Assembly: GCA_038087875.1 (NCBI GenBank)
Contig: CM075993.1
Span: forward strand, 6,636,001 to 6,700,000
Length of the DNA stretch: 64,000 nucleotides
Direction: 5' to 3'
Source of the DNA: Malacoraja senta
Taxonomy: Eukaryota
In this document: piece by piece, positions 1-64,000 of the stretch
How positions within the stretch are numbered: the first letter of the stretch is position 1
How the letters are laid out: every line of letters begins with the position of its first letter
The notes under the pieces: model-generated
Told to the model about the DNA's origin: nothing
The model's input: only the letters and a program-made list of their open reading frames with translations
Databases searched by the model: none
Made by a program: the position numbers and the translations under genes

Positions 1-92
1 TTCCCGTGCGGTATCTCTAAACTAAACTAAACAAAATTAAACTCTCCCGCTGCGCCACCTGTGTGAACTAACTGTGGCCTTCCTCTACTCAG

Positions 93-206
93 GTATCAGG
101 GAGAGCGCTGTTTGTGGGACTGGGATTACAATTTATTCTCGGCATCTTCATCATCAGGACGGAGCCTGGCTTTCAGGCTTTCAACTGGCTTGGAGTCCAA
201 ATCCAG
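93..206 (+). CDS. slc28a1: SLC28 exon: [38 protein letters not shown]
   Basis: ctcag|GTA...CAG|gtatgt, 114 nt, phase 0-0. Confidence 0.93.
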
Positions 207-3200
207 GTATGTCCAGAGGGAAGATGTCGTCAAACCGAAACGATTGTCAAATGCACAATGTACAGGTTTCAGGTACATCGAAACTCCTGCTTGTGGCAGC
301 ATCTTCCCAGCTTCTTCCCATCTATTATCAGGCAACTGAACTGTCCTCTCACCAACCAGAGCATAGAAACATAGAAGCATAAAAAACACGTGCACGTAGG
401 CCATTCAGCCCTTTGAGCCAGTACTGACATATATATACACACACACCAGTGGGCAGGTGCTATAGACCTGCACGGGAAGGTAGACGCTCCCGCCCCCACG
501 AGTCTCGGGCAGATGGGGCTCGTCAGCCTGGGAAGGCAGTCCATCTAGGAGATTTAAAACCTCCACTGCCTTGTGGCCATATCCAGTCATGGAAAAGGCT
601 CCAGGAGTGAACCTCAAGAAAATCCGGAGTCGGAGCCCCTAAGGCAGTTCATCGTTCTCTACAACCTCGCACTGGCAGCTACTGCGACGGCGTTGGCTGG
701 CGGTGTGTCAGATTTCTTCCTGAGTCTCAACAAGGTGGTGGGTGTATGGAACGAGCTGCCAGAGGAGGTAGTTGAGGCAGCGACAATCCCAACGTTTAAG
801 AAAAAGTTAGACAGGTACATGGATAGGACAGGTTTGGAGGGATATGGACCAAGCGCAGGCAGGTGGGACTGGTGTAGCTGGGACATGTTGGCCGGTGTGG
901 GAGAGTTGGGCCGAAGAGCCTGTTTCCACGCCGTATCACTCTATGACTCTGTAAGAAATGTCCAAACAGTTTCCGCCACAGACCCATTCATCTCTCCAGC
1001 ATTGTGTTTTTTGCAAGAGGTACAGAAATATTATAACTTTAGATTCAGTGACAGTTTCTTCCCAGCTGTTAAACCAGTGGTGTCAGAATCCCATGAACAA
1101 AGAACAGAAAAGTTTCCATCAGACATAGGAGCAGAATAGGACCATTTAGCCCATCGAGTCATAAGATCATGTGATAGGAGCAGAATTAGGCCATTTGGCC
1201 CATCAAGTCCACTCCGTCATTCAATCATGGCTGATCTATCTCTCCCTCCTAACCCCATTCTCCTGCCTTCTCGCCATAACCCCTGACACCCATACTAATC
1301 AAGAATCTATCTTATCTCTGCCTTAAAAATATCCAGTCTTGGCCTTCTGTGGCAAAGAATTCCACAGATTCACCACCTTCTGATTAAAGAAATTTCTCCT
1401 CATCTCCTTCCTAAAGGAACATCCTTTAATTCTGGGGCTATCTCCTCTGGTCCTAGACTCTCCCACTAGTGGAACCATCCTCTCCACATCCACTCTATCC
1501 AGGCCTTTCACTATTCGGTATGTTTCAATGAGGTCTCCTCTCATCTTTCTAAACTCCAGCGAGTACAGGCCCACTCCGTTTCAATAGACAATAGGAGCAG
1601 GAGTAGACCATTCGGCCCTTCGAGTCAGTACCGCCATTCACTGTGATCATGGCTGATCATCCACAACCAGTACCCCGTTCCTGCCTTCTCCCCGTATCCC
1701 TCTTTAAGAGCCCTATCTAGCTCTCTCTTGAAAGTACCCAGAGAATTGGCATCCAGAGAATTGGAGAGTCCAGAGAAAGCATAAATAGAGCTGTTCTACT
1801 GTGTTCCTTCTCATTATGAAAAAGAACTGTGTGGGAATGTCAACGCCGTGTCTTACTTACCTGTAGATAATAATTCCCCGTTTGTTTTTCCTTGCAGACT
1901 TTTCTGAATTATACGACTGCAGGATCCAGGTTTCTCTTTGGAGATCAGCTGATCGACGGCATTTTCGCATTTCAGGTCATTCTTCTCCATCTGCCCGTTC
2001 ATTCTGTTGAATTTGGTGCCGAGGTTTAACGACTCTGTGATCAACCTGTTAGTGCCAATAAGATGGCGTTGTGTGGAGGACACAATGAGAGGTTAACCTG
2101 GATAAAACGCTTCATACTTAACCCTGCCCGCTCAACCACAATTCCAGATCCAAGGCAGTTGTCTGGCATAGGAATGTTTTTGTTTGGATACTGGAAGGAG
2201 AGAGTCTATATTAGTTAACACTGAAAAATGTAGAGATCAGGGTGGCACGGTGGCACAGCAGTGGAGTTGCTGCCTTATGGAGTCAAAGACCCGGGTTCGA
2301 TCCCGACTACGGGTGCTGCCTGTATGAAGTCTGTACGTTCTCCTCGTGACCCCTGTGGGTTTTCTCCGAGATCTTTGGTTTGCTCCCACACTCCAAAGAC
2401 GTAGAGGTTTGGCTTGGTATGAATGTAAATTGTCCCTAGTGTGTGTGTGTAGGATTGTGTTAATGTGCGGGGATCGCTGGTCGGCGTGGACTCGGTGGGC
2501 CGAAGGGGTTGTTTCCGCGCTGTATCTCTAAACTAAACTGAACTAAAGAAGGAAATGCAGATGCTGATTTACAAAGAAACCGTCACAAAGTACTAGAATA
2601 ACTCACCGGGTCAGGCAGCATCTCTGGAGAAAATGGATAGGTGACATTTCAGGTTGGGACACTTCTTGGACTGAGTCCCGACCCGAAACGTCGCCTATCC
2701 AAGTTCTCCAGAGATGCTGCCTGACCCGCTGAGTTACTCCAGCAATTTATGACTTTTTAGTTAAGAATGAGAACACTGAGGAAGGTCGAACATGATTTAG
2801 TTTTCCCTCCAGTTTAAATACGGATATTCACATGATTTGGCTAAGGTTTTCGAATCTGGAAAGTAGATTTGTTCTTGGTAGCTTGGCAATGCTTGATTGA
2901 ACATGGGGATGTAAGGGTGGATGGCTTAGGGTGGAATCGGGTGAAATTTCAGGTCGTCCAGGACAGAATGTGGCGTTTGTAGCCATGGAGAGCTGAGGGT
3001 CAACACAGCGGTAGAGTTGCTGCCTTACAGCGCCAGAGACCCAGGTTCGATCCCCACTACGGGCGCTGTCTGCACGGACGTTCTCCCCGTGACTGCGTGG
3101 GTTTTCTCCGGGAGATTCGGTTTCTTCCTACACTCCAAAGACATACAGGTTTGCAGGTTAATTGGCTTCTGTAAATTGTATGTTGTGGCTGGTGTGTGTG

Positions 3201-6200
3201 GGATCGAACTAATGCATGGGGAGATCGCTGATCGGCTTGGACTCGATGGGCCGAAGGTCCTGTTTCCACGCTGCATCTCCAAAACTAAAACTAAACCATG
3301 ATGCCCATTTCCCAATAGGGCCTTGAGAACTTAAATGGAGTGGGGTTACGAGACCTTGGTTCTTTGGCCGTTCTCGCCCAATCCATGGCTGGTTGTGAAT
3401 TGGAATCCTTGCCATTGTCCCTGCATGAGCTCCGTCAACATGGTTTGACTTGATGTCCCATCTCCCCATCCACAGGCACTGCCGATTGTTGTCTTCTTCA
3501 GCTCCGTGATGTCCATTCTCTACTACATTGGCGCGATGCAATGGATAATCCTGAAGGTAGTACCAAGAGCCCGCGGTAGGTATAGCTGAATGCACAGCGC
3601 GATAGTGTAAGTGCTTGGCATCCTCCTTCTGAAAGCCATTTGTCGACTTCAATGGAACACAGTTTGGAGGCAGAACACAATGAGCCACCCCCCGAGATAC
3701 ATCACTCTGAAGGTAACATGTCTCATCTTATGCTTCCCTCTCTGCGTCAACCCACCACCACTCTCTCACCTCACCTCGCTTTGCCTTCCCGTAGACACTG
3801 ACAATGTTATGGTACGAAGATAGACACAAAAAACTGGAGTAATTCAGCGCGACAAGCAGCATCTCCGGAGAGAAGGAATGGGTAACGTTTCGGTCCGAAG
3901 AGAGGGTCTCGACCCGAAACCTCACCCATTCCTTCTCTCCACAGATGCTGCCTGTCCCGCTGAGTTACTCCAGCTTTTTGTGTCTATCTTCGGTTTAAAC
4001 CAGCATCTGCAGTTCCTTCTTACACAGACACGTAATGGTACGTTTAAGGCACTTTATTTGTCCCATGTACCGAGGTACGGTGAAATTCATTTTTAGATTC
4101 AGTTCAGTACAAGTATCACTATACATAAGCACTGAGATACATCTTAGATAAGCATCTCAGATGCAGTACAAGTGTATAACAGGAGTGCACTGAGACAGTA
4201 TGCAGAGATGCCATATTTTGACACCATTTTCAAGTCCCAGTTGTTGTTAGTGCAGGGATCTTGACCTGACCATGAAGGTCTGTTGTCCTGGCAACATTGC
4301 AGGGTCGGCCTGGCCAAGTGCAGGCGTAGCGTTCTCCACCGCTGTAGGCTGCGTGCCCCTTGGAGCGTGCCCCATGTTGCTGCAGGGCCTCCAGTGGTGC
4401 CCAATCTAATGGAGCCCCAGGCTTCTGCGGGGCCTCCAGCGGCCCACTCCCCCATCGAGGCCATGCACTCCCTCCCACAGCCCGCCTGCTCACGCTTCAG
4501 GTGGGTACCCGTGGGCCCTCGAACGGCGGGCTGCGGTCCACAAGGATGGCTCGCTGTTACGACATCCCAAATTGCAGTCCGTACGAACTGTGGTGTCGTT
4601 TCTCCAGATTGCGTGGTTGATGCAGATTACTATGGGCACGTCAGCAACAGAGACTCTGAGCGTCGCTGGCAATATCTTTGTGGGACAGGTAGGTCGACAA
4701 TCACAGGTAACTGCCTCCTCCAGCTGTGTTGTAATGCTTCTGCCAACCTGCTTTGCCAATGCGGACAATGGCATCTCTCCTTCTTGAGAACGTCAATGGT
4801 TCCGAGCCAGATGTCCACACCATTGTATGCCAGTCGGGACCAACAGGCCAATGTTTGGATAGCTTACAAAGAAGCATAGAAACATAGAAAATCAGTGCAG
4901 GAGTAGGCCATTCGGCCCATATGGCCAGCACCGCCAATTAATATGATCATGGCTGATCATCCAAATCAGTACCCCGTTCCTGCTTTTTCCCCATATCCCT
5001 TGATTCCGTTAGCCCTAAGTGCTATATCTGACTTTCTTAAAAAAAAAACATCCAGTGAATTGGCCTCCACTGCCTTCTGTGGCAGAGAATTCCACAGATT
5101 CACAACCCTTATTCTTACACTGTGACCCCTGGTTCTGGACTCCCCCAACATCTGGAATATTTTTCCTGCATCTAGCCTGTCCAATCCCTTAAGAATTTCA
5201 TATGTTTCTATAAGATTCCCTCTCATCCTTCCAAATTCCAGTGAATACAAGCCCAGTCGACCCATTCATTCATCAAGAAAGAATGATACGTACATTGAAT
5301 TCTCCAATTTTAGCTAATTAACTTTAAACCCCCTACTTCCCTTCCTGAATCACCCTTCCCCCCCTCCCTCCCTCTCTTCCCTGTGCCCCATCTGGACGTA
5401 CCCAGTTCTCCCCTTCCCCTCCACAACCACCTATATTCCTTCATCTGGCTTCACAATTCACACTTCTTCTATTCTTATCTCACACCAAATTGCCTTTCCA
5501 TATATAGCCTTTGTCCAACCAGCTGCCCATCAAGCACCCTCCTCACCTGTATCCACCTATCACTCCATAGATGCTGCTGCACCCGCTGAGTTTCTCCAGC
5601 ATTTTTGTGTACCTTCCACCTATCACTCGCCAGGCTTTGTCCTGCCCCTCCTCATGTCCAACTTACTCGTGCCCCCACCACCCACCACATTCAGTCTGAA
5701 GAAAGTCTAGATAGATCAGCCATGGTTGAATGGCAGAGTAGACTTGATAGTCCGAATGGCTTAAGTCCCAGCCCGAAGCGTTACCTATCCATGTTCTCCA
5801 GAGACAGATACAAAATGCTGGAGGAACCGGAATGAAGGAATGGGTGACGTTTCGGGTCGAGACCCTTCTCCAGACTGAAAGTCACGGGTAAAGGAAACGA
5901 GTGATATACTCGATAATGTGATGATGTAGAGAGGTAAAGAACAAATGAATGAAAGATATGCAAAAAAAGTTACGACGATAAAGGAATCTCTCCAGAGATG
6001 GTAAAGACATCTCTGGAGAGAAGGAATGGGTGACATATCAGGTTGAGACCCTTCTTCAGACTTCTTCAGCGTCTCCAGAGATGCTGCCTGTCCCACTGAG
6101 TTACTCCAGCACTTTGTGTCTTTTTTTTAAATGTTTGCAAAAGTCAATGGTTGACTGTGCCTGCCAGCAAGCAGAGACTTCCTTCCAAAGGGCTTCCTTG

Positions 6201-9200
6201 TAACAACCTGAAGGAATAAACAAAATGCTGGAGTAACTCAGCGGGACAGGCAGCATCTCTGGAGAAAAGGAATGGGTGGCACTTCGGGTCGGGACCCCTC
6301 TTCAGACTACAGGTGCTGGTTTGCAAAGAAGGACACAAAGTGCTGGAGTAACTCAGCGGGACAGGCAGCATCTCTGGAGAGGACATGGATAGGCAATGTT
6401 TCTGGTCGGGACTCTTCGTTAGATTGATTGTAATGGAGGGGCAGGAAGCTCTGAGGGCAGGACAAAGCCTAGCAAGTGATAGGTGGATACAGGTGAGGTG
6501 GGGGGGAGGGGGTATTGGTAGATGTTTGGGTGCTGGCCAGAGATGAAAAGACAAGAGGCTGCGAGATAAGGAGATCAGGAGATAAGAGGTGTGAAATGTG
6601 AAGCCAGAGGAAAGGATAAAGGTGTAGGAAGGAACTGCAGATGCTTGGTTAAACCAAAGATAGACACACAAAGCTGGAGTAACTCAGCGGGTCAGGCAGC
6701 ATCTCCAGAGAGAGGGAATGGTGACGTTTTGGGTCGAGACCCTTTTTCAGACTGAAGAAGGGTCTCGACCTGAAACGTCACCCATTCCTTCTCTCCAGAG
6801 ATGCTGCCTGTCCTGCTGAGTTACTCCAGCATTTTGTGTCCATCTTCGATTTAAACCAGCATCTGCCGTTCTTGCCTACAACACCTGAAGGAATATTTCT
6901 TTTCAGACGGAGGCACCTCTTCTCATCCGACCCTATCTGATGGAGATGACCAAATCAGAGATCCACGCTGTGATGACTGGGGGCTTTGCCACCATCGCTG
7001 GCAGTGTGCTTGGAGCCTACATCTCCTTCGGGGTAAGGGCCAGCCAGTCTTGGAACCCACGTGGCATCAATGACCTTGACATTTGTCTTTTCACTTGAAA
7101 CTTTCATAGAATGATGGGCGGCACGGTGGCGCAGCGGTAGAGTTACTGCCTTACACTACTTGCGGTGTCAGAGACCCGGGTTCGATCCCGACTACGGGTG
7201 CTGTCTGTACAGAGTTTGTACGTTCTCCCCGTGGTCCGTGTGGGGTTTTTCATGGACCTCCAGTTTCCTCCCACACTCCAAAGACGTGCAGGTTTGTAGG
7301 TTAATTGGCTTGGTAGAAGTGTATGTAAATTGTCCCGTGTGTGCAGGGTTGCGTTAATGTGCGGGGATCGCTGGTTGGCGTGGACTCGCTGGGCCGAGGG
7401 GCCTGTTTCCGCGCTGTATCTCTGAACTAAACTGAAGTAAAGAACGGACAGCAGAAACCTAGAAACCAATGGCCAAAAACGCAGAGGCTGAGATTCAAGT
7501 CCTATTCAAACGGCACGGTGGCGCAGCTGGTAGAGACCCCGGTTCGATCCTGACCTCGGCCGCTTTCTGTGCGGAGATTGCATCTTCTCCCCGTGACCGT
7601 GTGGGTTTTCTCCGGGTGCTCCGGTTTCCTCCCACATCCCAAAGAGACGTGCGGGTGGGTCTGTAGGTCAATTGGCCCTCTGTAAAATCGCCCCTAGTGT
7701 GTATAGAGTGGATGAGAAGGTGGGATAACGTAGAACAATGTGGATGATCGTCAGCGGTCAGCATGGACTCGCTGGACTGAAGGGCCTGCTTCCATGCTGT
7801 ATCCATAAAGTAAAATAAACTACAAGGTCAAAAATGTGAGGCATCGTTTGTTAAAAGCTGGTACTAAGACAGAATTTTATAGACTCAGAATTAATGGAAA
7901 TTTTTTTAGGAAGATGATGAGAAATGTCTTTAGTCAGAGCGGGTGGTGGATCTGTGGAATTCTTTGCCACAGAAGGCTGTGGAGGCAATCGACAATAGAC
8001 AATAGGTGCAGGAGTAGACCAGTCGGCCCTTCGAGCCAGCACCGCCATTCAATGTGATCATGGCTGATCATCCACAATCAGTACCCCGTTCCTGCCTTCT
8101 CCCCATATCCCCTGACTCCGCTTTCTTTAAGAGCTCCATCTAACTCTCTCTTGAAAGCATCCAGAGAATTGGCCTCTACTGCCTTCTGAGGATCCACTTC
8201 CTTCAGTGGATATTTTTTAAGGCAGAGATAGATAGATTCTTGAATGGTACAGGTGTCAGAAGTTATGGGGAGAAGGCAGGAGAATGGGGTGAGGAGGTAG
8301 ATCAGCCATGAATGAATGGCGGAGTAGACTTGATGGGCTGAATGGCGTAATTCTACTCCTATCACTTGTCACCTTACTACCTTATGCCGGTGCCAAACGT
8401 GATGCCTTCTTTACATTTTGCCGCTCAGACCTTCAACCCACGCCCTCTAATATTAGATATTTCTAACCTGGGGAAAGGGTTCTAACTGTCCATCATATCT
8501 ACGCCTGACATAATGGATGCACGGAGTCTCTTGCCCAGAGTAGGGGAATCGAGGACCAGAGGACAGAGGTTCAAGGTGAAGGGGAAAAGATTTAATAGGA
8601 ATCTGAAGGGTAACTTTTCCACACAAAGGGTGGTGGGTGTATGGAACAAGCTGCCAGGTTAGGTAGTTGAGGCTGGGACTATCCTAACATTTAAGAAACA
8701 GTTATACAGGTACAGTTCCTTCCTACACATCCTAATATCGTTTTTAATTCATCTTTCAAGAAACTGACCGGAATCTCTTGGGTTAGATGTTCTTCTCCAT
8801 TAATATCTTCGTCCTCGCCTTGCCTTCCAGATTAATGCGTCTAATTTGATAGCGGCATCCGTAATGGCTGCACCGTGCGCTCTCGCTCTGTCCAAACTCA
8901 GCTACCCTGAAGTCGAGGAATCCAAGTTCAAGACTGAGGAAGGAGTGAAACTAGACAGTAGGTGTGTGTGTCCAGCCCTGCTCTGTATGTATGTGTCCAT
9001 GATCAAAACTCTCCCGAGTCTTTAACGTCTTAGGACATAAGTGATAGGAGCAGAATTAGGCCAATTGGCTCTGTCGACTCCGCCATTCATAAGATCATTA
9101 GATCATTAGATCATGTGATAGGAGCAGAATTAGGCCATTCAGCCCATCAAGTTCTCCGCCATATCTCTCTCCTAACCCCATTCTCCTGCCTTTTCCCCAT

Positions 9201-12200
9201 AACCCCTGACACCCGTACTAATCAAGAATCTATCTATCTCTGCCTCAACAATATCCATTGGCTTGGCCTCCACAGCCTTCTGTGGCAATGAATTCCACAG
9301 ATTCACCACCCTCTGACTAAAGAAAATCCTCCTCATCTCCTTCCTAAAGGAACGTCCTTTAATTCTGAGGTGATGGCCTCTAGTCCTAGACTCTCCCACT
9401 AGTGGAAACATCCTCTCCACATCCATTCTATCCAAGCCTTGGATACTAGGCTCATTAGGAATTGGGACTTGAAATTGGGAAATTGGGTGGCACCATGACG
9501 CCCAATCTACAGTGATGAAGTTGCTGCCTCACAGCACGGAAACAGGCCCTTCGGCCCACCAAGTCCATGCCAACCAACGATCACCTATTCATGAGCACTA
9601 TCCTACACACTAGGGCAAAATTACATTTCTACCGAAGCCAACTAACCTACAAACTTGGCCGTCTATGGAGTGTGGGAGGAAACCAGAGCACCCGGGGAAA
9701 ACCCACGCGGTCACAGGGAGAACGCACAAACTCCGTACAGACAGCATCCATAGTCTGGATCGAACCCGGGTCTCTGGCGCGTTTAAAGCTAACCATTCCT
9801 TTCTTTTATTTATTCCCCCTTCAGCGGAGAACAGAATGTTCTAGAAGCTGCAAGTAATGGTGCCTCTGCCTCGGTTGGTTTGGTTGCTAACATCGCCGTG
9901 AACCTACTTGCATTTTTAGCTATTCTGAAGTTTTTGAACGCGGCTCTCTCTTGGTTTGGAGGTATGGTGGACTACCCTCAGCTCAGCTTCGAGGTATGAT
10001 ACAACTTTACACCTGGGCCTGTCCCCCTGTGAACACCACACCCATATCCACACAGACCTGCCGTCCACACCTCCAACCATGACCGCCAGATAATCGCAGT
10101 CAATTGTGGACGCAGCCCAGACCATCACACAAACCAACCTCCCTTCCATTGACTCCATTTATACCTCACGCTACCTCGGCAAGGCCAGCAGCATAATCAA
10201 GGACAAGTCACACCCTGGCCACTCCCTCTTCTCCCCTCTCCCATCGGACTAAAGGTATAGAACTGTGAAAACGCACACCTCCAGATTCAGGGGCAGTTTC
10301 TTCCCAGCTGTTCTCAGGCAATTGAATCATCCTACCACAATCAGAGAGCAGTGTTGAACTACTCTCTACCTCTTTGGTGACCCTCGGACTATCCTTGATC
10401 AGACTTTATTGGTTTTACCTTGCACTAAACGCTATTCCCTTGTCATGTCTCTGTGCACAGTTAAAGCCCTGTCCCACGGTACAAGTTCATTCCAAGAGCT
10501 CTCCCGAGTTTAAAAAAAATCAAACTTGTGGTAAGCACGGAGAATGAACGTAGCGGGTACGTCGGAGCTCGGGGACGTCTCTTAGCGCTAACGGCAGGTA
10601 CTCGGGAAGACTCGCTAACGACAGGTAAGCAGGGGAAGACTCGTGAAGATTTTTCAACATGATGAAAAATGTCCACGAGAGCCCCGAGTACCGACGAGTG
10701 GCCATTACCGTAAATCTCCGAGTTCAAATCAGGGCAAACTCGGGAGAACTCTTGGAATGAACTTGTACCGTGGGACAGGGGTTTAAATGGCTCGATTGTA
10801 ATCATGTATTGTCTTTCTGCTGGTTAGTTAGCACGCAACAAAAGCTTTTCACTGTACCTCAGTACACGTGGCAATAAACTAAACCTGTCACCAAGCAACA
10901 ACGTTAGTCACTCCAATCCACTGACAAGTTCAGTATCAGATTGGTAGCTACAGCATGTTGGTCTACCCAGGTGACAGGTAGATGAGAACATACAAGGCGT
11001 GATTAGTAAGTTTGCAGATGACACGAAAGTAGATTATTTTATTTTGGATTATTATATTTTATTTTGGATTAATTTATTTACATTACATTTATTTTATTTT
11101 AGTGTAGTTTATTACCACCACGTGTACGTGCAGGGATGTCACACTAACACTGCCCTGCACACACTAGGGACAACATTACATTTATAACCAAGTCAATTAA
11201 CCTACAAACCTGTACGTCTTTGGAGTGTGGGAGGCAACCGAAGATTACGGAGAAAACCCACGCGGGTCACGGTGAGAACGTACAAACTCCGTACAGACAA
11301 GCACCCACTAGTCAGGATCGAACCCGGGTCTCTGGCGCTGTGAGGTTGTAGCTCTACCACTGCGCACCGTGCCGCCAAGTTCTCCAGTATGAGTACATTT
11401 TTGATAACTGTAACATAAATAATCAAAAGATCATAAAATCATAAGACACGAGCAGAATTAAGCCATTCGGCCCATCGAGTCTGCTCCACCATTCAATCAT
11501 GGCTGATCGGTATTTCCCTCTCAACCCCATTCTCCTGCCTTCTCCCCATAACCGTGAAAAAAATCTATACATGATTACACTCCTTAGGTTAAGAAACTAG
11601 TCCACAATTACCTCCCAGACATATTATTTACCACCTCATATTTATCATTGCTTATTTTCTTCCAGCTTCTTTCATCTACCTTCTCAAACACTTCACAACT
11701 TTCACAAATTCACAAGTTCACGTTATACGAGTAGAATTAGGCCATTCGGCCCATCGCGTCTACTCCGCCATTCAACCATGGCTGATCTCTGCCACCTAAT
11801 CCCATTTTCGTGCCTTTTCCCCATAACCCTTGGCACCCATTATAATCAAGAATTTGTCTATCTCTGCCTTCAAAATATCCACTGACTTGGCCTCCACAAC
11901 CCTCTGTGGCAATGGGTTCCACAGATTAACTACTCTCTCACTAAAGAAGTTCCTCCTCACCTCCTTTCTAAAAGAGCGCCCTTTAATTCTGAGACTATGA
12001 CCTCCGGTCCTAGACTCTCCCACCAGTTGAAACATCCTTTCCACATCCACTCTATCTATGCCTTTCATTATTCTGTAAGTTTCAATGAGGTCCCCCCTCA
12101 ACCTTCTAAACTCCAGTAAGTACAGGCCCAGTGCTGTCAAACACACATCCCACTCATTTCTGGGATCATTCTTGTAAACCTCCTCAGGACCCTCTCCAGA

Positions 12201-15200
12201 GCCAGCACATCCTTCCTCAGATATGGAACCCAAATTAGCACACAGTACTCCAAATGTGGCCTGACCAGCACCTTATAGAGCTTTAAAGGCCCAAAAGAAC
12301 TTTAAAGGCTTCCCTCTTGTCATAGTTCTGTAGGGAAACACCGTTCAATTCTCCCTGGCTGCTTTGAGCTTGGAAGCCGTAGAATACGCCTGCTCTACAC
12401 ATCTATAACGACATCTGAACTCAATAACAACATGTAAAAGACACGTGGATAGTACATGGATAGGAAAGGTTTGGGGGATATGGGCCAAATGCCACATGCA
12501 TTTGGGTGGCACGGTGGCACAGCGGTAGAGCTGCCAACCTCACAGCGTCAGGAACCCGGGATAAATCCTGATCTCGGGTACTATCCATGCGGAGTTTGTA
12601 CATTCTCCCAGTGGATTTTCTCCGGGTGCTCTGGTTTCCTCCCACATCTTAGAGACGTGCAGGCTTCTGTAAATTGCCCCTAGTGTTAGGATGCAAACAT
12701 GGGATGACATAGAACTAGTGTATGGGTGATCAATGGTTGGCATCAGTGGGCCAAAGGGCCAGTTTCCACGCCTATATTCCACGCTTTTAGACTTTAGAGA
12801 TACAGCGCGGAAACCAGCCTTAGTCCCTCGTTGTCCACACTGACCAGCGATCGCCCTGTAGACTAGCACTATCCTACATACTAGGGACAATCCACAATTT
12901 TACCAAAGCCAAGTTATCTACAAACCTGTCTGGGAGGAAACCAGAGCACCTGGAGAAAACCCCCGTGGTCACAGGGAGAATTTACAATCTCTGTACAGAC
13001 AGCACCCGTAGTCAGGATCGAACCCAGGTTTCTGGCGCTGTAAGGCAACAACTCTACCGCTGTACCACCGTGCCGCTCTCTAGACCCTAGACATCAATGA
13101 GACTAGCTTAGAAGGGGCATCTTGGACAGCATAACAAATCTCACTGTACCTTAATTGGTACATGTGACAATAAACTGACCTTGAAACCTTGAGTTGGGCC
13201 GAAGGGCCAGTTTCTGTGCTCGTGACTCGGTGTCTCTACTTCTCCGAGTTAATACTGTATACACACAAAATGCTGGAGTAACTCAGTGGGACAGGCAGCA
13301 TCTCTGGAGAGGAGGAATGGGTGACGTTTCGGGTCGAGATCCTTCTTCAAACTTCGCATCTCGACCCGAAACGTCACCCATTCCCACTCCCCAGAGATGC
13401 TGCCTGCCCCGCTGAGTTACTCCAGCTTTTTGTGTCTATCTTCGGTATAGACCAGCACCTGCAGTTCCTTCCTAAACATGTTCCCACCGGAAATGTTTTA
13501 CTGTGGAAACAGGGACCTGCCGATGCTGGCTAACAAAACAAGGACAAAAGGTGCTGGAGTGTCTCAGCGGGTCAGGCAGCATCTCTGGAGAACATGGACA
13601 GATGAAGCATCTGCAGTTCCTTCCTACACTATACTGTGTACGCCACTCTGGTTGGGGATGTGCATTGTGGATATTGAGCACTGTTTTGTACCGTTTATGC
13701 AGAACATTTGCTCTTACGTCTTCATGCCTCTGGCCTTCATTATGGGAGCTGACTGGGAAGACTCGTTCCTTGTTGCCGAGCTGATTGGAGTCAAACTCTT
13801 CCTCAACGAGTTTGTGGCGTACCAGAACCTTTCCCAGTACAGGAACAAACGTTTAGCAGGAATATCTGAATTTATCAACGGCAAGAAGCAATGGATCTCA
13901 GTGAGTATTGCGTTTTAGAAATAAAAACATAGACAATAGGTGCAGGAGTAGGCCATTCGGCCCTTCGAGCCTGCACCGCCATTCAATGTGATCATGGCCG
14001 ATCAATCAACAGTATCCCGTGCCTGCCTTCTCTCCATACCCCCTGATCCCTTTAGCCACAAGGGCCACATCTTAAATATAGCCAATGAACTGGCCTCAAC
14101 TACCTTCTGTGGCAGAGAATTCCAGAGATTCACCACTCTCTGTGTGAAAAATGTTTTCCTCATCTCGGTCCTAAAAGACTTCCCCCTTATCCTTAAACTG
14201 TGACCCCTTGTTCTGGACTTCTCCAACATCGGGAACAATCTTCCTGCATCTAGCCTGTCCAACCCCCTTAAGAATTTTGTACGTTTCTATAAGATCCCCC
14301 CACAATCTTCCAAATTCTAGTGAGTACAAGCCGAGTCTATCCAGTCTTTCTTCATATGAAAGTCCTGCCATCCCAGGAATCAGTCTGGTGAACCTTCTCT
14401 GTACTCCCTCTATGGCAAGAATGTATTGCGGCAGATTTCTTTTAGTGTAGCTTAGAGATACAGCACAAAAACAGGCCCTTCGGCCCACCGAGTCCGTGCT
14501 GACCAGCAAACCACTGCACACACTAGGGACAATTTTAACTCAATCTAACACACACTGGGGACAATGTTACATTTATAACCAATGCAATTAACCTACAAAC
14601 CCTGTACATCTTTGGAGTGTGGGAGGAAACCAAAGATCTTGGAGAAAACCGGGTAGAACGTGCAAACTCCTTGCAGACAGCACCCGTAGTCAGGATTGAA
14701 CCCGGGTCTCTGGCGCTGTGAGGCAGCAACTCTACCGCTGCGCCACCGTGCTGCCTAATGTGAAAGTCAAAAGTGAAACTTCAGCCAACAAGTAGCCAAG
14801 GAACTGCAGATGCTGGGTCACAAAAAAAAGGCACAAATTGCTGGAGTAACTCAGCCTCTCTGGAGAACATGGATGCCGGTGATGTTTCGGATTTGGGACC
14901 TTTCTTCAGACTGATGGTGGAGGAGAAGAAGCAAGCTGGGAGAAAGGTGAGGCAGGACAAAGCCTGGTGAGTGAGACGTGTGGGTTTGTGGGTTAATTAG
15001 CCTCTGTAAAATGCCCCGAATGTGCAGGGCATTGATGTGAAATTGGGACAACAAAGAACTAGTGTGAACGGGCAAGCAACGGTGGGCGTGGACTCGATGG
15101 GCCGAAGGGCCTGTTTCCATGCTATATCTCTGACCTAAACTAGAGGCTACAGAGGCTTCTACAAAGGCTAGTTTGGTCAATGGGATTAGCACAGATGAAT

Positions 15201-17693
15201 ACTTGACGGTCAGTACAGACATAGTGGGCCGAAGGGCCTGTTCCTGTGCTGTAAGACTTTTAAACAAACTGAGAACTTTAATCGCAACATCTGAGAGGTC
15301 GGTCGGTGAGATGGATGGGAAAGGTTTGATTTCTGTTTTTATTTGCAGCCTAGAGCCGAAACGATATCTACGTACGCTCTCTGTGGCTTTGCGAACTTCT
15401 CCTCGATCGGTATCATGCTTGGGGGACTCTGTAAGTAGCTGTCCCTGTGATAAAAGCCCTTCAATGTGACAAGGTAGCTTTAGAGACATAGTGGTACAGT
15501 GTAGAAACAGGCCCTTCGGCCCACCGAGTCTGCGCTAACCAGCGATCCCCGCACACTAACACTATCCTACACACACTAGGGACAATTTACATTTATACCC
15601 AGCCAATTAACCTACAAACCTGTACGTCTTTGGAGTGTGGGAGGAAGCCGGAGCACCCGGAGAAAACCCACGCAGGTTACAAGGGGATCATACAAGCTCT
15701 GTACAGACAGCACCCGTAGTCCGGATCGAACCCGGGTCTCTGGCGCTGTAAACTCTACCGCTGCGCCACCGTGCCACGCTAATCAAAAGTTTGACAACAG
15801 GGTATTAGCAATCAGACAATTAGAAATGACCTTCTTGCAAAAAACATTGAAAGCTCTGTGATGTCCTGAAATTTGGCAAAGATCCATGGTGTTGAATCAT
15901 GCCGTCTCGACGATAACGACTTCTCTCTCACACTCTCTCTCTCTCCCTTTCCCCAACACCGCCCTTTACAGCTGCCATGGCTCCAGACCGTAAGAGCGAC
16001 TTTGCAGAGATAGTCATCCGAGCCCTCATCACTGGATTCACCACTTCGCTGGTGAACGCATGTGTTGCAGGTAAACAAAGTGCTTTCAGTATTTCACTCC
16101 CGATCACACCATGCCTGCTCCACGAAACAAAAATACCTCAATTAGGTTCAATGGTGCTTAATTATCACCTGTGTGAAGTGAAAATGCACAATTAAATCAT
16201 TTTCTTGTCTACCGAGCCTGCATGCAAGAGGCGCCATGTTTCAGCCCCATTTTCCAAGTGCACTCCGAGCTCCAGTTGTTATGAGCGGTGCCCAAATCAG
16301 GCAAGCCCCAGGCTGTCACAGGCCTCCAGCCATCTCCTTCACACTATTTCTATACACTTTGTACAAGTCATAGAGTGATACAGCGTGGAAACAGGCCCTT
16401 CGGCCCAACTTGCCCACACCGGCCAACATGTCCCAGCTACACTAGTCCCACCTACCTGTGTGTGGTCCATATCCTTCCACACCTGTCCTATCCATGTAGT
16501 GTCCATCCACTAAGCGGGGATTGTGATTAGGTATGGGAATACTTTACTGAACTTTGAAGAAGGGTCTCGACCCGAAACGTCACCCATTCCTTCTCTCCAG
16601 AGATGCTGCCTGTCCCGCTGAGTTACTCCAGCATTCTGTGTCTATCATTAGTTTAATTATAGATCACCATAAGACCAGTCAATACTCCTTCCAACCCCAC
16701 ACAGTGTTACCTCATTGTTTAGTTTAGTTTTGTTTAGTTTCGAGATACAGCAGGGAAACAGGCCATTCAGCCCACCGAGTCCGCACCGACCAGCAATCCC
16801 CACACATTGTCCAACACACACTAGGGACAATTTTTACATTATACCAAGCCAATCAACCTACAAACCTGTACGTCTATGGAGTGTAGGAGTAAACCAAAGA
16901 TCTCGGGGAAAACCCACACAGGTCACGGGGAGAACGTACAAACTCCGTACAGACAGCACCTGTAGTCGGGATTGAACCCGGGTCTCTGGTGCTACAAGGC
17001 AATAGTCTGTACGCGCGATAATAAAGAACTATCAATCCATTGGACCGTTGAAATAATGTGAGTTAATAACGGATTATCTATTTGGGGCTTGTTTATCTTT
17101 GCCTTCTGTGCTTTAGGGATCCTGTACGTGCCAAGGGAGTTTTTAGACTGCATCAGTTACCTCAATAGCAGTGACTTCAGTGGGACCAGCACTGACTTGC
17201 AAAGCTGCTGTACCAGTCTCTACGGGAGGTGAGTTCCACTGCTTAGTTCAGTTTGGTTCTAGTTTAGTTTAATTTTGATTAGTTTAGTTTTGTTCCGAGA
17301 TTCAGGGCTGAAACAGGCCCTTCAGCCCACCGAGTCCGTGCCGACCAGCACTATCCTACACATACGAGGGACAATTTACTTTTTTCTACCAAAGCCAAAT
17401 TAACCTACAAACCTGTACGTCTTCGGAGTGTGGGAGGAAACGGAGAATCTGGAGAAAACCCACGCAGGGCATGGGGAGAGCGTGCGAACGTGTTATGATT
17501 CATCATTCTCTATTGGAATTAATATCTCACGCACCCCCCCCCCCCCCATCCTTCTCTCCTCAGCACCAATGTGACTGGAAATGGAATCTTTACCTTCGAA
17601 GGACAATGGACAAACATCAGTCAGAGTTTGACCTTCTTGCAAAGCTGCTGCAGCGTCTACAACACCAGTGCACACTGCGAGCGATTCTTCTAG
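93..17693 (+). CDS. slc28a1: Concentrative Na+/nucleoside cotransporter (SLC28A1/A2-like), 3' part of gene, 12 coding exons, 5' exons outside window
   Basis: Spliced exons total 1401 nt (466 aa + TAG) in consistent phase with AG/GT boundaries. Motifs [37 protein letters not shown] and [11 protein letters not shown] are CNT hallmarks. The symbol rests on adjacency to ALPK3 and CNT1/2-type motifs (TEAPL, SLVNAC); paralog assignment is less certain than family. Confidence 0.93.
1898..1975 (+). CDS. slc28a1: SLC28 exon: [26 protein letters not shown]
   Basis: ttgcag|ACT...CAG|gtcatt, 78 nt; not in ORF track. Confidence 0.93.
2240..2547 (+). mobile_element. V-SINE copy
   Basis: Same head, V-domain and tail as 7116-7441. 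Confidence 0.85.
3476..3556 (+). CDS. slc28a1: SLC28 exon: [27 protein letters not shown]
   Basis: cacag|GCA...AAG|gtagta, 81 nt. Confidence 0.93.
4608..4688 (+). CDS. slc28a1: SLC28 exon: [27 protein letters not shown]
   Basis: ctccag|ATT...CAG|gtaggt, 81 nt. Confidence 0.95.
6623..6880. repeat. Fold-back palindrome made of two inverted Penelope terminal modules (representative copy)
   Basis: ~128-bp arms around a 1-nt centre at 6751 (ttcag-a-ctgaa). Similar complete or partial palindromes at about 3816-4025, 13262-13455, 28443-28767, 35431-35870, 40750-40933, 48890-49099, 54664-54846, 58264-58528 and 62069-62314. Confidence 0.9.
6907..7032 (+). CDS. slc28a1: SLC28 exon: [42 protein letters not shown]
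   Basis: tttcag|ACG...GGG|gtaagg, 126 nt. Confidence 0.96.
7116..7441 (+). mobile_element. tRNA-derived V-SINE (HE1-like), representative of dozens of copies
   Basis: Pol III A box TGGCGCAGCGG, B box GGTTCGATCCC, central V-domain (GAGTTTGTACGTTCTCCCCGTG...GTTTCCTCCCACACTCCAAAGAC), CR1-like tail and (ACTAA)n end. Confidence 0.88.
8831..8961 (+). CDS. slc28a1: SLC28 exon: [43 protein letters not shown]
   Basis: ttccag|ATT...AG|gtgtgt, 131 nt, phase 0-2. Confidence 0.95.
9825..9993 (+). CDS. slc28a1: SLC28 exon: [56 protein letters not shown]
   Basis: cttcag|C...GAG|gtatga, 169 nt, phase 2-0. Confidence 0.95.
10464..10783. mobile_element. PIF/Harbinger-type MITE
   Basis: ~48-bp imperfect terminal inverted repeats (TIRs) AAGCCCTGTCCCACGGTACAAGTTCATTCCAAGAG, flanked by tta/taa, nested in a Rex1-like LINE tail. 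Confidence 0.75.
11712..12282 (-). mobile_element. CR1-type LINE 3' fragment
   Basis: ORF 11796..12233 ([19 protein letters not shown]...TGGHSLRI...[13 protein letters not shown]) is the CR1 ORF2 C-terminus. Confidence 0.9.
13703..13900 (+). CDS. slc28a1: SLC28 exon: [41 protein letters not shown]...KKQWIS
   Basis: atgcag|AAC...TCA|gtgagt, 198 nt; inside ORF 13478..13918. Confidence 0.96.
13925..14421 (-). mobile_element. CR1-type LINE 3' fragment
   Basis: [34 protein letters not shown]...[14 protein letters not shown] with frameshift. Confidence 0.9.
15349..15430 (+). CDS. slc28a1: SLC28 exon: [27 protein letters not shown]
   Basis: ttgcag|CCT...T|gtaagt, 82 nt, phase 0-1. Confidence 0.95.
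15972..16070 (+). CDS. slc28a1: SLC28 exon: [32 protein letters not shown]
   Basis: ttacag|CT...G|gtaaac, 99 nt, phase 1-1. Confidence 0.95.
17117..17228 (+). CDS. slc28a1: SLC28 exon: [36 protein letters not shown]
   Basis: ctttag|GG...AG|gtgagt, 112 nt, phase 1-2. Confidence 0.92.
17564..17693 (+). CDS. slc28a1: SLC28 terminal coding exon: [42 protein letters not shown]
   Basis: cctcag|C, phase matches the previous exon, TAG at 17691-17693; CC-x2-YN...C pattern like the CNT1 C-terminal tail. Confidence 0.88.
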
Positions 17694-17935
17694 TATTCCT
17701 CCCGATATTTGTATATATTTTTAAATTCACTGTGTCCTGTCATCGTGTTAGCCTTGGATGCAGAGATGGTCCACAATCCATTCTCTGCAGAACAAAGATT
17801 TTGATGCTTATACATGCGATTGTAAGAATTGGCGTCACAGGTCTGCTCTTCGTAAAACAATCCTCCTTAACAATCCCACTTTAACAAACTTGACTGTACT
17901 GTATATGACAACATTATTGCAAAGTGACCATGAGG

Positions 17936-18445
17936 TAGGGTTGCCAACTGTCCCGTATTAGCCGGGACATCCCGTATATTGGGCTAAATTGGTTTGTCCC
18001 GTACGGGATCGCCCTTGTCCCGTATTTGACCGCTGCTACTCGGGTCGAGGGGGACTGTCGGGTCGGAGCGCCGCGTCCGGCCCCCGCCTCACCCGTCCCG
18101 ACGTAGTGCAGCCCATGGAGTGCAGCAGCAGCAGCGCCTCGCCCGTGGCCCCGTCGGTCGGTCGTCAGCCCGGCCAGCTGTCCGACCTTCGGACCTTCGC
18201 TTACCGCCGACACCACCACCACCCTCCTTCTCATGACCGATCATCGGTTCATGAGTTGGATGGGGTGCGGCCCGGGCCAAAACTCCTCAGCTGGCCCGCC
18301 GGCTGGGTTTTGTGTGCAGTCCAGCACCCGGGCCAACTCATCGTTCACCCAGCCACGGCCGAGTCGGTCAACGAATTGCCGTCGGGAATTTGTTCCTTAT
18401 TTTGACCTTTTGTCCCTTATTTGGGAGTGAAAGTTGGTGACCCTA
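17936..18445. mobile_element. hAT-superfamily non-autonomous transposon (Blackjack-like termini)
   Basis: TIR TAGGGTTGCCAAC / GTTGGTGACCCTA; perfect 8-bp TSD CCATGAGG at 17928-17935 and 18446-18453; repeated TGTCCC subterminal motifs. Confidence 0.88.
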
Positions 18446-18457
18446 CCATGAGGACTA

Positions 18458-18869
18458 CAGGTTCACCACCAACGTTCCGGCACCTTTGGTTCCAGGGCCT
18501 TGCTGGATTATCCGTTTTGCCAGACCAACAGAGGTCAGGGACTCCGAGAGGGGTCTAACGGTACTGGAACGGTCCACCCAGGCCACAGGGGGTCCGAGAT
18601 ACCGGCCCGCAAAGTCGGCCTCGGAAGTCGGCTATGGGAACGGATCTGCCGTCTCCGGCCGGGCCGGAGTTCCAGAGCCCCGGATGCAGGGAGCAGATAC
18701 AACCCGCCGATCGGCCGCGGAAGTCCCGATGAGGTCGGGATCGGCCGCCTCTCCCGGCATAGGTGCCACATTTACGGGGGGACTTCCGGGGGGGGGGGGG
18801 GGGGTCCAAGTGCGCTCTCGTACTTTTGCCCGGATTAAAGGAGGTGCCGAAAAATCAGTGGTGGACCTT
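18458..18869. mobile_element. Tc1/mariner-pogo (Tigger-like) MITE
   Basis: Flanked by TA; imperfect ~28-bp TIR CAGGTTCACCAC...CGGCACCT versus AGGTGCCG...GTGGTGGACCTT. Confidence 0.7.
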
Positions 18870-20193
18870 TATACACTCGTGGAAAGAAGGAACTGGTGGA
18901 TTACGAAAGAAGACACACAAGTGCTGGAGTAGCTGAACGGGTCAGGCAGCATCTTAGGAGAACATGTATAGGTGATGTTTCAGGTTGGGACCCTTCATCA
19001 GTCTAAGAAAGGGTCCCGACATGAAACGTCACCTATCTATGTTCTCCAAATATTCTTGAGTATTTACTTATCTGGCTGGAGGGAAGGAGAGAGAAACTTT
19101 CAATGAAATGGCCGCGGTTTGGCACTGCAACCCCAACTACAAACTACCAACAGGCACCCCTTTGTACACTTGCCCCTCTGACAGTGAAGACCTGTAGGTT
19201 CATGAGATCCACATAATCATCCCTCCTGAAGAGGAAGCAGATGACTTGGACATGATGTTTTGATGGAGTCAAAGTCATACAGCGTGGAAACAGGCCCTTC
19301 AGCCCAATTTGTCCATGCCGACCGAAACTCCCCATCTACACCATAGAAACATAGAAAATAGGTGCAGGAGTAGGCCATTTGGCCCTTTGAGCCAGCCAAT
19401 AATGATCATGGCTGATCATCCAAAATCACTACACCGTTCATGCTTTCTCCCCATATCCCGTGATTCCGTTAGCCCAAAGAGCTAAGTCTAACTCTCTCTT
19501 GAAAACATCTAGTGAATTGGCCTCCACTGCCTTCCGTGGCAGAGAATTCCACAGATTCACAACTCCCTGGTTGAAAACGTTTTTCCTCATCTCACTCATA
19601 AATGGCTTACACCCTTATTCTTAATCTGTGACCCCTGGTTCTGGACTCCCCCAACATGGGGAACATTTCAGCTGCATCGAGCCTGTCCAATCCCATAAGA
19701 ATTCCAGGTGCACATGCTTGCATTTGGCACATATAATAAACCTTTCCTATCCATGTACCTGTCCAAGTGTCTTTTAAATGCTGTTATAGTATCTGCCTCA
19801 ACTACATCCTCTGGCAGCTCCTTCCATACATTGTGTAAAGAAGTTGTCCCACAAGGTTCCTATTAAATCATTCCCCCCTCACCTTCATCCTCTCTCCTCT
19901 GCTTCTTGATTCCCTTACTGGATAAAAGACTATGCATTTATTTCTTTAGCCATTTCTGTTGATCGCTTCGGAATATTAAATATGATCTCCCGAACTCTTT
20001 CAGTCTGTGAATTTTCCCTCAAACATTCAGAGAAAAAATGACCAAATTCTAAAACATTGAATGGGAACCGCCTACTTAAGTCTTTTCTCCCAAGTATAAA
20101 TAACATATCCAGCTGCTAAAATGTGCCCTTACTATTTTAAGTCTGCTGAAAATTGTTTACATTATCTGTTCTTTGTGAACAACAATCACTGCA

Positions 20194-20199
20194 AATAAA
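20194..20199 (+). terminator. Candidate polyadenylation signal of the SLC28 gene
   Basis: AATAAA overlapping ATTAAA at the end of a unique AT-rich stretch, followed ~20 nt later by GT-rich gtgttgtggtg; no transcript evidence. Confidence 0.4.
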
Positions 20200-20264
20200 T
20201 TAAAGCTTATTTTGAAGTGTTGTGGTGAATTTTCACAAAAGTCTGTTGGGTATCAGTGGCTCAA

Positions 20265-20780
20265 TGTGCAGGAAGGAACTGCAGATGCTGGTTTAAACCG
20301 AAGACAGGCACAAAAATGCTGGAGTAACTCAGCGGGACAGGAGAAAAGGAATGGATGACGCTTCGGGTCGAGACCCTTCTTCAGACTGAGAGTTGGGGAA
20401 AGGGAGACAAGAGATATAGACAGTGATGTAGAGAGAGGTAGAACAAATGAATGAAAGATATGCAAAAAAGTAACAGATAAAGGAAACAGGCCATTGTTAG
20501 CTGTGGGCCAGGTGAAAATGAGTTACAGACAATGAGACTCAACAAGCCAACTTTGAAGCTGGTACGACTTGGGTGGGGACGGATGGAGAGGGAGGGGATG
20601 TAATGGTTACTTGAAATGAGAGAAATCAATATTAATACTACTGGGCTGTAAGCTGCCCAAACAAAATATGAGATGCTGTTCCTCCAATTTGCGTCGGGCC
20701 TCACTCTGACAATGGAGGAGGACCAGGACTGAAAGGTCAGTGTGGGAATGGGAAGGGGAATTAAAGTGTTTGGCAACCGG
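20265..20780 (-). mobile_element. Penelope-like 3' end: ORF C-terminus, UTR and terminal module
   Basis: [38 protein letters not shown] matches the ORF at 32449..32769 and 49547..49753; collinear with the ~125-nt terminal repeat. Confidence 0.82.
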
Positions 20781-20896
20781 GAGAACCAGTGTATGGGGTG
20801 ATTGCTGGTCAGCGCAGACCCATTGGGCCAAAGGGCCTGTTTCCACGCTGTTTAAACTAGATTGGATAGCACGCAACAAAAAGCTTTTCACTGTAA

Positions 20897-21479
20897 AGGC
20901 TCTGTCTTACGGTGTTGCGGTCATCGGCGGTGAAGCGTGGCTTCGCCTGTAGAGTGGACCGCACGGCAACGGCGAGAGCGCCGAGCCTATGCAACGGGAG
21001 CGCCGCACGGATGCTGCGCGGGGGCCGAGTGATTCAAATACGGCTGGTCCCAAGTGCTTGCGGTAAGTTAAAAAAAGGGCGGGCTGACTGCGATGACGTC
21101 GGCCCGCCGCACGTGACTCACTAGCGGCGGCTGTGGCGGCGGCCGTCCTGATCGCGGCGCTGTAGCGGTGGCTGTGCCGGCGGCCGTGCCGCACACGTGA
21201 CTCACTAGCGGAGGCTGTGGCGGTGCAGGTTTGACGCACGGCGCTCGAGCCACATTGGCGGCGGCCGTGCGGGCGGCCGTGCCGCACTCGTGCATCACTG
21301 GTGGAGGCTGTGCGGTAGGAAAATATTTTTGAACAGTGTAGGTTTTATTTTAGCACCGTGCGGTGTTGGGAACACCGCCGCACGGCCCCGGAATTGTGCG
21401 TTCTCACGAGTGCGCGGTCTATGGCGGCAGATTCTTCCCGTTTCGCCGCCAATGACCGCAGACTCGTGAGACAGGCCTT
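20897..21479. mobile_element. GC-rich PIF/Harbinger-type MITE
   Basis: ~40-bp imperfect TIRs with TAA duplication; it splits the repeat consensus cactgtacctcggtac that is seen intact elsewhere in the window. Confidence 0.8.
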
Positions 21480-21532
21480 TAACTCGGTACATGTGACAAT
21501 AAACATAAAATGCTAATCTAAACTAAAACTTA

Positions 21533-22293
21533 TGGGCGACTGCAGGAGACTATGCAGTCGCCACATGGTCGCCACATGTTCGCGGGTGGTTGCCGGGGAG
21601 TCGCCTTCATGGTTGTGAGGAGTTCCCGCATTCTGGGAACTAGTCGCGGCCTCATTATGGTCCCCGTGAATTTTTCAACATGTTGAAAAATTAGCGGCGA
21701 CTAGAATGAAGCCGCCATGGAGAGTAGCGAGATTTCTCGAGCCGTAGGTGGGTCGCCAGGAGGTCCTAGTGGGTTGCCAGGAGGTCAAAGGTTCGCGTAG
21801 GTTCTTGTAGGTTGTAGCCGGTGCTGACCGGTGAATTTCATTGGCTCATTGGGAAAAAAAATGTAAGCAGTAGTTTTCAGAACTAAGGATAACCGACCGG
21901 TAATGTTAAATGTCCGCCGAGCTTCACAGCCGTGTATCTCTGGCTTCTTAAAAGTTGGCTCCACTCCTTCTCCACCCCCTCTCCCCCGCCTCTCTTAAAG
22001 GACTTACCGTACACTGTGCTTTGGCCGTCTTAATTACAGCTCCAACCTTCCTGTTTATCACGGTGTGTGTCTGTATCACCTTGGCTTTGCACCGTGTGAA
22101 TTTCACTCGGACAGCCCTCCCCCCGCTTGCCCTGTCCCCCGCCTGCATAACGGGCTGGTGAAGGAAGCGATGTGTGTTTGTGTGTGTTCCACTCTGACAG
22201 TCGCCGTTCCAGTTGCCGGTTTTTCAGGCGACTGCTGGCAACTTGACCTTTGCCGGCAGTCGCCTGAAAAATAGTCAAAGTGGGACAGGCCCC
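21533..22293. mobile_element. Harbinger-type MITE with damaged left end
   Basis: Right end AAGTGGGACAGGCCCA shared with the group; internal GTCGCC repeats; left TIR not intact. Confidence 0.55.
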
Positions 22294-22390
22294 ATAGATT
22301 CCCAATGACATATGATGCAGTGACCGTGTAGACAGCTCAATACCTCCACCTACTGATGGAAGGGGTTCATAGCACCTAACCAGGGTTTGT

Positions 22391-22463
22391 TTCATGAATG
22401 AGTGCGTCTTCCTTGCACAGGTAACATGCTCATTTTCCCTGTATTGTTCCAATTTTAGAATAT
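22391..22463 (-). pseudogene. U6 snRNA-derived pseudogene fragment
   Basis: Reverse complement ATATTCTAAAATTGGAACAATACAGGGAAAATGAGCATGTTACCTGTGCAAGGAAGACGCACTCATTCATGAA aligns ungapped to the vertebrate U6 core as recalled (58/73 by manual count). ACAGAGA box is mutated; no 5' stem-loop or oligo-U end. Confidence 0.88.
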
Positions 22464-24441
22464 TAGCTTGTAAACCTATGTATGATAATCTCACCCTGCC
22501 TGTTATGGTGGTTTTATCTGCTTGACTGTTGATATTTGTTCCAGGTGGATATGACATTAGACTTTAGAGATACAGCACGGAAACAGGCCCTTCGGCCCAC
22601 CGAGTCCACCCCATACGCTAGCACTATCCTACACACACGAGGGACAATTAACTTACAAACCTGCACATCTTTGGAGTGTGGGAGGAAACCGGAGCACCCG
22701 GAGAAAACCCACGCAGGTCACGGGGAGAACGTACAAACTTGGTACAGACAGCACCCGTGGTCAGGATCGAACCCAGCTCACTGGCTCTGTAAGGCAGCAA
22801 CTCTACCGCTGCGCCACCATGCCGCTCCTCTCACTGGGAGTACTAATGGGTGTATGTCAAGAACCAGCCATTGTTATGCTTTCAAGAGAGAGTTAGATAG
22901 AGCTCCTAAAGATAGTGGAGTCAAGGGATATGGGTTAGAAGGCAGGAACGGGGTACTGATTGTGGATGATCAGCCAAGAACACAGTGAATGGAAGTGCTG
23001 GCTCGAAGGGCCGAATGGCCTACTCCTGCACCTATTGGGGTGGTTGTGGAGGCAGATACGATAGGTGGTGGTTTTAGAGACTTTTGGATAGGCACGTGGA
23101 TATGCAGGGAATGGAGAGATAAGGTTAGTGTGCAGCAGATGGTTGTGGCATCTCGTTAGTACTGACATTGTGGGCTGAAAGTCCTGTTCTTGTGCTGAAC
23201 TTGGCTTTAGTTTTTAGAGATACATCGTGGAAACAGGCCCTTTGGCCCACTGAAAACACCCTGACCATCGATCGCCCATACACTAGTTCTATGCTGTACA
23301 CTAGGGACAATTTACAGAAGCCAATAAACTTACAAACCTGCATGTCTTTAGGATGTGGGAGGAAACTGGAGCACCTGGAGAAAACCCACGTGGTCACAGG
23401 GAGAATGTACAAACTCCGTACAGACGGCACCGGTAGTCAGGATCGAACCCGGGTCTCTTGTGCTGCAAGGCAGCAACTCTACCGCTGCACCGCTGTGCCT
23501 GAGAGAAGGCACTTGCCATAATCAGGAGGAGGTAGCCTTTACCTGCACCCATAGTCAGGCTCTCTGGCATGTAAGGCAATATCTCCACTGCTGCACCACT
23601 GTGCCACACGCACTGTTCTATGTTCTACCTTTAGAAGACCCAACACAGGCAGTGGAGAGGGTGAGATACAAAGATGGCAATTGAACCTTGAAGGTAGACA
23701 AAAATGCTGGAGAAACTCAGCGGGCGAGGCAGCATCTATGGAGTGAAGGAAATAGGCAACGTTTCGAAGGTCAAAACCCTTCTTCAGACAGATCCTTGAA
23801 GATTAGACTGAGTTGGAAGACAGGCCAAGAACCATTTTGAGCATCATATTTTCAACAGCGTACATCGTAGTGAAGTTAAGCTGACTCGCTTCCATTTTGA
23901 CTAAAAGAAAAACCCAATTTCAGTTGGACAATATTTTATTTCTTTCCTCTTAGTGTGATACACAGTGATGTGAATATGAAAAGACTTGAGTTCGAGGGAT
24001 GTGCATTTTAAGTACCACAATTATTAACGTAGCCAATACATTGAAAACCAAACTTCTTTATAATGAAACCATTACAACGAAACCCCCTTCATTAGGAAGC
24101 ATGCTTTACAATGAAACCTTATCATAAAATTCCTTTTTGAATGAAATTTCTTTCATAACTGAACTCCCCTTGATAATTAAACTCCCAAATAGTGAAACAT
24201 TTCAAAAACCCCAGTGAAATGTGTGAATTATTTAATTCTTCAAATAATGAACAAACCATGAAATTACTGTTTTAATGCTTCCTTAAAGGGGGTTCCACTG
24301 TATTTCAATTATATGAGCAGGAATATTCTAAACAATATTAATGTAACATAAAGTTGTTTTGTTCAGATAGCGGTCAATGCTAACATTGGACAAATGTGAA
24401 ATGCTTCTTTTCACCCCCACACCAAACCCGATTTTTAAATA

Positions 24442-25148
24442 CAAACTACCCTTGTTATTACCGGCCTCTTTATAATGGGTTTCGGTTATAGCGGTCCCCA
24501 CAGTAATCAGACACATTGCCTCTTTAAGAACTGCTAGTTACACTGCGGGAGGCCATTGACATTGGCAAGTGATTGCTTCAATAGACATTTGAGCAATGGT
24601 ACTCTGTTAAACCATATTTTTAGTTTATTTTTTAGTTTTAGAGATACAGCGCAGAAACAGGCCCTTCGGCCCACCGAGTCCGCAGTGGCCCCGCACATTA
24701 AGACTATCCTACACACACTGGGGACAATTTTACACATACACCAAGCCAATTAACCTACAAACCTGCACGTCTTTGGAGTGTGGGAGGAAACCGAAGATCT
24801 CAGTGAAAACCCATGCAGGTCACGGGGAGAACGTACAAACTCCGTACAGACAGCATCTGTAGTCGGGATCAAACCCGGGTATCTGGCGCTGTAAGGCAGC
24901 AGCTCTATCGCTGCGCCATGATGCCGCCCTGCAACAAACCTCCTGTAGTATTTTTAGCTTTAAAACTAAAGCTAATGTTTTTATCTTTCGTTTTAGCTGT
25001 TCAAAAGAACGTTGTATTTGAAAACATACCAGAGTGATTGGAGCGAACCTCTTTAGTTATAGCGGACAGTCGGCAATAACAGACACCATTTCCCCCCCCC
25101 TCCCCCCCCTTCCACCTTCTTCCGGTCCGTTATAACAAGGGTTATCGA
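24442..25148. mobile_element. Old Tigger-like DNA transposon split by a SINE
   Basis: Degenerate inverted ends CCCTTGTTATTACCGGCC / GGTCCGTTATAACAAGGG and internal GTTATAGCGG repeats. Confidence 0.45.
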
Positions 25149-28100
25149 TATTCCCAAATACCCTGAATGTAATAAGAATCAGTATAACGTGTGGTACATT
25201 TGGTAAGTACCATGCGATTGCTTGTCACTATTCCAAGTGCACAATACAGTTGGGTTGTTCCTTCAGGAACGAGGTGAGAAGGAATTTCTTTAATCAAAGA
25301 GTGGTGAATCTATGGATTTTTTTGCCCCATATCCCTCCAAAGCTGTCCTATCCGTGTATCTGTCTAACTGGGGTGGGAGATTGCAACCTTCACGTGGTCC
25401 ACCCTGTTTCGACCAATGCAATCCACCCGACGTGCACAAACATACAAGATCAAATAGAACAAGCTGACCTACAACTTTAGGCTGCGCATGCCATACGCAA
25501 GAAGAAGTTCTGTCTAACTGTTTCTTGAACTCCCTACACCCTACGAGCGATTTACAGAGGCCCTTTAACCTACGACCCCTACATCCTTTGAGAGGTGGGA
25601 GGAAACCGGAGCACATGGGGTAAAGAATGCACCCATTCCTTCTCTCCGGAGATGCTGCCTGTCCTGCCGAGTTACTCCAGCATTTTGTGTCTACCTCCGA
25701 TTTAAACCAGCATCTGCAGTTCTGTCCTGCACATGGAGTAAATCTACGCAGTCACATGGAGAGCGTGCCAACTCCACACAGACAGGATCGAACCGGGGTC
25801 TCTGGCGCTGTGAGGCAGCGGCTCTACCGCTGCCTCAAGATGGCGCCACTGTGCCGCCATCTTGGTAAACTTCCTGAACGTACAAAGGTAGATTCCTGGG
25901 GCTAAAATTGCGTACTTATGAAGCTCAGACTCTGGATTGTTAAGAGGCCATGAACATTGTAAAGTTGGAGGAGCAATCTCCATCATTACTCGTATATAAT
26001 TCTGTCCACGGATCTTCTCACTTAAGTTGGGAAGGCACTAGATACAGGACCATGCCAGTGAGGAGCAGATGACAGGCCAACCCATGTGACAAATTCTGTC
26101 TAATTTAGTTTGTAAACAATAGACAATAGGTGCAGGAGTAGGCCATTCGGCCCTTCGAGCCATGATTCAATGTGATCATGGCTGATCATCCACAATCATT
26201 ACCCCATTCCTGCCTTCTCTCCATTTCCCTTAACTCCTTAACTTGTAGCCCTAGTAGCCCTTCGGCCCACCGAGTCCGCACCGACCAGCGATCCCCGCAC
26301 ACTAACACTCTCCTACACACACGAGGGACAATTTTATATTTACGCCAACCCAATTAACCTACAAACCTGTACGTCTTTGGAGGGTGGGAGGAAACCAAAG
26401 ACCTCGACGAAAACCCTAGCAGGTTACGGGTAGAACGTAAAAACTCTGTACAGACAGCACCCGTAGTCAGGATCGAACCGGGGTCTCTGGCGCTGTAAGG
26501 CATAACCCTATGGCCGCACCACCCAGAAGTCCATAACTTGATATTGTTCATAAGTCAGAAGATACACAAAATTGAGATGCTGGGATAACCATACCTCCAT
26601 AATATTGTAATGAGTAACCTCAGAGGCACTTAATTCTGATGAGAAAGAACTATTACTCAAGGTGGAATGAGAGCCAAATCTGGCAACTGTATACTGTCTC
26701 AGTGTGCTACTTCTATAAGTTGCATTGTACCTGAGATGCTTATGTAAGATGTATGCACGTGCTTATGTATAGTGATACTTGTCCGGAACTGTGTACAAAT
26801 AAAAATTAATTTCACTGTACCTCGGTACCTGTGACCAATAAAGTACCATTGAATCTATGGGAGACATGAAACTAGTTCAGCCCTTCATCGGAACGAACAT
26901 GTACATACTTTGGCGTTTTGAATTTGATACTATCATGGGAGCTCACTTGAACGTAGGGAGATTATAATGCGGGGCGGTCTGTGAGGGCCTTTGTAGACTC
27001 CATCTACACCTCACGCTGCCTCGGCAAGGCCAGCAGCATAATCACGGACCAGTCCCCACCCCGGCCACTCCCTCTTCTCCCCTCTTCCATCAGGCAAGAG
27101 GTTCAGAAGTGTGAAAGCGCACACCTCCTGATTCAGAGACAATTTCTTCCCCGCTGTTATCAGGCAGCTGAACCGTCCTACCACCAACTAGAGAGTGGCC
27201 CTGACCTCCCACCTCCCACCTTCTCCATTGGAGACCTTTGAACGATATCTAATTGGACTTTATCAGACTTCAGTGTTATATCTTTGAACTAAAATGTTGT
27301 TCCCTTCATCCTCTATACGTACACTGTAAACGACTTGTTTAACAAAGGACTGCAGATGCTGGAAAAATCGAAGGTAGACAAAAAAGCTGGAGAAACTCAG
27401 CGGTCGAGGCAGCATCTATGGAGCGAAGGAATAGGCGACGGTTAGGGTCGAGACCCTTCTTCAGACTGATGTCGGGGGAGGGGGGGCGGGAAAAAGACTG
27501 TACACGGCTTGATTGTATTTGCGTGTAATCTTTTTGCTGATTGGATAACACGTGAACAAAAGCTTTTCACTGTACCTCGGGGCACGTGACAATAATAAAC
27601 TAAACTGCACTAATTCTTCCCACTACCTCCTCAGCCTTAGCCCTTTTCCACCAGATCCACCTACACCTCACTATAACTTCCCGCACTCACTTATCCCAGT
27701 CACACACCCCCTCCAAGAATCAACTCCATCTCACCCCAACAGAAGTCTTTAATGTTTCATTCAATGCTGGCAGCAAGACTTGTCACTATGGCTGCCCGCA
27801 CACTGTCTGCCCACAGGATCAACTATATACAAAACATCTCCCTTTGTCCTGTGCAGCGCCACCTGCTGCACGGGAGGAGGAACGGGTCGTCCCACCCCAC
27901 ACAGTCCACCAAACATCACACACCCCCTCCAAGAATCAACTCCATCTCACCCCACTTTCCTTCTCTCTCCTCATACACACCAAAGCTCAGTTAAATCGAG
28001 CGCTCTATTTAACTGCTCATCTTCCGCATGAGAAATACAGTGGTCAAGGTGACCGACTATAACCGAAAGCAACTGAGAGTTCCATCAACAATCTACATCC

Positions 28101-30616
28101 AGCCAACAGGTGTCGCCCTGATTCACTGCCTCCTACCACTGCCTCACTAGCTCCAGCAACCCATGTTCAATCCTGCTCTCCGGTGCTGTCTGTGTGGAGT
28201 TTGCGTGTGGTCCCTCAGGGTTTCCTCCCACACTCCAAAGATGGTATGAATGGCATATTAAATGGCAGCTGTACATTGCCCCTGGCATGCAGGAGATTAG
28301 TGGGAGGTGCAGGGAAGGGAGGGAGAGTAAAGTGGGATGAGTGTAGGATTAGTGTACATGGGTGGGTTCAGTTGCCTTAGGGACCGTTTCCAAGGTCAGC
28401 CTCACTGTCTCCCTTTTATTGCTGCCAATTCTAGTCCAGAGATAGACACAAAATGCTGGAGTAACTCAGCGGGACAGACAGCGTCTCTGGAGAACATGGA
28501 TAGGTGAAATTTTGGGTCGGGTTTGAAGAAGGGTCCTGACCCAAAACATCAGAGGCACAGAGATAAGGAAGGCAAGGTGTGAAAACGAGACATAGCTTCC
28601 TGTTATGTCCCATTTTCACACCTTACCCTTCCTTATCTCCGTGTCACCCTCTCCCCTGATTCTCAGTCTGGGGAAGAAGGGTCTTGACCTGAAACGTCAC
28701 CCATTCCTTCGCTCCAGAGATGCTGCCTGACCCGCTGAGTTACTCCAGCATTTTGTGTCTATCTTCGAGTCCAGAGAGTTTTGATCAGAGCAGGAGAGGT
28801 CACAGAGAGGGAGTGCTCATATTGATAACACAATCATGACTCAGTTAGTCCATAACTTGTCAAACAAAGGCGAAAGAGTCTATTCATCGGCAACAGGCAA
28901 TGTTGTATGGGTTCAATTAACCCCTTCTAAATACTTTATAAATATTCTTTCAGTCAGAGTAATGGTTTCTCATTAAATTGAGGCAATAGTTTTTTTTAAA
29001 TAATAATGAATTGAACTAACGCAAGAATGGGCACAAAGTGCTGGAGTAACTCAGCGGGTCAGGCAGCATCTCTGGAGAACATGGATAGTTACTCCAGCAC
29101 TTTGTGTCCTTTTGTGTAAACCAGCATCAGCAGTTCCTTGTTTCCACAAGGATGACTGGATGTACCTGTACAAGAATGTGTTTGCTAACGTTTTCATCCA
29201 GAGGTCACAAGTTCACAAGTTATAGAAGTAGAATTAGTCCATTCGGCCCAACGAGTCCATTCGGCCATGGCTGATCTCTGCCCCCTTATCCCGTTTTCCT
29301 GCCTTCTCCCCATAACCCTTGACACCCGTTCTAATCAAGAATTTGTCTATCTCTGCCTTAAAAATACCCACTGACGGCCTCCACAGCCCTCTGTGGCAAT
29401 GAGTTCCACAGATTAACTACCCTCTGACTAAAGAAGTTCCTCCTCACCTCCTTTCTAAAAGAGCACCCTTTAATTCTGAGACTACGATCTCTGGTCCGAG
29501 ACTCTCCCACCAGTGGAAGCATCCTCTCCACATCCAGGTGAGGCTGAGAGTTCCCAGAACTTCTATTCTGTGAGATATTTCAAATGAATCAAAGAGGCAG
29601 GCAGTGGATGGTGATCCATATAATGCAGCCCGGAGCTACGTGTATTAGTTCATAAGAGATAGAAGCAAACGTGGGCCATTCGGCCCATCAAGTCTACTCC
29701 ACCATTCAATCATGGCTGATCTATCTCTCCCTCCTAACCCCATTCTCCTGCCTTCTCCCCATAACCCCTGACACCCGTACCCATCAAAATACCTACATCA
29801 ACTTTAGCTCTACGGAAAAACTTCCAGCTGATGCAGGCTATTAAAGTCCCAAATATTACAACGTTATCAGTGCCATTATTTTTAGAATTTCATTTCCATG
29901 TACGTCAGTGCAACCTTCTGCGTCTAAACTTACGGATGACTTCATCTGATTCAAAGTACTGTAAGACTGACCATGATACAGAAATGCAAAGAACGACTAG
30001 CACCCATTAGAAGTGACTTTAAGGAGCAGCGATAGCATTATCTGCAATTTATTCATGCAGTAAAAGTCAAATCAATGCAAAGTATAACCTTTTAGAATTC
30101 ACCCAAGATAACTTTGAAAAGTAAAGCAATTGAATATAGCTGTGCTAACTGCATTGCTGAATCTTACTTGTCCTGCCAAACCGAGAGTATTGCGTGCAAT
30201 TCTTGTCACCGCGTTACAGGATGGAGGTGGAGGTTTTGGAGAGGGTGTAGAAGAGGTTTACCAGAATGCTGCCTTGGTCAGAGGGTGCAACTCTACCAGC
30301 TGCACCACCATGCCACCCACTGTGTGTGAGTGTGTCTGTGAGTGTCGTTTTCCAGCTGTTATCGTGCAACCGAACCATCTTGTCGAATACTATAGACTGG
30401 TCCTGAGCTACCATCCACCTCACTGGAGACCCTCGGACTATCTTTAATTGGACTTTACAGTACTTTATCTTGCACTAAATGTTATTCCCTTTATAATGTA
30501 CCCCATATAACTTGGATGGCTCGATTGTAAACATGTGTTGTCTTTCCGCTGACTGGTTAGCACGCAAAAAAACGTTTCACTGTACCTCGGTACACGTGGC
30601 AATAAACTAAACTAAA

Positions 30617-30666
30617 ATGTGTGTATGTGTACATATGCATGTGAGTGTACGTGTGTGTGTGTGTGT

Positions 30667-30722
<56 letters not shown>

Positions 30723-30740
30723 ATGTGTATGTGTGTGTGT

Positions 30741-30779
<39 letters not shown>

Positions 30780-30940
30780 CATGTGTATGTGTGTGTGTTT
30801 ATGTGTGTGTATATGAGTGTATGTGTGAGTATATGTGTGTGTATGTGTGTGTGTGTATGTGAGTGTATGTGTGTGTGTATGTGTATGTGTGTGTGTATGT
30901 GAGTGTATGTGTGTGTGCGTGTGTTTGTGTGTATGTACAT
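30617..30940. repeat. Imperfect (TG)n/(CA)n microsatellite, ~320 bp
   Basis: Direct inspection; source of the spurious HT/CV ORFs. Confidence 0.97.
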
Positions 30941-32419
30941 ATATGAGCATATAAGCGTACACCAATGATGGGGTGTAGATGTATATGAAGAATTGTTCAC
31001 CCTTGCCTTGTTGTGAGTCTCAGTTCTAAAACACCAGAACTGATGGTAAGGAAAAGACAAAACCGCTTCAGTTCAAAACCCTGCTTCAAATATAATGGAT
31101 AAAGTACGTGGTATCTTCGACCTGCTGCTATAAGGAGTTCTCTTTACAATGGTCTTTATCTAACAACACAAAGCAATGGTGGATACTTGGGATTAGATGG
31201 AAGTTGCATGGGCAGTACACATGGACCAATGTGGGATAGACACAAAATGCTGGAGTAACTCAGCTGGACAGGCAGCATCACTGGGGAGAAGGAACAGGTG
31301 ACGTTTCGGGTCTAAACCCTTCTTCAGACTGGGAGTCAGAGGAGACGAAGACATAGAGATATGGAAGGGTGAGGTGTGAAAACACAGATCAAAGGGGACG
31401 AAGTTCAAGGAAAATGTAGAATGGTTATTTGTTGGCTGAAGAAGTGACAACGAGGCATACAACCTGTAAAATGTAATCAGACAATAGACAATAGGTGCAG
31501 GAGTAGGCCATCCGGCCCTTCGAGCCAGCACCGCCATTCAATGTGATCATGGCTGATCATCCCCAATCAGTACCCCGTTCCTGCCTTCTCCCCATATCCC
31601 CTGACTCCCCTATCTTTAAGAGCCCTATCTAGCTCTCTCTTGAAAGCATCCAGAGAACCGGCCTCCACCGCCCTCTGAGGCAGAGAATTCCACAGACTCA
31701 CCACACTCTGTGACTTCGGGTCGAGACCCTTCAGACTGGTTAGGGATAAAGGAAACGAGAGATATAGGCGATGATGTAGAGAGATAAAGAACAATGAATG
31801 AAAGATATGCAAAAAAGTAACGATGATAAAGGAAACAGGCCATTGTTAGCTGTTTGTTAGATGAAAATGAATAGCTAATGCGATGGGTGGGGGAGGGATA
31901 GAGAGAGAGGGAATGCCGGGGCTACCTGAAGTTAGAGGAATCAATATTCATACCGCTGGGTTGCAAGCTGCACAAGCGAAATCGTGATCAGACAGTGATC
32001 AGTCTGAAGAAGGGTTTCGACCCGAAACGTTGCCTATTTCCTTCGCTCCATAGATGCTGCCGCACCCTCTGAGTTTCTCCAGCACTTTTGTCTACCAAGC
32101 GAAATATGAGATGGGAGTTGTGTAATTTCCCCGGGGCAGTAGAGGGCGCTGTTGTGGTGTAGAAGGGAAAGCAGAGGATGCTATGCCAAGTCAAACTGTG
32201 ACACCAGACCTGAATTGGATCAGGCTGACCTGACCCAGGCTATCAGGAATTACATTATACCACTCCACATTTTGGTTCACCACAACAAGCACAATCAAAG
32301 TGTTTCGAATCAAGAAAGGATTTAATCGGGTAGATCCAGAGAAACTAAAATCCTCAGATAGACATAAAAAGCTGGAGTAACTCAGCGGGACGATTTAAAC
32401 CAGCATCTGTAGTTCCTTA

Positions 32420-32990
32420 CTTTCCCCTGCAACCGCAGGAGATGCAACATGTCCCTTCCCCCCCCCCCCCCTCCCCTCCCCCCCCTCGACTCCATCCAAG
32501 GACCCAAACAGTCTTTCCAGGTGAGGGATAGGTTCACTTGCACCTCCTCCAACCTCATCTACTGTATCCGCTGTTCCAGGTGTCAACTTCTCCACATCGG
32601 CGAGACCAAGTGCAGGCTCGGCCATCGTTTCACTGAACACCTCCGCTCAGTCCGCCTTAACCAACCTGATCTCCCGGTTGCTCAGCACTTCAACTCCCCC
32701 TCCCATTCCCAATCTGGCCTTTCTGTCCTGGGCCTCCTCCATTGTCAGAGTGAGGCCCACCCAGAGTGAGACCCTCCGTACAGACAGCACCCGTGGTCAG
32801 GATTGAACCTGGGCCTCTGGCGCTGTAAGCTCTTCCTTTATCATCATTACTTTTTTGCACATCTTTCATTCATTTGTTCTCGGTATCTTTATATCACCGT
32901 CTATATCTCTTGTTTCCCTTTCCCCTCTCTCAGTCTGAAGAAGGGTCTAGACCCGAAACGTCACCCATTCCTTCTCTCCAGTGATGCTGG
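32420..32990 (+). mobile_element. Penelope-like retroelement remnant: GIY-YIG endonuclease fragment, 3' UTR and hammerhead-like core, interrupted by a SINE piece
   Basis: FTCTSSNLIYCIRCSRCQLLHIGETKCRLGHRFTEH is a Cys-rich GIY-YIG signature; downstream CTGAAGA-A-GGGT-CTAG-ACCC-GAAACGTC at 32935-32962. Confidence 0.85.
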
Positions 32991-35611
32991 GTAGGCTATT
33001 TAGAACTGAGATGAGGAAAACCCTTTTCACCCAGAGAGTTGTGAATTTGTGGAATTCTCTGCCCTCAGAAGGCAGTGGAGGTCGATTCACTGGATGCATT
33101 CAAAAGAGAGTTAGATAGAGCTCTTAGGGCTAGCGGAATCAAGGGATATGGGGAGAAGGTACTAATTGTGGATGATCAGCCATGATCACATTGAATGGTG
33201 GTGCTGGCTCAAATGCCTACTCCTGCACCTATTTTCTATGTATCTATGTATGCTTTCTTAACATTCTGAGTTACTCCAGCTTTTTGTGTCTAACTTCAGT
33301 TTAAACCAGCATCTGCAGTTCCTTCCTGCACAATAGAGCAGTTTTAATCTTTTCAGTACCGGTGATTAATTGAATAAAAGCTGCTTGTTAATGGAAACAA
33401 GTAAAAGATCTGCAGTCTTCATGATGACAAATTGTAAAATGACAGATTGATCATTTCAAAACCTTAAAGGTCATCATTTAGTTTAGTTTAGTTTAGAGAT
33501 ACAGCACGGAATCAATCCCTTCGGCCCACCGAGTCCACATCGACCAGCGATCCCGCATATTAACATTATCCTACACACACTAGGGACAATTTTTACATTT
33601 ATACCAAGCCAAACTACCTACAAACCTACACGTCTTCATAGTGTGAGAGGAAACCGAAGGACATGTGGAGAACGTACAAACTCCGTACAGACAAGCACGC
33701 AGAGCCAGAATTTAACCCGGGTCTCTGGCGCTGTAAAGCAGCAACTCTACCACTGCGCCACCCTGCAGCCATGTCTTTATTTATGTCTTTCCCACTGTAT
33801 ATTTGTACACTTTGTCAACATTGTTCAATGCAGAACTGCTAAACGCAAGATTGCAGTTGAAAGTGTCGCATCTTGAGAAGCAGCAGCGGTGGGACCCTAA
33901 ATGAGTTCCACACCGGGTTATTTTTACTCTCCCAGGTTCACTCGTTTCTGATCAACTAGGATTCTGTATCAGTGTCAAGGTCAGAAGTGATAGCAACTGA
34001 ATTAGGCCATTGGGCCCATCAAGTCTACTCCGCCATTCAATCATGGCTGATCTATCACTCCCTCCTAACCCCATTCTCGTGCCTTCTCCCCATAACCCCC
34101 GACACCCGTACTAATCAAGAATCTATCTATCTGCCTTAAAAATATCCATCGATTTGGCCTCCACAGCCTTCTGTGGTGAGGAATCCCACAGATTCACCAC
34201 CCTCTGATTAAAGAAACGTCACATCAGGCACGTTAACGGCAGCTCGTGAAACGCCAATGTTCCAATCGCAGCGGTCTATGTTGGGGCAATACCACAGCAG
34301 TGTCTAAGTCCAAATGCTCGCGTCCATTTGGGAAGGGCAGCTACTTCCCAGGATCAATCTCAAGCCATCCGGCCTGTACGTTAAAAGACACAAAGCGCTG
34401 GAGTAACTCCGCGGGTCAGGCAGCATCTCCGGAGAAGATGGATAGGTGACGTTTCAGGTTGGGACCCTTCTTCAGTCTAACTCCATTGCACATGGTCAGA
34501 CACACTGGTTAAATACACTGCTCCAGTGCTCAGTCAGGGCATGTTGCCATTAGCATCACAGGGTTACAATTTCAATCAACACCTCTGGTGTGTCCATATT
34601 AAATTCCTCTGCGTGCAATTTAAGTGACCTCTGAACTTTTACATCTGTCTTCCTATCCGCCTTTTAGTTTAGGGATACAGCATGGAAACAGGCCCTTCAG
34701 CCTACCGAATCCACGCTGACCATCGCTCACCAGTTCACCATAGTTCTATGTTATTCCACTTTTGTTATTCCACTCCCTACGCATTGGGGACCATTTACAG
34801 AGGGCCAATTAACCAACAAACCCACACGTCTGGAATGTGGGAGAAAAACGGAGGACCCAGCGGAAGCCCACGCGGTTACAGGGAGAACGTGTAAACTCCG
34901 CACGGACAGCACCTGAGGTCAGGATCGAACCCGGGTCTCTGGCGCTGTGAGGCAGCGGCACTACCCGTTGCACCACCGTGCCGCTCTGATAGTAGTTGTA
35001 CCAGATCTCAGCTCTGTGAGTAGACATCCTGCTTCAAGAGCCTGGTGTCAGGAGGGCGAGCGATATGTTGGACCATCATGAAGGTAGTCAGGATCTCCAC
35101 AGCTGAGGACGTTGGCCTGGGTCAAGATACTGATGTTGGTTCATTTATCATTCCAGTGAATTGGAGGATTTTGCAGTGACCACTCGTGATATGCTCTCAG
35201 GCCAATTAACCCAGCAAACCCACACATCTTCAGGATGGGGAGGAAACCGGAAACTCCACACACAGACCGAACCCGAGGCCAGGATCGAACCCGCGTCTCT
35301 GGCGCAGTGAGGAGGCAGCTGTACCGCTGTGCCACCTGTGCCACCCTACGGAAGAAACTGGAGCACATAATACACTGCCTGGCATCTTATGAATGGACCA
35401 CCGATTCTCCCATCAGTTCAATGTTGAAGAAAGGAACTGCAGATGCTGGTTTAAACCGAAGATAGACGCAAAAAGATGGAGTAACTCAGCGGGACAGGCA
35501 GCATCTCTGGAGAGAAGGAATGGGTGATGTTTCGTGTCGAGACCCAAGGGTCTCGACACGAAACGTCACCCATTCCTTCTCTCCAGAGATGCTGCCTGTC
35601 CCGCTGAGTTA

Positions 35612-35846
35612 AGGGCCTGTCCCACTTCACGACCTAATTCGTGACCTCTGCCATGCTGCCCTTGACTCATACTCGCAGCATGGTCATCACTAGGTCGTAG
35701 GAGGTCATAGGAGGTCGTAGGTAGGAGGTGATGCTAGTCGTAGGTACTCGTGGCATCAAGTAGGTCGGGGCGTTTTTCTAGCCCTATGAAAAATGTCCAC
35801 GAGTAAAAAAGGTTGTGAAATAGGTCGTGAAAGTGGAACAGGCCCT
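35612..35846. mobile_element. PIF/Harbinger-type MITE (235 bp)
   Basis: TIR AGGGCCTGTCCCACTT; exact TTA TSD (35609-35611, 35847-35849) splitting the host consensus gctgag-TTA-ctcca. Confidence 0.9.
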
Positions 35847-36397
35847 TTACTCCATCTTTTTGTGTCTATCCCCTATCAGCTTAAGTCTGTACTGCTCACT
35901 ACTAGGACCTGGGTCCAAAGTACCCAAAGAAATCAGTTCATCAGCCGTAACAAACTGAACAAATATCCAGCAAATCTCAGCTGGTCCTGTCCCACCGAGA
36001 AGTATACATTGGAGTAAACGTCCCCATTATTGCCCTTGCCCCTCATTGATCCCCTGGGAACGATGCGGAAACGAAATGGGGACGGGAAAGGATCACGTAG
36101 GAAATCGATCCAATTTTCATCCTGCTCTACAGATCAGGAGGGATCCATTATTCATTTGTTATCCTCCCCATAAACCAACTGAAGGAGATGGTGCAATACG
36201 TTATTTAGGGATGGTGCATTTACATCAGAGAGTGTGGTTGGGGACTGTAATGTCCACCAATACTACATGCTGTAAAGAAGAAACGCACTTGGAGAAGAGG
36301 CAAGGATGTACCTGCAAGGGGTATCATTCTGCAAAGGGAGGGGGTTCATGCTACAGCTTGAACCAGGGCACCCTAATCAGTGAGCAATAGCAAGCCT

Positions 36398-36928
36398 TTT
36401 ATCGGGATGCATCACAGCTCGGTTTGGGAACAGCTCCATCCAAGACCACAAGGAATTGCAGCGAACTTGGTTTGGGACCCAGCCCAGACCATCGCACAAA
36501 CCAACCTCCCTTCCATTGACTCCATTTATACCTCACGCTGCCTCGGCAAGGCCAACAGCATAATTTAAGGCAAGTCGCACCCCGGCCACTCACTCTTCTC
36601 CCCTCTCCAACCGGGCAAAAAATACAAACACCTCCAGATACAGAGACAGTTTCTTCCCAGCTTTTATCAGGCAACTGAACCATCCTACCACCAACTAGAG
36701 AGCAATCCTGAACTACTATCTACCTCATTGGTGACCCTCGGACTATCTTTGATCGGACTTTACTGGCTTGACCTTGCACTAAACGTTATTCCCTTATCAT
36801 GTGTTTGTTCACTGCGAATGGCTCGACTGTAACCATATATTGTCTTTCCGCTGGCTGGTTAGCCTGCAGCAAAGACTTTTCACCGTGCCTTGGTACACGC
36901 GACAATAAACTAAACTGAACTGAACTGA
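36398..36928 (+). mobile_element. Rex1/Babar-like LINE 3' fragment
   Basis: Degenerate [19 protein letters not shown]...[10 protein letters not shown]...SFFPA.IRQLN C-terminus with a 3' UTR ending CAATAAACTAAACT; other copies at about 10100-10885, 26998-27605 and 45410-45620 (-). Confidence 0.7.
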
Positions 36929-38160
36929 AGCCTGTAGATAGGCCTCAACAATCCAGGCAAGATGCACTTCACTACTCACTGTGGGACGTTGCACCAACAG
37001 AATCAACGTCCTTCAGTCATTGCAAAAAACAAATCAAACACAGACCAAGTCAGTAGAAGAGTTGTCCTTGACACAGTCCTTCTCCCAATAATGGTCCCAG
37101 CTAATCCTCCATCTGGCTAATCATCGCGTCATAGAGTCTTACAGCGTGGAAACAGGCCCTTCAGCCCAACTTGCCCACACCGACCAACATGTCCGTCCCA
37201 TCTACACTTGTCCCACTTACCTGCGTTTGGCCCACATCCCTCTAAACCTGTCCTATCCACGTACCTGTCTAAACATTTCTTAAATATTTTGATAGTAGTC
37301 ATAATATAAACCAAATGCTTCACTTACCCGTAAACTCTTACCACAATAAATAGTTTCGTTTAGGGATACAGCACGGAAACAGGCCCTTCGGCCCACCGAG
37401 TCCGCGCCAACCCGCACATTAACACTATCCTACACACACCAGGGATAAATTACATTTGTACCAAGCCAATTAACCTGCAAACTTGCACGTCTTTAGAGAG
37501 TGGGAGGAAACCGAAGACCTCGGAGAAAACCCGCGCGGGTCACGGGGAGAACATACAAACTCTGTACAGACAGCACCCGTGGTCGGGATCGAACGCGGGT
37601 CTCTGGCACTGCAAGGCAGCAACTCTATCGCTGCGCCACCATGCTGCCCGGAATACCCGGAGTGCTAAAGCACTCATTGGTACAGAGTACTTCCATGGTC
37701 TTAGTCGCTGTCATTGTAAACACCCTCTAGTCTGCGTTGACGCACTTTAGCCAGCCTGCAGCAGAGGCTTTTAGTTCCCTGCCATAAACTTAAAAGCCAA
37801 ATCATAAGAATAATAAAACATACACTATAGGTTCTAAAGAACAGTTCATGCAGGTGGTTATCTCAGCGGTTGTGCTGATGGCTCGTAAAACATGCAAACT
37901 TTGTTCTCCGATTCATGATAAAGGCCCACCCAATGGTGCTACTCAACGTTGCCCACAAGTGGCCCAGACTTATGATGTTTGAACTCATGAGGCTTCTCGT
38001 GGATGTTCAGTACCATGGGGACATTATTGTTGATGACACTTCACTCTCTTTAGTTTCTCGTATCCCTCGTTTGACTCAAATCTTTCCAGATTAAACAGTC
38101 GATTGTCAAAACAAAAAGTGCTTGATGCCCTATCGCCGACTGACGGTTGCACCGACGTGT

Positions 38161-38626
38161 CTACCGAAGTTTGACAGTCTTGGGGATCTCCACTGTTTTG
38201 TGCTTCACGGCTTCCTGGGAATCCTCCGCACTGCCATCCTTAGGGGCGACGTTGGGGTCTGCGGTGTTCTTCCGAGAAGCTTGTGGGCTTGATAGGCCTT
38301 TCCGTGGGACCAGTGGACTGGTCTGTCCTTTCCGTTGGACCAGTGGACTAACCTGGCCCTTCCTTTGGGACTGAGGACTAGCCTGGCCCTTCCTTTGGGA
38401 CTGAGGACTAGCCTGGCCCTTCCTCTGCATCTGAGGGCTGGACTGGGCTGACTGAACCCTCCTGGTCATCGATGGGCTCTTGGATCCCTTGGGTTTATGC
38501 GGTTGGAGGCTGTCGACGTTTTTCAATGACTTCAGCAACAGCGCCTCACACAAGTGGTTGCACTGATGGGTGTCGGGAAACTCTTCGATGACGGAGGAGG
38601 AACAATTTCCGGTCAGGCCCTGATAC
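38161..38626 (-). CDS. alpk3: ALPK3 terminal coding exon (YQGLTGNC...HQCNHLC...KTVKLR*)
   Basis: tcgcag|G TAT, 466 nt, TAG at 38163-38161. Confidence 0.94.
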
Positions 38627-41600
38627 CTGCGAAAGGAAATCCAATTCAGTGAGGAGAAGAGATTTTAAAGAAGAAATAAAGACACTGAGTTGAGACCCTT
38701 CGTCAGACTGAAGAAGGGTCTCGACACGAAACGTCACCCATTCGTTTGTCCAGAGATGCTGTCTGACCCGTTGAGCTACGCCAGCTTTCCGTGTCTATCT
38801 TCGGTTTAAAGCAGCCTCTGTAGTTCCCTCCTACACATAAAGACACAGAGTGCTGGAGTAAAGGGCCTGTCCCACTTGGCGATTTTTTTTGGCAACTGCC
38901 GGCATCATGGACTGTCGTATCAGGTCACCGATATATGACGCGGCGTGATGACGTATGCCGCACGGTGTATTTTCAAGTGTCGCAACATTGTTTTCGTCTT
39001 CGCTGGATTTTGAAATGTTCAAAATCTTTTGGCGACACTGATATGAAGCCTGAAGTCGCCGAAAAAAATTGCCAAGTGGGACAGGCCCTTAGCTCAACGG
39101 GTCAGGTAGCATTCCTTGGAGAATGTGATTCAGATCAGAACACTAGTCTGAAGAAGCGTCCCAGCCTCGACACTAATAAACTAAGCTGAAAGTTTCCTAT
39201 CCAGCTACAAAATGAGATGCTTCCCGACCCGAAATGTCACCTATCTATGTTCTCAAGAGACACTGCCTCACCCGCAGTTACTCCAGCACTTTGCATCTTT
39301 TTTTTTTACCCAACAGCAGCAGTTCCTTATTTCTCCAAATGTTTTGCAATGCTAGACTAAGGAAGGATGTTTCCAGCTCTCGAAAATAAGCAGCAAAAAT
39401 AAGATAAGGACTAATAATTCCAACAGGAATTCAGAAGAAACATCTTTCTCTAACGTACTACTATAAAGGACACATAGTGCTGGAATATCTCAGCAGGTCA
39501 GGCAGCAACTCTGGAGAACATGGATTGGTGATGTTTTGGGTCGAGACCCTTCTTTTCTTCTTGTCTGAGGAAGGGTCTTGACCTGAACATGTCTCAGGTA
39601 TATATGACAATAAAACACTCTTGACTAGGAGGAGTTTAGTTTACAGGAACAGGCCCTTCGGCCCACCAAGTCGGCACTGACCAGTGATCCTGGCACATTA
39701 GCACCACTAGGGGCAATGGACACATAAACCAAGCCAATTGACCTACAAACCTGGACGTCTTTGCAGTGTGGGGGGAAACTGAAGATCTCAGAGAGAACTC
39801 AAAGAGTCACGGGGAGAACGTGCAAACTCCGTACAGACAGCACCCGGGTCTCTGCCTCTGTCAGATAGCAACTCTACCACTGCACCACCTTGACTTGAAA
39901 CAAACTGTGACGTCTCTGACTACAATTTCCCAATTCTCTCTGGCGAAAGAACTGGTTGTATTGCTGTTTATAAAGGGAGGTGGGGAATAAAGCATGTATT
40001 TCATGGTGAGGGGTGGGGTTGATAGACAGGTGGTTGGTACAACTTGTTGGTCTGACCTGGATGAATGATAATCTTGACTTACCCTTTGGAATTAGTAGCG
40101 ATCTGCACACTGGTGATCTTCAGACCCACCCCTATGTCGAGAAGGGAACAGGCGAGAAAGAAAACTGTTCAATGAGCAATCACGTAGTTTCTTAAGACTA
40201 ACTTGTGTCACTATTCTGGCCTAATGTGGGGTGCAGCAGAGATTTGTAGAGTTAGTCAGAGTTCCATTTAGGCGACTCTTTAGGCGACTGCCAGGGACTA
40301 ATTTTAATGGAATTCACCTCTGACACCTGGCGACAACCTACGACAGCAAAAATTGTCGCCACTGTAGTTGCCCAAAAAATTGTCGCCACTGTAGTTGCCC
40401 AGTCTCCTGTAGTTGCCCAAAAAATCGCCTAAAGGGCCTGTCCCACTTGGCCGTCATTCGTGCGCCATTTACGCGAACTGCTAGTGTGTGGGTAGCGTGG
40501 GACGGGCGCATGGAGTGGTGTGGAGGAGTGTGGACTTCGCCCTGCACTAAATCTTCACGCGCCACCGGCCTGTCGCGTAACTGACGGCCAAAGCGGGACA
40601 GGCCCAAGACCCTGACGCGGCACAACGTCTCACCTCCAACAGCAGCTGAAGCAGGCAAACGATCACCGAGCTCGGCCTGGGGCTCACGGCCGTTGCGGAT
40701 CAGGATCCGCCCCCACTCCTACTCCCAGAGCAAGGCCAAGACGATTGGAGATAGACACAAAATGCTGGAGTAACTCAGTGGGACAGGCAGTATCTCTGGA
40801 GAGAAGCAATGGGTGACATTTCGGGTCGAGTTCTTCAGATTGAAGAAGTCTCGACCCGAAACATCATCCATTCCTTCTCTCCAGAGATGCTGCCAGTCCC
40901 GCTGAGTTACTCCAGCATTTTGTGTCTATCTTCAAATGACGTCACGCGCTCCAGACGGCTGTGCGGACGCATGATGACACACGCGACCGTCACGCGTCAG
41001 TCACTACCGGCCTGTCGAGTAAATGACAGCCAAGTGGGACAGGCCCAATGAATCTCATTCAATGTGCATAGCAACACCTGAATATAGCTCCCATTATTCA
41101 GTTTAGTTTAGAGACAGCGTAGAAACCGGCCGAGTCCACACTAACTAGCGATACCCGCACACTAACGCAATCCTACACACTAGGGACAATTTGCAATTTT
41201 TACAGAAGCCAATTAAGCTGCAATCCTGCACTTCTTTAGCGTGTGAGACCAGAGAGAATGAATACAGAGAGAATGTTCAAGCACCCATAGTCAGGATCAA
41301 ACCCGGGGCTCCGGTGCTGTAAGGCAGCAACTCTACCGCTGTGCCGTGCTACAGTAAAGTCTGAAGTTAATTATAACCCTACCTTGCAAGTCAGTCACCA
41401 GCAGGTTGCAGTTTGTCCATTGGTAAATCCAGTGTTGAAAGGCGTGACACTTCTGTACGACTTCAGAGCCGATCTCACCCGCCAGATTCTTGCTCTTGTC
41501 CTCCATTGCATACTTCACAAATTGCCCCATCAAGTCCCTCTCGATGGTTGCATAGGGTATATTGTTGCCAGGGCGATAGAGCAAATGCAGGGGGATTATC

Positions 41601-44600
41601 CTGGGAGCACACATCCAGGTCAGCCACAAATAGCCATCGTTTTGTAAAATTAAGATGTATAAATGACAAGCACTTACTCTGGCACGGGTCCGAACCCTTC
41701 CACTGCACGCGTCTCAGCGGCAAATATTTTACTGTACTCTCTGGCTGTATTTTGAAGCTTACATTCCTGTAAAGTTAAAAGATAAAATTAGTAACTTTAA
41801 AACAAAATCCAATGTTACCATCTCCACCTGCATTGGATAGGAAAGGTTTTGAGATATGGGCAGGTGAGACCAGCGTAGATGGGGCATTTTGGTCGGCATA
41901 GACAAGTTGGGCTGAAGGGCCTGTTTCAATGCTGTGTGACTCTATGACACAGAGAGCACCACAAAGGCGGCATGGTGGCGCAGCAGTAGAGTTGCTGCCT
42001 TTACAGCACCAGAGACCCGGGTTCGATCCTGATTATGGGTGCTCTGTACGGAGTTTGTATGTTCTCCCCGTGAGCTGCGTGGGTTTTCTATGCGATCTGC
42101 GGTTTTCTCCCATGCTCCAGAGACGTACAGGTTTGTAGGTTAATTGGCTTTGTATAAATGTAGATCTCCAATCCCTTTCCCCTGACTCTCAGTCTGAAGA
42201 AGGGTCTCGACCAGAAACGTCACCTATTCCTTTTCTCCAGAGATGCTGCCTGACCCGCTGAGTTACTACAACTTTTTGTGTCTATCTTCAATGTAAATTC
42301 TCCCTTTTGTGTAAGATAGTGTAAGTGTGCGGGGATCGCTGGTTGGCACGGACTCGTGGGCTAAAGGGCCTGTTTCTGCGCTGTATCACTGAACTAAACT
42401 AGCATTAGAATCACAGCCATATCTACTGGCATCAGACTAACTCCACCACCACTTTTAGTTTCGAGATAAAGCATGGAAACAGGCCCTTTGGCCCACCGGG
42501 TCCACGCCCTTTGGCCAACCGGGTCCACGCCCACCAGCGATCCCCGCATATTAACATTATCCTACACCCACTAGGGACAATTATTACAATTACCAAGCCA
42601 ATTAACCTACAAACCTGCACGTCTTTGGAATGTGGGAGGAGACCGAAGATCTCGGAGAAAACCCGCGCAGGTCACGGGGAGAACGTACAAACTCCGTACA
42701 GGCAGCACCCGTAGTCGGGATCGAACCCAGGTCTCCGGCGCTGCATTCGCTGCAAGGCAGCAACTCTACCGCTGCGCCACCGTGACTGCCCTTTTCAGGA
42801 TGTGGCAAAATGGCGGTGATACGTTGCGACTCTTTGCGTACAGACCCCAGAGGATGCTCTATCATCCATACAGCATGGAAACAGGCCCTTGGCCCACTGA
42901 ATCCAAGCCGTCCAGCGATCACCCGTACAATCTACACGCCAGGGATAATTGACGGAAACCAAATGCTAATACATACAAATGCAAAAAAGTTCCATGGTTC
43001 GTTTAAATTTCCTCTACACCACTCATCAAGGATGACTAGAAAATAGGGAAAGCCATCCATAGGTGTATTGCAATAGAATACAGTCTGATATCATAGAATC
43101 ATGGAACAGTATGACTCAGGAACAGGCCCTTCGGCCCACAAGGTCTATGCCGAACATGATGCACAATAAATTCATCTGTTGGCATGTGATGGAGTGGATG
43201 TGGAGATGATGTTTCCAATAGTGGGAGACTCTAGAACCAGAGGGCACAGCCTCAAAATAAAAGGATGTTCCTTTGGAATGGAGATGAGGAGGAGTTTCTT
43301 ACGACAGAGGGTGGTGAATCTGTGGAATTCGTTGCCACAGACGGCTGTGGAGGCCAAGTTATTGGGTATTTTTAAAGCAGAGATTCTTGATAAGTAACGA
43401 CATCAAAGGGTACAGGGAGAAGGCAGGAGAATGGGGTTGAGAGGGAAAAATAGATCAGCCACGATTGAATGGCGGAGTAGACTTGATGGGCCGAATGGCC
43501 TAATTCTGCTTCTATGTCATATGATATTATGGTCTTATGATCCCTGTCCCTCCGTTCCCTGCATATCAATGTACCCATTTAAAAGTCACTATCGTATCTG
43601 CCTCCAACACCACCCCTGGAAGTGAGTTTTAGTTTAGTTTAGTTTAGTTTAGAGATACAAAGTGGAAACAGGCCCTTCATCCCACCGAGTCCGTGCCAAC
43701 CAGCGATCCCCTTACACTAGCTCTATCCTACGCACTATGGACAATTTACAATTTTACTGAAGCCAATTAACCATCAAACCTGTACGTCTTTGGAGTGTGG
43801 GCGGAAACCGAAGGTCTCGGAGAAATCCCACGTTGACAACAATGGCAGAATACTGGCGAACCCGTCACCCTCTTGCTCCGCACAATGCAGTGAGCCACTT
43901 CTAACAAAGGGCGTGACTTACTTGCATAGTGAGATCGTGGTTGCTTTCAACAAGTCCACCATCAGGCTTGGTCCCGTAAGAAATGTAGTTCCGCACTTTG
44001 ACAATACAGGTGGCGCCAGATTCGAATATCGGCTCCAGTCCGTAGATGACTTTCACCCGGCTTGCTTTGCGGCGAAAACCATCACCGACGTTGAGCTCCG
44101 TGGTCATGATTCTGCCGAAGAGCTTATTGCCCCAAAATCCCGTGTCCGTCAGTCCTTTGGTGATCGGCATGGGTGTCATCTCGATCTCCTCACCCACTGG
44201 AACACACACCCACGACAACACAGGTTATAAAGAATGATGAGGACATGGGATAAGGGAAAATATTGGTGGGCCAATTCAAAGCTTGTGCCTTACCTTCAAT
44301 CTCTTCTCTTGAAACAAATCCAGTCAACACTAGAGCAATAAACAGAAAGATTTTAATATGCACCAAAATAAATAGGGCAACTGCTTATATGGTGGTGACA
44401 AGAAAATGGAGTCTATTCACACCGTGCCTTGCAAGACTTTGGATCGCTCCCACGTCTTTTACTGCCACTGACATATTAATTGAGTTAATACTCTACTCGC
44501 TGGAGTTTAGAAGGTTGAGGGGGACCTCATTGAAACTTACAGAATAATGAAGGGCATAGATAGAGTGGATGTGGAAAGGATGTTTCCACTGGTGGGAGAG

Positions 44601-47600
44601 TCTAGGACCAGAGGTCATAGCCTCAGAATTAAAGGGCGCTCTTTTCGAAAGGAGGTGAGGAGAAACTTAACTAGTCAGAGGGTAATTAATCTGTGGAACT
44701 CATTGCCACAGAGGGCTGTGGAGGCCAAGTCCGTGCATATTTTGAAGGCAGAAAGAGGCAAATTCTTGATTAGAACGGGTGTCAAGGGTTATGGGGAGAA
44801 GGCAGAAAGGCATGAGGAGGCAGAGATCAGCCATGATTGCATGGCGGAGTAGACTCGATGGGCCGAATGGCCTAATTCTACTCCCATAACTTGTGAACGT
44901 GAATTGAGTTTAGTTTATTGTCGCGTGTGCCAAGGTACAGTGAAAAGCTTTTGTTGCGTACTAACACAAAGACAATACACGATTACAATCGGGACATCCA
45001 CAATGTACAGATACATGATAAAGGGGATAACGTGAATAATGTTTAGTGCGAGATAAAGTTCGATCAAATATAGTCCAATCAATTCCAATGAGGTGAATCG
45101 TAGCTCAGGACCGCTCTCCAGTTTAGGTTAGTTTAGTTTAGAGATACAGCGCAGAAACAGGCCCTTCGGCCCTCCGAGTCCACACCGACCGGCGATCCCC
45201 GCACATTAACACTACCCGACACACACTAGCAACAATTTTACATTTATACCATCTTTGGAGTGTGGGAGGAAACCGAAGATCTCGGAGAAAACCCACGCAG
45301 GTCATAGAGAGAACGTACAAACTCCGCACAGACGACCACCCGTAGTCAGATTCGAACCCGCGTCTCTGGGGCTGTAGGGCAGTAGTTCTACCGCTTACGC
45401 CACCTTGCCGCCCAAGTTGTTGGTTGGATGGTTCAGTTGCCGGCTAACTGTCTGGGAAGAAACTGTCCTTGAATCTGGAGGTGTGCGTTTTCACACTTCT
45501 ATACCTTTTGCCCGATGGGAGAGGGGAGAAGAGGGGGTGACCGGGGTGAGACTTGTGCCTTGATTACGCTGCTGGCCTTGCCGAGGCAGCGTGAGGTATA
45601 AATGGAGTCAATGGAAGTCAATGTCGGTTTGTGGTGTAGGAAAGGCAACACCTATTTTCACCAGAGCAATGGTACCACATACATTTACAAGATAAATACC
45701 ACATAGAACATAGAACAGTACAGAAGATAGACACAAAATGCTGGAGTAACTCAGCGGGACAGGCAGCATCTCTGCATGGAAGGAACGGGTGATGTTTCGG
45801 GTCGAGACCCTTCTTCAGCATAGGAAAGGGGCCTTGGATATCATGCCAACCAAACGCTTTTCATTATATTGTTTAAGAAGGAACTGCAGATGCTGGAAAA
45901 TCAAAGGTACACAAAAATGCTGGAGAAACTCAGCGGGTGCAGCAGCATCTATGGAGCGAAGGAAATTGGCAACGTTTCGGGCCGAAACCCTTCTTCAGAC
46001 TGGGCACACGTGACAATAATGAACCAATACCAATATTGAATGCCAAGTCTGAACAAGGGTCTCGACCCGAAACGTCACGCATTCCTTCCCTCTAGAGATG
46101 CTGCCCGTCCCGCTGAGTTACTCCAGTATTACGTGTCGATCTCCAATACTTACTTTCACTGCTCAGCAGGAGATCCGTGGCATCTGAACCATACTCATTT
46201 TCCACCATGCATCTGTAAACGCCGCAGTCCTTCGCTGAGGCTTTTACAATGGCCAACGATACTTGACTCTCATCGCCAGCGCTGGAAGAATCCAGGAAGG
46301 AAGAAATAACAAACATTAGCTGGATCTGGAACAGTGCAGTCCCCGCCATATCTCCCCCCCCCCCACCCCCCTCCTCAGTTGGAAGGAAGGTGGTTTCTGA
46401 CAGGAGTCCACTGCCAAGTGAGAGGAACGGCATCTAAACTTGTCCACAGTGTTTCCCAGGTGAAATTACAATAAGGAACCGATCCACTTGGAACAAGCAA
46501 GCAAAGTATCTACCATTGGGTGCCCGGAGCAAGGAAAAAAAGCTGGTGGTGCCTACCTTCGCTTCAGCTTGTTCAAGTGTAGTCCATCCTTGTCCCATCT
46601 GATGGTGGAGTCACTCAGCACATTGAAGAACTGACACCACAGCTTCAGGTTCCCAGAAGCATCTGAGAATTGCTCTGCTCTAATCTTTCGAATGACCTGT
46701 GGAGCTAAAGGCGGCAAAACATGAAGGTCAGTCACAGGGTTGGTCATCAGTGAATGGTGGCCATTAGCACATCCGTAAATGGAAGCCATTACACAGCAGC
46801 AAATGGTGGCCGTTGAGAAACAGATCCAACAGTTCACACCTCAAACTGGATATGACGGACATACATTGGACTCAATTCCCTTCAAGAGCATTGAAGAGAG
46901 GAATTTACAAGAAGTCACATATTAGCTAGTTAAATATTCCTTTCTTAAGTCGCCACAAAGTATTTGCCTTCTAGTCCAGCTGGCAATGTTCATAAGTTCT
47001 AGAAACAGAATTAGGCCATGAAGTTTGTTCAAGAAGGAACTGCAGATGCTGGAAAATCGAAGGTAGACAAAAGTGCTGGAGAAACTCAGCGGGTGCAGCA
47101 GCATCTATGGAGCGAAGGAAATAGGCAACGTTTCGGGCCGAAACCCTTCTCAGACTGCCATGAAGTCTGCCATTCAATCATGACTGATCTATCGTTCCCT
47201 CTCAACCGCATTCTCCTGCCTTCTCCCCATAATCCGTACTAATCAAAGTATGTTTCTTTAAACCATTCTGTTTATCTTTGAATGACTTTGTGAGTCAGTT
47301 AACAGGGATGATTACAAAAGTGAAGAAGGGGCCCCGATCGGAAACATCGTGTGTCCATGTCCCTCCACAGAGGCTGCCTGACCCATTGAGTTCCTCTAGT
47401 AATTTGTTTGGTTTAGAGATACAGCGCGGAAACAGGCCCTTCGGCCCACCGTGTCCACGCCGACCATCGATCACCTGTTCACACGAGTTCCATGTTATCC
47501 CACGTTCACCACACATTAGGGGTAATTCACAGAGGGCCAATTAACCTACAACCCCGCACATCTTTTGGGGTGGGGGAAACCGGATCACCCGGAGGAAACC

Positions 47601-50600
47601 CACGCAGTCACAGGGAGAACGTGCAAAAACCACACAGGCAGGGCCGTGGATCAGAATCGAACCCGGGTCTCTGGCGCTGTGAGGCAGCAGCTCTACCCGC
47701 TGCGTGACACTGCCGCCCTTGTGTTTTGTTTGCCATCCTAGCATTTGCAGTCTCCAAAATCCCCATCTGACCTTTTAAATTGTTCAGTGCCACCCCTAAG
47801 GATACTTTGGTCATGGTATATAGTAAAATAAAACTTGGCAGTGTACTGGCGAAATATTGTGATTGCATCAGCCTCCATAACTTCCTCTGGCAACTCCTTC
47901 CAGAAAATTATCAACCTCAGAGTGGAAAAATATACTCCTCAGATCCCATTTAAATCTCTTTCCCCTCTCACCCTAAACCTGCGTCCTCCAGTTCTAGCCT
48001 CCCCCGTCCTGCGGGAATGATTGTAACTATTTATCCTCTCAATACCCCTCATCCCTTTATAAACATCCACAAGGTCACGTCACATCCTCATGTATCCCAC
48101 TGAGAATTAACCTAGTCTATCCAATCTCTCCTTATATCTCCAGTACATTTCTCCTTTCCAGGCAACATCCTGCTGAAGATAGACATAAAGTGCTGGAGTA
48201 ACTCAGCGGGTCAATAGACAATAGACAATCGACAATATGTGCAGGAGGAGGCCATTCGGCCCTGATTGGGGATGATCAGCCATGATCACATTGAATGGCG
48301 GTATTCAATGTGATCATGGCTGATCATCCCCAATCAGTACCCCGTTCCTGCCTTCTCCCCATATCCCCTGACTCCGGTATTTTTAAGAGCCCTATCTAGC
48401 TCTCTCTTGAAAGCATCCAGAGAACCGGTCTCCACAGCCCTCTGAGGCAGAGAATTCCACAGAGGTCAGGCAGCATCTGTGGAGAAAAAGGATGGGCGAT
48501 GTTTCGACTCTGGGGAAGGATAGCGATCCGAAACGTCACCCATCCTATTTATCCAGAGATGCTGACTGCTGAGTTACTCCAGCACTTTGTGTCTATCTTT
48601 GGTATAAATCAGCATCTGCCTTCCTAAACATCCTGGTGAATCTCTTCCACACTCTCTCTATCGCTACCACTTCCTTCCTGTTGTACGATGACCAGAACTG
48701 TGCAGAATTCTCCAAGTTCTGTCCAACCAATGTTTTATACAACTTCAACATGACTTCCCAACAATGCTTCAGCCTATAAAAGCAAGCATTCAAATGACTT
48801 GTGTAGGAAGGAACTTCAGATGCTGGTTTAAACCGAAGATAGACACAAAAGGACAGAACGCCATCCCAACCTACCACTTCAGTTTAAAAGTTTAAGAAAG
48901 AACTGCAGATGCTGGAAAAATCGAAGGTAGACAAAAATGCTGGAGAAACTCAGAGAGTGAGGCAGGCATCTATGGAGCGAAGGAATAGGTGACGTTTCGG
49001 GTCAAGGTCTGAGGAAGGGTCTCGACCCGAAACATCACCTATTTCCTTCGCTCCATAGATGCTGCCTCACCCGCTGAGTTTCTCCAGCATTTTTGTCTAA
49101 CTTCAGTTTAACTTCAGTTTAAAACCCTATTTCAGATCTAATGGATAAAGTATGTGGTATCTTCCTCCTGCTGCTTTAAGGAGTTCTCTTTGCACTGGTC
49201 TGTATCTAACAACACAAAACAATGTTGGATTGGGATTAAAGGGAAGTTGCACCTGAACTGTCCGTGTCGGAGAGACACAAAATATTGGAGTAACTCAGCG
49301 GGACAGGCAGCATCTCTGGGGAGAAGGAATGGGTGATGTTTCAGGTCATGAAATCAGGACCGAAATCGAGAAGGTGTGAAAACAAAACATCAAAGGGGAT
49401 GGAGATCAAGGACAATGTAAAATAGATCAATGTTAGCGAGGAGAAAGTGACAACAAAGCAAACAGAGATAGAATGTAACCGGGGATAGTCAGACTGGTGG
49501 GAGAACTGGGAAGGGGGAGGGGATGGAGAGAGAGGGAAAGCAAGGGTTACTTGAAGTTAGAGAAGCCAATGTTCATACCGCTGGGGTGTAAGCTGCCCAA
49601 GCGAAATACAAGGTGCTGTTCCTCCAATTTGCGCTGGGCCTCACTCTGACAATGGAGGAGGCCCAGGACAGAAAGGTCCGTGTGGGAATGGGAGGGGGAG
49701 ATCAGGTAGGTTGAGGTGGGCTGAGCGGAGGTGTTGAGCGAAATGATCGCCACACTTCTTCACTCCCCTATCCTCCTGCGTCACCACTTTCAGGGAGCTG
49801 TGAACTTGCAGCCGAGATCCCTCTGTACATCAACAGTCACGAAGCCCCTGCCTCATAATTCCATATAACTCCCCCCCAGAATCCGACTTCCTAATGTCTT
49901 TTACATCATACATTATATTCCATCTGCCACCTCTGCACCCAACCTCTCAGTGATCTATTCCTGCTGATCAGATTATCTACACTCTAATCCAAGTCGTTTA
50001 TAAATATGACGAACAACAAATGTCCCAGGGTGGCCTGGTGGCGCAGTGGCAGAGTCGTTGCCTTACAGTGCCAGATACCCAGGTTCGATCCTGACTATGG
50101 GTGCTGTCTGTATGGAGTATGTACGTTCTCCCCGTGACCTGTGTGGGCTTTCGCCACGTGCTCCGATTTCCTCCCACACTCCAAAGACGTGCAGGTGTGT
50201 AGATTAATTGGCTTGGCATAATTGTAAATTGTCCCTCGTGTGTGTAGGATAGGCAATAGACAATAGGTGCAGGAGTAGGCCGTTCGGCCCTTCGGCCCTT
50301 CGAGCCAGCACCGCCATTCAATGTGATCATGGCTCATGGATAGTGTTAATGTGCTGGGATCGCTGGTCAGTGCGGACTCGGTGGGCCGAAGGGCCTGTTT
50401 CCTCGCATTATCTCGAAACTAAACAAAACTGATCCTAGTGGTACACCACTTGTCACAGATTCCCAGTTGAAAAATACTCCTCATCACTACCCTCTGCCTC
50501 CTATCAACAAGTTAATTTTGGATCTAGTTTGAGAACTAGATACAAGATCCCCTGTGCCTTAACCTTCTGGGCCAAACTACCACGTGGGACTGTGTCACAC

Positions 50601-53130
50601 GTCTAACTAGCGTCCATGAAAAACTAAGCCGAATTTGTCCATTGTCGGGCTCTGTTACATCAGTGATAGGAACAGAATAAGGCCACTCGGCCCATCAGCT
50701 ACTCCACCATTCAATCATGGCTGATCTATCTCTCCCTCTCAACCCCATTCTCTTGCCTTCTCCCCATAACCCCTGACGCCTGTACTAATCCAGAATCTAT
50801 CTATCTCTGCCTTAAAAATATCCATTGACTTGGCCTGCACAGCTGTCGGTGGTAATGAATTCCACCCTGTTTGATAAAGTCCTTGTTATCCAAAGTCGTC
50901 GTGCCCTCCTACCTTTTAAGAGGTTCTTAGCTGACTTGGCATCCTCAGTTTTCGCTCCACTTTTGCCAGGGTCCACGGAACTCTCTACTTTGTCCGCAGG
51001 CTCCTCGTACAGCTTGGGCACTTCCAGCGTGGACATCTTGCGTGCTGTCGTTGGGGATCGCCTCTCCAGTGGCGCATTCTGCTGCACCGCAGGGGCCTGC
51101 AACAGTGCCACGCTTCTCTTGAGCGCCAATGGGAAGCGAGCCGGCTCCTCCTCGGCGTGGCTGGCATCCCCCTCGGCAAGGACCTTCCTCGCCACCTCCT
51201 CTTTCTTCGTGTGCACCGACAAGGCGGGCAGGTCCGCCGCCAGCGCTTCAGATTCCTCCACTTGTTTGGACCTGGGCAGGAAGATCTTGCGGCGGGCACC
51301 TGAGGCGAGTTCCGCCGGCGTGGCGGATGGGATGGCGGGCAGAGCGTCGATGGGCTTCATCTTGGCGCTGGAGCCTTGCGCAGGCGGGACTTCTTTCTTC
51401 ATTGCCTCGGTATCCTCTACTCTCTCCTGCGTTGTGCTCTTCAATGCTACGTTGTCCACCACGATGAATGGCACTTGGCTTATTTCCACCCGTACATCTG
51501 AAGTCATCTTTGTTGGCTGCGAAACATCTACATCGTCAGTACTTTGTCTTGGAGCAGGAACCAATGTCACTTGCAACAGATTAGATCGGTCACCGCTAAT
51601 TTCCCCAGCACTATTTTGTTCCTCTGCTTTATCTACCAGACTCTTGTGTGTGGTTAAGTCCATTTTACTTTCACTCACTCTACCTTGCTCTTCCTCTGGA
51701 CCTTCGAGGCTCTTGACGTCCAAGCTTGCTGGAGCAGAAGAGACCATTCCAAGCCTTGGAAGTCTTAATGCCTCCACTTGACTTGGTTGAGTATACTTGT
51801 CCAATGGCATCTCAGGGGCAGCTGTTGGTTGAAGAGGTGTCTCGCGATCCTCCGTGTCCACCACATCAGGAGCACTGCCATCGTCAAGGGTGGTCCAGGA
51901 TGCAACGTTGGAGAGGGGAGCACTTGACGATGGCGGCACAATGATAGCAGTGCCCACGTTAAGTTCTTCCACGGTGGTCAATAGTGACCTAATGATGAAT
52001 TCAACGGGGTCAATATCTACATCTGCTGGTGGCGCATCCAATGGATGGTCTTCTTCGGGAAGATGGTGATCTTCAGTGCTGGCTGGGAGCACGTTTGCTG
52101 CAGTTGGGGAAACGTCCGACTCCAACGATATCTCCACGCCAGTGGCTACCAATTCAGATGTATCTGTATGTTCCTTAGTTTTGTGCAGCTCACCCTTGTC
52201 TGAGAGTAGATCCGGGACAGGCAAGTTATCGGCTGTTGCTTCTGGTTTTCCCACTCTGGTGACAGATTTTTCACCCGACAGAAAACTGGGTAGCTTTAAG
52301 TACGATAGAAACTTTTCGACCAAGTGCGTGCCAAAACCATCTGCGGACGTGTGGGCCGGCTCCACCTCCTCCTTGGGTCTCGCTTCCTTCTCCTCATTGA
52401 CGTTCAACAGTTCGTCTTCCACCTCAGCCACCATTTCCTCAGAGACTTTCTCGTTCTCGACACTCTCCTCGCGAGAAACCTCTTCAACCAAAGGAACCTC
52501 CGAACCAGTGGATGGAGCATCAGGCTGAGAACCTGCGACAACTTGTTGGCCTGGTATCTCCTCTACAACTAGAGGCTCTTCGTCTACAAGTATCATCTTC
52601 TCTCCGGAGGTTTGAGGGATAGCAACGATTTGGGAGCCGACGGCAAGAGGTGTGGTGGAGATTTCCATTGCTTTGATATCGGTTGTGCTCTTCAATGCTA
52701 CGTTGTCCACCACGATGAATGGCACTTGGCTTATTTCCACCCGTACATCTGAAGTCATCCTTGTTGGCTGCGAAACATCTATATCTTCAGTACTTTGTCT
52801 TGGAGCAGGTACCGTTTCATCACTGGGAACCAATGTCACTTGCAACTGGTGGGCAGTCTGGTTTATCCTTCCAGCCACTGGGCTAGCTTCTTCATCACTC
52901 TGAGGTGGTGATGTGCCTTCCCTGCGGCAGTCCATCAGCTCCGCCTCCGTCTCCCCAGAGGCCAAGGTGACAGGGACGGGCGTCTCGCCCGAGATATCCG
53001 TTAGCTCCGAGCTGCTGGGGATGTCCAATTTCTCCCACTCGTCGCTGACGGTACCAACGCTGCCCTCACTGTCCACCTTCTCCGAGACGGGGGAACTATT
53101 AGGTTCTGCCCCTTGCCTTAGCCCCATGGC
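38161..53130 (-). CDS. alpk3: Alpha-protein kinase 3, 3' part of gene (large low-complexity exon, Ig-like domain, alpha-kinase domain, basic tail), 9 coding exons
   Basis: Spliced exons total 3627 nt (1208 aa + TAG) in consistent phase. Motifs [80 protein letters not shown] and HQCNxxC match ALPK3. Confidence 0.96.
38269..38439 (-). repeat. Coding 30-bp tandem repeat (SPxxxRKGxx, about 6 units) in the ALPK3 last exon
   Basis: Exact 30-nt periodicity; units GCCTGGCCCTTCCTTTGGGACTGAGGACTA are nearly identical. Confidence 0.93.
38862..39089. mobile_element. PIF/Harbinger-type MITE (228 bp)
   Basis: TIR AGGGCCTGTCCCACTTGGC; flanks TAA/TAG splitting the host consensus gctggag-TAA-ctca. Confidence 0.88.
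40083..40131 (-). CDS. alpk3: ALPK3 49-nt exon ([17 protein letters not shown])
   Basis: acatag|GG...GG|gtaagt, phase 1-2 fits both neighbours. Confidence 0.9.
40433..41047. mobile_element. Composite Harbinger-type MITE with two right ends
   Basis: Left TIR AGGGCCTGTCCCACTTGGCCGTCA; right TIR-like copies end at about 40606 and 41047. Confidence 0.75.
41383..41600 (-). CDS. alpk3: ALPK3 exon ([18 protein letters not shown]...LLVTDLQ)
   Basis: tcccag|G...G|gtaggg, 218 nt. Confidence 0.96.
41678..41766 (-). CDS. alpk3: ALPK3 exon ([29 protein letters not shown])
   Basis: ttacag|GAA...GA|gtaagt, 89 nt. Confidence 0.95.
43922..44196 (-). CDS. alpk3: ALPK3 exon, alpha-kinase N-lobe (VGEEIEMTP...HDLTMQ)
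   Basis: ttccag|TG...CAA|gtaagt, 275 nt. Confidence 0.96.
44294..44329 (-). CDS. alpk3: ALPK3 36-nt micro-exon ([12 protein letters not shown])
   Basis: ctctag|TG...G|gtaagg, phase 1-1; joins the flanking exons in frame. Confidence 0.9.
44490..44900 (+). mobile_element. CR1-type LINE 3' fragment
   Basis: ORF 44547..44852 ORF2 C-terminus plus 3' UTR. Confidence 0.88.
46154..46281 (-). CDS. alpk3: ALPK3 exon, Ig-like domain part 2 ([42 protein letters not shown])
   Basis: ttccag|C...A|gtaagt, 128 nt; DxGxYxC I-set motif. Confidence 0.95.
46557..46704 (-). CDS. alpk3: ALPK3 exon, Ig-like domain part 1 (APQVIRKIR...KLKR)
   Basis: ctttag|CT...AG|gtaggc, 148 nt. Confidence 0.95.
49272..49752 (-). 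mobile_element. Penelope-like 3' remnant
   Basis: ORF 49547..49753 ([41 protein letters not shown]) followed by UTR and terminal module. Confidence 0.8.
50913..53130 (-). CDS. alpk3: ALPK3 large exon (2218 nt, acidic/Pro/Ser-rich)
   Basis: ttccag|GCC ATG...AAA G|gtagga; corresponds to ORF 50812..53127; ends KNLLK before the Ig exon. Confidence 0.92.
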
Positions 53131-56017
53131 CTGGAAAACACAAGCAGAAGAGAGGTGGCCTTTAACTTAGGCTCAAAAGTTATGCCAAAGAAGTTCAGCC
53201 ATTTGGGCTTCATTTGCTCGGGAGAAGGAGCTCATAAAGATTGTTAATCGTGAGTGGGTTAAAAAAAGACACAAAGTGCTGGAGTCACTCAGCGGTTCAG
53301 ACAGCATCACTGGAGAACATTAATAGGTGGCGTCTCTAGTCAGGACCTTTCTTCCGACACCAGTCTGGAGAAGGGTCCCGACCCGAAATGTCACCTGACA
53401 GGTCACCAATCCATGTTCTCTAGAGATGCTACCTGCCCCGCTGAGTTACTCCAGCATTGTGTGTCATTCAATCATGGCTGATCTATCTTTCCCTTTTAAC
53501 CCCATTCTCCTGCCTTCTCCACATGACATTTGAACCCTTACGAATCAAGAATCTGATATCGATACTCCTCATGATTACACAGTTTTCCTTCCACTTGCTT
53601 CAGGGAAAATGGACCCAGTCTCTCCAGCCTCTCCTTATAACTCAAATCTTCCATACCCGATAATATCTGAAGAAGGGTCTCGACCCAAAACGTCACCGAT
53701 TCCTTATCTCCAGAGATTTTGTCTATCTATTTGTGTATCTCTTCATAGACCATTTTTTCATCTTTTCCTGTATAATGACATTGTTCCTGCTGCAGGGAGA
53801 CCAGAACTGTATCTGAAATGTGGCCTCGCCAACATCTTGTACAGCTGTAACATGACCACCCAACTCCTGACTCAATACACTGACTGAAGCAGACTGGTCA
53901 AAATATATAGTTAAATGTTAGAAAACCCTTCACACTCACACACTACCCAGGAATCATAAATACTGTTTAATTCAGCACCCATTTCATTCGATATGTTAGT
54001 AAATTTCACACATATTAATAAAAGTACAGTAGGAGTCATAAAAAATTCTTTCACGCTCTCAATAGGTTCTTGGTTTGGGGACAACTCCATCCGATGACAA
54101 GAGACCTCAGAGAAGGACACAAGATGCTGGAGTAACAGCGGCTCACGCAGCGTTTCAGGAGAACATGGAGAGGTGACGTTTCGGGTCAGGAACCATCTTC
54201 TGACTGAAAGATAAAGGTGGGGCGGACTGGAGGCGAGAAAAGGCTGGAACATATCAGTGCCGGCAACAGATGACCTCAGGAAGGGTGGAGCCCGTTTCGG
54301 GTCGAGACCCTTCTTGACAGAGAGCAGGAGGAATCACAGAGGAGCAGCAAGGAAGTCCCTTTCCCCTGACTAGTCTGAAGAAAGGGTTCAACCCGAAACA
54401 TCACCCATTCCTTCTCTCCAGAGATGCTGCCTGTCCCGCTGAGTTACTCCAGCAGTTTGTGTCTATCTCCCCTCTACTTCATTGGAGACTTTTGAACTAT
54501 CTATAATCGGACTTCAATGTTATATAAATGTTGTACATTTTACCCTTTATCTATGCACCATGGACAGCTTGATTGTATTTATGCATAGTCTTTTCTTTGA
54601 ATAGCATGCAAACAGAAGCTTTTCACTGTACCTCGGTGCTCGTGACAATATTAAACCAAACTACTGTGCTGGAAGGAACTGCAGATGCTGGTTTACACTG
54701 AAGATAAACACAAAATGCTGGAGTAACTCAGCGGGACAGGCAGCATCTCTGGAGAGAAGGAATGGGTGACGTTTCGAGTCTGAAGAAGGGTCTCGACCCG
54801 AAACGTCACCCATTCCTTCTATCCAGAGATGCTGCCTGTCCCGCTGAACCAAACTAACTTTTGTCAGAATTAGTGGCTAAAACTTTATATGCAGCAGGCT
54901 TCCACAAAACAGAGAGTTGCAGTGACTTTAGTTGATGGGGGAAGGCTGGCTGGGAGACAAGGACAACTCCCACCAGCTTAACACGTGCCAGAGGATCAGT
55001 TATCTCACAGCAGAAGGCAGATAAAATAACATCAGAAGCAACTGCGGTTGACAGGAGAGATTGAGAGTTTGATTATCATTGAAGCTGCCTTATCAGAGTG
55101 TTAGGATCACATGCTTTATGAATGACTAGACCAAGTGGGACTCGTTGGGTCCCGTTTCGTCCAAATTCATAGATTAGCAGGTTTGTGCCTCTGTGTTAAG
55201 AACCAATATGTATATGAGTAAGTTTCATTTAGTACAGCACAGAAATAGGCCCTTTGGCTCACCGAGTCTGCACCAACCAGCGATCCCCGCACATTAACAC
55301 CATCCTACACACACTAGGGACAATTTACATTTATACCAAGCCAATTAACCTAGAAACCTGGCAGGAAACCAAAGGTCTCGGAGAAAACCCACCCACATCA
55401 CGGGGAGAACGTGCAAACTCTGTACAGACAGCACCCGTAGTCGGGATCGAGCCCGGGTCTCCGGCGCTGTAAGGCAGCAACTCTACCGCTGCGCCACCAT
55501 GTCGGCCTTGCACATTTAAAATGTCCCCACAGCACTTCTAAGCTGAGGACAAAAAGCAGCTGTAATCAGGGCGGTGTTAGATTACTCAGCGAGCTCACAG
55601 TAAGATTCATTCCAATCATAAAGCCCAGGAACTCTTGAAAGAGATACAGTAAAACTCCGATAATCTGCAACCTGACTATTCGGGAGGGGTGACTCGATAG
55701 AAGTATAACAATATTATGAGGGGCGTAGATGGGATAAAGAGTCCGAACCTTATTCCCCAGGGTGGGAATGTCTAATAATAGTTGGCATAGATATCAGATA
55801 GGAGGGGGGAGTTTAATGGAGATGTGTGAGGCAGGTTTCTTTACACAGAGAGTGATGAGAGCCTGCACCGTACCGCCAAGGGTGGTGGTGGAGGCAGATA
55901 CGATGATGGCATTTTAGAGGCTTTTAGCCAGGCAAGGAATGGAGGGATGTGGATCATGTACAGGCAGATGAGATCAGTTTAAGATCTAATTTCCTAACGT
56001 CACAGAATTAGAAAGCA

Positions 56018-56314
56018 GGGCGGCACGATGGCGTCGTGGTAGAGCCACTGCCTTGCAGAGACAAAGACCCGGGTTTGATCCTGACTACGGGTGCTGTCTG
56101 TACGGAGTTTGTACGTTCTCCCCGTGACCTGCGTGGGTTTTCTCCGAGATCTTCGGTTTCCTCCCACACTCCAAAGACGTACAGGTTTGTATGTTGATTG
56201 GCTTGGTGTAAATGTAAAATTGTCCCCAGTGTGTGTAGGATAGTGTTAGTGCGCGGGGATCGCTGGTCGAGGTGGACTCGGTGGGCCAAAAGGCCTGTTA
56301 TCTCTAAACTAAAC
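56018..56314 (+). mobile_element. V-SINE copy
   Basis: Same architecture as 7116-7441. Confidence 0.85.
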
Positions 56315-56912
56315 AAAGTATTAATGCAAGCTGGGAGAAGCTGTAATCTGTACACTGTGGATGGCTTAATTGTAATCAAGTGTAGTCTTTTTAGCTGACC
56401 GGATAGCACGCAACAAAAAGCTTTTCACTGTACCTCAGTACATGTGGCAATAATAAACTAAACTAAACTCTTTCAAATGTGCAGGCCAATAAATCAATAC
56501 ATTGTTGTCATAGCAACCGAGAAAAACGTAAGTGCATCAAATTGTTTGCAATTATCCTGCAGGGGCCAAGGTGATGTCTTCCCACTTATTTTAGTTCAGT
56601 TTAGTTTTAGTTTAGAGATACAGCGTGGAAATAGGCCCTTCGGCCCGCCGAGTGCATACCGGCCATCCATCAGCCATTCACACTAGTTCCGTGTTATCCC
56701 ACTTTTGCATGCCACAGTCTTGGGGAAATTTACAGAAGCCAAATTAATCCACAAACCCGCACGTCTTTGGAATATGGGAGGAAACCGGAGCAGTCGGAGG
56801 AAGCCCATGCGGTCACAGGGAGAACGTGCAAACTCCATAGAAACGGCACCCATAGTCAGGATTGAACCGGGTTTCTGGCGCTGTGAGGCTACAGCTGATC
56901 ATTGTTAAGTTA

Positions 56913-57423
56913 AGGGCCTGTCCCACTTGGGCGACCTAATCCGCGATTTCTGGCGAGTTTGCCCTCGACTCATACTCGCAGCATGGCCGACACGAGGTCA
57001 TAGGAGGTCTTCGTAACTCTCCTTCATGCTCGAGAGTGGTTTCCGTGTACTCGAGGCCTCAGCTACGTCGCGGCGTTTTTTCAATATATTAAAAAAATGC
57101 CCACGAGTAAACAAAGGTCGCCATGGAAAAAAATCAATACTTTTTTTACTCTAAGGTTTAGTCGAAGTAGGTCGTAGTAGGTCGGCATGTTAGTCGTAGG
57201 TAATCGAGGGTAGTCGAAGGTAGTCGTAGATAGTCTTCATCATAGTCGAAGGGAGGTCGAAGGAGGTCGAAGGAGGTTGTCTTCACTCTCCACTATTCGG
57301 TGTCCAATTTCCCCGAAGTTAGTCGTAGCTAGTCTTCAACATAGTCGAAGGAGGTCGAAGGAGGTCTTCTACATGTCATTTTTTCAAACTCGCCAATTAG
57401 GTCGCCCAAGTGGGACAGCCCCT
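56913..57423. mobile_element. PIF/Harbinger-type MITE with internal GTCG(T/A)AG repeats
   Basis: TIR AGGGCCTGTCCCACTTGGGCGACCTAAT / ATTAGGTCGCCCAAGTGGGACAGCCCCT; flanks tta/tca. Confidence 0.85.
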
Positions 57424-58620
57424 TCACTGGGTTGGGATTGTGTATTGTTGTTGACTGAATGAAAGATGCAATGGAGGAGACTGTTTTAGATTATTTCATG
57501 GCTATGAAGGATGCAGGAAGGATGCGTTCCTTACTACCGATTTACTTTTGCTTTACCATTGCTTTTCCTACATCAACGAACTTATGAATACACCAAAAGA
57601 TAAATGTTTGTTAGAAATATGAAGAAAAATTCCAAGATGCCTTCATACATTTGGCAGTATATTTTGACCAGTAAAACAATACACAAATCTAACTCATAAA
57701 TATAATACGTAATTGAAAACATTATGTAAATGATGAAGAGAAGCATGTAAGGGGTTTCAAGAGAAACCAGGGAAGGAATGGAACTGCTCTGAGAGCTAAC
57801 ATATTTACGGGCCAAATGGCCTCCTTCTGTGTCAAGAGGAAATCTCTGGATTGGTGACATTTCAGCCAGCTGTCCGTAATTCTTATGGTGCAGGAGGGAA
57901 CTGCAGATGCTGGTTTACACCGAAGATAGACACAAGATGCTGGAGTAACTCGGCGGGACAGGCAGTATCTCTGGATAGAAGGAATGGGTGAAGTTTCAGG
58001 TCGAGACCCTTCTTCAGACAACCATTCCTTTTATCCAGAGATGCTGCCTGTCCCACTGAGTTACTCCAGCATTTTGTGTCTTCATTTTTCAGCCCTTGTC
58101 CTGATTTTCTTTATCAACAGGTTGGGAAATACATTCCAAAGTGGTTACAAACGTCTATTCATAGCTGCAGTTTATTTGTGACCCTCTCTTGCATTTTTTA
58201 TTCTTATTTGGGTAATTGTTGATGAAAGGTGCTGGTCCAACAGTTGCAAGGAGAATCATGTTATGTGTGGGAAAGAACTGCAGATGCTGGTTTAAATCGA
58301 AGGTAGACCCAAAATGCTGGAGTAACTCAGCGGGACAGGCAGCATCTCTGGAGAGGAGGAATGGGTGACATTTCGGGTCGAGACCCTTCTTCAAGTCTGA
58401 AGGAATCTGGATTGGTGACACTCCAGCTAGCCGAAGAAGGGTCTCGACCCAATGCATCACCCATTCCTTCTCTGCAGAGATGCTGCCTGTCCCGCTGAGT
58501 TACTCCAGCATTTTGTGTCTATCTTTGGTCTCTGGAGAAAATGGATCACCTGAATGACCCAAATCGTCACCTTATTCAGGTGATCCATTTCTCCAAAGAT
58601 GCTGCCTGACCCGCTGAGTT

Positions 58621-59060
58621 AGAGTCATAGAGTGATACAGTATGGAAACAGGCCCTTCGGCCCAACTTGCCCACACTGGCCAACATGTCCCAGCTACCCT
58701 AGTCCCACTTGCATGCACTTGGTCCATAACCTTCCAAACCTGTCCTATCCATGTACCTGTCCAATTGTTTCTTAAACGATGGGATAGTCCCAGCCTCAAC
58801 TACCTCCTCTGGCAGCTTGTTCCATACACCCACCACCCTCTGTGTGAAAAAGTTCACCCTCGCATTCCTATTAAATCTTTTCCCCTTCACTTTGAACCTA
58901 TGTCCTCTGGTCCTCGATGCCCCTACTCTGGGTAAAAGACTGTGCGTCTACCCGATCTATTCCTCTCATGATTTTGTACACCTCTATAAGATCTCCCCTC
59001 ATCCTCCTACGCTCCATGGAATAAAGTCCCAGTCTACTCAACCTCTCCCTATAGCTCACA
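58621..59060 (-). mobile_element. CR1-type LINE 3' fragment, second subfamily
   Basis: [34 protein letters not shown]; tail GGGCCGAAGGGCCTGTTTCC shared with the SINE. Confidence 0.88.
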
Positions 59061-60818
59061 CCCTCTTCATTTTGTGTCTGTCGGGTTATCTCCCTGCTTC
59101 AGCAACCTGGAGGTGCAGTGCATTGGAGATTCCGATATCCCATTTACTAAGTGGACTGCATTGTTCTCTGTGACATTGGGTGGCACGGTGGCACAGCTGG
59201 TCGACCTGCTGCCTCGCAGCACCAGAGACCCGAGTTTGATCCTGACCTTAGGTGCTGTGTGTGTGGAGTTTGCACGTTCTCCCTGCGACTGCGTGGGTTT
59301 CCTCTGGTTTCCTCCCACAGTTCAAACCCGTGCGGGTTTGTAGGCTAATTGGCCCTCTGTAAATTACCCCCCGTGTCTAGGGAGTGGATGAGAAAGTGGG
59401 ATAACATAGAACTAGTGTGAATGGGTGATCGATAGTTGACGTGGGCCAAAAGCCCTTTATTCTAGCAGTATCTCCATCAGACCAGTTATATCTTTGCTAC
59501 AAATGTTGTACCCTTTAACCTTTAACTGTGCGCTGTGATCAACCGGGTTGTATTCATATATAGTCTGTTCTTTGGTTGAACAGCACACAAACAAAAGCTT
59601 TACACTGTACCTCGGTGACAATAATAAACCTTAATTAAACTATCTTTCAATCGATCAAGTTGTGAGGGTGACAGAGATGGCTATCTTTGTAACACTTGAT
59701 GAATGACTCTCTATTTCATTGTTAAGCTTGAAACGCCTGGCGTTATGAGCTGCCAGAGGAGGTGGTTGAGGCAAGTACTATAACAATATTTAATAGATAT
59801 TTGGACAGGATCATGGATAGGGAAGGTTAGAGTGATTTGGCCAAATATGGGCAGGTGGGACTAGTGTAGATGAGGCATCTTGGTTGGCATGGGCAAGTTG
59901 GGCCGAAAGGCCTATTTCCGTGCCGTATGACACAGTAGTGTCATGGAGCTAGCTGAGATAATGCCAATCCTGACCTCCAGTGCTGTCCAAGTGGAGTTTG
60001 CAGGTTCACCCTGTCTCCTCTGGGTGCTCCAGTCTCTCCCCCCTTCCCCCCCCCCCCCCCCCACATGCCAAGGATGAGCATGTTGATCGATTAATCAGCC
60101 AGTGTAATCTGCTCCAACCGTGCAGGAGAAGGCAGGAACCCAGGGGGGAAATGTGTGGGGATTGACGGATTACAGGAAAGGTTAGCGGGGAACGGGACCA
60201 CTGTGTGTGTCAGCATAGACTCGATGGGCCGAAAGGTCAGGAGGAAAAATGGAGGTCACTATTTACTGATCTCAAAGTAGGAAGTCCTGCGTGGTTCCTT
60301 ATTGTCAACCTGGACTTTCCCTTGGGACTGGGCTATAACCTATCGGTGTGAACATTGAATTCTCCAATTTTAGGTAATATTCACCTCTATTTTCCTCCCT
60401 TCTGTTTTTCCATTATCCCTCCCGCAATTCCCATCCATTGCTCCCGCTATTCTGCCCCTCTCCCCCCCTCCTCCCACCCACCCTCCATCCACTTCCACGT
60501 TTATCCCTCTGGCTTTAAATTGCACTTCTCTGCTTTATCTGACACCCTTTAGTCTCCTTTTTATTTCTAGTCTTTGTCTACCCATTTACCAGTCAATCCC
60601 CTCCTCACCTGTATCCACCTATCACTTGCCTGCCTTTGTCCTGCCCCCAAGTCTCCTTTCCAGCATTCTTCCCCCCAACTACAATCAGTTTGAAGAAGGG
60701 TCTCGACGTGAAATGTCACCCATTTCTTCTCTCCAGAGATGCTGCCTGGAGATGCTGCCTGGAGATGCTGCCTGATCCAGCATGTTGTATCTATCTTCGA
60801 TTTAAATCAGCATCTGCA

Positions 60819-61133
60819 GTTTAGTTTAGTTTAGTTTACAGATACAGCACGGAAACAGGTCCTTCGGCCCACCGGGTCCGCGCCGACCAGCGATCCCCGC
60901 ACATTAACTCTATCCTACACCCACTAGGGACAATTTTTATATTTACCAAGCCAATTAACCTACAAACCTGTATGTCTTTGGAGTGTGGGAGGAAACTGAA
61001 GATCTCGGAGAAAACCCACGCAGGTCACGGGGAGAACGTACAAACTCCGTACAGGCAGCACCCGTACTCGGGATCGAACCCGGGTCTCCGGCGCTGCATT
61101 CGCTCTAAGGCAGCAACTCTACCGCTGCGCCAC
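60819..61133 (-). mobile_element. V-SINE copy
   Basis: Reverse-strand copy with (TTTAG)n tail. Confidence 0.85.
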
Positions 61134-61876
61134 ACTGACTGCCCTACACATGCTGCCTAACCCGCTGAGTTCCTCCAGCACTTTGTGTTTTGCTCAGATT
61201 CCAGCACCTGCAGTTCCTGGAGTCATAGAGCCAAACAGTGTGGAAACCGGCCCCTCGGCCCAGCCTGGCCCGCATTGACCAGCCCATACCCCATCTACAC
61301 TAGTCCCACCTGCCTGACCCCGCTGAGTTACTCCAGCACTTTGTGTCTATCTTTGGTGTAAACCAGTTCTTTGTTTCTACATTTTATATATATTTCAGAG
61401 TCCGTGTCCCCATAGTAACTACTTGTACTGTGCAGGTAGACACTGGGGGGGTTTGTGTGTGAAACTGATGCTCATTTAATACACATCTCAGTGTCGTTCT
61501 TCCTTAAGGATGGTCCAGGAACGGAACCGTGATGAGAGGCCCTGGGGTTAAATCACTCCATCAGTTTTTTAGGATGATCTGGTCATTTAGAGTCATGGAG
61601 TCATACAGAGTGGAAACAGGCCCTTCAGCCCAACTTGCCCATGCCGACCAACATGCCCCATCTACACCTGTCCCACCTGCCTGCGTTTGGTCCACGTCCC
61701 TCTAATCCTGTCCTATCCGTCTACCTGTCGAAATGTTTCTTCAACGTCCGTGCCTCCTATCCCAGGGCACGATGCGTACTGAAGAATAAAAAGATCTGAA
61801 GAATACAAAGGAAATGCTGGGCAGCTAATCTACTGATTCATTCTCTCTGTAACTGAGACACCGAAAAGAAAACCGT

Positions 61877-62442
61877 GGGCAGCCACGGTGTGGCGCAGCG
61901 GTAGAGTTGCTGCCTTACAGCGCTTGCAGCGCCGGAGACCCGGGTTCGATCCCGACTACGGGTGCTGCCTGTACGGAGTTTGCGCGTTCCCCTCGTGACC
62001 TGCGTGGGTTTTCTCCGAGATCTTCGGTTTCCTCCCGCGCTCCAGAGACGCACAGGTGTGTAGGTTAAGTGTTTAGGAAGGAACTGCAGATGCTGGAAAA
62101 TCCCAGGTAGACAAAAATGCTGGAGAAACTCAGCGGGTGCAGCAGCATCTATGGAGCGAAGGAAATAGGCAACGTTTTGGGCCGAAACCCTACCGGGTTT
62201 CGTCCCGAAACGTTGCCTATTTCCTTCAGGGTTTCGGCCCGAAACGTTGCCTATTTCCTTCGCTCCATAGATGCTGCTGCACCCGCTGAGTTTCTCCAGC
62301 ATTTTTGTGTACCTGGTGTGTAGGTTAATTGATTTGGTGTGTGTAGGGTTAGCGTTCGTGTGTGGGGATTGCTGGTCGGTGCGGACTTGATGGGCCAAAG
62401 GGCCTGTCTCCGCACTGTATCTCTAAACTAAACTAAACTAAA
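61877..62442 (+). mobile_element. V-SINE interrupted by a Penelope-derived palindrome
   Basis: SINE halves rejoin across the 14-bp duplication GGTGTGTAGGTTAA. Confidence 0.85.
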
Positions 62443-63300
62443 GATGGCTTGACTATGCCCCTGGAACATGAAGGGTATCTTCATGCGCGGTTTCCAAAGG
62501 CAAGTGTTAAAGAGAAGCTCGACTTCACTTCTAATGAGCTGATATCCTCCTGGCATTTGTTCTCCTTTAGATGTTGTGGTGTCGTATGTACCCGGTATGG
62601 ATGACGACCTGGTTTTTGCCTCCCATTCTGGAGGTCACCTACTGTCGCTAGCAGCAGCATCAGCTGCAACAGATGTCATCATATGCAACTCCTGTCAAAC
62701 AGTGCTTGCTTAATGCTTCTCTAAATAGGCGGCGAGTGACACACGCCTTACTCTCCCGCTCAACCAGAACGCTGTCCTCCATGAGGTCAGAGAGTCAGAG
62801 TGCCGAGCAGCACGGAAACAGACCCATGTCCCTCTATCCATGTACCTGTCCACATATCTTCTAGATGGCGCAGCGGTAGAGTTGCTGCCTTACAGCGCTT
62901 GCAGCGCCAGAGACCCAGGTTCGATCCCGACTACGGGTCCTGTCTGTATGGAGTTTGTACGTTCTCCCCGTGACCTGCCTGGGTTTTCTCCAAGATCTTC
63001 GGTTTCATCCCACACTCCAAAGACGTACAGGTTTGTAGGTTAATTGGCTTGATATAAGTGTAAATTGTCCCTAGTGTGTGTGGGATAGTGTTAATGTGCG
63101 GGGATCGCTGGTAGGTGCGGACTCGGTGGGCCGAAGGGCCTGTTTCCACGCTGTATCTCCAAACTATACTAAAAATATTGCGGTAGTTCCAGTCTCAAAT
63201 ACCTCCACTGGCAGTTCCCTCCATGTACCCACCACCCTCTGTGTGAAAAAGTTACCCCTCAGGTTCTTATTAAATCGTTCCTCTCTCATCTTAAACCTAA

Positions 63301-64000
63301 CGGGCCTGTCACACTTGGGCGACCTAACCCGCGAGTCCAGAAGAGTGTCTTCGACCTTCAAGCTCAAGGGGCACTCGCCTGGAAAGCCTCGAGCTGGATC
63401 GACCGGCCACGTTGAAACCGCGAGCTGGATCGAGCGAACCGCGAGCTGCATCTACCGCACGCACACACACACACAAGCACATCGTGAAGGTGGGGGCCAG
63501 GGAAAGCGGAGGAGCGTTGTCTGCGCGATGAAGAGGCAGGAAAACGGCTGCCACAGTAACGGTAAGTCCTTTGGAGAGCGCGGAAGGGGGGGGAGAGAAG
63601 GGGGGGGGAGAAGGGGAGGAGAAAGGGGGGGAGAAGGGGGGGAGAAGGGGGGGGGGGGAGAAGGAGTGGAGACACTTTTAAGAAGTATAATAAAGTTTAG
63701 CGGGCATTTTACCTTCCGGTAGGTCTTCCTTGGTCCTGAAAACTCCAATGAGCCAATCAAAATGCCCGGTCAGCGAAGGAGATTGCCCTCGACTGCCTGT
63801 AAGTAAATAGCGACCCCACTCCACTGCACTACGAGTTAAAAAGACCCATGCCCACCAAATTTTACTTGCGGAAAATTTTTCAATATCCGGGAAAATCTTT
63901 CCGCGACCTAGCTGAGGCCGCGTGTAGGCGGGAACTTCCCTCGAGCATGCAGGAGAGTTCCAGCGAACTCATAGGACCTCCTAGGACCACGTGTCGACCA
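63301..64000. mobile_element. Harbinger-type element cut by the window end
   Basis: TIR-like CGGGCCTGTCACACTTGGGCGACCTAA after TAA inside a CR1 fragment; the last ~60 nt resemble the reverse complement of about 56985-57035. Confidence 0.75.

Follow-up and report, generated by a model that had tools for sequence, protein, structure and literature searches.

Inverted pairs of a hammerhead-bearing Penelope-like terminal module in a skate genome: probable one-off products of twin priming

Structure of the locus

The palindrome at 6623..6880 forms the outer portion of a composite insertion of 664 bp in the 64-kb window (the whole stretch of DNA analysed). Positions in the repeat module from which it is built are given as q, where q1 is the first C of CUGAAGA, and three subfamilies of the module (A, B, and C) were distinguished in the window. 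The composite and its surroundings comprise the following features:

6206..6218, plus strand: left copy of a 13-bp exact target site duplication (TSD) bounding the whole composite (score 13; 5 of 400 null pairs reach 8 and none exceeds 10)
6219..6308, minus strand: subfamily-A module with a short 3' end (about q92), starting at q-3; the 3'-most piece of the composite
6306..6428, minus strand: subfamily-C module with tail (to q117) and degenerate core, head-to-tail with the A piece
6423..6622, minus strand: C-type pseudo-LTR (pLTR), 5'-truncated, upstream of the C core; homologous to 60598-60649, 5430-5564, and 14951-14980
6623..6750, minus strand: left palindrome arm, a tailed subfamily-A module in which the catalytic G8 and G12 are both replaced by A
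6747..6755, no strand: junction at the element's own micro-palindrome TCAG-N-CTGA (q-5..+4), axis 6751
6752..6880, plus strand: right arm, an inverted subfamily-A module with tail
6752..6779, plus strand: minimal hammerhead core of the right arm (CUGANGA, extra A, 4-bp helix II with one G-U, GAA, palindromic ACGU, H17=C)
6883..6895, plus strand: right copy of the 13-bp TSD, just upstream of the host exon's splice acceptor
6907..7032, plus strand: host exon, likely of an SLC28/CNT nucleoside transporter, outside the element (AG/GT bounds, open frame)

The two arms, 6623-6750 (minus) and 6752-6880 (plus), are identical at 110 of 129 positions about the axis at 6751, and the palindrome has a predicted folding energy of -192.6 kcal/mol (z -23.8). 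The core of the right arm is intact, although it has lost the first pair of helix I; the predicted cut lies after 6779. No TSD of the palindrome itself was found; the composite to which it belongs has one. The likely name of the host exon derives from a Pfam PF07662 match in ORF 13451-13915, and this exon gave the sole match when 50 of the window's 141 stop-to-stop ORFs were scanned against Pfam.

A repeat family from the 3' end of Penelope-like elements

With three subfamily queries, 80 module pieces were retrieved, covering 6,739 bp (10.5%) of the window, which bears out the preliminary description of the module as one of the commonest repeats here; BLAST with one palindrome arm as the query gave 73 pieces. 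The core motif, allowing up to 3 mismatches, matched 29 times in the window and never in 100 shuffles. Among the 30 pairs of close neighbours (≤60 nt apart) in the window, 22 were head-to-head, 5 tandem, and 3 tail-to-tail. In a related genome, we counted at least about 43 module copies per Mb read, at ≥82% likeness to one copy.

Judged by its sequence, the module, which consists of the hammerhead motif and a tail, comes from the 3' end of a GIY-YIG Penelope-like element (PLE), remnants of which lie at three places in the window:

32419..32757, plus strand: PLE ORF remnant with a Cys linker motif and GIY-YIG endonuclease, upstream of the core at 32935
20610..20783, minus strand: GIY-YIG C-terminal remnant, followed by a pLTR and then the module at 20267-20384 (the read-mapping reference)
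49550..49780, minus strand: GIY-YIG remnant upstream of the module at 49270-49347

All three remnants match relatives at E≤1e-18, and 32494-32757 matched 12 of 34 candidate proteins (best E 1.6e-38), with top matches in skates and a ray. The relatives' Pfam GIY-YIG matches were weak and below the cut-off, and the window's own GIY-YIG piece had no Pfam match. One relative (P0009) carries reverse transcriptase (RT) and endonuclease (EN) domains within one ORF; tblastn with P0004 and P0009 found no RT remnant in the window, and no full element was found there either. A Cys linker (CX2-5CxxC) precedes the endonuclease in the relatives P0002, P0004, and P0009 and is degenerate at the start of the window remnant. 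This linker is a feature of the Neptune and Nematis clades (PMC8557442) and would assign the element to one of these two types. The module had been placed directly 3' of GIY-YIG remnants; this order holds for 5 of the 80 pieces (3 by tblastn and 2 by a short motif only), with a pLTR of approximately 180–320 nt between remnant and module.

The minimal hammerhead core

We defined a strict core pattern after PMC4209133 (CUGANGA, an extra nucleotide, a paired helix II with G10.1-C11.1, GAA, palindromic 15.2-16.2, and UH). Seven cores in the window satisfy it (6752+, 32004, 32935, 54780, 31327-, 34475-, and 45998-), compared with none in 50 shuffles; the three cores previously cited as intact (32004, 32935, and 54780) are among them, each with a paired helix II, and the identification of the module as a PLE-derived minimal hammerhead is upheld. 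Across the three subfamily majorities, none of the 21 positions of the core and helix II differ, versus 30 of about 131 positions overall (P=0.0025). This is the excess conservation that had been proposed as a check, and selection in the parent elements probably maintained the hammerhead.

The suspected weakness of helix I was confirmed: it has 2 bp, only G-C and U-A/U-G, its predicted pairing probability is near 0 in three native-start copies, and no longer helix I was found when looked for in cis or from a distal strand. The module thus falls short of the 4–5 bp of helix I in minimal PLE hammerheads, and its helices I and II (2 and 4 bp) are shorter than those described for Schistosoma (4–5 and 7–8 bp; PMC4209133). 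A helix I of 2 bp is described for Penelope of D. virilis. Helix II is 90% paired; its changes are all one-sided G-U changes, with no double changes, and covariation is not above that in shuffles (20 rows, one locus counted twice). In predicted monomer folds, the purine-rich core pairs with pyrimidines downstream, and the predicted homodimer pairs via helix II and ACG(U); folding thus lends no support to the active hammerhead shape. A search with Rfam models at E≤1 gave no hammerhead family; its 23 matches comprised U6, miRNA models of the hairpin type that fell short of their cut-offs, and two further weak ones. A resemblance to the Drosophila downstream promoter element RGACGTGY (PMC2377424) was discounted, as only 5 of 8 letters agree.

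As had been cautioned, the full hairpin sequesters the core, with a computed cost of 20–27 kcal/mol to open it, which also counts against the palindrome as a travelling unit. Two copies start at the predicted cleavage site, q28/29 (25630 and 58019), too few to serve as evidence of cleavage, and since copies mostly retain the core, most templates would have been uncleaved. The hammerhead inside palindromes is probably a buried, decaying passenger, and its self-cleavage is putative.

Palindromes across the window

The following loci illustrate the range of arrangements:

25630..25731, plus strand: solo module that starts at the predicted cleavage site (q28/29) and has a 14-bp TSD (1 mismatch)
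32356..32423, no strand: abutting, non-overlapping inversion (q59-94 inverted plus q96/97-124 direct), a twin-priming signature; TSD not found
48888..49104, no strand: B-type palindrome, long arm from q16 and short arm from q-2; 14-bp exact TSD
54666..54847, no strand: A-type palindrome, long arm from q16 and arm q-3..68, with GTC junction microhomology; 10-bp exact TSD; contains the intact core 54780
62069..62314, no strand: B-type palindrome, long and short arms, partial duplication in the spacer; 14-bp exact TSD

Head-to-head pairing had been described as frequent, with the axis at the start of the core. The first part stands, given the 22 of 30 neighbour pairs above, but the axis lies at the core start in only 4 of the 22 (6751, 19001, 38707, and 40839). 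Likewise, the approximately 250-nt rod expected from both strands is an exception, since among the 22 pairs only 6623..6880 has both arms at full length. Among 16 scorable pairs, 12 combine a long and a short arm (P=0.04 by hand scoring, a modest excess that weakens to P=0.06–0.09 once one or two pairs are left out). At several junctions the arms overlap at TCAG/CTGA or at a GTC common to helix II.

TSDs of 10–15 bp with a score ≥8 were found at 9 of the 22 head-to-head loci (28 boundary pairs tried, with boundaries set by hand), 3 of 23 solos, and 5 of 400 null pairs; none was found at the other 13 head-to-head loci, including 32356-32423. An origin at the DNA level, through separate insertions into or next to older copies, subsequent fold-back duplication of solos, or assembly artefacts, is very improbable: at the 9 loci the TSDs enclose both arms, head-to-head pairs are commoner than tail-to-tail ones (22 versus 3), and strand-switch joints recur in raw reads and in contigs of other runs. 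An assembly or library fold-back artefact is ruled out by the arm divergence of approximately 13–15%. In favour of such an origin, 4 of the 22 pairs have arms of mixed subfamily, one of them (45874/46046, B/A) has a 43-nt spacer and no TSD, and PLE insertion beside existing copies has been reported (PMC6765202).

Arms belong to the same subfamily in 18 of the 22 pairs (permutation mean 9.4, p=1e-4), and rare variants are common to both arms in several pairs. Overall, arms are barely more alike than other copies of the same subfamily (likeness 0.87 versus 0.855). Shared subfamily and variants would also be expected from snap-back self-priming, in which antisense RNA or a first cDNA folds at the micro-palindrome or helix II and the resulting hairpin is copied, resolved by the endonuclease, and inserted; in its antisense-RNA form, this route has been proposed to account for the palindromic junctions of PLEs (Arkhipova et al. 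2013, PMC3846280). At several loci the second arm terminates at q18, q54, or q68, away from both of the priming sites proposed below, with a TSD directly abutting at 38690 and 54666; such arms fit snap-back better than twin priming. The arm reaching the 5' edge of the hammerhead is the longer one in 4 pairs (2545, 3815, 48464, and 57892), as self-copying predicts. However, it is the shorter one in 3 pairs (13259, 48893, and 54671), two of them TSD-bounded at both ends, which rules out self-copying of one cDNA at these loci. Moreover, fold-back cannot yield the abutting inversion at 32356-32423, and an exact-axis junction requires a loop of 1–3 nt. We regard snap-back as an unlikely, but the most serious, alternative.

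Copy ends and strand-switch joints

The 3' ends of 58 copies fall into two main classes (27 at q81-104 and 23 at q117-126), with 8 shorter. Of 47 core-reaching copies, 35 stop at q-6..+4, or approximately 33–34 if the two that run on into the C-type pLTR are set aside. In raw reads of a related genome, the six strand-switch joints with the best support restart at six positions within q-5..+1 (3,987 reads), compared with 25 reads for tandem joints; these counts come from the joints listed in one genome-wide run, with 1,723 further joints outside the tally. Tandem joints were rare in the other runs as well. One run, X15, is flagged as probably DNA, and the small-share runs labelled as RNA do not count towards expression. 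Read depth in the related genome drops 11-fold at q-5; the drop is no proof of a stop, because it partly reflects the different upstream sequence of other subfamilies (24,383 loose ends at 20389). The 20341 side of the joints is probably an effect of a 12-nt deletion in the reference copy. No spliced retrocopies or shared exon 1 upstream of q-1 were found among solos or listed joints.

The preliminary description saw the terminal module as a non-autonomous, ribozyme-bearing, strand-symmetric mobile unit. On such a view the palindrome, or a subset of palindromes, would be transcribed and then re-mobilised in trans by the PLE protein, starting from the tail on either strand and possibly with ribozyme processing. 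Several observations favour this view. The module is at least about 2.4 times deeper than the GIY-YIG end in reads of one related genome, and in the window there are 80 module pieces but 5 with a GIY-YIG remnant; whole palindromes are flanked by TSDs; and the TCAG-N-CTGA axis recurs, both in the 4 exact-axis pairs and as the largest single joint class (1,191 of the 3,987 reads among the joints listed). In rotifers, pLTR sequences suffice for mobilisation in trans, and non-autonomous pLTR-derived retrozymes have already been described. However, no two of the 22 pairs in the window have the junction as well as the arm ends in common, as copies of a MITE-like palindromic unit would; the exact-axis pairs themselves differ in subfamily, arm length, and deletions; each of the three subfamilies forms its own palindromes; and 6623..6880 lacks a TSD of its own. 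The suggested resemblance to retrozymes also fails, as repeats of two or more tandem units, each with a complete hammerhead, were not seen in the window, tandems make up only 5 of 30 neighbour pairs, and none of the 7 strict cores are adjacent in tandem. Such tandems are what defines animal retrozymes, and a dimer-cleaving ribozyme would need them too. The case for a new ribozyme-bearing mobile unit is weak, and such a unit is improbable, although on the pairs of this one window some palindromes may have been re-mobilised.

A proposed twin-priming model

The palindromes are probably one-off insertion products of PLE twin priming rather than copies of a travelling unit, as far as sequence can tell. 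Staggered cuts by the element's nuclease would leave two free DNA ends, both priming reverse transcription at two sites in the 3' tail, as suggested by copy ends at about q90-100 and q120-126+ and by TSDs of 10–15 bp. The RT would stop at the hammerhead 5' edge, a pyrimidine-tract/YAG boundary, in keeping with the ends of most core-reaching copies at q-6..+4; this boundary could be a splice acceptor (AG/UCUGAAGA), an RNA start, or a block by a bound protein. Both cDNAs being antisense, they could pair only at self-complementary spots, which are located in the hammerhead, and would be joined head-to-head there, as the junction overlaps at TCAG/CTGA or GTC suggest. With both primers on one RNA, the outer would displace the inner cDNA, giving one long and one short arm sharing rare variants; to our knowledge, PLE proteins have no RNase H domain. 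An outer primer halting at the inner one would leave arms that abut but do not overlap, the arrangement seen at 32356-32423. Pairs of two long arms, 6623..6880 among them, would involve two RNAs or one site reused, and the composite that holds 6623..6880 would reflect extra template jumps (A, C, A) within one 664-bp event.

A bolder version, which we consider doubtful, is that the hammerhead serves for pairing and stopping and not for cutting, and that some hairpins then move from either strand as minimal non-autonomous elements. The template would end or be blocked at AGUCUGA, yielding a short strong-stop-like cDNA from each tail site, whether on a single RNA or on a pair of RNAs joined via the ACGU and helix-II palindromes, and hammerhead symmetry would seal the cDNAs into a hairpin.

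Comparison with known systems

In L1 twin priming, the two segments do not overlap, whereas those here mostly overlap fully and the inner primer sits at a fixed site. The two processes are alike in that both break ends prime on RNA, resulting in an inversion (Ostertag and Kazazian 2001, as described in PMC2246262).

Canonical EN-bearing PLEs likewise have a GIY-YIG ORF end, a pLTR, and a hammerhead near the 3' end, together with an inverted 5'-end copy with a palindromic junction, a tail of approximately 30 bp on one arm, a TSD around the whole, and partial tandems (Arkhipova et al. 2013, PMC3846280; Craig et al. 2021, PMC8557442). In contrast, both copies here are reduced to hammerhead plus tail (approximately 95–130 nt), leaving a bare hairpin, their density is very high, and their 5' ends cluster at the hammerhead 5' edge. 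Metazoan PLE hammerheads share CUGANGA, one extra nucleotide before helix II, G10.1-C11.1, GAA, and palindromic ACGU replacing helix III, and also occur as many dispersed single copies and some opposite-strand pairs; cartilaginous fishes are not named among their hosts in the portions of that source we cite (Cervera and de la Peña 2014, PMC4209133).

A biochemical parallel is Anolis Poseidon, whose PAc protein cuts and extends both target strands, with uncleaved RNA as the main template and a hammerhead that needs protein (Frangieh et al. 2024, PMC11167929). Its tail of 30–40 bp, bounded by two internal RT start sites, matches the two 3' end classes of our module. Anolis Poseidon belongs to a different PLE clade, and ends here, unlike there, often have short microhomology to the target; neither twin priming nor an account of inverted ends is proposed in the parts of PMC11167929 consulted. 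Animal non-LTR retrozymes are similarly non-coding, pLTR-related, and hammerhead-bearing, with dispersed monomers and long TSDs (Cervera and de la Peña 2020, PMC7229834; Li, Clavereau and Pollet 2026, 10.64898/2026.07.22.740005), but they form head-to-tail tandems and are expressed as circular RNAs, whereas in our family, described here from DNA, inverted pairs dominate.

Implications

Four traits seen here, namely the inverted 5'-truncated copy, the tail on one side, the TSD, and the minimal hammerhead, have each been published for PLEs, and the earlier statement that PLEs make inverted ends agrees with what was found here. We did not find in print the piling up of 5' ends at the hammerhead 5' edge, junctions built from the hammerhead's own self-complementary pieces, and a clean twin-priming split at one locus. 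PLE inverted ends with a one-sided tail are an acknowledged puzzle for which antisense self-priming was proposed (Arkhipova et al. 2013, PMC3846280); Craig et al. 2021 (PMC8557442) proposed endonuclease resolution and called for mechanistic work. Because the whole product is only 200–260 bp and very abundant, statistics on junctions, arm lengths, and TSDs in existing assemblies can separate twin priming from snap-back.

The family seeds introns with predicted long RNA hairpins, one of them 27 nt upstream of a host splice acceptor, and these may have consequences for editing, small RNAs, and spurious miRNA calls. If the hammerhead does serve for pairing and stopping, skate genomes would hold tens of thousands of frozen intermediates that would settle the origin of PLE inverted ends.

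The palindrome and its composite insertion

The head-to-head palindrome reported at 6623-6880 in the preliminary description was recovered as two arms of the module, a ~125-nt repeat of hammerhead-ribozyme core and tail from the 3' end of a GIY-YIG Penelope-like element (PLE). The arms, at 6623-6750 (minus) and 6752-6880 (plus), are identical at 110 of 129 positions, and their predicted fold has an energy of -192.6 kcal/mol. Opening the core inside this hairpin was predicted to cost 20-27 kcal/mol, in line with the earlier caveat that the full hairpin sequesters it. In the left arm, G8 and G12 of the core are both replaced by A; in the right arm, the first helix-I pair of the core is gone. The palindrome has no target-site duplication (TSD) of its own; a TSD encloses a larger insertion containing an inverted arm and a module of subfamily A, a C-type pseudo-LTR, a C module, and an A module, the 'partial tandem plus inverted copy' layout described for PLEs in excerpts of PMC3846280 and PMC8557442.

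Features around the insertion
6206-6218 and 6883-6895: 13-bp exact TSD, enclosing 664 bp
6907-7032, plus strand: exon, likely of an SLC28/CNT nucleoside transporter
Within 13451-13915, plus strand: exon, likely of an SLC28/CNT nucleoside transporter (Pfam PF07662, E 5.9e-19)

The module repeats near these exons are intronic. The composite insertion site (6878-6906) lies directly upstream of the host splice acceptor, its TSD doubled a probable branch-point stretch, and the 250-nt hairpin terminates 27 nt before the exon.

The module and its hammerhead core

Positions are numbered from q1, the first C of CTGAAGA, with q-1 preceding it. The core motif matched 29 times in the window at three or fewer mismatches (0 in 100 shuffles), and the module occupies 80 pieces totalling 6,739 bp (10.5%). 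Seven copies passed a strict minimal-hammerhead pattern, including the palindrome's right arm and all three cores previously cited as intact, and the proposed search with hammerhead models returned no hammerhead match to Rfam in the window at E ≤ 1. Among 58 hand-picked copies, three subfamilies were distinguished (34, 15, and 9 copies), whose majorities differ at 30 of ~131 columns and at 0 of the 21 catalytic and helix-II positions (P=0.0025), the core conservation that the preliminary description had proposed as a test. Variation near the core is confined to loop II, H17 (C or U), and position 1.1 (A or G, both pairing with U). Because further downstream blocks are equally invariant and the copies were collected by likeness to the core, the invariance is moderate evidence for a conserved hammerhead. 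The sequence fits all hallmarks of minimal PLE hammerheads in excerpts of PMC4209133 except helix I, which has 2 bp and is as weak as suspected. No compensatory double changes in the hammerhead helices were seen among the module copies, and predicted folding did not favour the active shape.

Most copies retain the core, which indicates that their templates were uncut, as reported for Anolis Poseidon (PMC11167929, in part). Two copies begin at the predicted cleavage site (q28/29). The TSD-flanked solo copy 25630-25731 begins there and is possibly a copy of cleaved RNA. At 57892-58081, one arm begins there and the other at q-2; read from the minus strand, the core could gain a long surrounding helix I from the inverted arm, and ACGU is altered in this copy.

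The frame 32413-32769 encodes a Cys linker and a GIY-YIG endonuclease matching 12 of 34 candidate proteins, the top ones from Leucoraja and Rhinoraja, plus Mobula and a sea-urchin RT-EN protein, which makes a skate or ray the likely source of the window. The linker points to a PLE of Neptune or Nematis type (PMC8557442, in part). Using tblastn with related PLE proteins, three GIY-YIG remnants and no RT remnant were found in the window, and two further remnants show the short end motif only; each GIY-YIG remnant is ~180-320 nt upstream of a same-orientation core.

Ends of the copies

The 3' ends of the 58 copies fall at q81-104 (27), at q117-126 (23, a group limited by the module reference ending at q126), or shorter (8). 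The stretch between the two groups is the PLE tail, mapped between two RT start sites in excerpts of Frangieh et al. (PMC11167929). Within the module (q48-55, q76-81, q105-112), the strand AGATGCTG has two downstream CAGCAT copies as alternative pairing partners, and each 3' end site lies ~15-20 nt past one copy, possibly reflecting alternative RT-recognition hairpins.

The 5' ends cluster as well, 35 of 47 core-reaching copies being scored as stopping at q-6 to q+4, or about 33-34 once two that run on into C-type pseudo-LTR are discounted. Copies extending upstream carry a pyrimidine tract and YAG immediately before q-1 (YAG in 15 of the 16 contexts listed). Since excerpts on D. virilis Penelope place the intron end at helix I (PMC4209133) and the transcription start further upstream (PMC2377424), the hammerhead 5' edge is, by analogy, somewhat likelier to be a splice acceptor than an RNA start. 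TCAGT at this edge is also initiator-like, and an Inr-like TCACT is mentioned in excerpts of PMC3846280.

Origin of the palindromic pairs

At spacings of up to 60 nt there were 30 neighbour pairs, with 22 in head-to-head orientation, 5 in tandem, and 3 tail-to-tail. Tandem arrangement is part of the definition of a retrozyme (excerpts of PMC7229834 and preprint 10.64898/2026.07.22.740005), whereas neighbouring copies of the module are mostly head-to-head; the likeness first drawn between them was not upheld. TSDs of 10-15 bp scoring at least 8 flank 9 of 22 head-to-head loci (28 boundary pairs tried, set by hand) and 3 of 23 solos, compared with 5 of 400 null pairs. For 18 of the 22 pairs, against 9.4 expected, both arms belong to one subfamily, and some pairs have rare variants in common; arm identity (0.87) is hardly above the within-subfamily value (0.855). 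Four junctions lie at the element's own TCAG-N-CTGA and two or three at GTC, common to q-2..+1 and helix II; all others are blunt or have a spacer. No two of the 22 pairs in the window combine the same junction with the same arm ends. This, with the missing TSD of the palindrome itself, makes the strand-symmetric unit moving as such, as originally proposed, quite improbable on the evidence of one window; formation at insertion is very probable.

We consider twin priming the probable route, and infer its enzymology from the observed ends, TSDs, and junctions. Staggered target cuts would supply two primers, each using one of the two tail sites; cDNA synthesis would halt at the hammerhead 5' edge; and the cDNAs, both antisense, would join at self-complementary sequence located in the hammerhead. 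Displacement synthesis on a single RNA would give long and short arms (with and without the tail) with common variants, and long plus short arms were found in 12 of 16 scorable pairs (six unscorable; P=0.04, or 0.06-0.09 minus one or two pairs). An early stop would give an abutting inversion; at 32356-32423, inverted q59-94 abuts q96/97-124, the pattern known from L1 twin priming, a process described in an excerpt of PMC2246262. Snap-back self-priming accounts for second arms ending at odd places but fails on this inversion and on three pairs whose edge-reaching arm is the shorter one, and we regard it as unlikely.

Strand-switch joints in sequencing runs

Reads of run X21 (248,831 raw reads, 1,938 Mb read; its species may differ from that of the window) were mapped to the native copy 20230-20800. 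The module itself reached a depth of ~84,000, the sequence immediately upstream 7,800, and the GIY-YIG peak 35,200. Part of the step at q-5 comes from other subfamilies, whose upstream sequence differs (24,383 loose ends). The best-supported six strand-switch joints restart at q+1, q-1, q-2, q-3, q-4, and q-5 (325, 472, 1,018, 710, 271, and 1,191 reads, respectively); head-to-tail joints among those listed totalled 25 reads, with 1,723 joints beyond them. Contigs of X1, X2, and X15 contained joints of the same kinds. These four runs carry no expression information. X2 contigs on 20357-20388 contain core-only short head-to-tail repeats (period ~35-40 nt), which may be a miniature retrozyme-like array of a related species.

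Other features of the window

A 784-aa open frame at 50812-53166 (minus), acidic and of low complexity with an internal repeat, had no Pfam match and is probably a large host-gene exon on the opposite strand. A degenerate U6 snRNA copy at 22376-22478 (minus; 65.8 bits) is probably a retro-pseudogene. The palindromes at 13307-13391, 48952-49075, 62158-62227, and 6659-6845 gave weak scores against many Rfam miRNA models, and such palindromes probably give rise to false miRNA annotations. The window contains further abundant repeats (10458-10789, 38856-39095, 48235-48364, and, for example, 7987-8191), of which some have inverted ends of their own, and a ~220-nt repeat interrupts several modules (31490-31710, 33032-33239, and 48223-48463).

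Significance

The structural features of the module and palindromes have all been published for PLEs. No report of 5'-end clustering at the hammerhead, and no paper on the module family or PLE twin priming, was located in the literature searched, most subscription papers, Repbase, Dfam, and supplements lying outside it; supplements of the retrozyme preprint (10.64898/2026.07.22.740005) include one chondrichthyan genome and could bear on the novelty of the family. The main value of the palindromes is as material to test the origin of PLE inverted ends.

What the first reader, a model, noticed from the sequence alone, without database searches (positions are those of the whole stretch)
40083..41766. 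ALPK3 kinase domain lacks the metal-binding Asp but keeps residues human ALPK3 lost
Seen: the 49-nt exon reads KITSVQIAT (ACC AGT GTG). Established: alpha-kinases such as eEF2K, TRPM7 and MHCK A have a TDPQI-type motif whose Asp binds metal. As recalled, human ALPK3 keeps this Asp (KMTDVQIAT) but has lost the helix-C Glu (QGCKIQN), the Gln of DLQG (DLAG) and the Asn of the Gly-rich loop (GLKESC), and is debated as a pseudokinase. This ortholog shows the complementary pattern: CIVKV Lys, QECKLQN Glu, VTDLQG, GLTGNC and the Zn ligands are present, but Asp is replaced by Ser. Inference: catalytic residues decayed independently in different lineages, which supports a scaffold role.
Basis: partly seen in the sequence, partly recalled or inferred. 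Interest (0 to 1): 0.7.

Follow-up and report, generated by a model that had tools for sequence, protein, structure and literature searches.

The report
Skate ALPK3 lost one catalytic aspartate
The skate version of the heart-muscle protein ALPK3 has serine in place of a magnesium-binding aspartate and is likely inactive as an enzyme, while five sharks keep a complete-looking active site that would give a natural test of the disputed question whether ALPK3 can act as a kinase.

Summary
The window encodes skate ALPK3 (minus strand). Its 49-nt exon (40131-40083) reads KITSVQIAT, and the Ser codon AGT lies at 40111-40109. Contigs of sequencing runs show the same codon, and a relative's intron-less contig uses this exon. 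Ser is the only departure among 21 conserved alpha-kinase positions; TRPM7 D1775A is reported at under 1% activity.

The skate-versus-human reading is too simple. All 8 scorable skates and rays lack the Asp (3 Ser, 5 Gly). Non-mammalian bony vertebrates mostly have Asn (218 of 233 rows), as do both monotremes. Therians have Asp (113 of 115 rows), so human Asp was probably regained rather than kept. The paralogue ALPK2 keeps Asp in 60 of 60 rows. Five of 9 sharks keep a complete site, including all four residues published as lost in ALPK3, but slow evolution could explain this.

Verdict: a real, likely inactive variant of a protein already described as a pseudokinase. The shark proteins are the interesting test case. 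No earlier scan finding made this point.

The parts
40083..40131 (-). 49-nt kinase exon, [16 protein letters not shown]
   Evidence: canonical splice sites and open frame; used in an intron-less contig of run X20
40109..40111 (-). AGT (Ser) at the metal-binding Asp position (human ALPK3 D1784, mouse TRPM7 D1775, MHCK A D766)
   Evidence: codon; ungapped match of the shark motif to TRPM7, eEF2K and MHCK A; residue equivalences
41383..41600 (-). 218-nt kinase exon with hinge Gly and Lys, first zinc His, catalytic Asp (41392-41390) and Gln (41386-41384)
   Evidence: Pfam Alpha_kinase PF02816 E 5.9e-16
41678..41766 (-). 89-nt kinase exon starting with the helix-C Glu (41766-41764)
43922..44196 (-). 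275-nt kinase N-lobe exon with P-loop GDGFRRKAS and the ATP-site Lys (43999-43997)
   Evidence: 97% identical to Leucoraja ALPK3
38161..38626 (-). last coding exon: GLTGNC (Asn 38607-38605), zinc ligands in HQCNHLC, repeat-rich tail, stop codon
44295..44330 (-). short exon-like stretch matching residues 1440-1451 of Amblyraja isoform X1; boundaries approximate
   Evidence: tblastn
46154..46281 (-). exon for the second half of the Ig domain before the kinase
   Evidence: Pfam I-set E 1e-05
46559..46705 (-). exon matching residues 1348-1396 of Amblyraja ALPK3 (100% identical); boundaries approximate
   Evidence: tblastn
50896..53133 (-). large low-complexity exon of ALPK3 (residues 655-1353 of the Amblyraja protein, 80% identical); boundaries approximate

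Best explanation
This is the skate ALPK3 gene, whose alpha-kinase domain has Ser where active alpha-kinases have a Mg/ATP-binding Asp, so it is likely a folded but catalytically dead domain that would serve as a binding scaffold at the muscle M-band, as reported for mammalian ALPK3. Shown: the Ser; the presence of the other 20 of 21 conserved positions; loss of this Asp in all 8 scorable batoids. Predicted: an intact alpha-kinase fold. Inferred: without the carboxylate the domain cannot hold Mg and orient the ATP phosphates, so no phosphate is transferred. Inferred: the path was Asp (GAY) to Gly (GGY) in the batoid stem, then Gly to Ser (AGY) in the skate group holding this species, Leucoraja and Amblyraja, each a single-base step. 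Inferred: catalysis has been dispensable for ALPK3 since early vertebrate history, so each lineage eroded different residues at its own pace; slowly evolving sharks still look intact, and therians regained Asp from Asn.
For: Residue table over 70 hand-picked rows: the query has 20 of 21; 8 of 8 batoids lack the Asp. Tally over 427 rows: ALPK2-class rows have Asp in 60 of 60; non-mammalian bony ALPK3 has Asn 218, Ser 7, Lys 3, Cys 1, gap 2 and Asp 2 of 233 (the 2 Asp rows are owl models that lack the normal exon); monotremes Asn 2 of 2; therians Asp 113, Asn 2 of 115. The skate's own ALPK2-type paralogue keeps all 21 positions. At nine catalytic columns, ALPK2 varies at 0 of 9 against 158 of 236 other columns (Fisher p 7e-5, 54 rows), whereas cartilaginous-fish ALPK3 varies at 4 of 9 against 118 of 236 (p 1.0, 18 rows). 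Mutant data: TRPM7 D1775A under 1% activity (review table, PMC4197629); MHCK A Asp766 called catalytically essential (PMC4876393); PDB 3lmi is titled the inactive D766A form. The model of the 98%-identical Amblyraja domain has mean pLDDT 84.7 and matches TRPM7 kinase 1ia9 at Z 24.6, rmsd 3.4, 237 aligned. Mammalian ALPK3 lacked detectable activity in phosphoproteomics (PMC9698156), and a catalytic-Lys mutant mouse is cited as unaffected (PMC12132735).
Against: No activity or ATP-binding measurement exists here for any fish ALPK3. The published mutants are Asp to Ala, not Ser or Gly. One study reports that recombinant ALPK3 kinase domain raised 500 phosphosites (PMC11358020). Five sharks keep a complete site, and five catalytic columns (Lys66, Gly146, Asp191, Gln193, Asn217) are unchanged in 18 of 18 cartilaginous fish. 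The direct comparison of catalytic columns, 4 of 9 against 0 of 9, gives only p 0.08, and the rows are related, so these p values are rough. The order of events has no formal reconstruction behind it.
Confidence: 0.6

Rival explanations
1. ALPK3 stayed a working kinase in early jawed vertebrates and still is one in several sharks (Heptranchias, Pristiophorus, Cetorhinus, Carcharodon, Scyliorhinus). Activity was lost late and separately in batoids, bony vertebrates, chimaera and some sharks. The skate domain is still dead under this reading, but it is one base-level history away from an active enzyme.
For: These five sharks match 20 of 21 positions, and the only change is Val189 to Ile, also seen in 2 of 60 ALPK2 rows. 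They keep all four residues published as ALPK3-specific losses. A shark domain scores higher against Pfam Alpha_kinase than a skate one, 156 against 135 bits.
Against: Four of 9 sharks and the chimaera have lost at least one scored residue. Intactness in the five is within what their low divergence gives (0 of 9 against 40 of 236 variable columns, p 0.36; the five were picked after seeing the data). All 17 elasmobranch rows have Glu four residues after the hinge Lys, where ALPK2 has Lys or Arg in 60 of 60 and TRPM7 has the phosphate-binding N1731. Both cyclostome rows of the ALPK3 clade are degenerate.
Confidence: 0.25
2. The skate and ray domain is still active or binds Mg-ATP productively, because another group replaces the lost carboxylate, for example the elasmobranch Glu four residues after the hinge Lys.
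For: The eight other catalytic columns are unchanged in 8 of 8 batoids. The Glu is present in all batoid rows. Activity has been reported even for the mammalian domain, which lacks more residues.
Against: The batoid conservation is not beyond chance (0 of 8 against 49 of 236, p 0.36). The site tolerates both Gly and Ser. Loss of this Asp reduces TRPM7 activity below 1%. The position of the Glu relative to the metal site was not measured in the model.
Confidence: 0.1
3. The Ser is an assembly error, or an alternative exon with Asp is used.
For: None found. X1 and X2 may be the assembly's own source, so they are not independent support.
Against: Same codon in runs of two further organisms; same Ser in Leucoraja and Amblyraja models; no Asp-type exon in 38627-41382; only 2 matches among 4 candidates scored in the own genome, the second being the ALPK2-type gene.
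Confidence: 0.01

Closest known systems
Mammalian ALPK3 (alpha-protein kinase 3, Midori), described as an M-band pseudokinase (PMC9698156) and as an active kinase (PMC11358020)
   Same: Orthologue: falls in the ALPK3 clade with support 99/100; Ig domain directly before a C-terminal alpha-kinase domain; 57% identical to the gorilla kinase domain.
   Different: Keeps the helix-C Glu, hinge Gly and Lys, Gln and Asn that therians lack, and lacks the Asp that therians have.
ALPK3 of Leucoraja erinacea and Amblyraja radiata (annotated gene models)
   Same: 96% and 98% identical over the kinase domain, same Ser.
   Different: Nothing at the scored positions; the gene is annotated in these species, but the Ser was not discussed in the papers my searches returned.
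ALPK2 (heart alpha-kinase)
   Same: Closest paralogue; matching exon layout over the kinase domain in the skate's own copy; 51% identical.
   Different: Keeps the Asp in 60 of 60 rows; its catalytic domain raised tropomyosin phosphorylation in transfected cells (PMC11599786 passages).
TRPM7, eEF2K and MHCK A alpha-kinase domains
   Same: Same fold (Z 18-25) and the same DxQG...TD spacing in the shark sequence.
   Different: All have Asp at the position where the skate has Ser; they are established active kinases.

Membership tests
Alpha-kinase domain (PF02816) | Profile match and alpha-kinase fold | tested here: met
   Exon match E 5.9e-16, above the cut-off; model of the 98%-identical Amblyraja domain matches TRPM7 kinase at Z 24.6, rmsd 3.4, 237 aligned
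Alpha-kinase domain (PF02816) | Zinc site of two His and two Cys | tested here: met
   His177, His230, Cys232, Cys236 present
ALPK3 orthologues | Groups with ALPK3 and not ALPK2 in a kinase-domain tree | tested here: met
   Sister to Leucoraja ALPK3, inside a 43-row clade with support 99/100
ALPK3 orthologues | Ig domain directly before a C-terminal kinase domain, after a large low-complexity exon | tested here: met
ALPK3 orthologues | SLC28 nucleoside transporter gene as neighbour | tested here: inconclusive
   SLC28-type exons at 72-371 and 13451-13915; that human ALPK3 lies beside SLC28A1 is recalled and comes from no call
Catalytically competent alpha-kinases | P-loop Gly and Arg, ATP-site Lys, bridging Glu, helix-C acid, hinge Lys, catalytic Asp, Gln, Thr, Asn | tested here: met
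   All present in the query, scored against the table of PMC9698156
Catalytically competent alpha-kinases | Metal-binding Asp (TRPM7 D1775, MHCK A D766) | tested here: not met
   Ser, codon AGT at 40111-40109
Catalytically competent alpha-kinases | Measured phosphotransfer | not testable with these tools
   Needs a biochemical assay
Pseudokinase scaffold of the M-band | No activity, M-band location, binding to myomesin, SQSTM1 or MuRF proteins | not testable with these tools
   Reported for mammals only

The most novel reading that the evidence does not exclude
ALPK3 is still a true kinase in several living sharks and became a pseudokinase at least four separate times in jawed vertebrates. Skates and rays are a natural single-residue knockout of the shark enzyme, and the human Asp1784 is a later regain in an already dead site. 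Shark and skate domains would then form a matched active/inactive pair that settles the ALPK3 dispute and reveals its ancestral substrates.
Probability: 0.25. Interest if true: 0.7.

Novelty: new variant of a known kind. Interest (0 to 1): 0.45.

Why it matters
ALPK3 variants cause cardiomyopathy, and published work disagrees on whether the protein is a kinase. The sequence argument for 'pseudokinase' used mouse, chicken, frog and zebrafish orthologues and named four residues as lost in ALPK3. All four are present in this skate, in the 7 other batoids, in the chimaera and in five sharks, so that argument does not extend to cartilaginous fish. Shark (complete), skate (one change) and mammal (five changes) give a graded natural series with a built-in candidate positive control, which assays on the mammalian protein lack. 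It also suggests that human Asp1784, treated as a conserved residue and mutated as such, is not conserved across ALPK3 orthologues.

Tried and rejected
No formal ancestral-state reconstruction was obtained, so the order of events rests on residues in living species and counting changes by eye. The run search listed no holder on record as RNA; run X22 laid nothing on the exon; neither says anything about expression. Laying runs on the full 6.2-kb stretch was swamped by repeats and its difference table was cut, so the codon was re-read on a 211-base stretch. The Narcine ALPK3 model lacks the 49-nt exon and could not be scored; one chimaera model (P0122) and two owl models (P0059, P0064) lack the normal exon and were not counted as evidence; 31 of 456 proteins covering too little of the domain were dropped before the tally. 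No sawfish, guitarfish or invertebrate ALPK2/3 was identified among the named rows. Column-variability tests within batoids, sharks and the five complete sharks were not significant (p 0.36-0.46). The short paper on the Lys knock-in mouse (PMC10697696) is not held and is known to me only as cited in PMC12132735. Searches for ALPK3 with pseudokinase, with evolution/shark, with orthologs/zebrafish, with chondrichthyan and with elasmobranch returned no paper on catalytic residues of cartilaginous-fish ALPK3; each returned only PMC13143021, whose passages concern the origin of the TRPM6/7 kinase. Most subscription papers are not in that library. Figure S1 of PMC9698156 is an image I could not see; it may already show Asn in chicken, frog and zebrafish. 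A seven-protein alignment was not used.
Full report
What the locus is. The window holds the 3' part of an ALPK3 gene on the minus strand. Six exons with canonical AG/GT edges join into one open frame: 46281-46154, 44196-43922, 41766-41678, 41600-41383, 40131-40083 and 38626-38161. One exon matches Pfam Alpha_kinase and the upstream one an I-set Ig domain. The N-lobe exon is 97% identical to Leucoraja erinacea ALPK3, and the kinase domain is 98.4% identical to Amblyraja radiata, so the source is a skate. In a 60-row tree the query is sister to Leucoraja inside the ALPK3 clade (99/100), apart from the ALPK2-type rows. A search of the own genome with one exon gave 2 matches among 4 candidates scored: this gene and an ALPK2-type gene on contig C1.

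The observation. The 49-nt exon reads KITSVQIAT with Ser as AGT at 40111-40109. Contigs of runs X1 and X2 match the region without a difference, though they may be the assembly's source. Run X3, another organism, differs nearby but not at the codon. A 6397-nt contig of run X20, a third organism, tiles four exons without introns and carries the same codon; the tool labels this run 'RNA? (probably DNA)', but an intron-less contig is what a spliced transcript gives. No alternative exon with Asp was found between the flanking exons (score 51 against 19 for the next best).

Which residue it is. The shark motif DLQGVGLKLTDVQI aligns without gaps to TRPM7 DLQGVGENLTDPSV, eEF2K DIQGVGDLYTDPQI and MHCK A DIQGVDDLYTDPQI. 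[quoted passage not shown] A review table lists TRPM7 D1775A, Q1767A/N, K1727A and N1731V at under 1% activity and N1795A at about 2% (PMC4197629 passage). A model of the Amblyraja domain (pLDDT 84.7, pTM 0.85) matches TRPM7 kinase at Z 24.6, rmsd 3.4, 237 aligned, so the fold is predicted intact. Against 21 positions (the 19 of that Table S1 plus the ATP-site Lys and the helix-C Glu) the query misses only this one.

How the site looks across vertebrates. Of 456 proteins fetched by then, 425 covered the domain and were tallied with the query and the skate paralogue; rows include isoforms and are not species counts. ALPK2-class rows, sorted by identity: Asp in 60 of 60. Non-mammalian bony ALPK3: Asn 218, Ser 7, Lys 3, Cys 1, gap 2, Asp 2 of 233, the last two being models without the normal exon. 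Monotremes: Asn 2 of 2. Therians: Asp 113, Asn 2 (manatee, Suncus) of 115, with Gly at the helix-C Glu in 111, Ala at the Gln in 112 and Ser at the Asn in 112. In a 70-row table, mostly one row per species, all 8 scorable batoids lack the Asp: Ser in the query, Leucoraja and Amblyraja; Gly in Rhinoraja, two Mobula, Hypanus and Hemitrygon. Eight of 9 sharks have Asp (Mustelus has Ala). Five sharks differ from the canonical set only by Val to Ile. Stegostoma has the hinge Lys changed to Arg; both Chiloscyllium also lose the P-loop Arg and helix-C Glu; the chimaera loses the P-loop Arg. The lamprey and hagfish rows in the ALPK3 clade have Asn at the catalytic Asp.

What follows (inference). The query's codon AGT is one base from GGT (Gly), itself one base from GAT (Asp), and the Gly state is found in Rhinoraja, which branches just outside the Ser skates, and in the rays. 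This fits Asp to Gly to Ser. For therians, keeping Asp throughout would need six separate losses (ray-finned fish, coelacanth, lungfish, amphibians, sauropsids, monotremes), five of them to the same Asn. One change to Asn at the bony-vertebrate base, one back to Asp in therians and one to Cys in lungfish needs three. So human Asp is probably regained. I have no formal reconstruction for either step.

Is catalysis under constraint in sharks? In ALPK2 the nine catalytic columns are far more conserved than the rest (0 of 9 against 158 of 236, p 7e-5). In 18 cartilaginous-fish ALPK3 rows they are not (4 of 9 against 118 of 236, p 1.0); the direct contrast is p 0.08. Within sharks it is 4 of 9 against 72 of 236, and the five complete sharks are too similar to show constraint (p 0.36). 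All 17 elasmobranch rows also have Glu where ALPK2 has Lys or Arg and TRPM7 has N1731. This leans towards catalysis being dispensable early, with sharks intact through slow change, but it does not exclude activity in the five.

What is known. Agarwal et al. (PMC9698156; abstract, passages and one supplement's passages) call human ALPK3 a pseudokinase and name G1725, K1729, Q1769 and N1797 (TRPM7 numbers) as lost in ALPK3 orthologues of mouse, chicken, frog and zebrafish. McNamara et al. (PMC11358020; passages) report activity of the recombinant domain. Feng et al. (PMC12132735; passages) cite a catalytic-Lys mutant mouse with normal heart function. A 2026 gene-therapy paper (PMC13561881; passages) says its phosphosite data do not directly implicate kinase activity. 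I also read passages of PMC3268225, PMC2827801, PMC13143021 and PMC11599786. My searches returned no paper on the active site of cartilaginous-fish ALPK3.

Verdict. The Ser is real and shared by skates; the domain is likely inactive (best explanation 0.6). It is a new variant of a protein already described as a pseudokinase. The part worth following is outside the window: all four residues published as lost in ALPK3 are present in skates, rays, the chimaera and five sharks, and those five sharks keep the Asp too. That makes the kinase-or-not dispute testable with a shark/skate pair. Interest 0.45; 0.7 if shark ALPK3 proves active (probability about 0.25).

Noticed in passing
bony-vertebrate ALPK3 proteins: The two proposed metal ligands are swapped in charge: Gln/Asp in ALPK2 (60 of 60) and sharks, Glu/Asn in 209 of 233 non-mammalian bony rows, Ala/Asn in monotremes, Ala/Asp in 110 of 115 therian rows. 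One carboxylate tends to remain, which could mean metal or nucleotide binding is kept; batoids, salamanders, tuatara and monotremes have none.
   Followed up: partly
teleost and amphibian ALPK3 proteins: The catalytic Asp itself is often replaced (Gln, Arg, Thr, Asn, Ile, Val); it is Asp in only 145 of 233 non-mammalian bony rows.
   Followed up: partly
window 41503-41501 approx. (residue four after the hinge Lys, minus strand): Glu in all 17 elasmobranch ALPK3 rows, against Lys or Arg in 60 of 60 ALPK2 rows and Lys in chimaera; aligns with TRPM7 N1731.
   Followed up: partly
window 44330-44295 (minus): A stretch of about 12 codons matches Amblyraja isoform X1, which is 12 residues longer than isoform X2, so it is probably an alternatively used micro-exon between the Ig and kinase domains.
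   Followed up: no
window 38315-38446: A 30-nt tandem repeat in the last exon encodes repeats of the type [10 protein letters not shown] in the C-terminal tail.
   Followed up: no
window 72-371 and 13451-13915 (plus): Exons of an SLC28-type sodium-dependent nucleoside transporter on the opposite strand to ALPK3.
   Followed up: partly
G000:C1, about 369,830,291-369,841,295 (loci L003, L004): The skate's ALPK2-type kinase exons, with all 21 conserved positions intact.
   Followed up: yes
proteins P0241, P0232, P0237: A Petromyzon protein keeps 20 of 21 positions and lies outside the ALPK3 clade on a long branch, while a Lampetra and a hagfish protein in the ALPK3 clade keep 14 of 21.
   Followed up: partly
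protein P0001 (Acipenser sinensis, flagged unverified): Holds repeated copies of the Ig and N-lobe exons with no C-lobe in the matched part; probably a faulty gene model.
   Followed up: no
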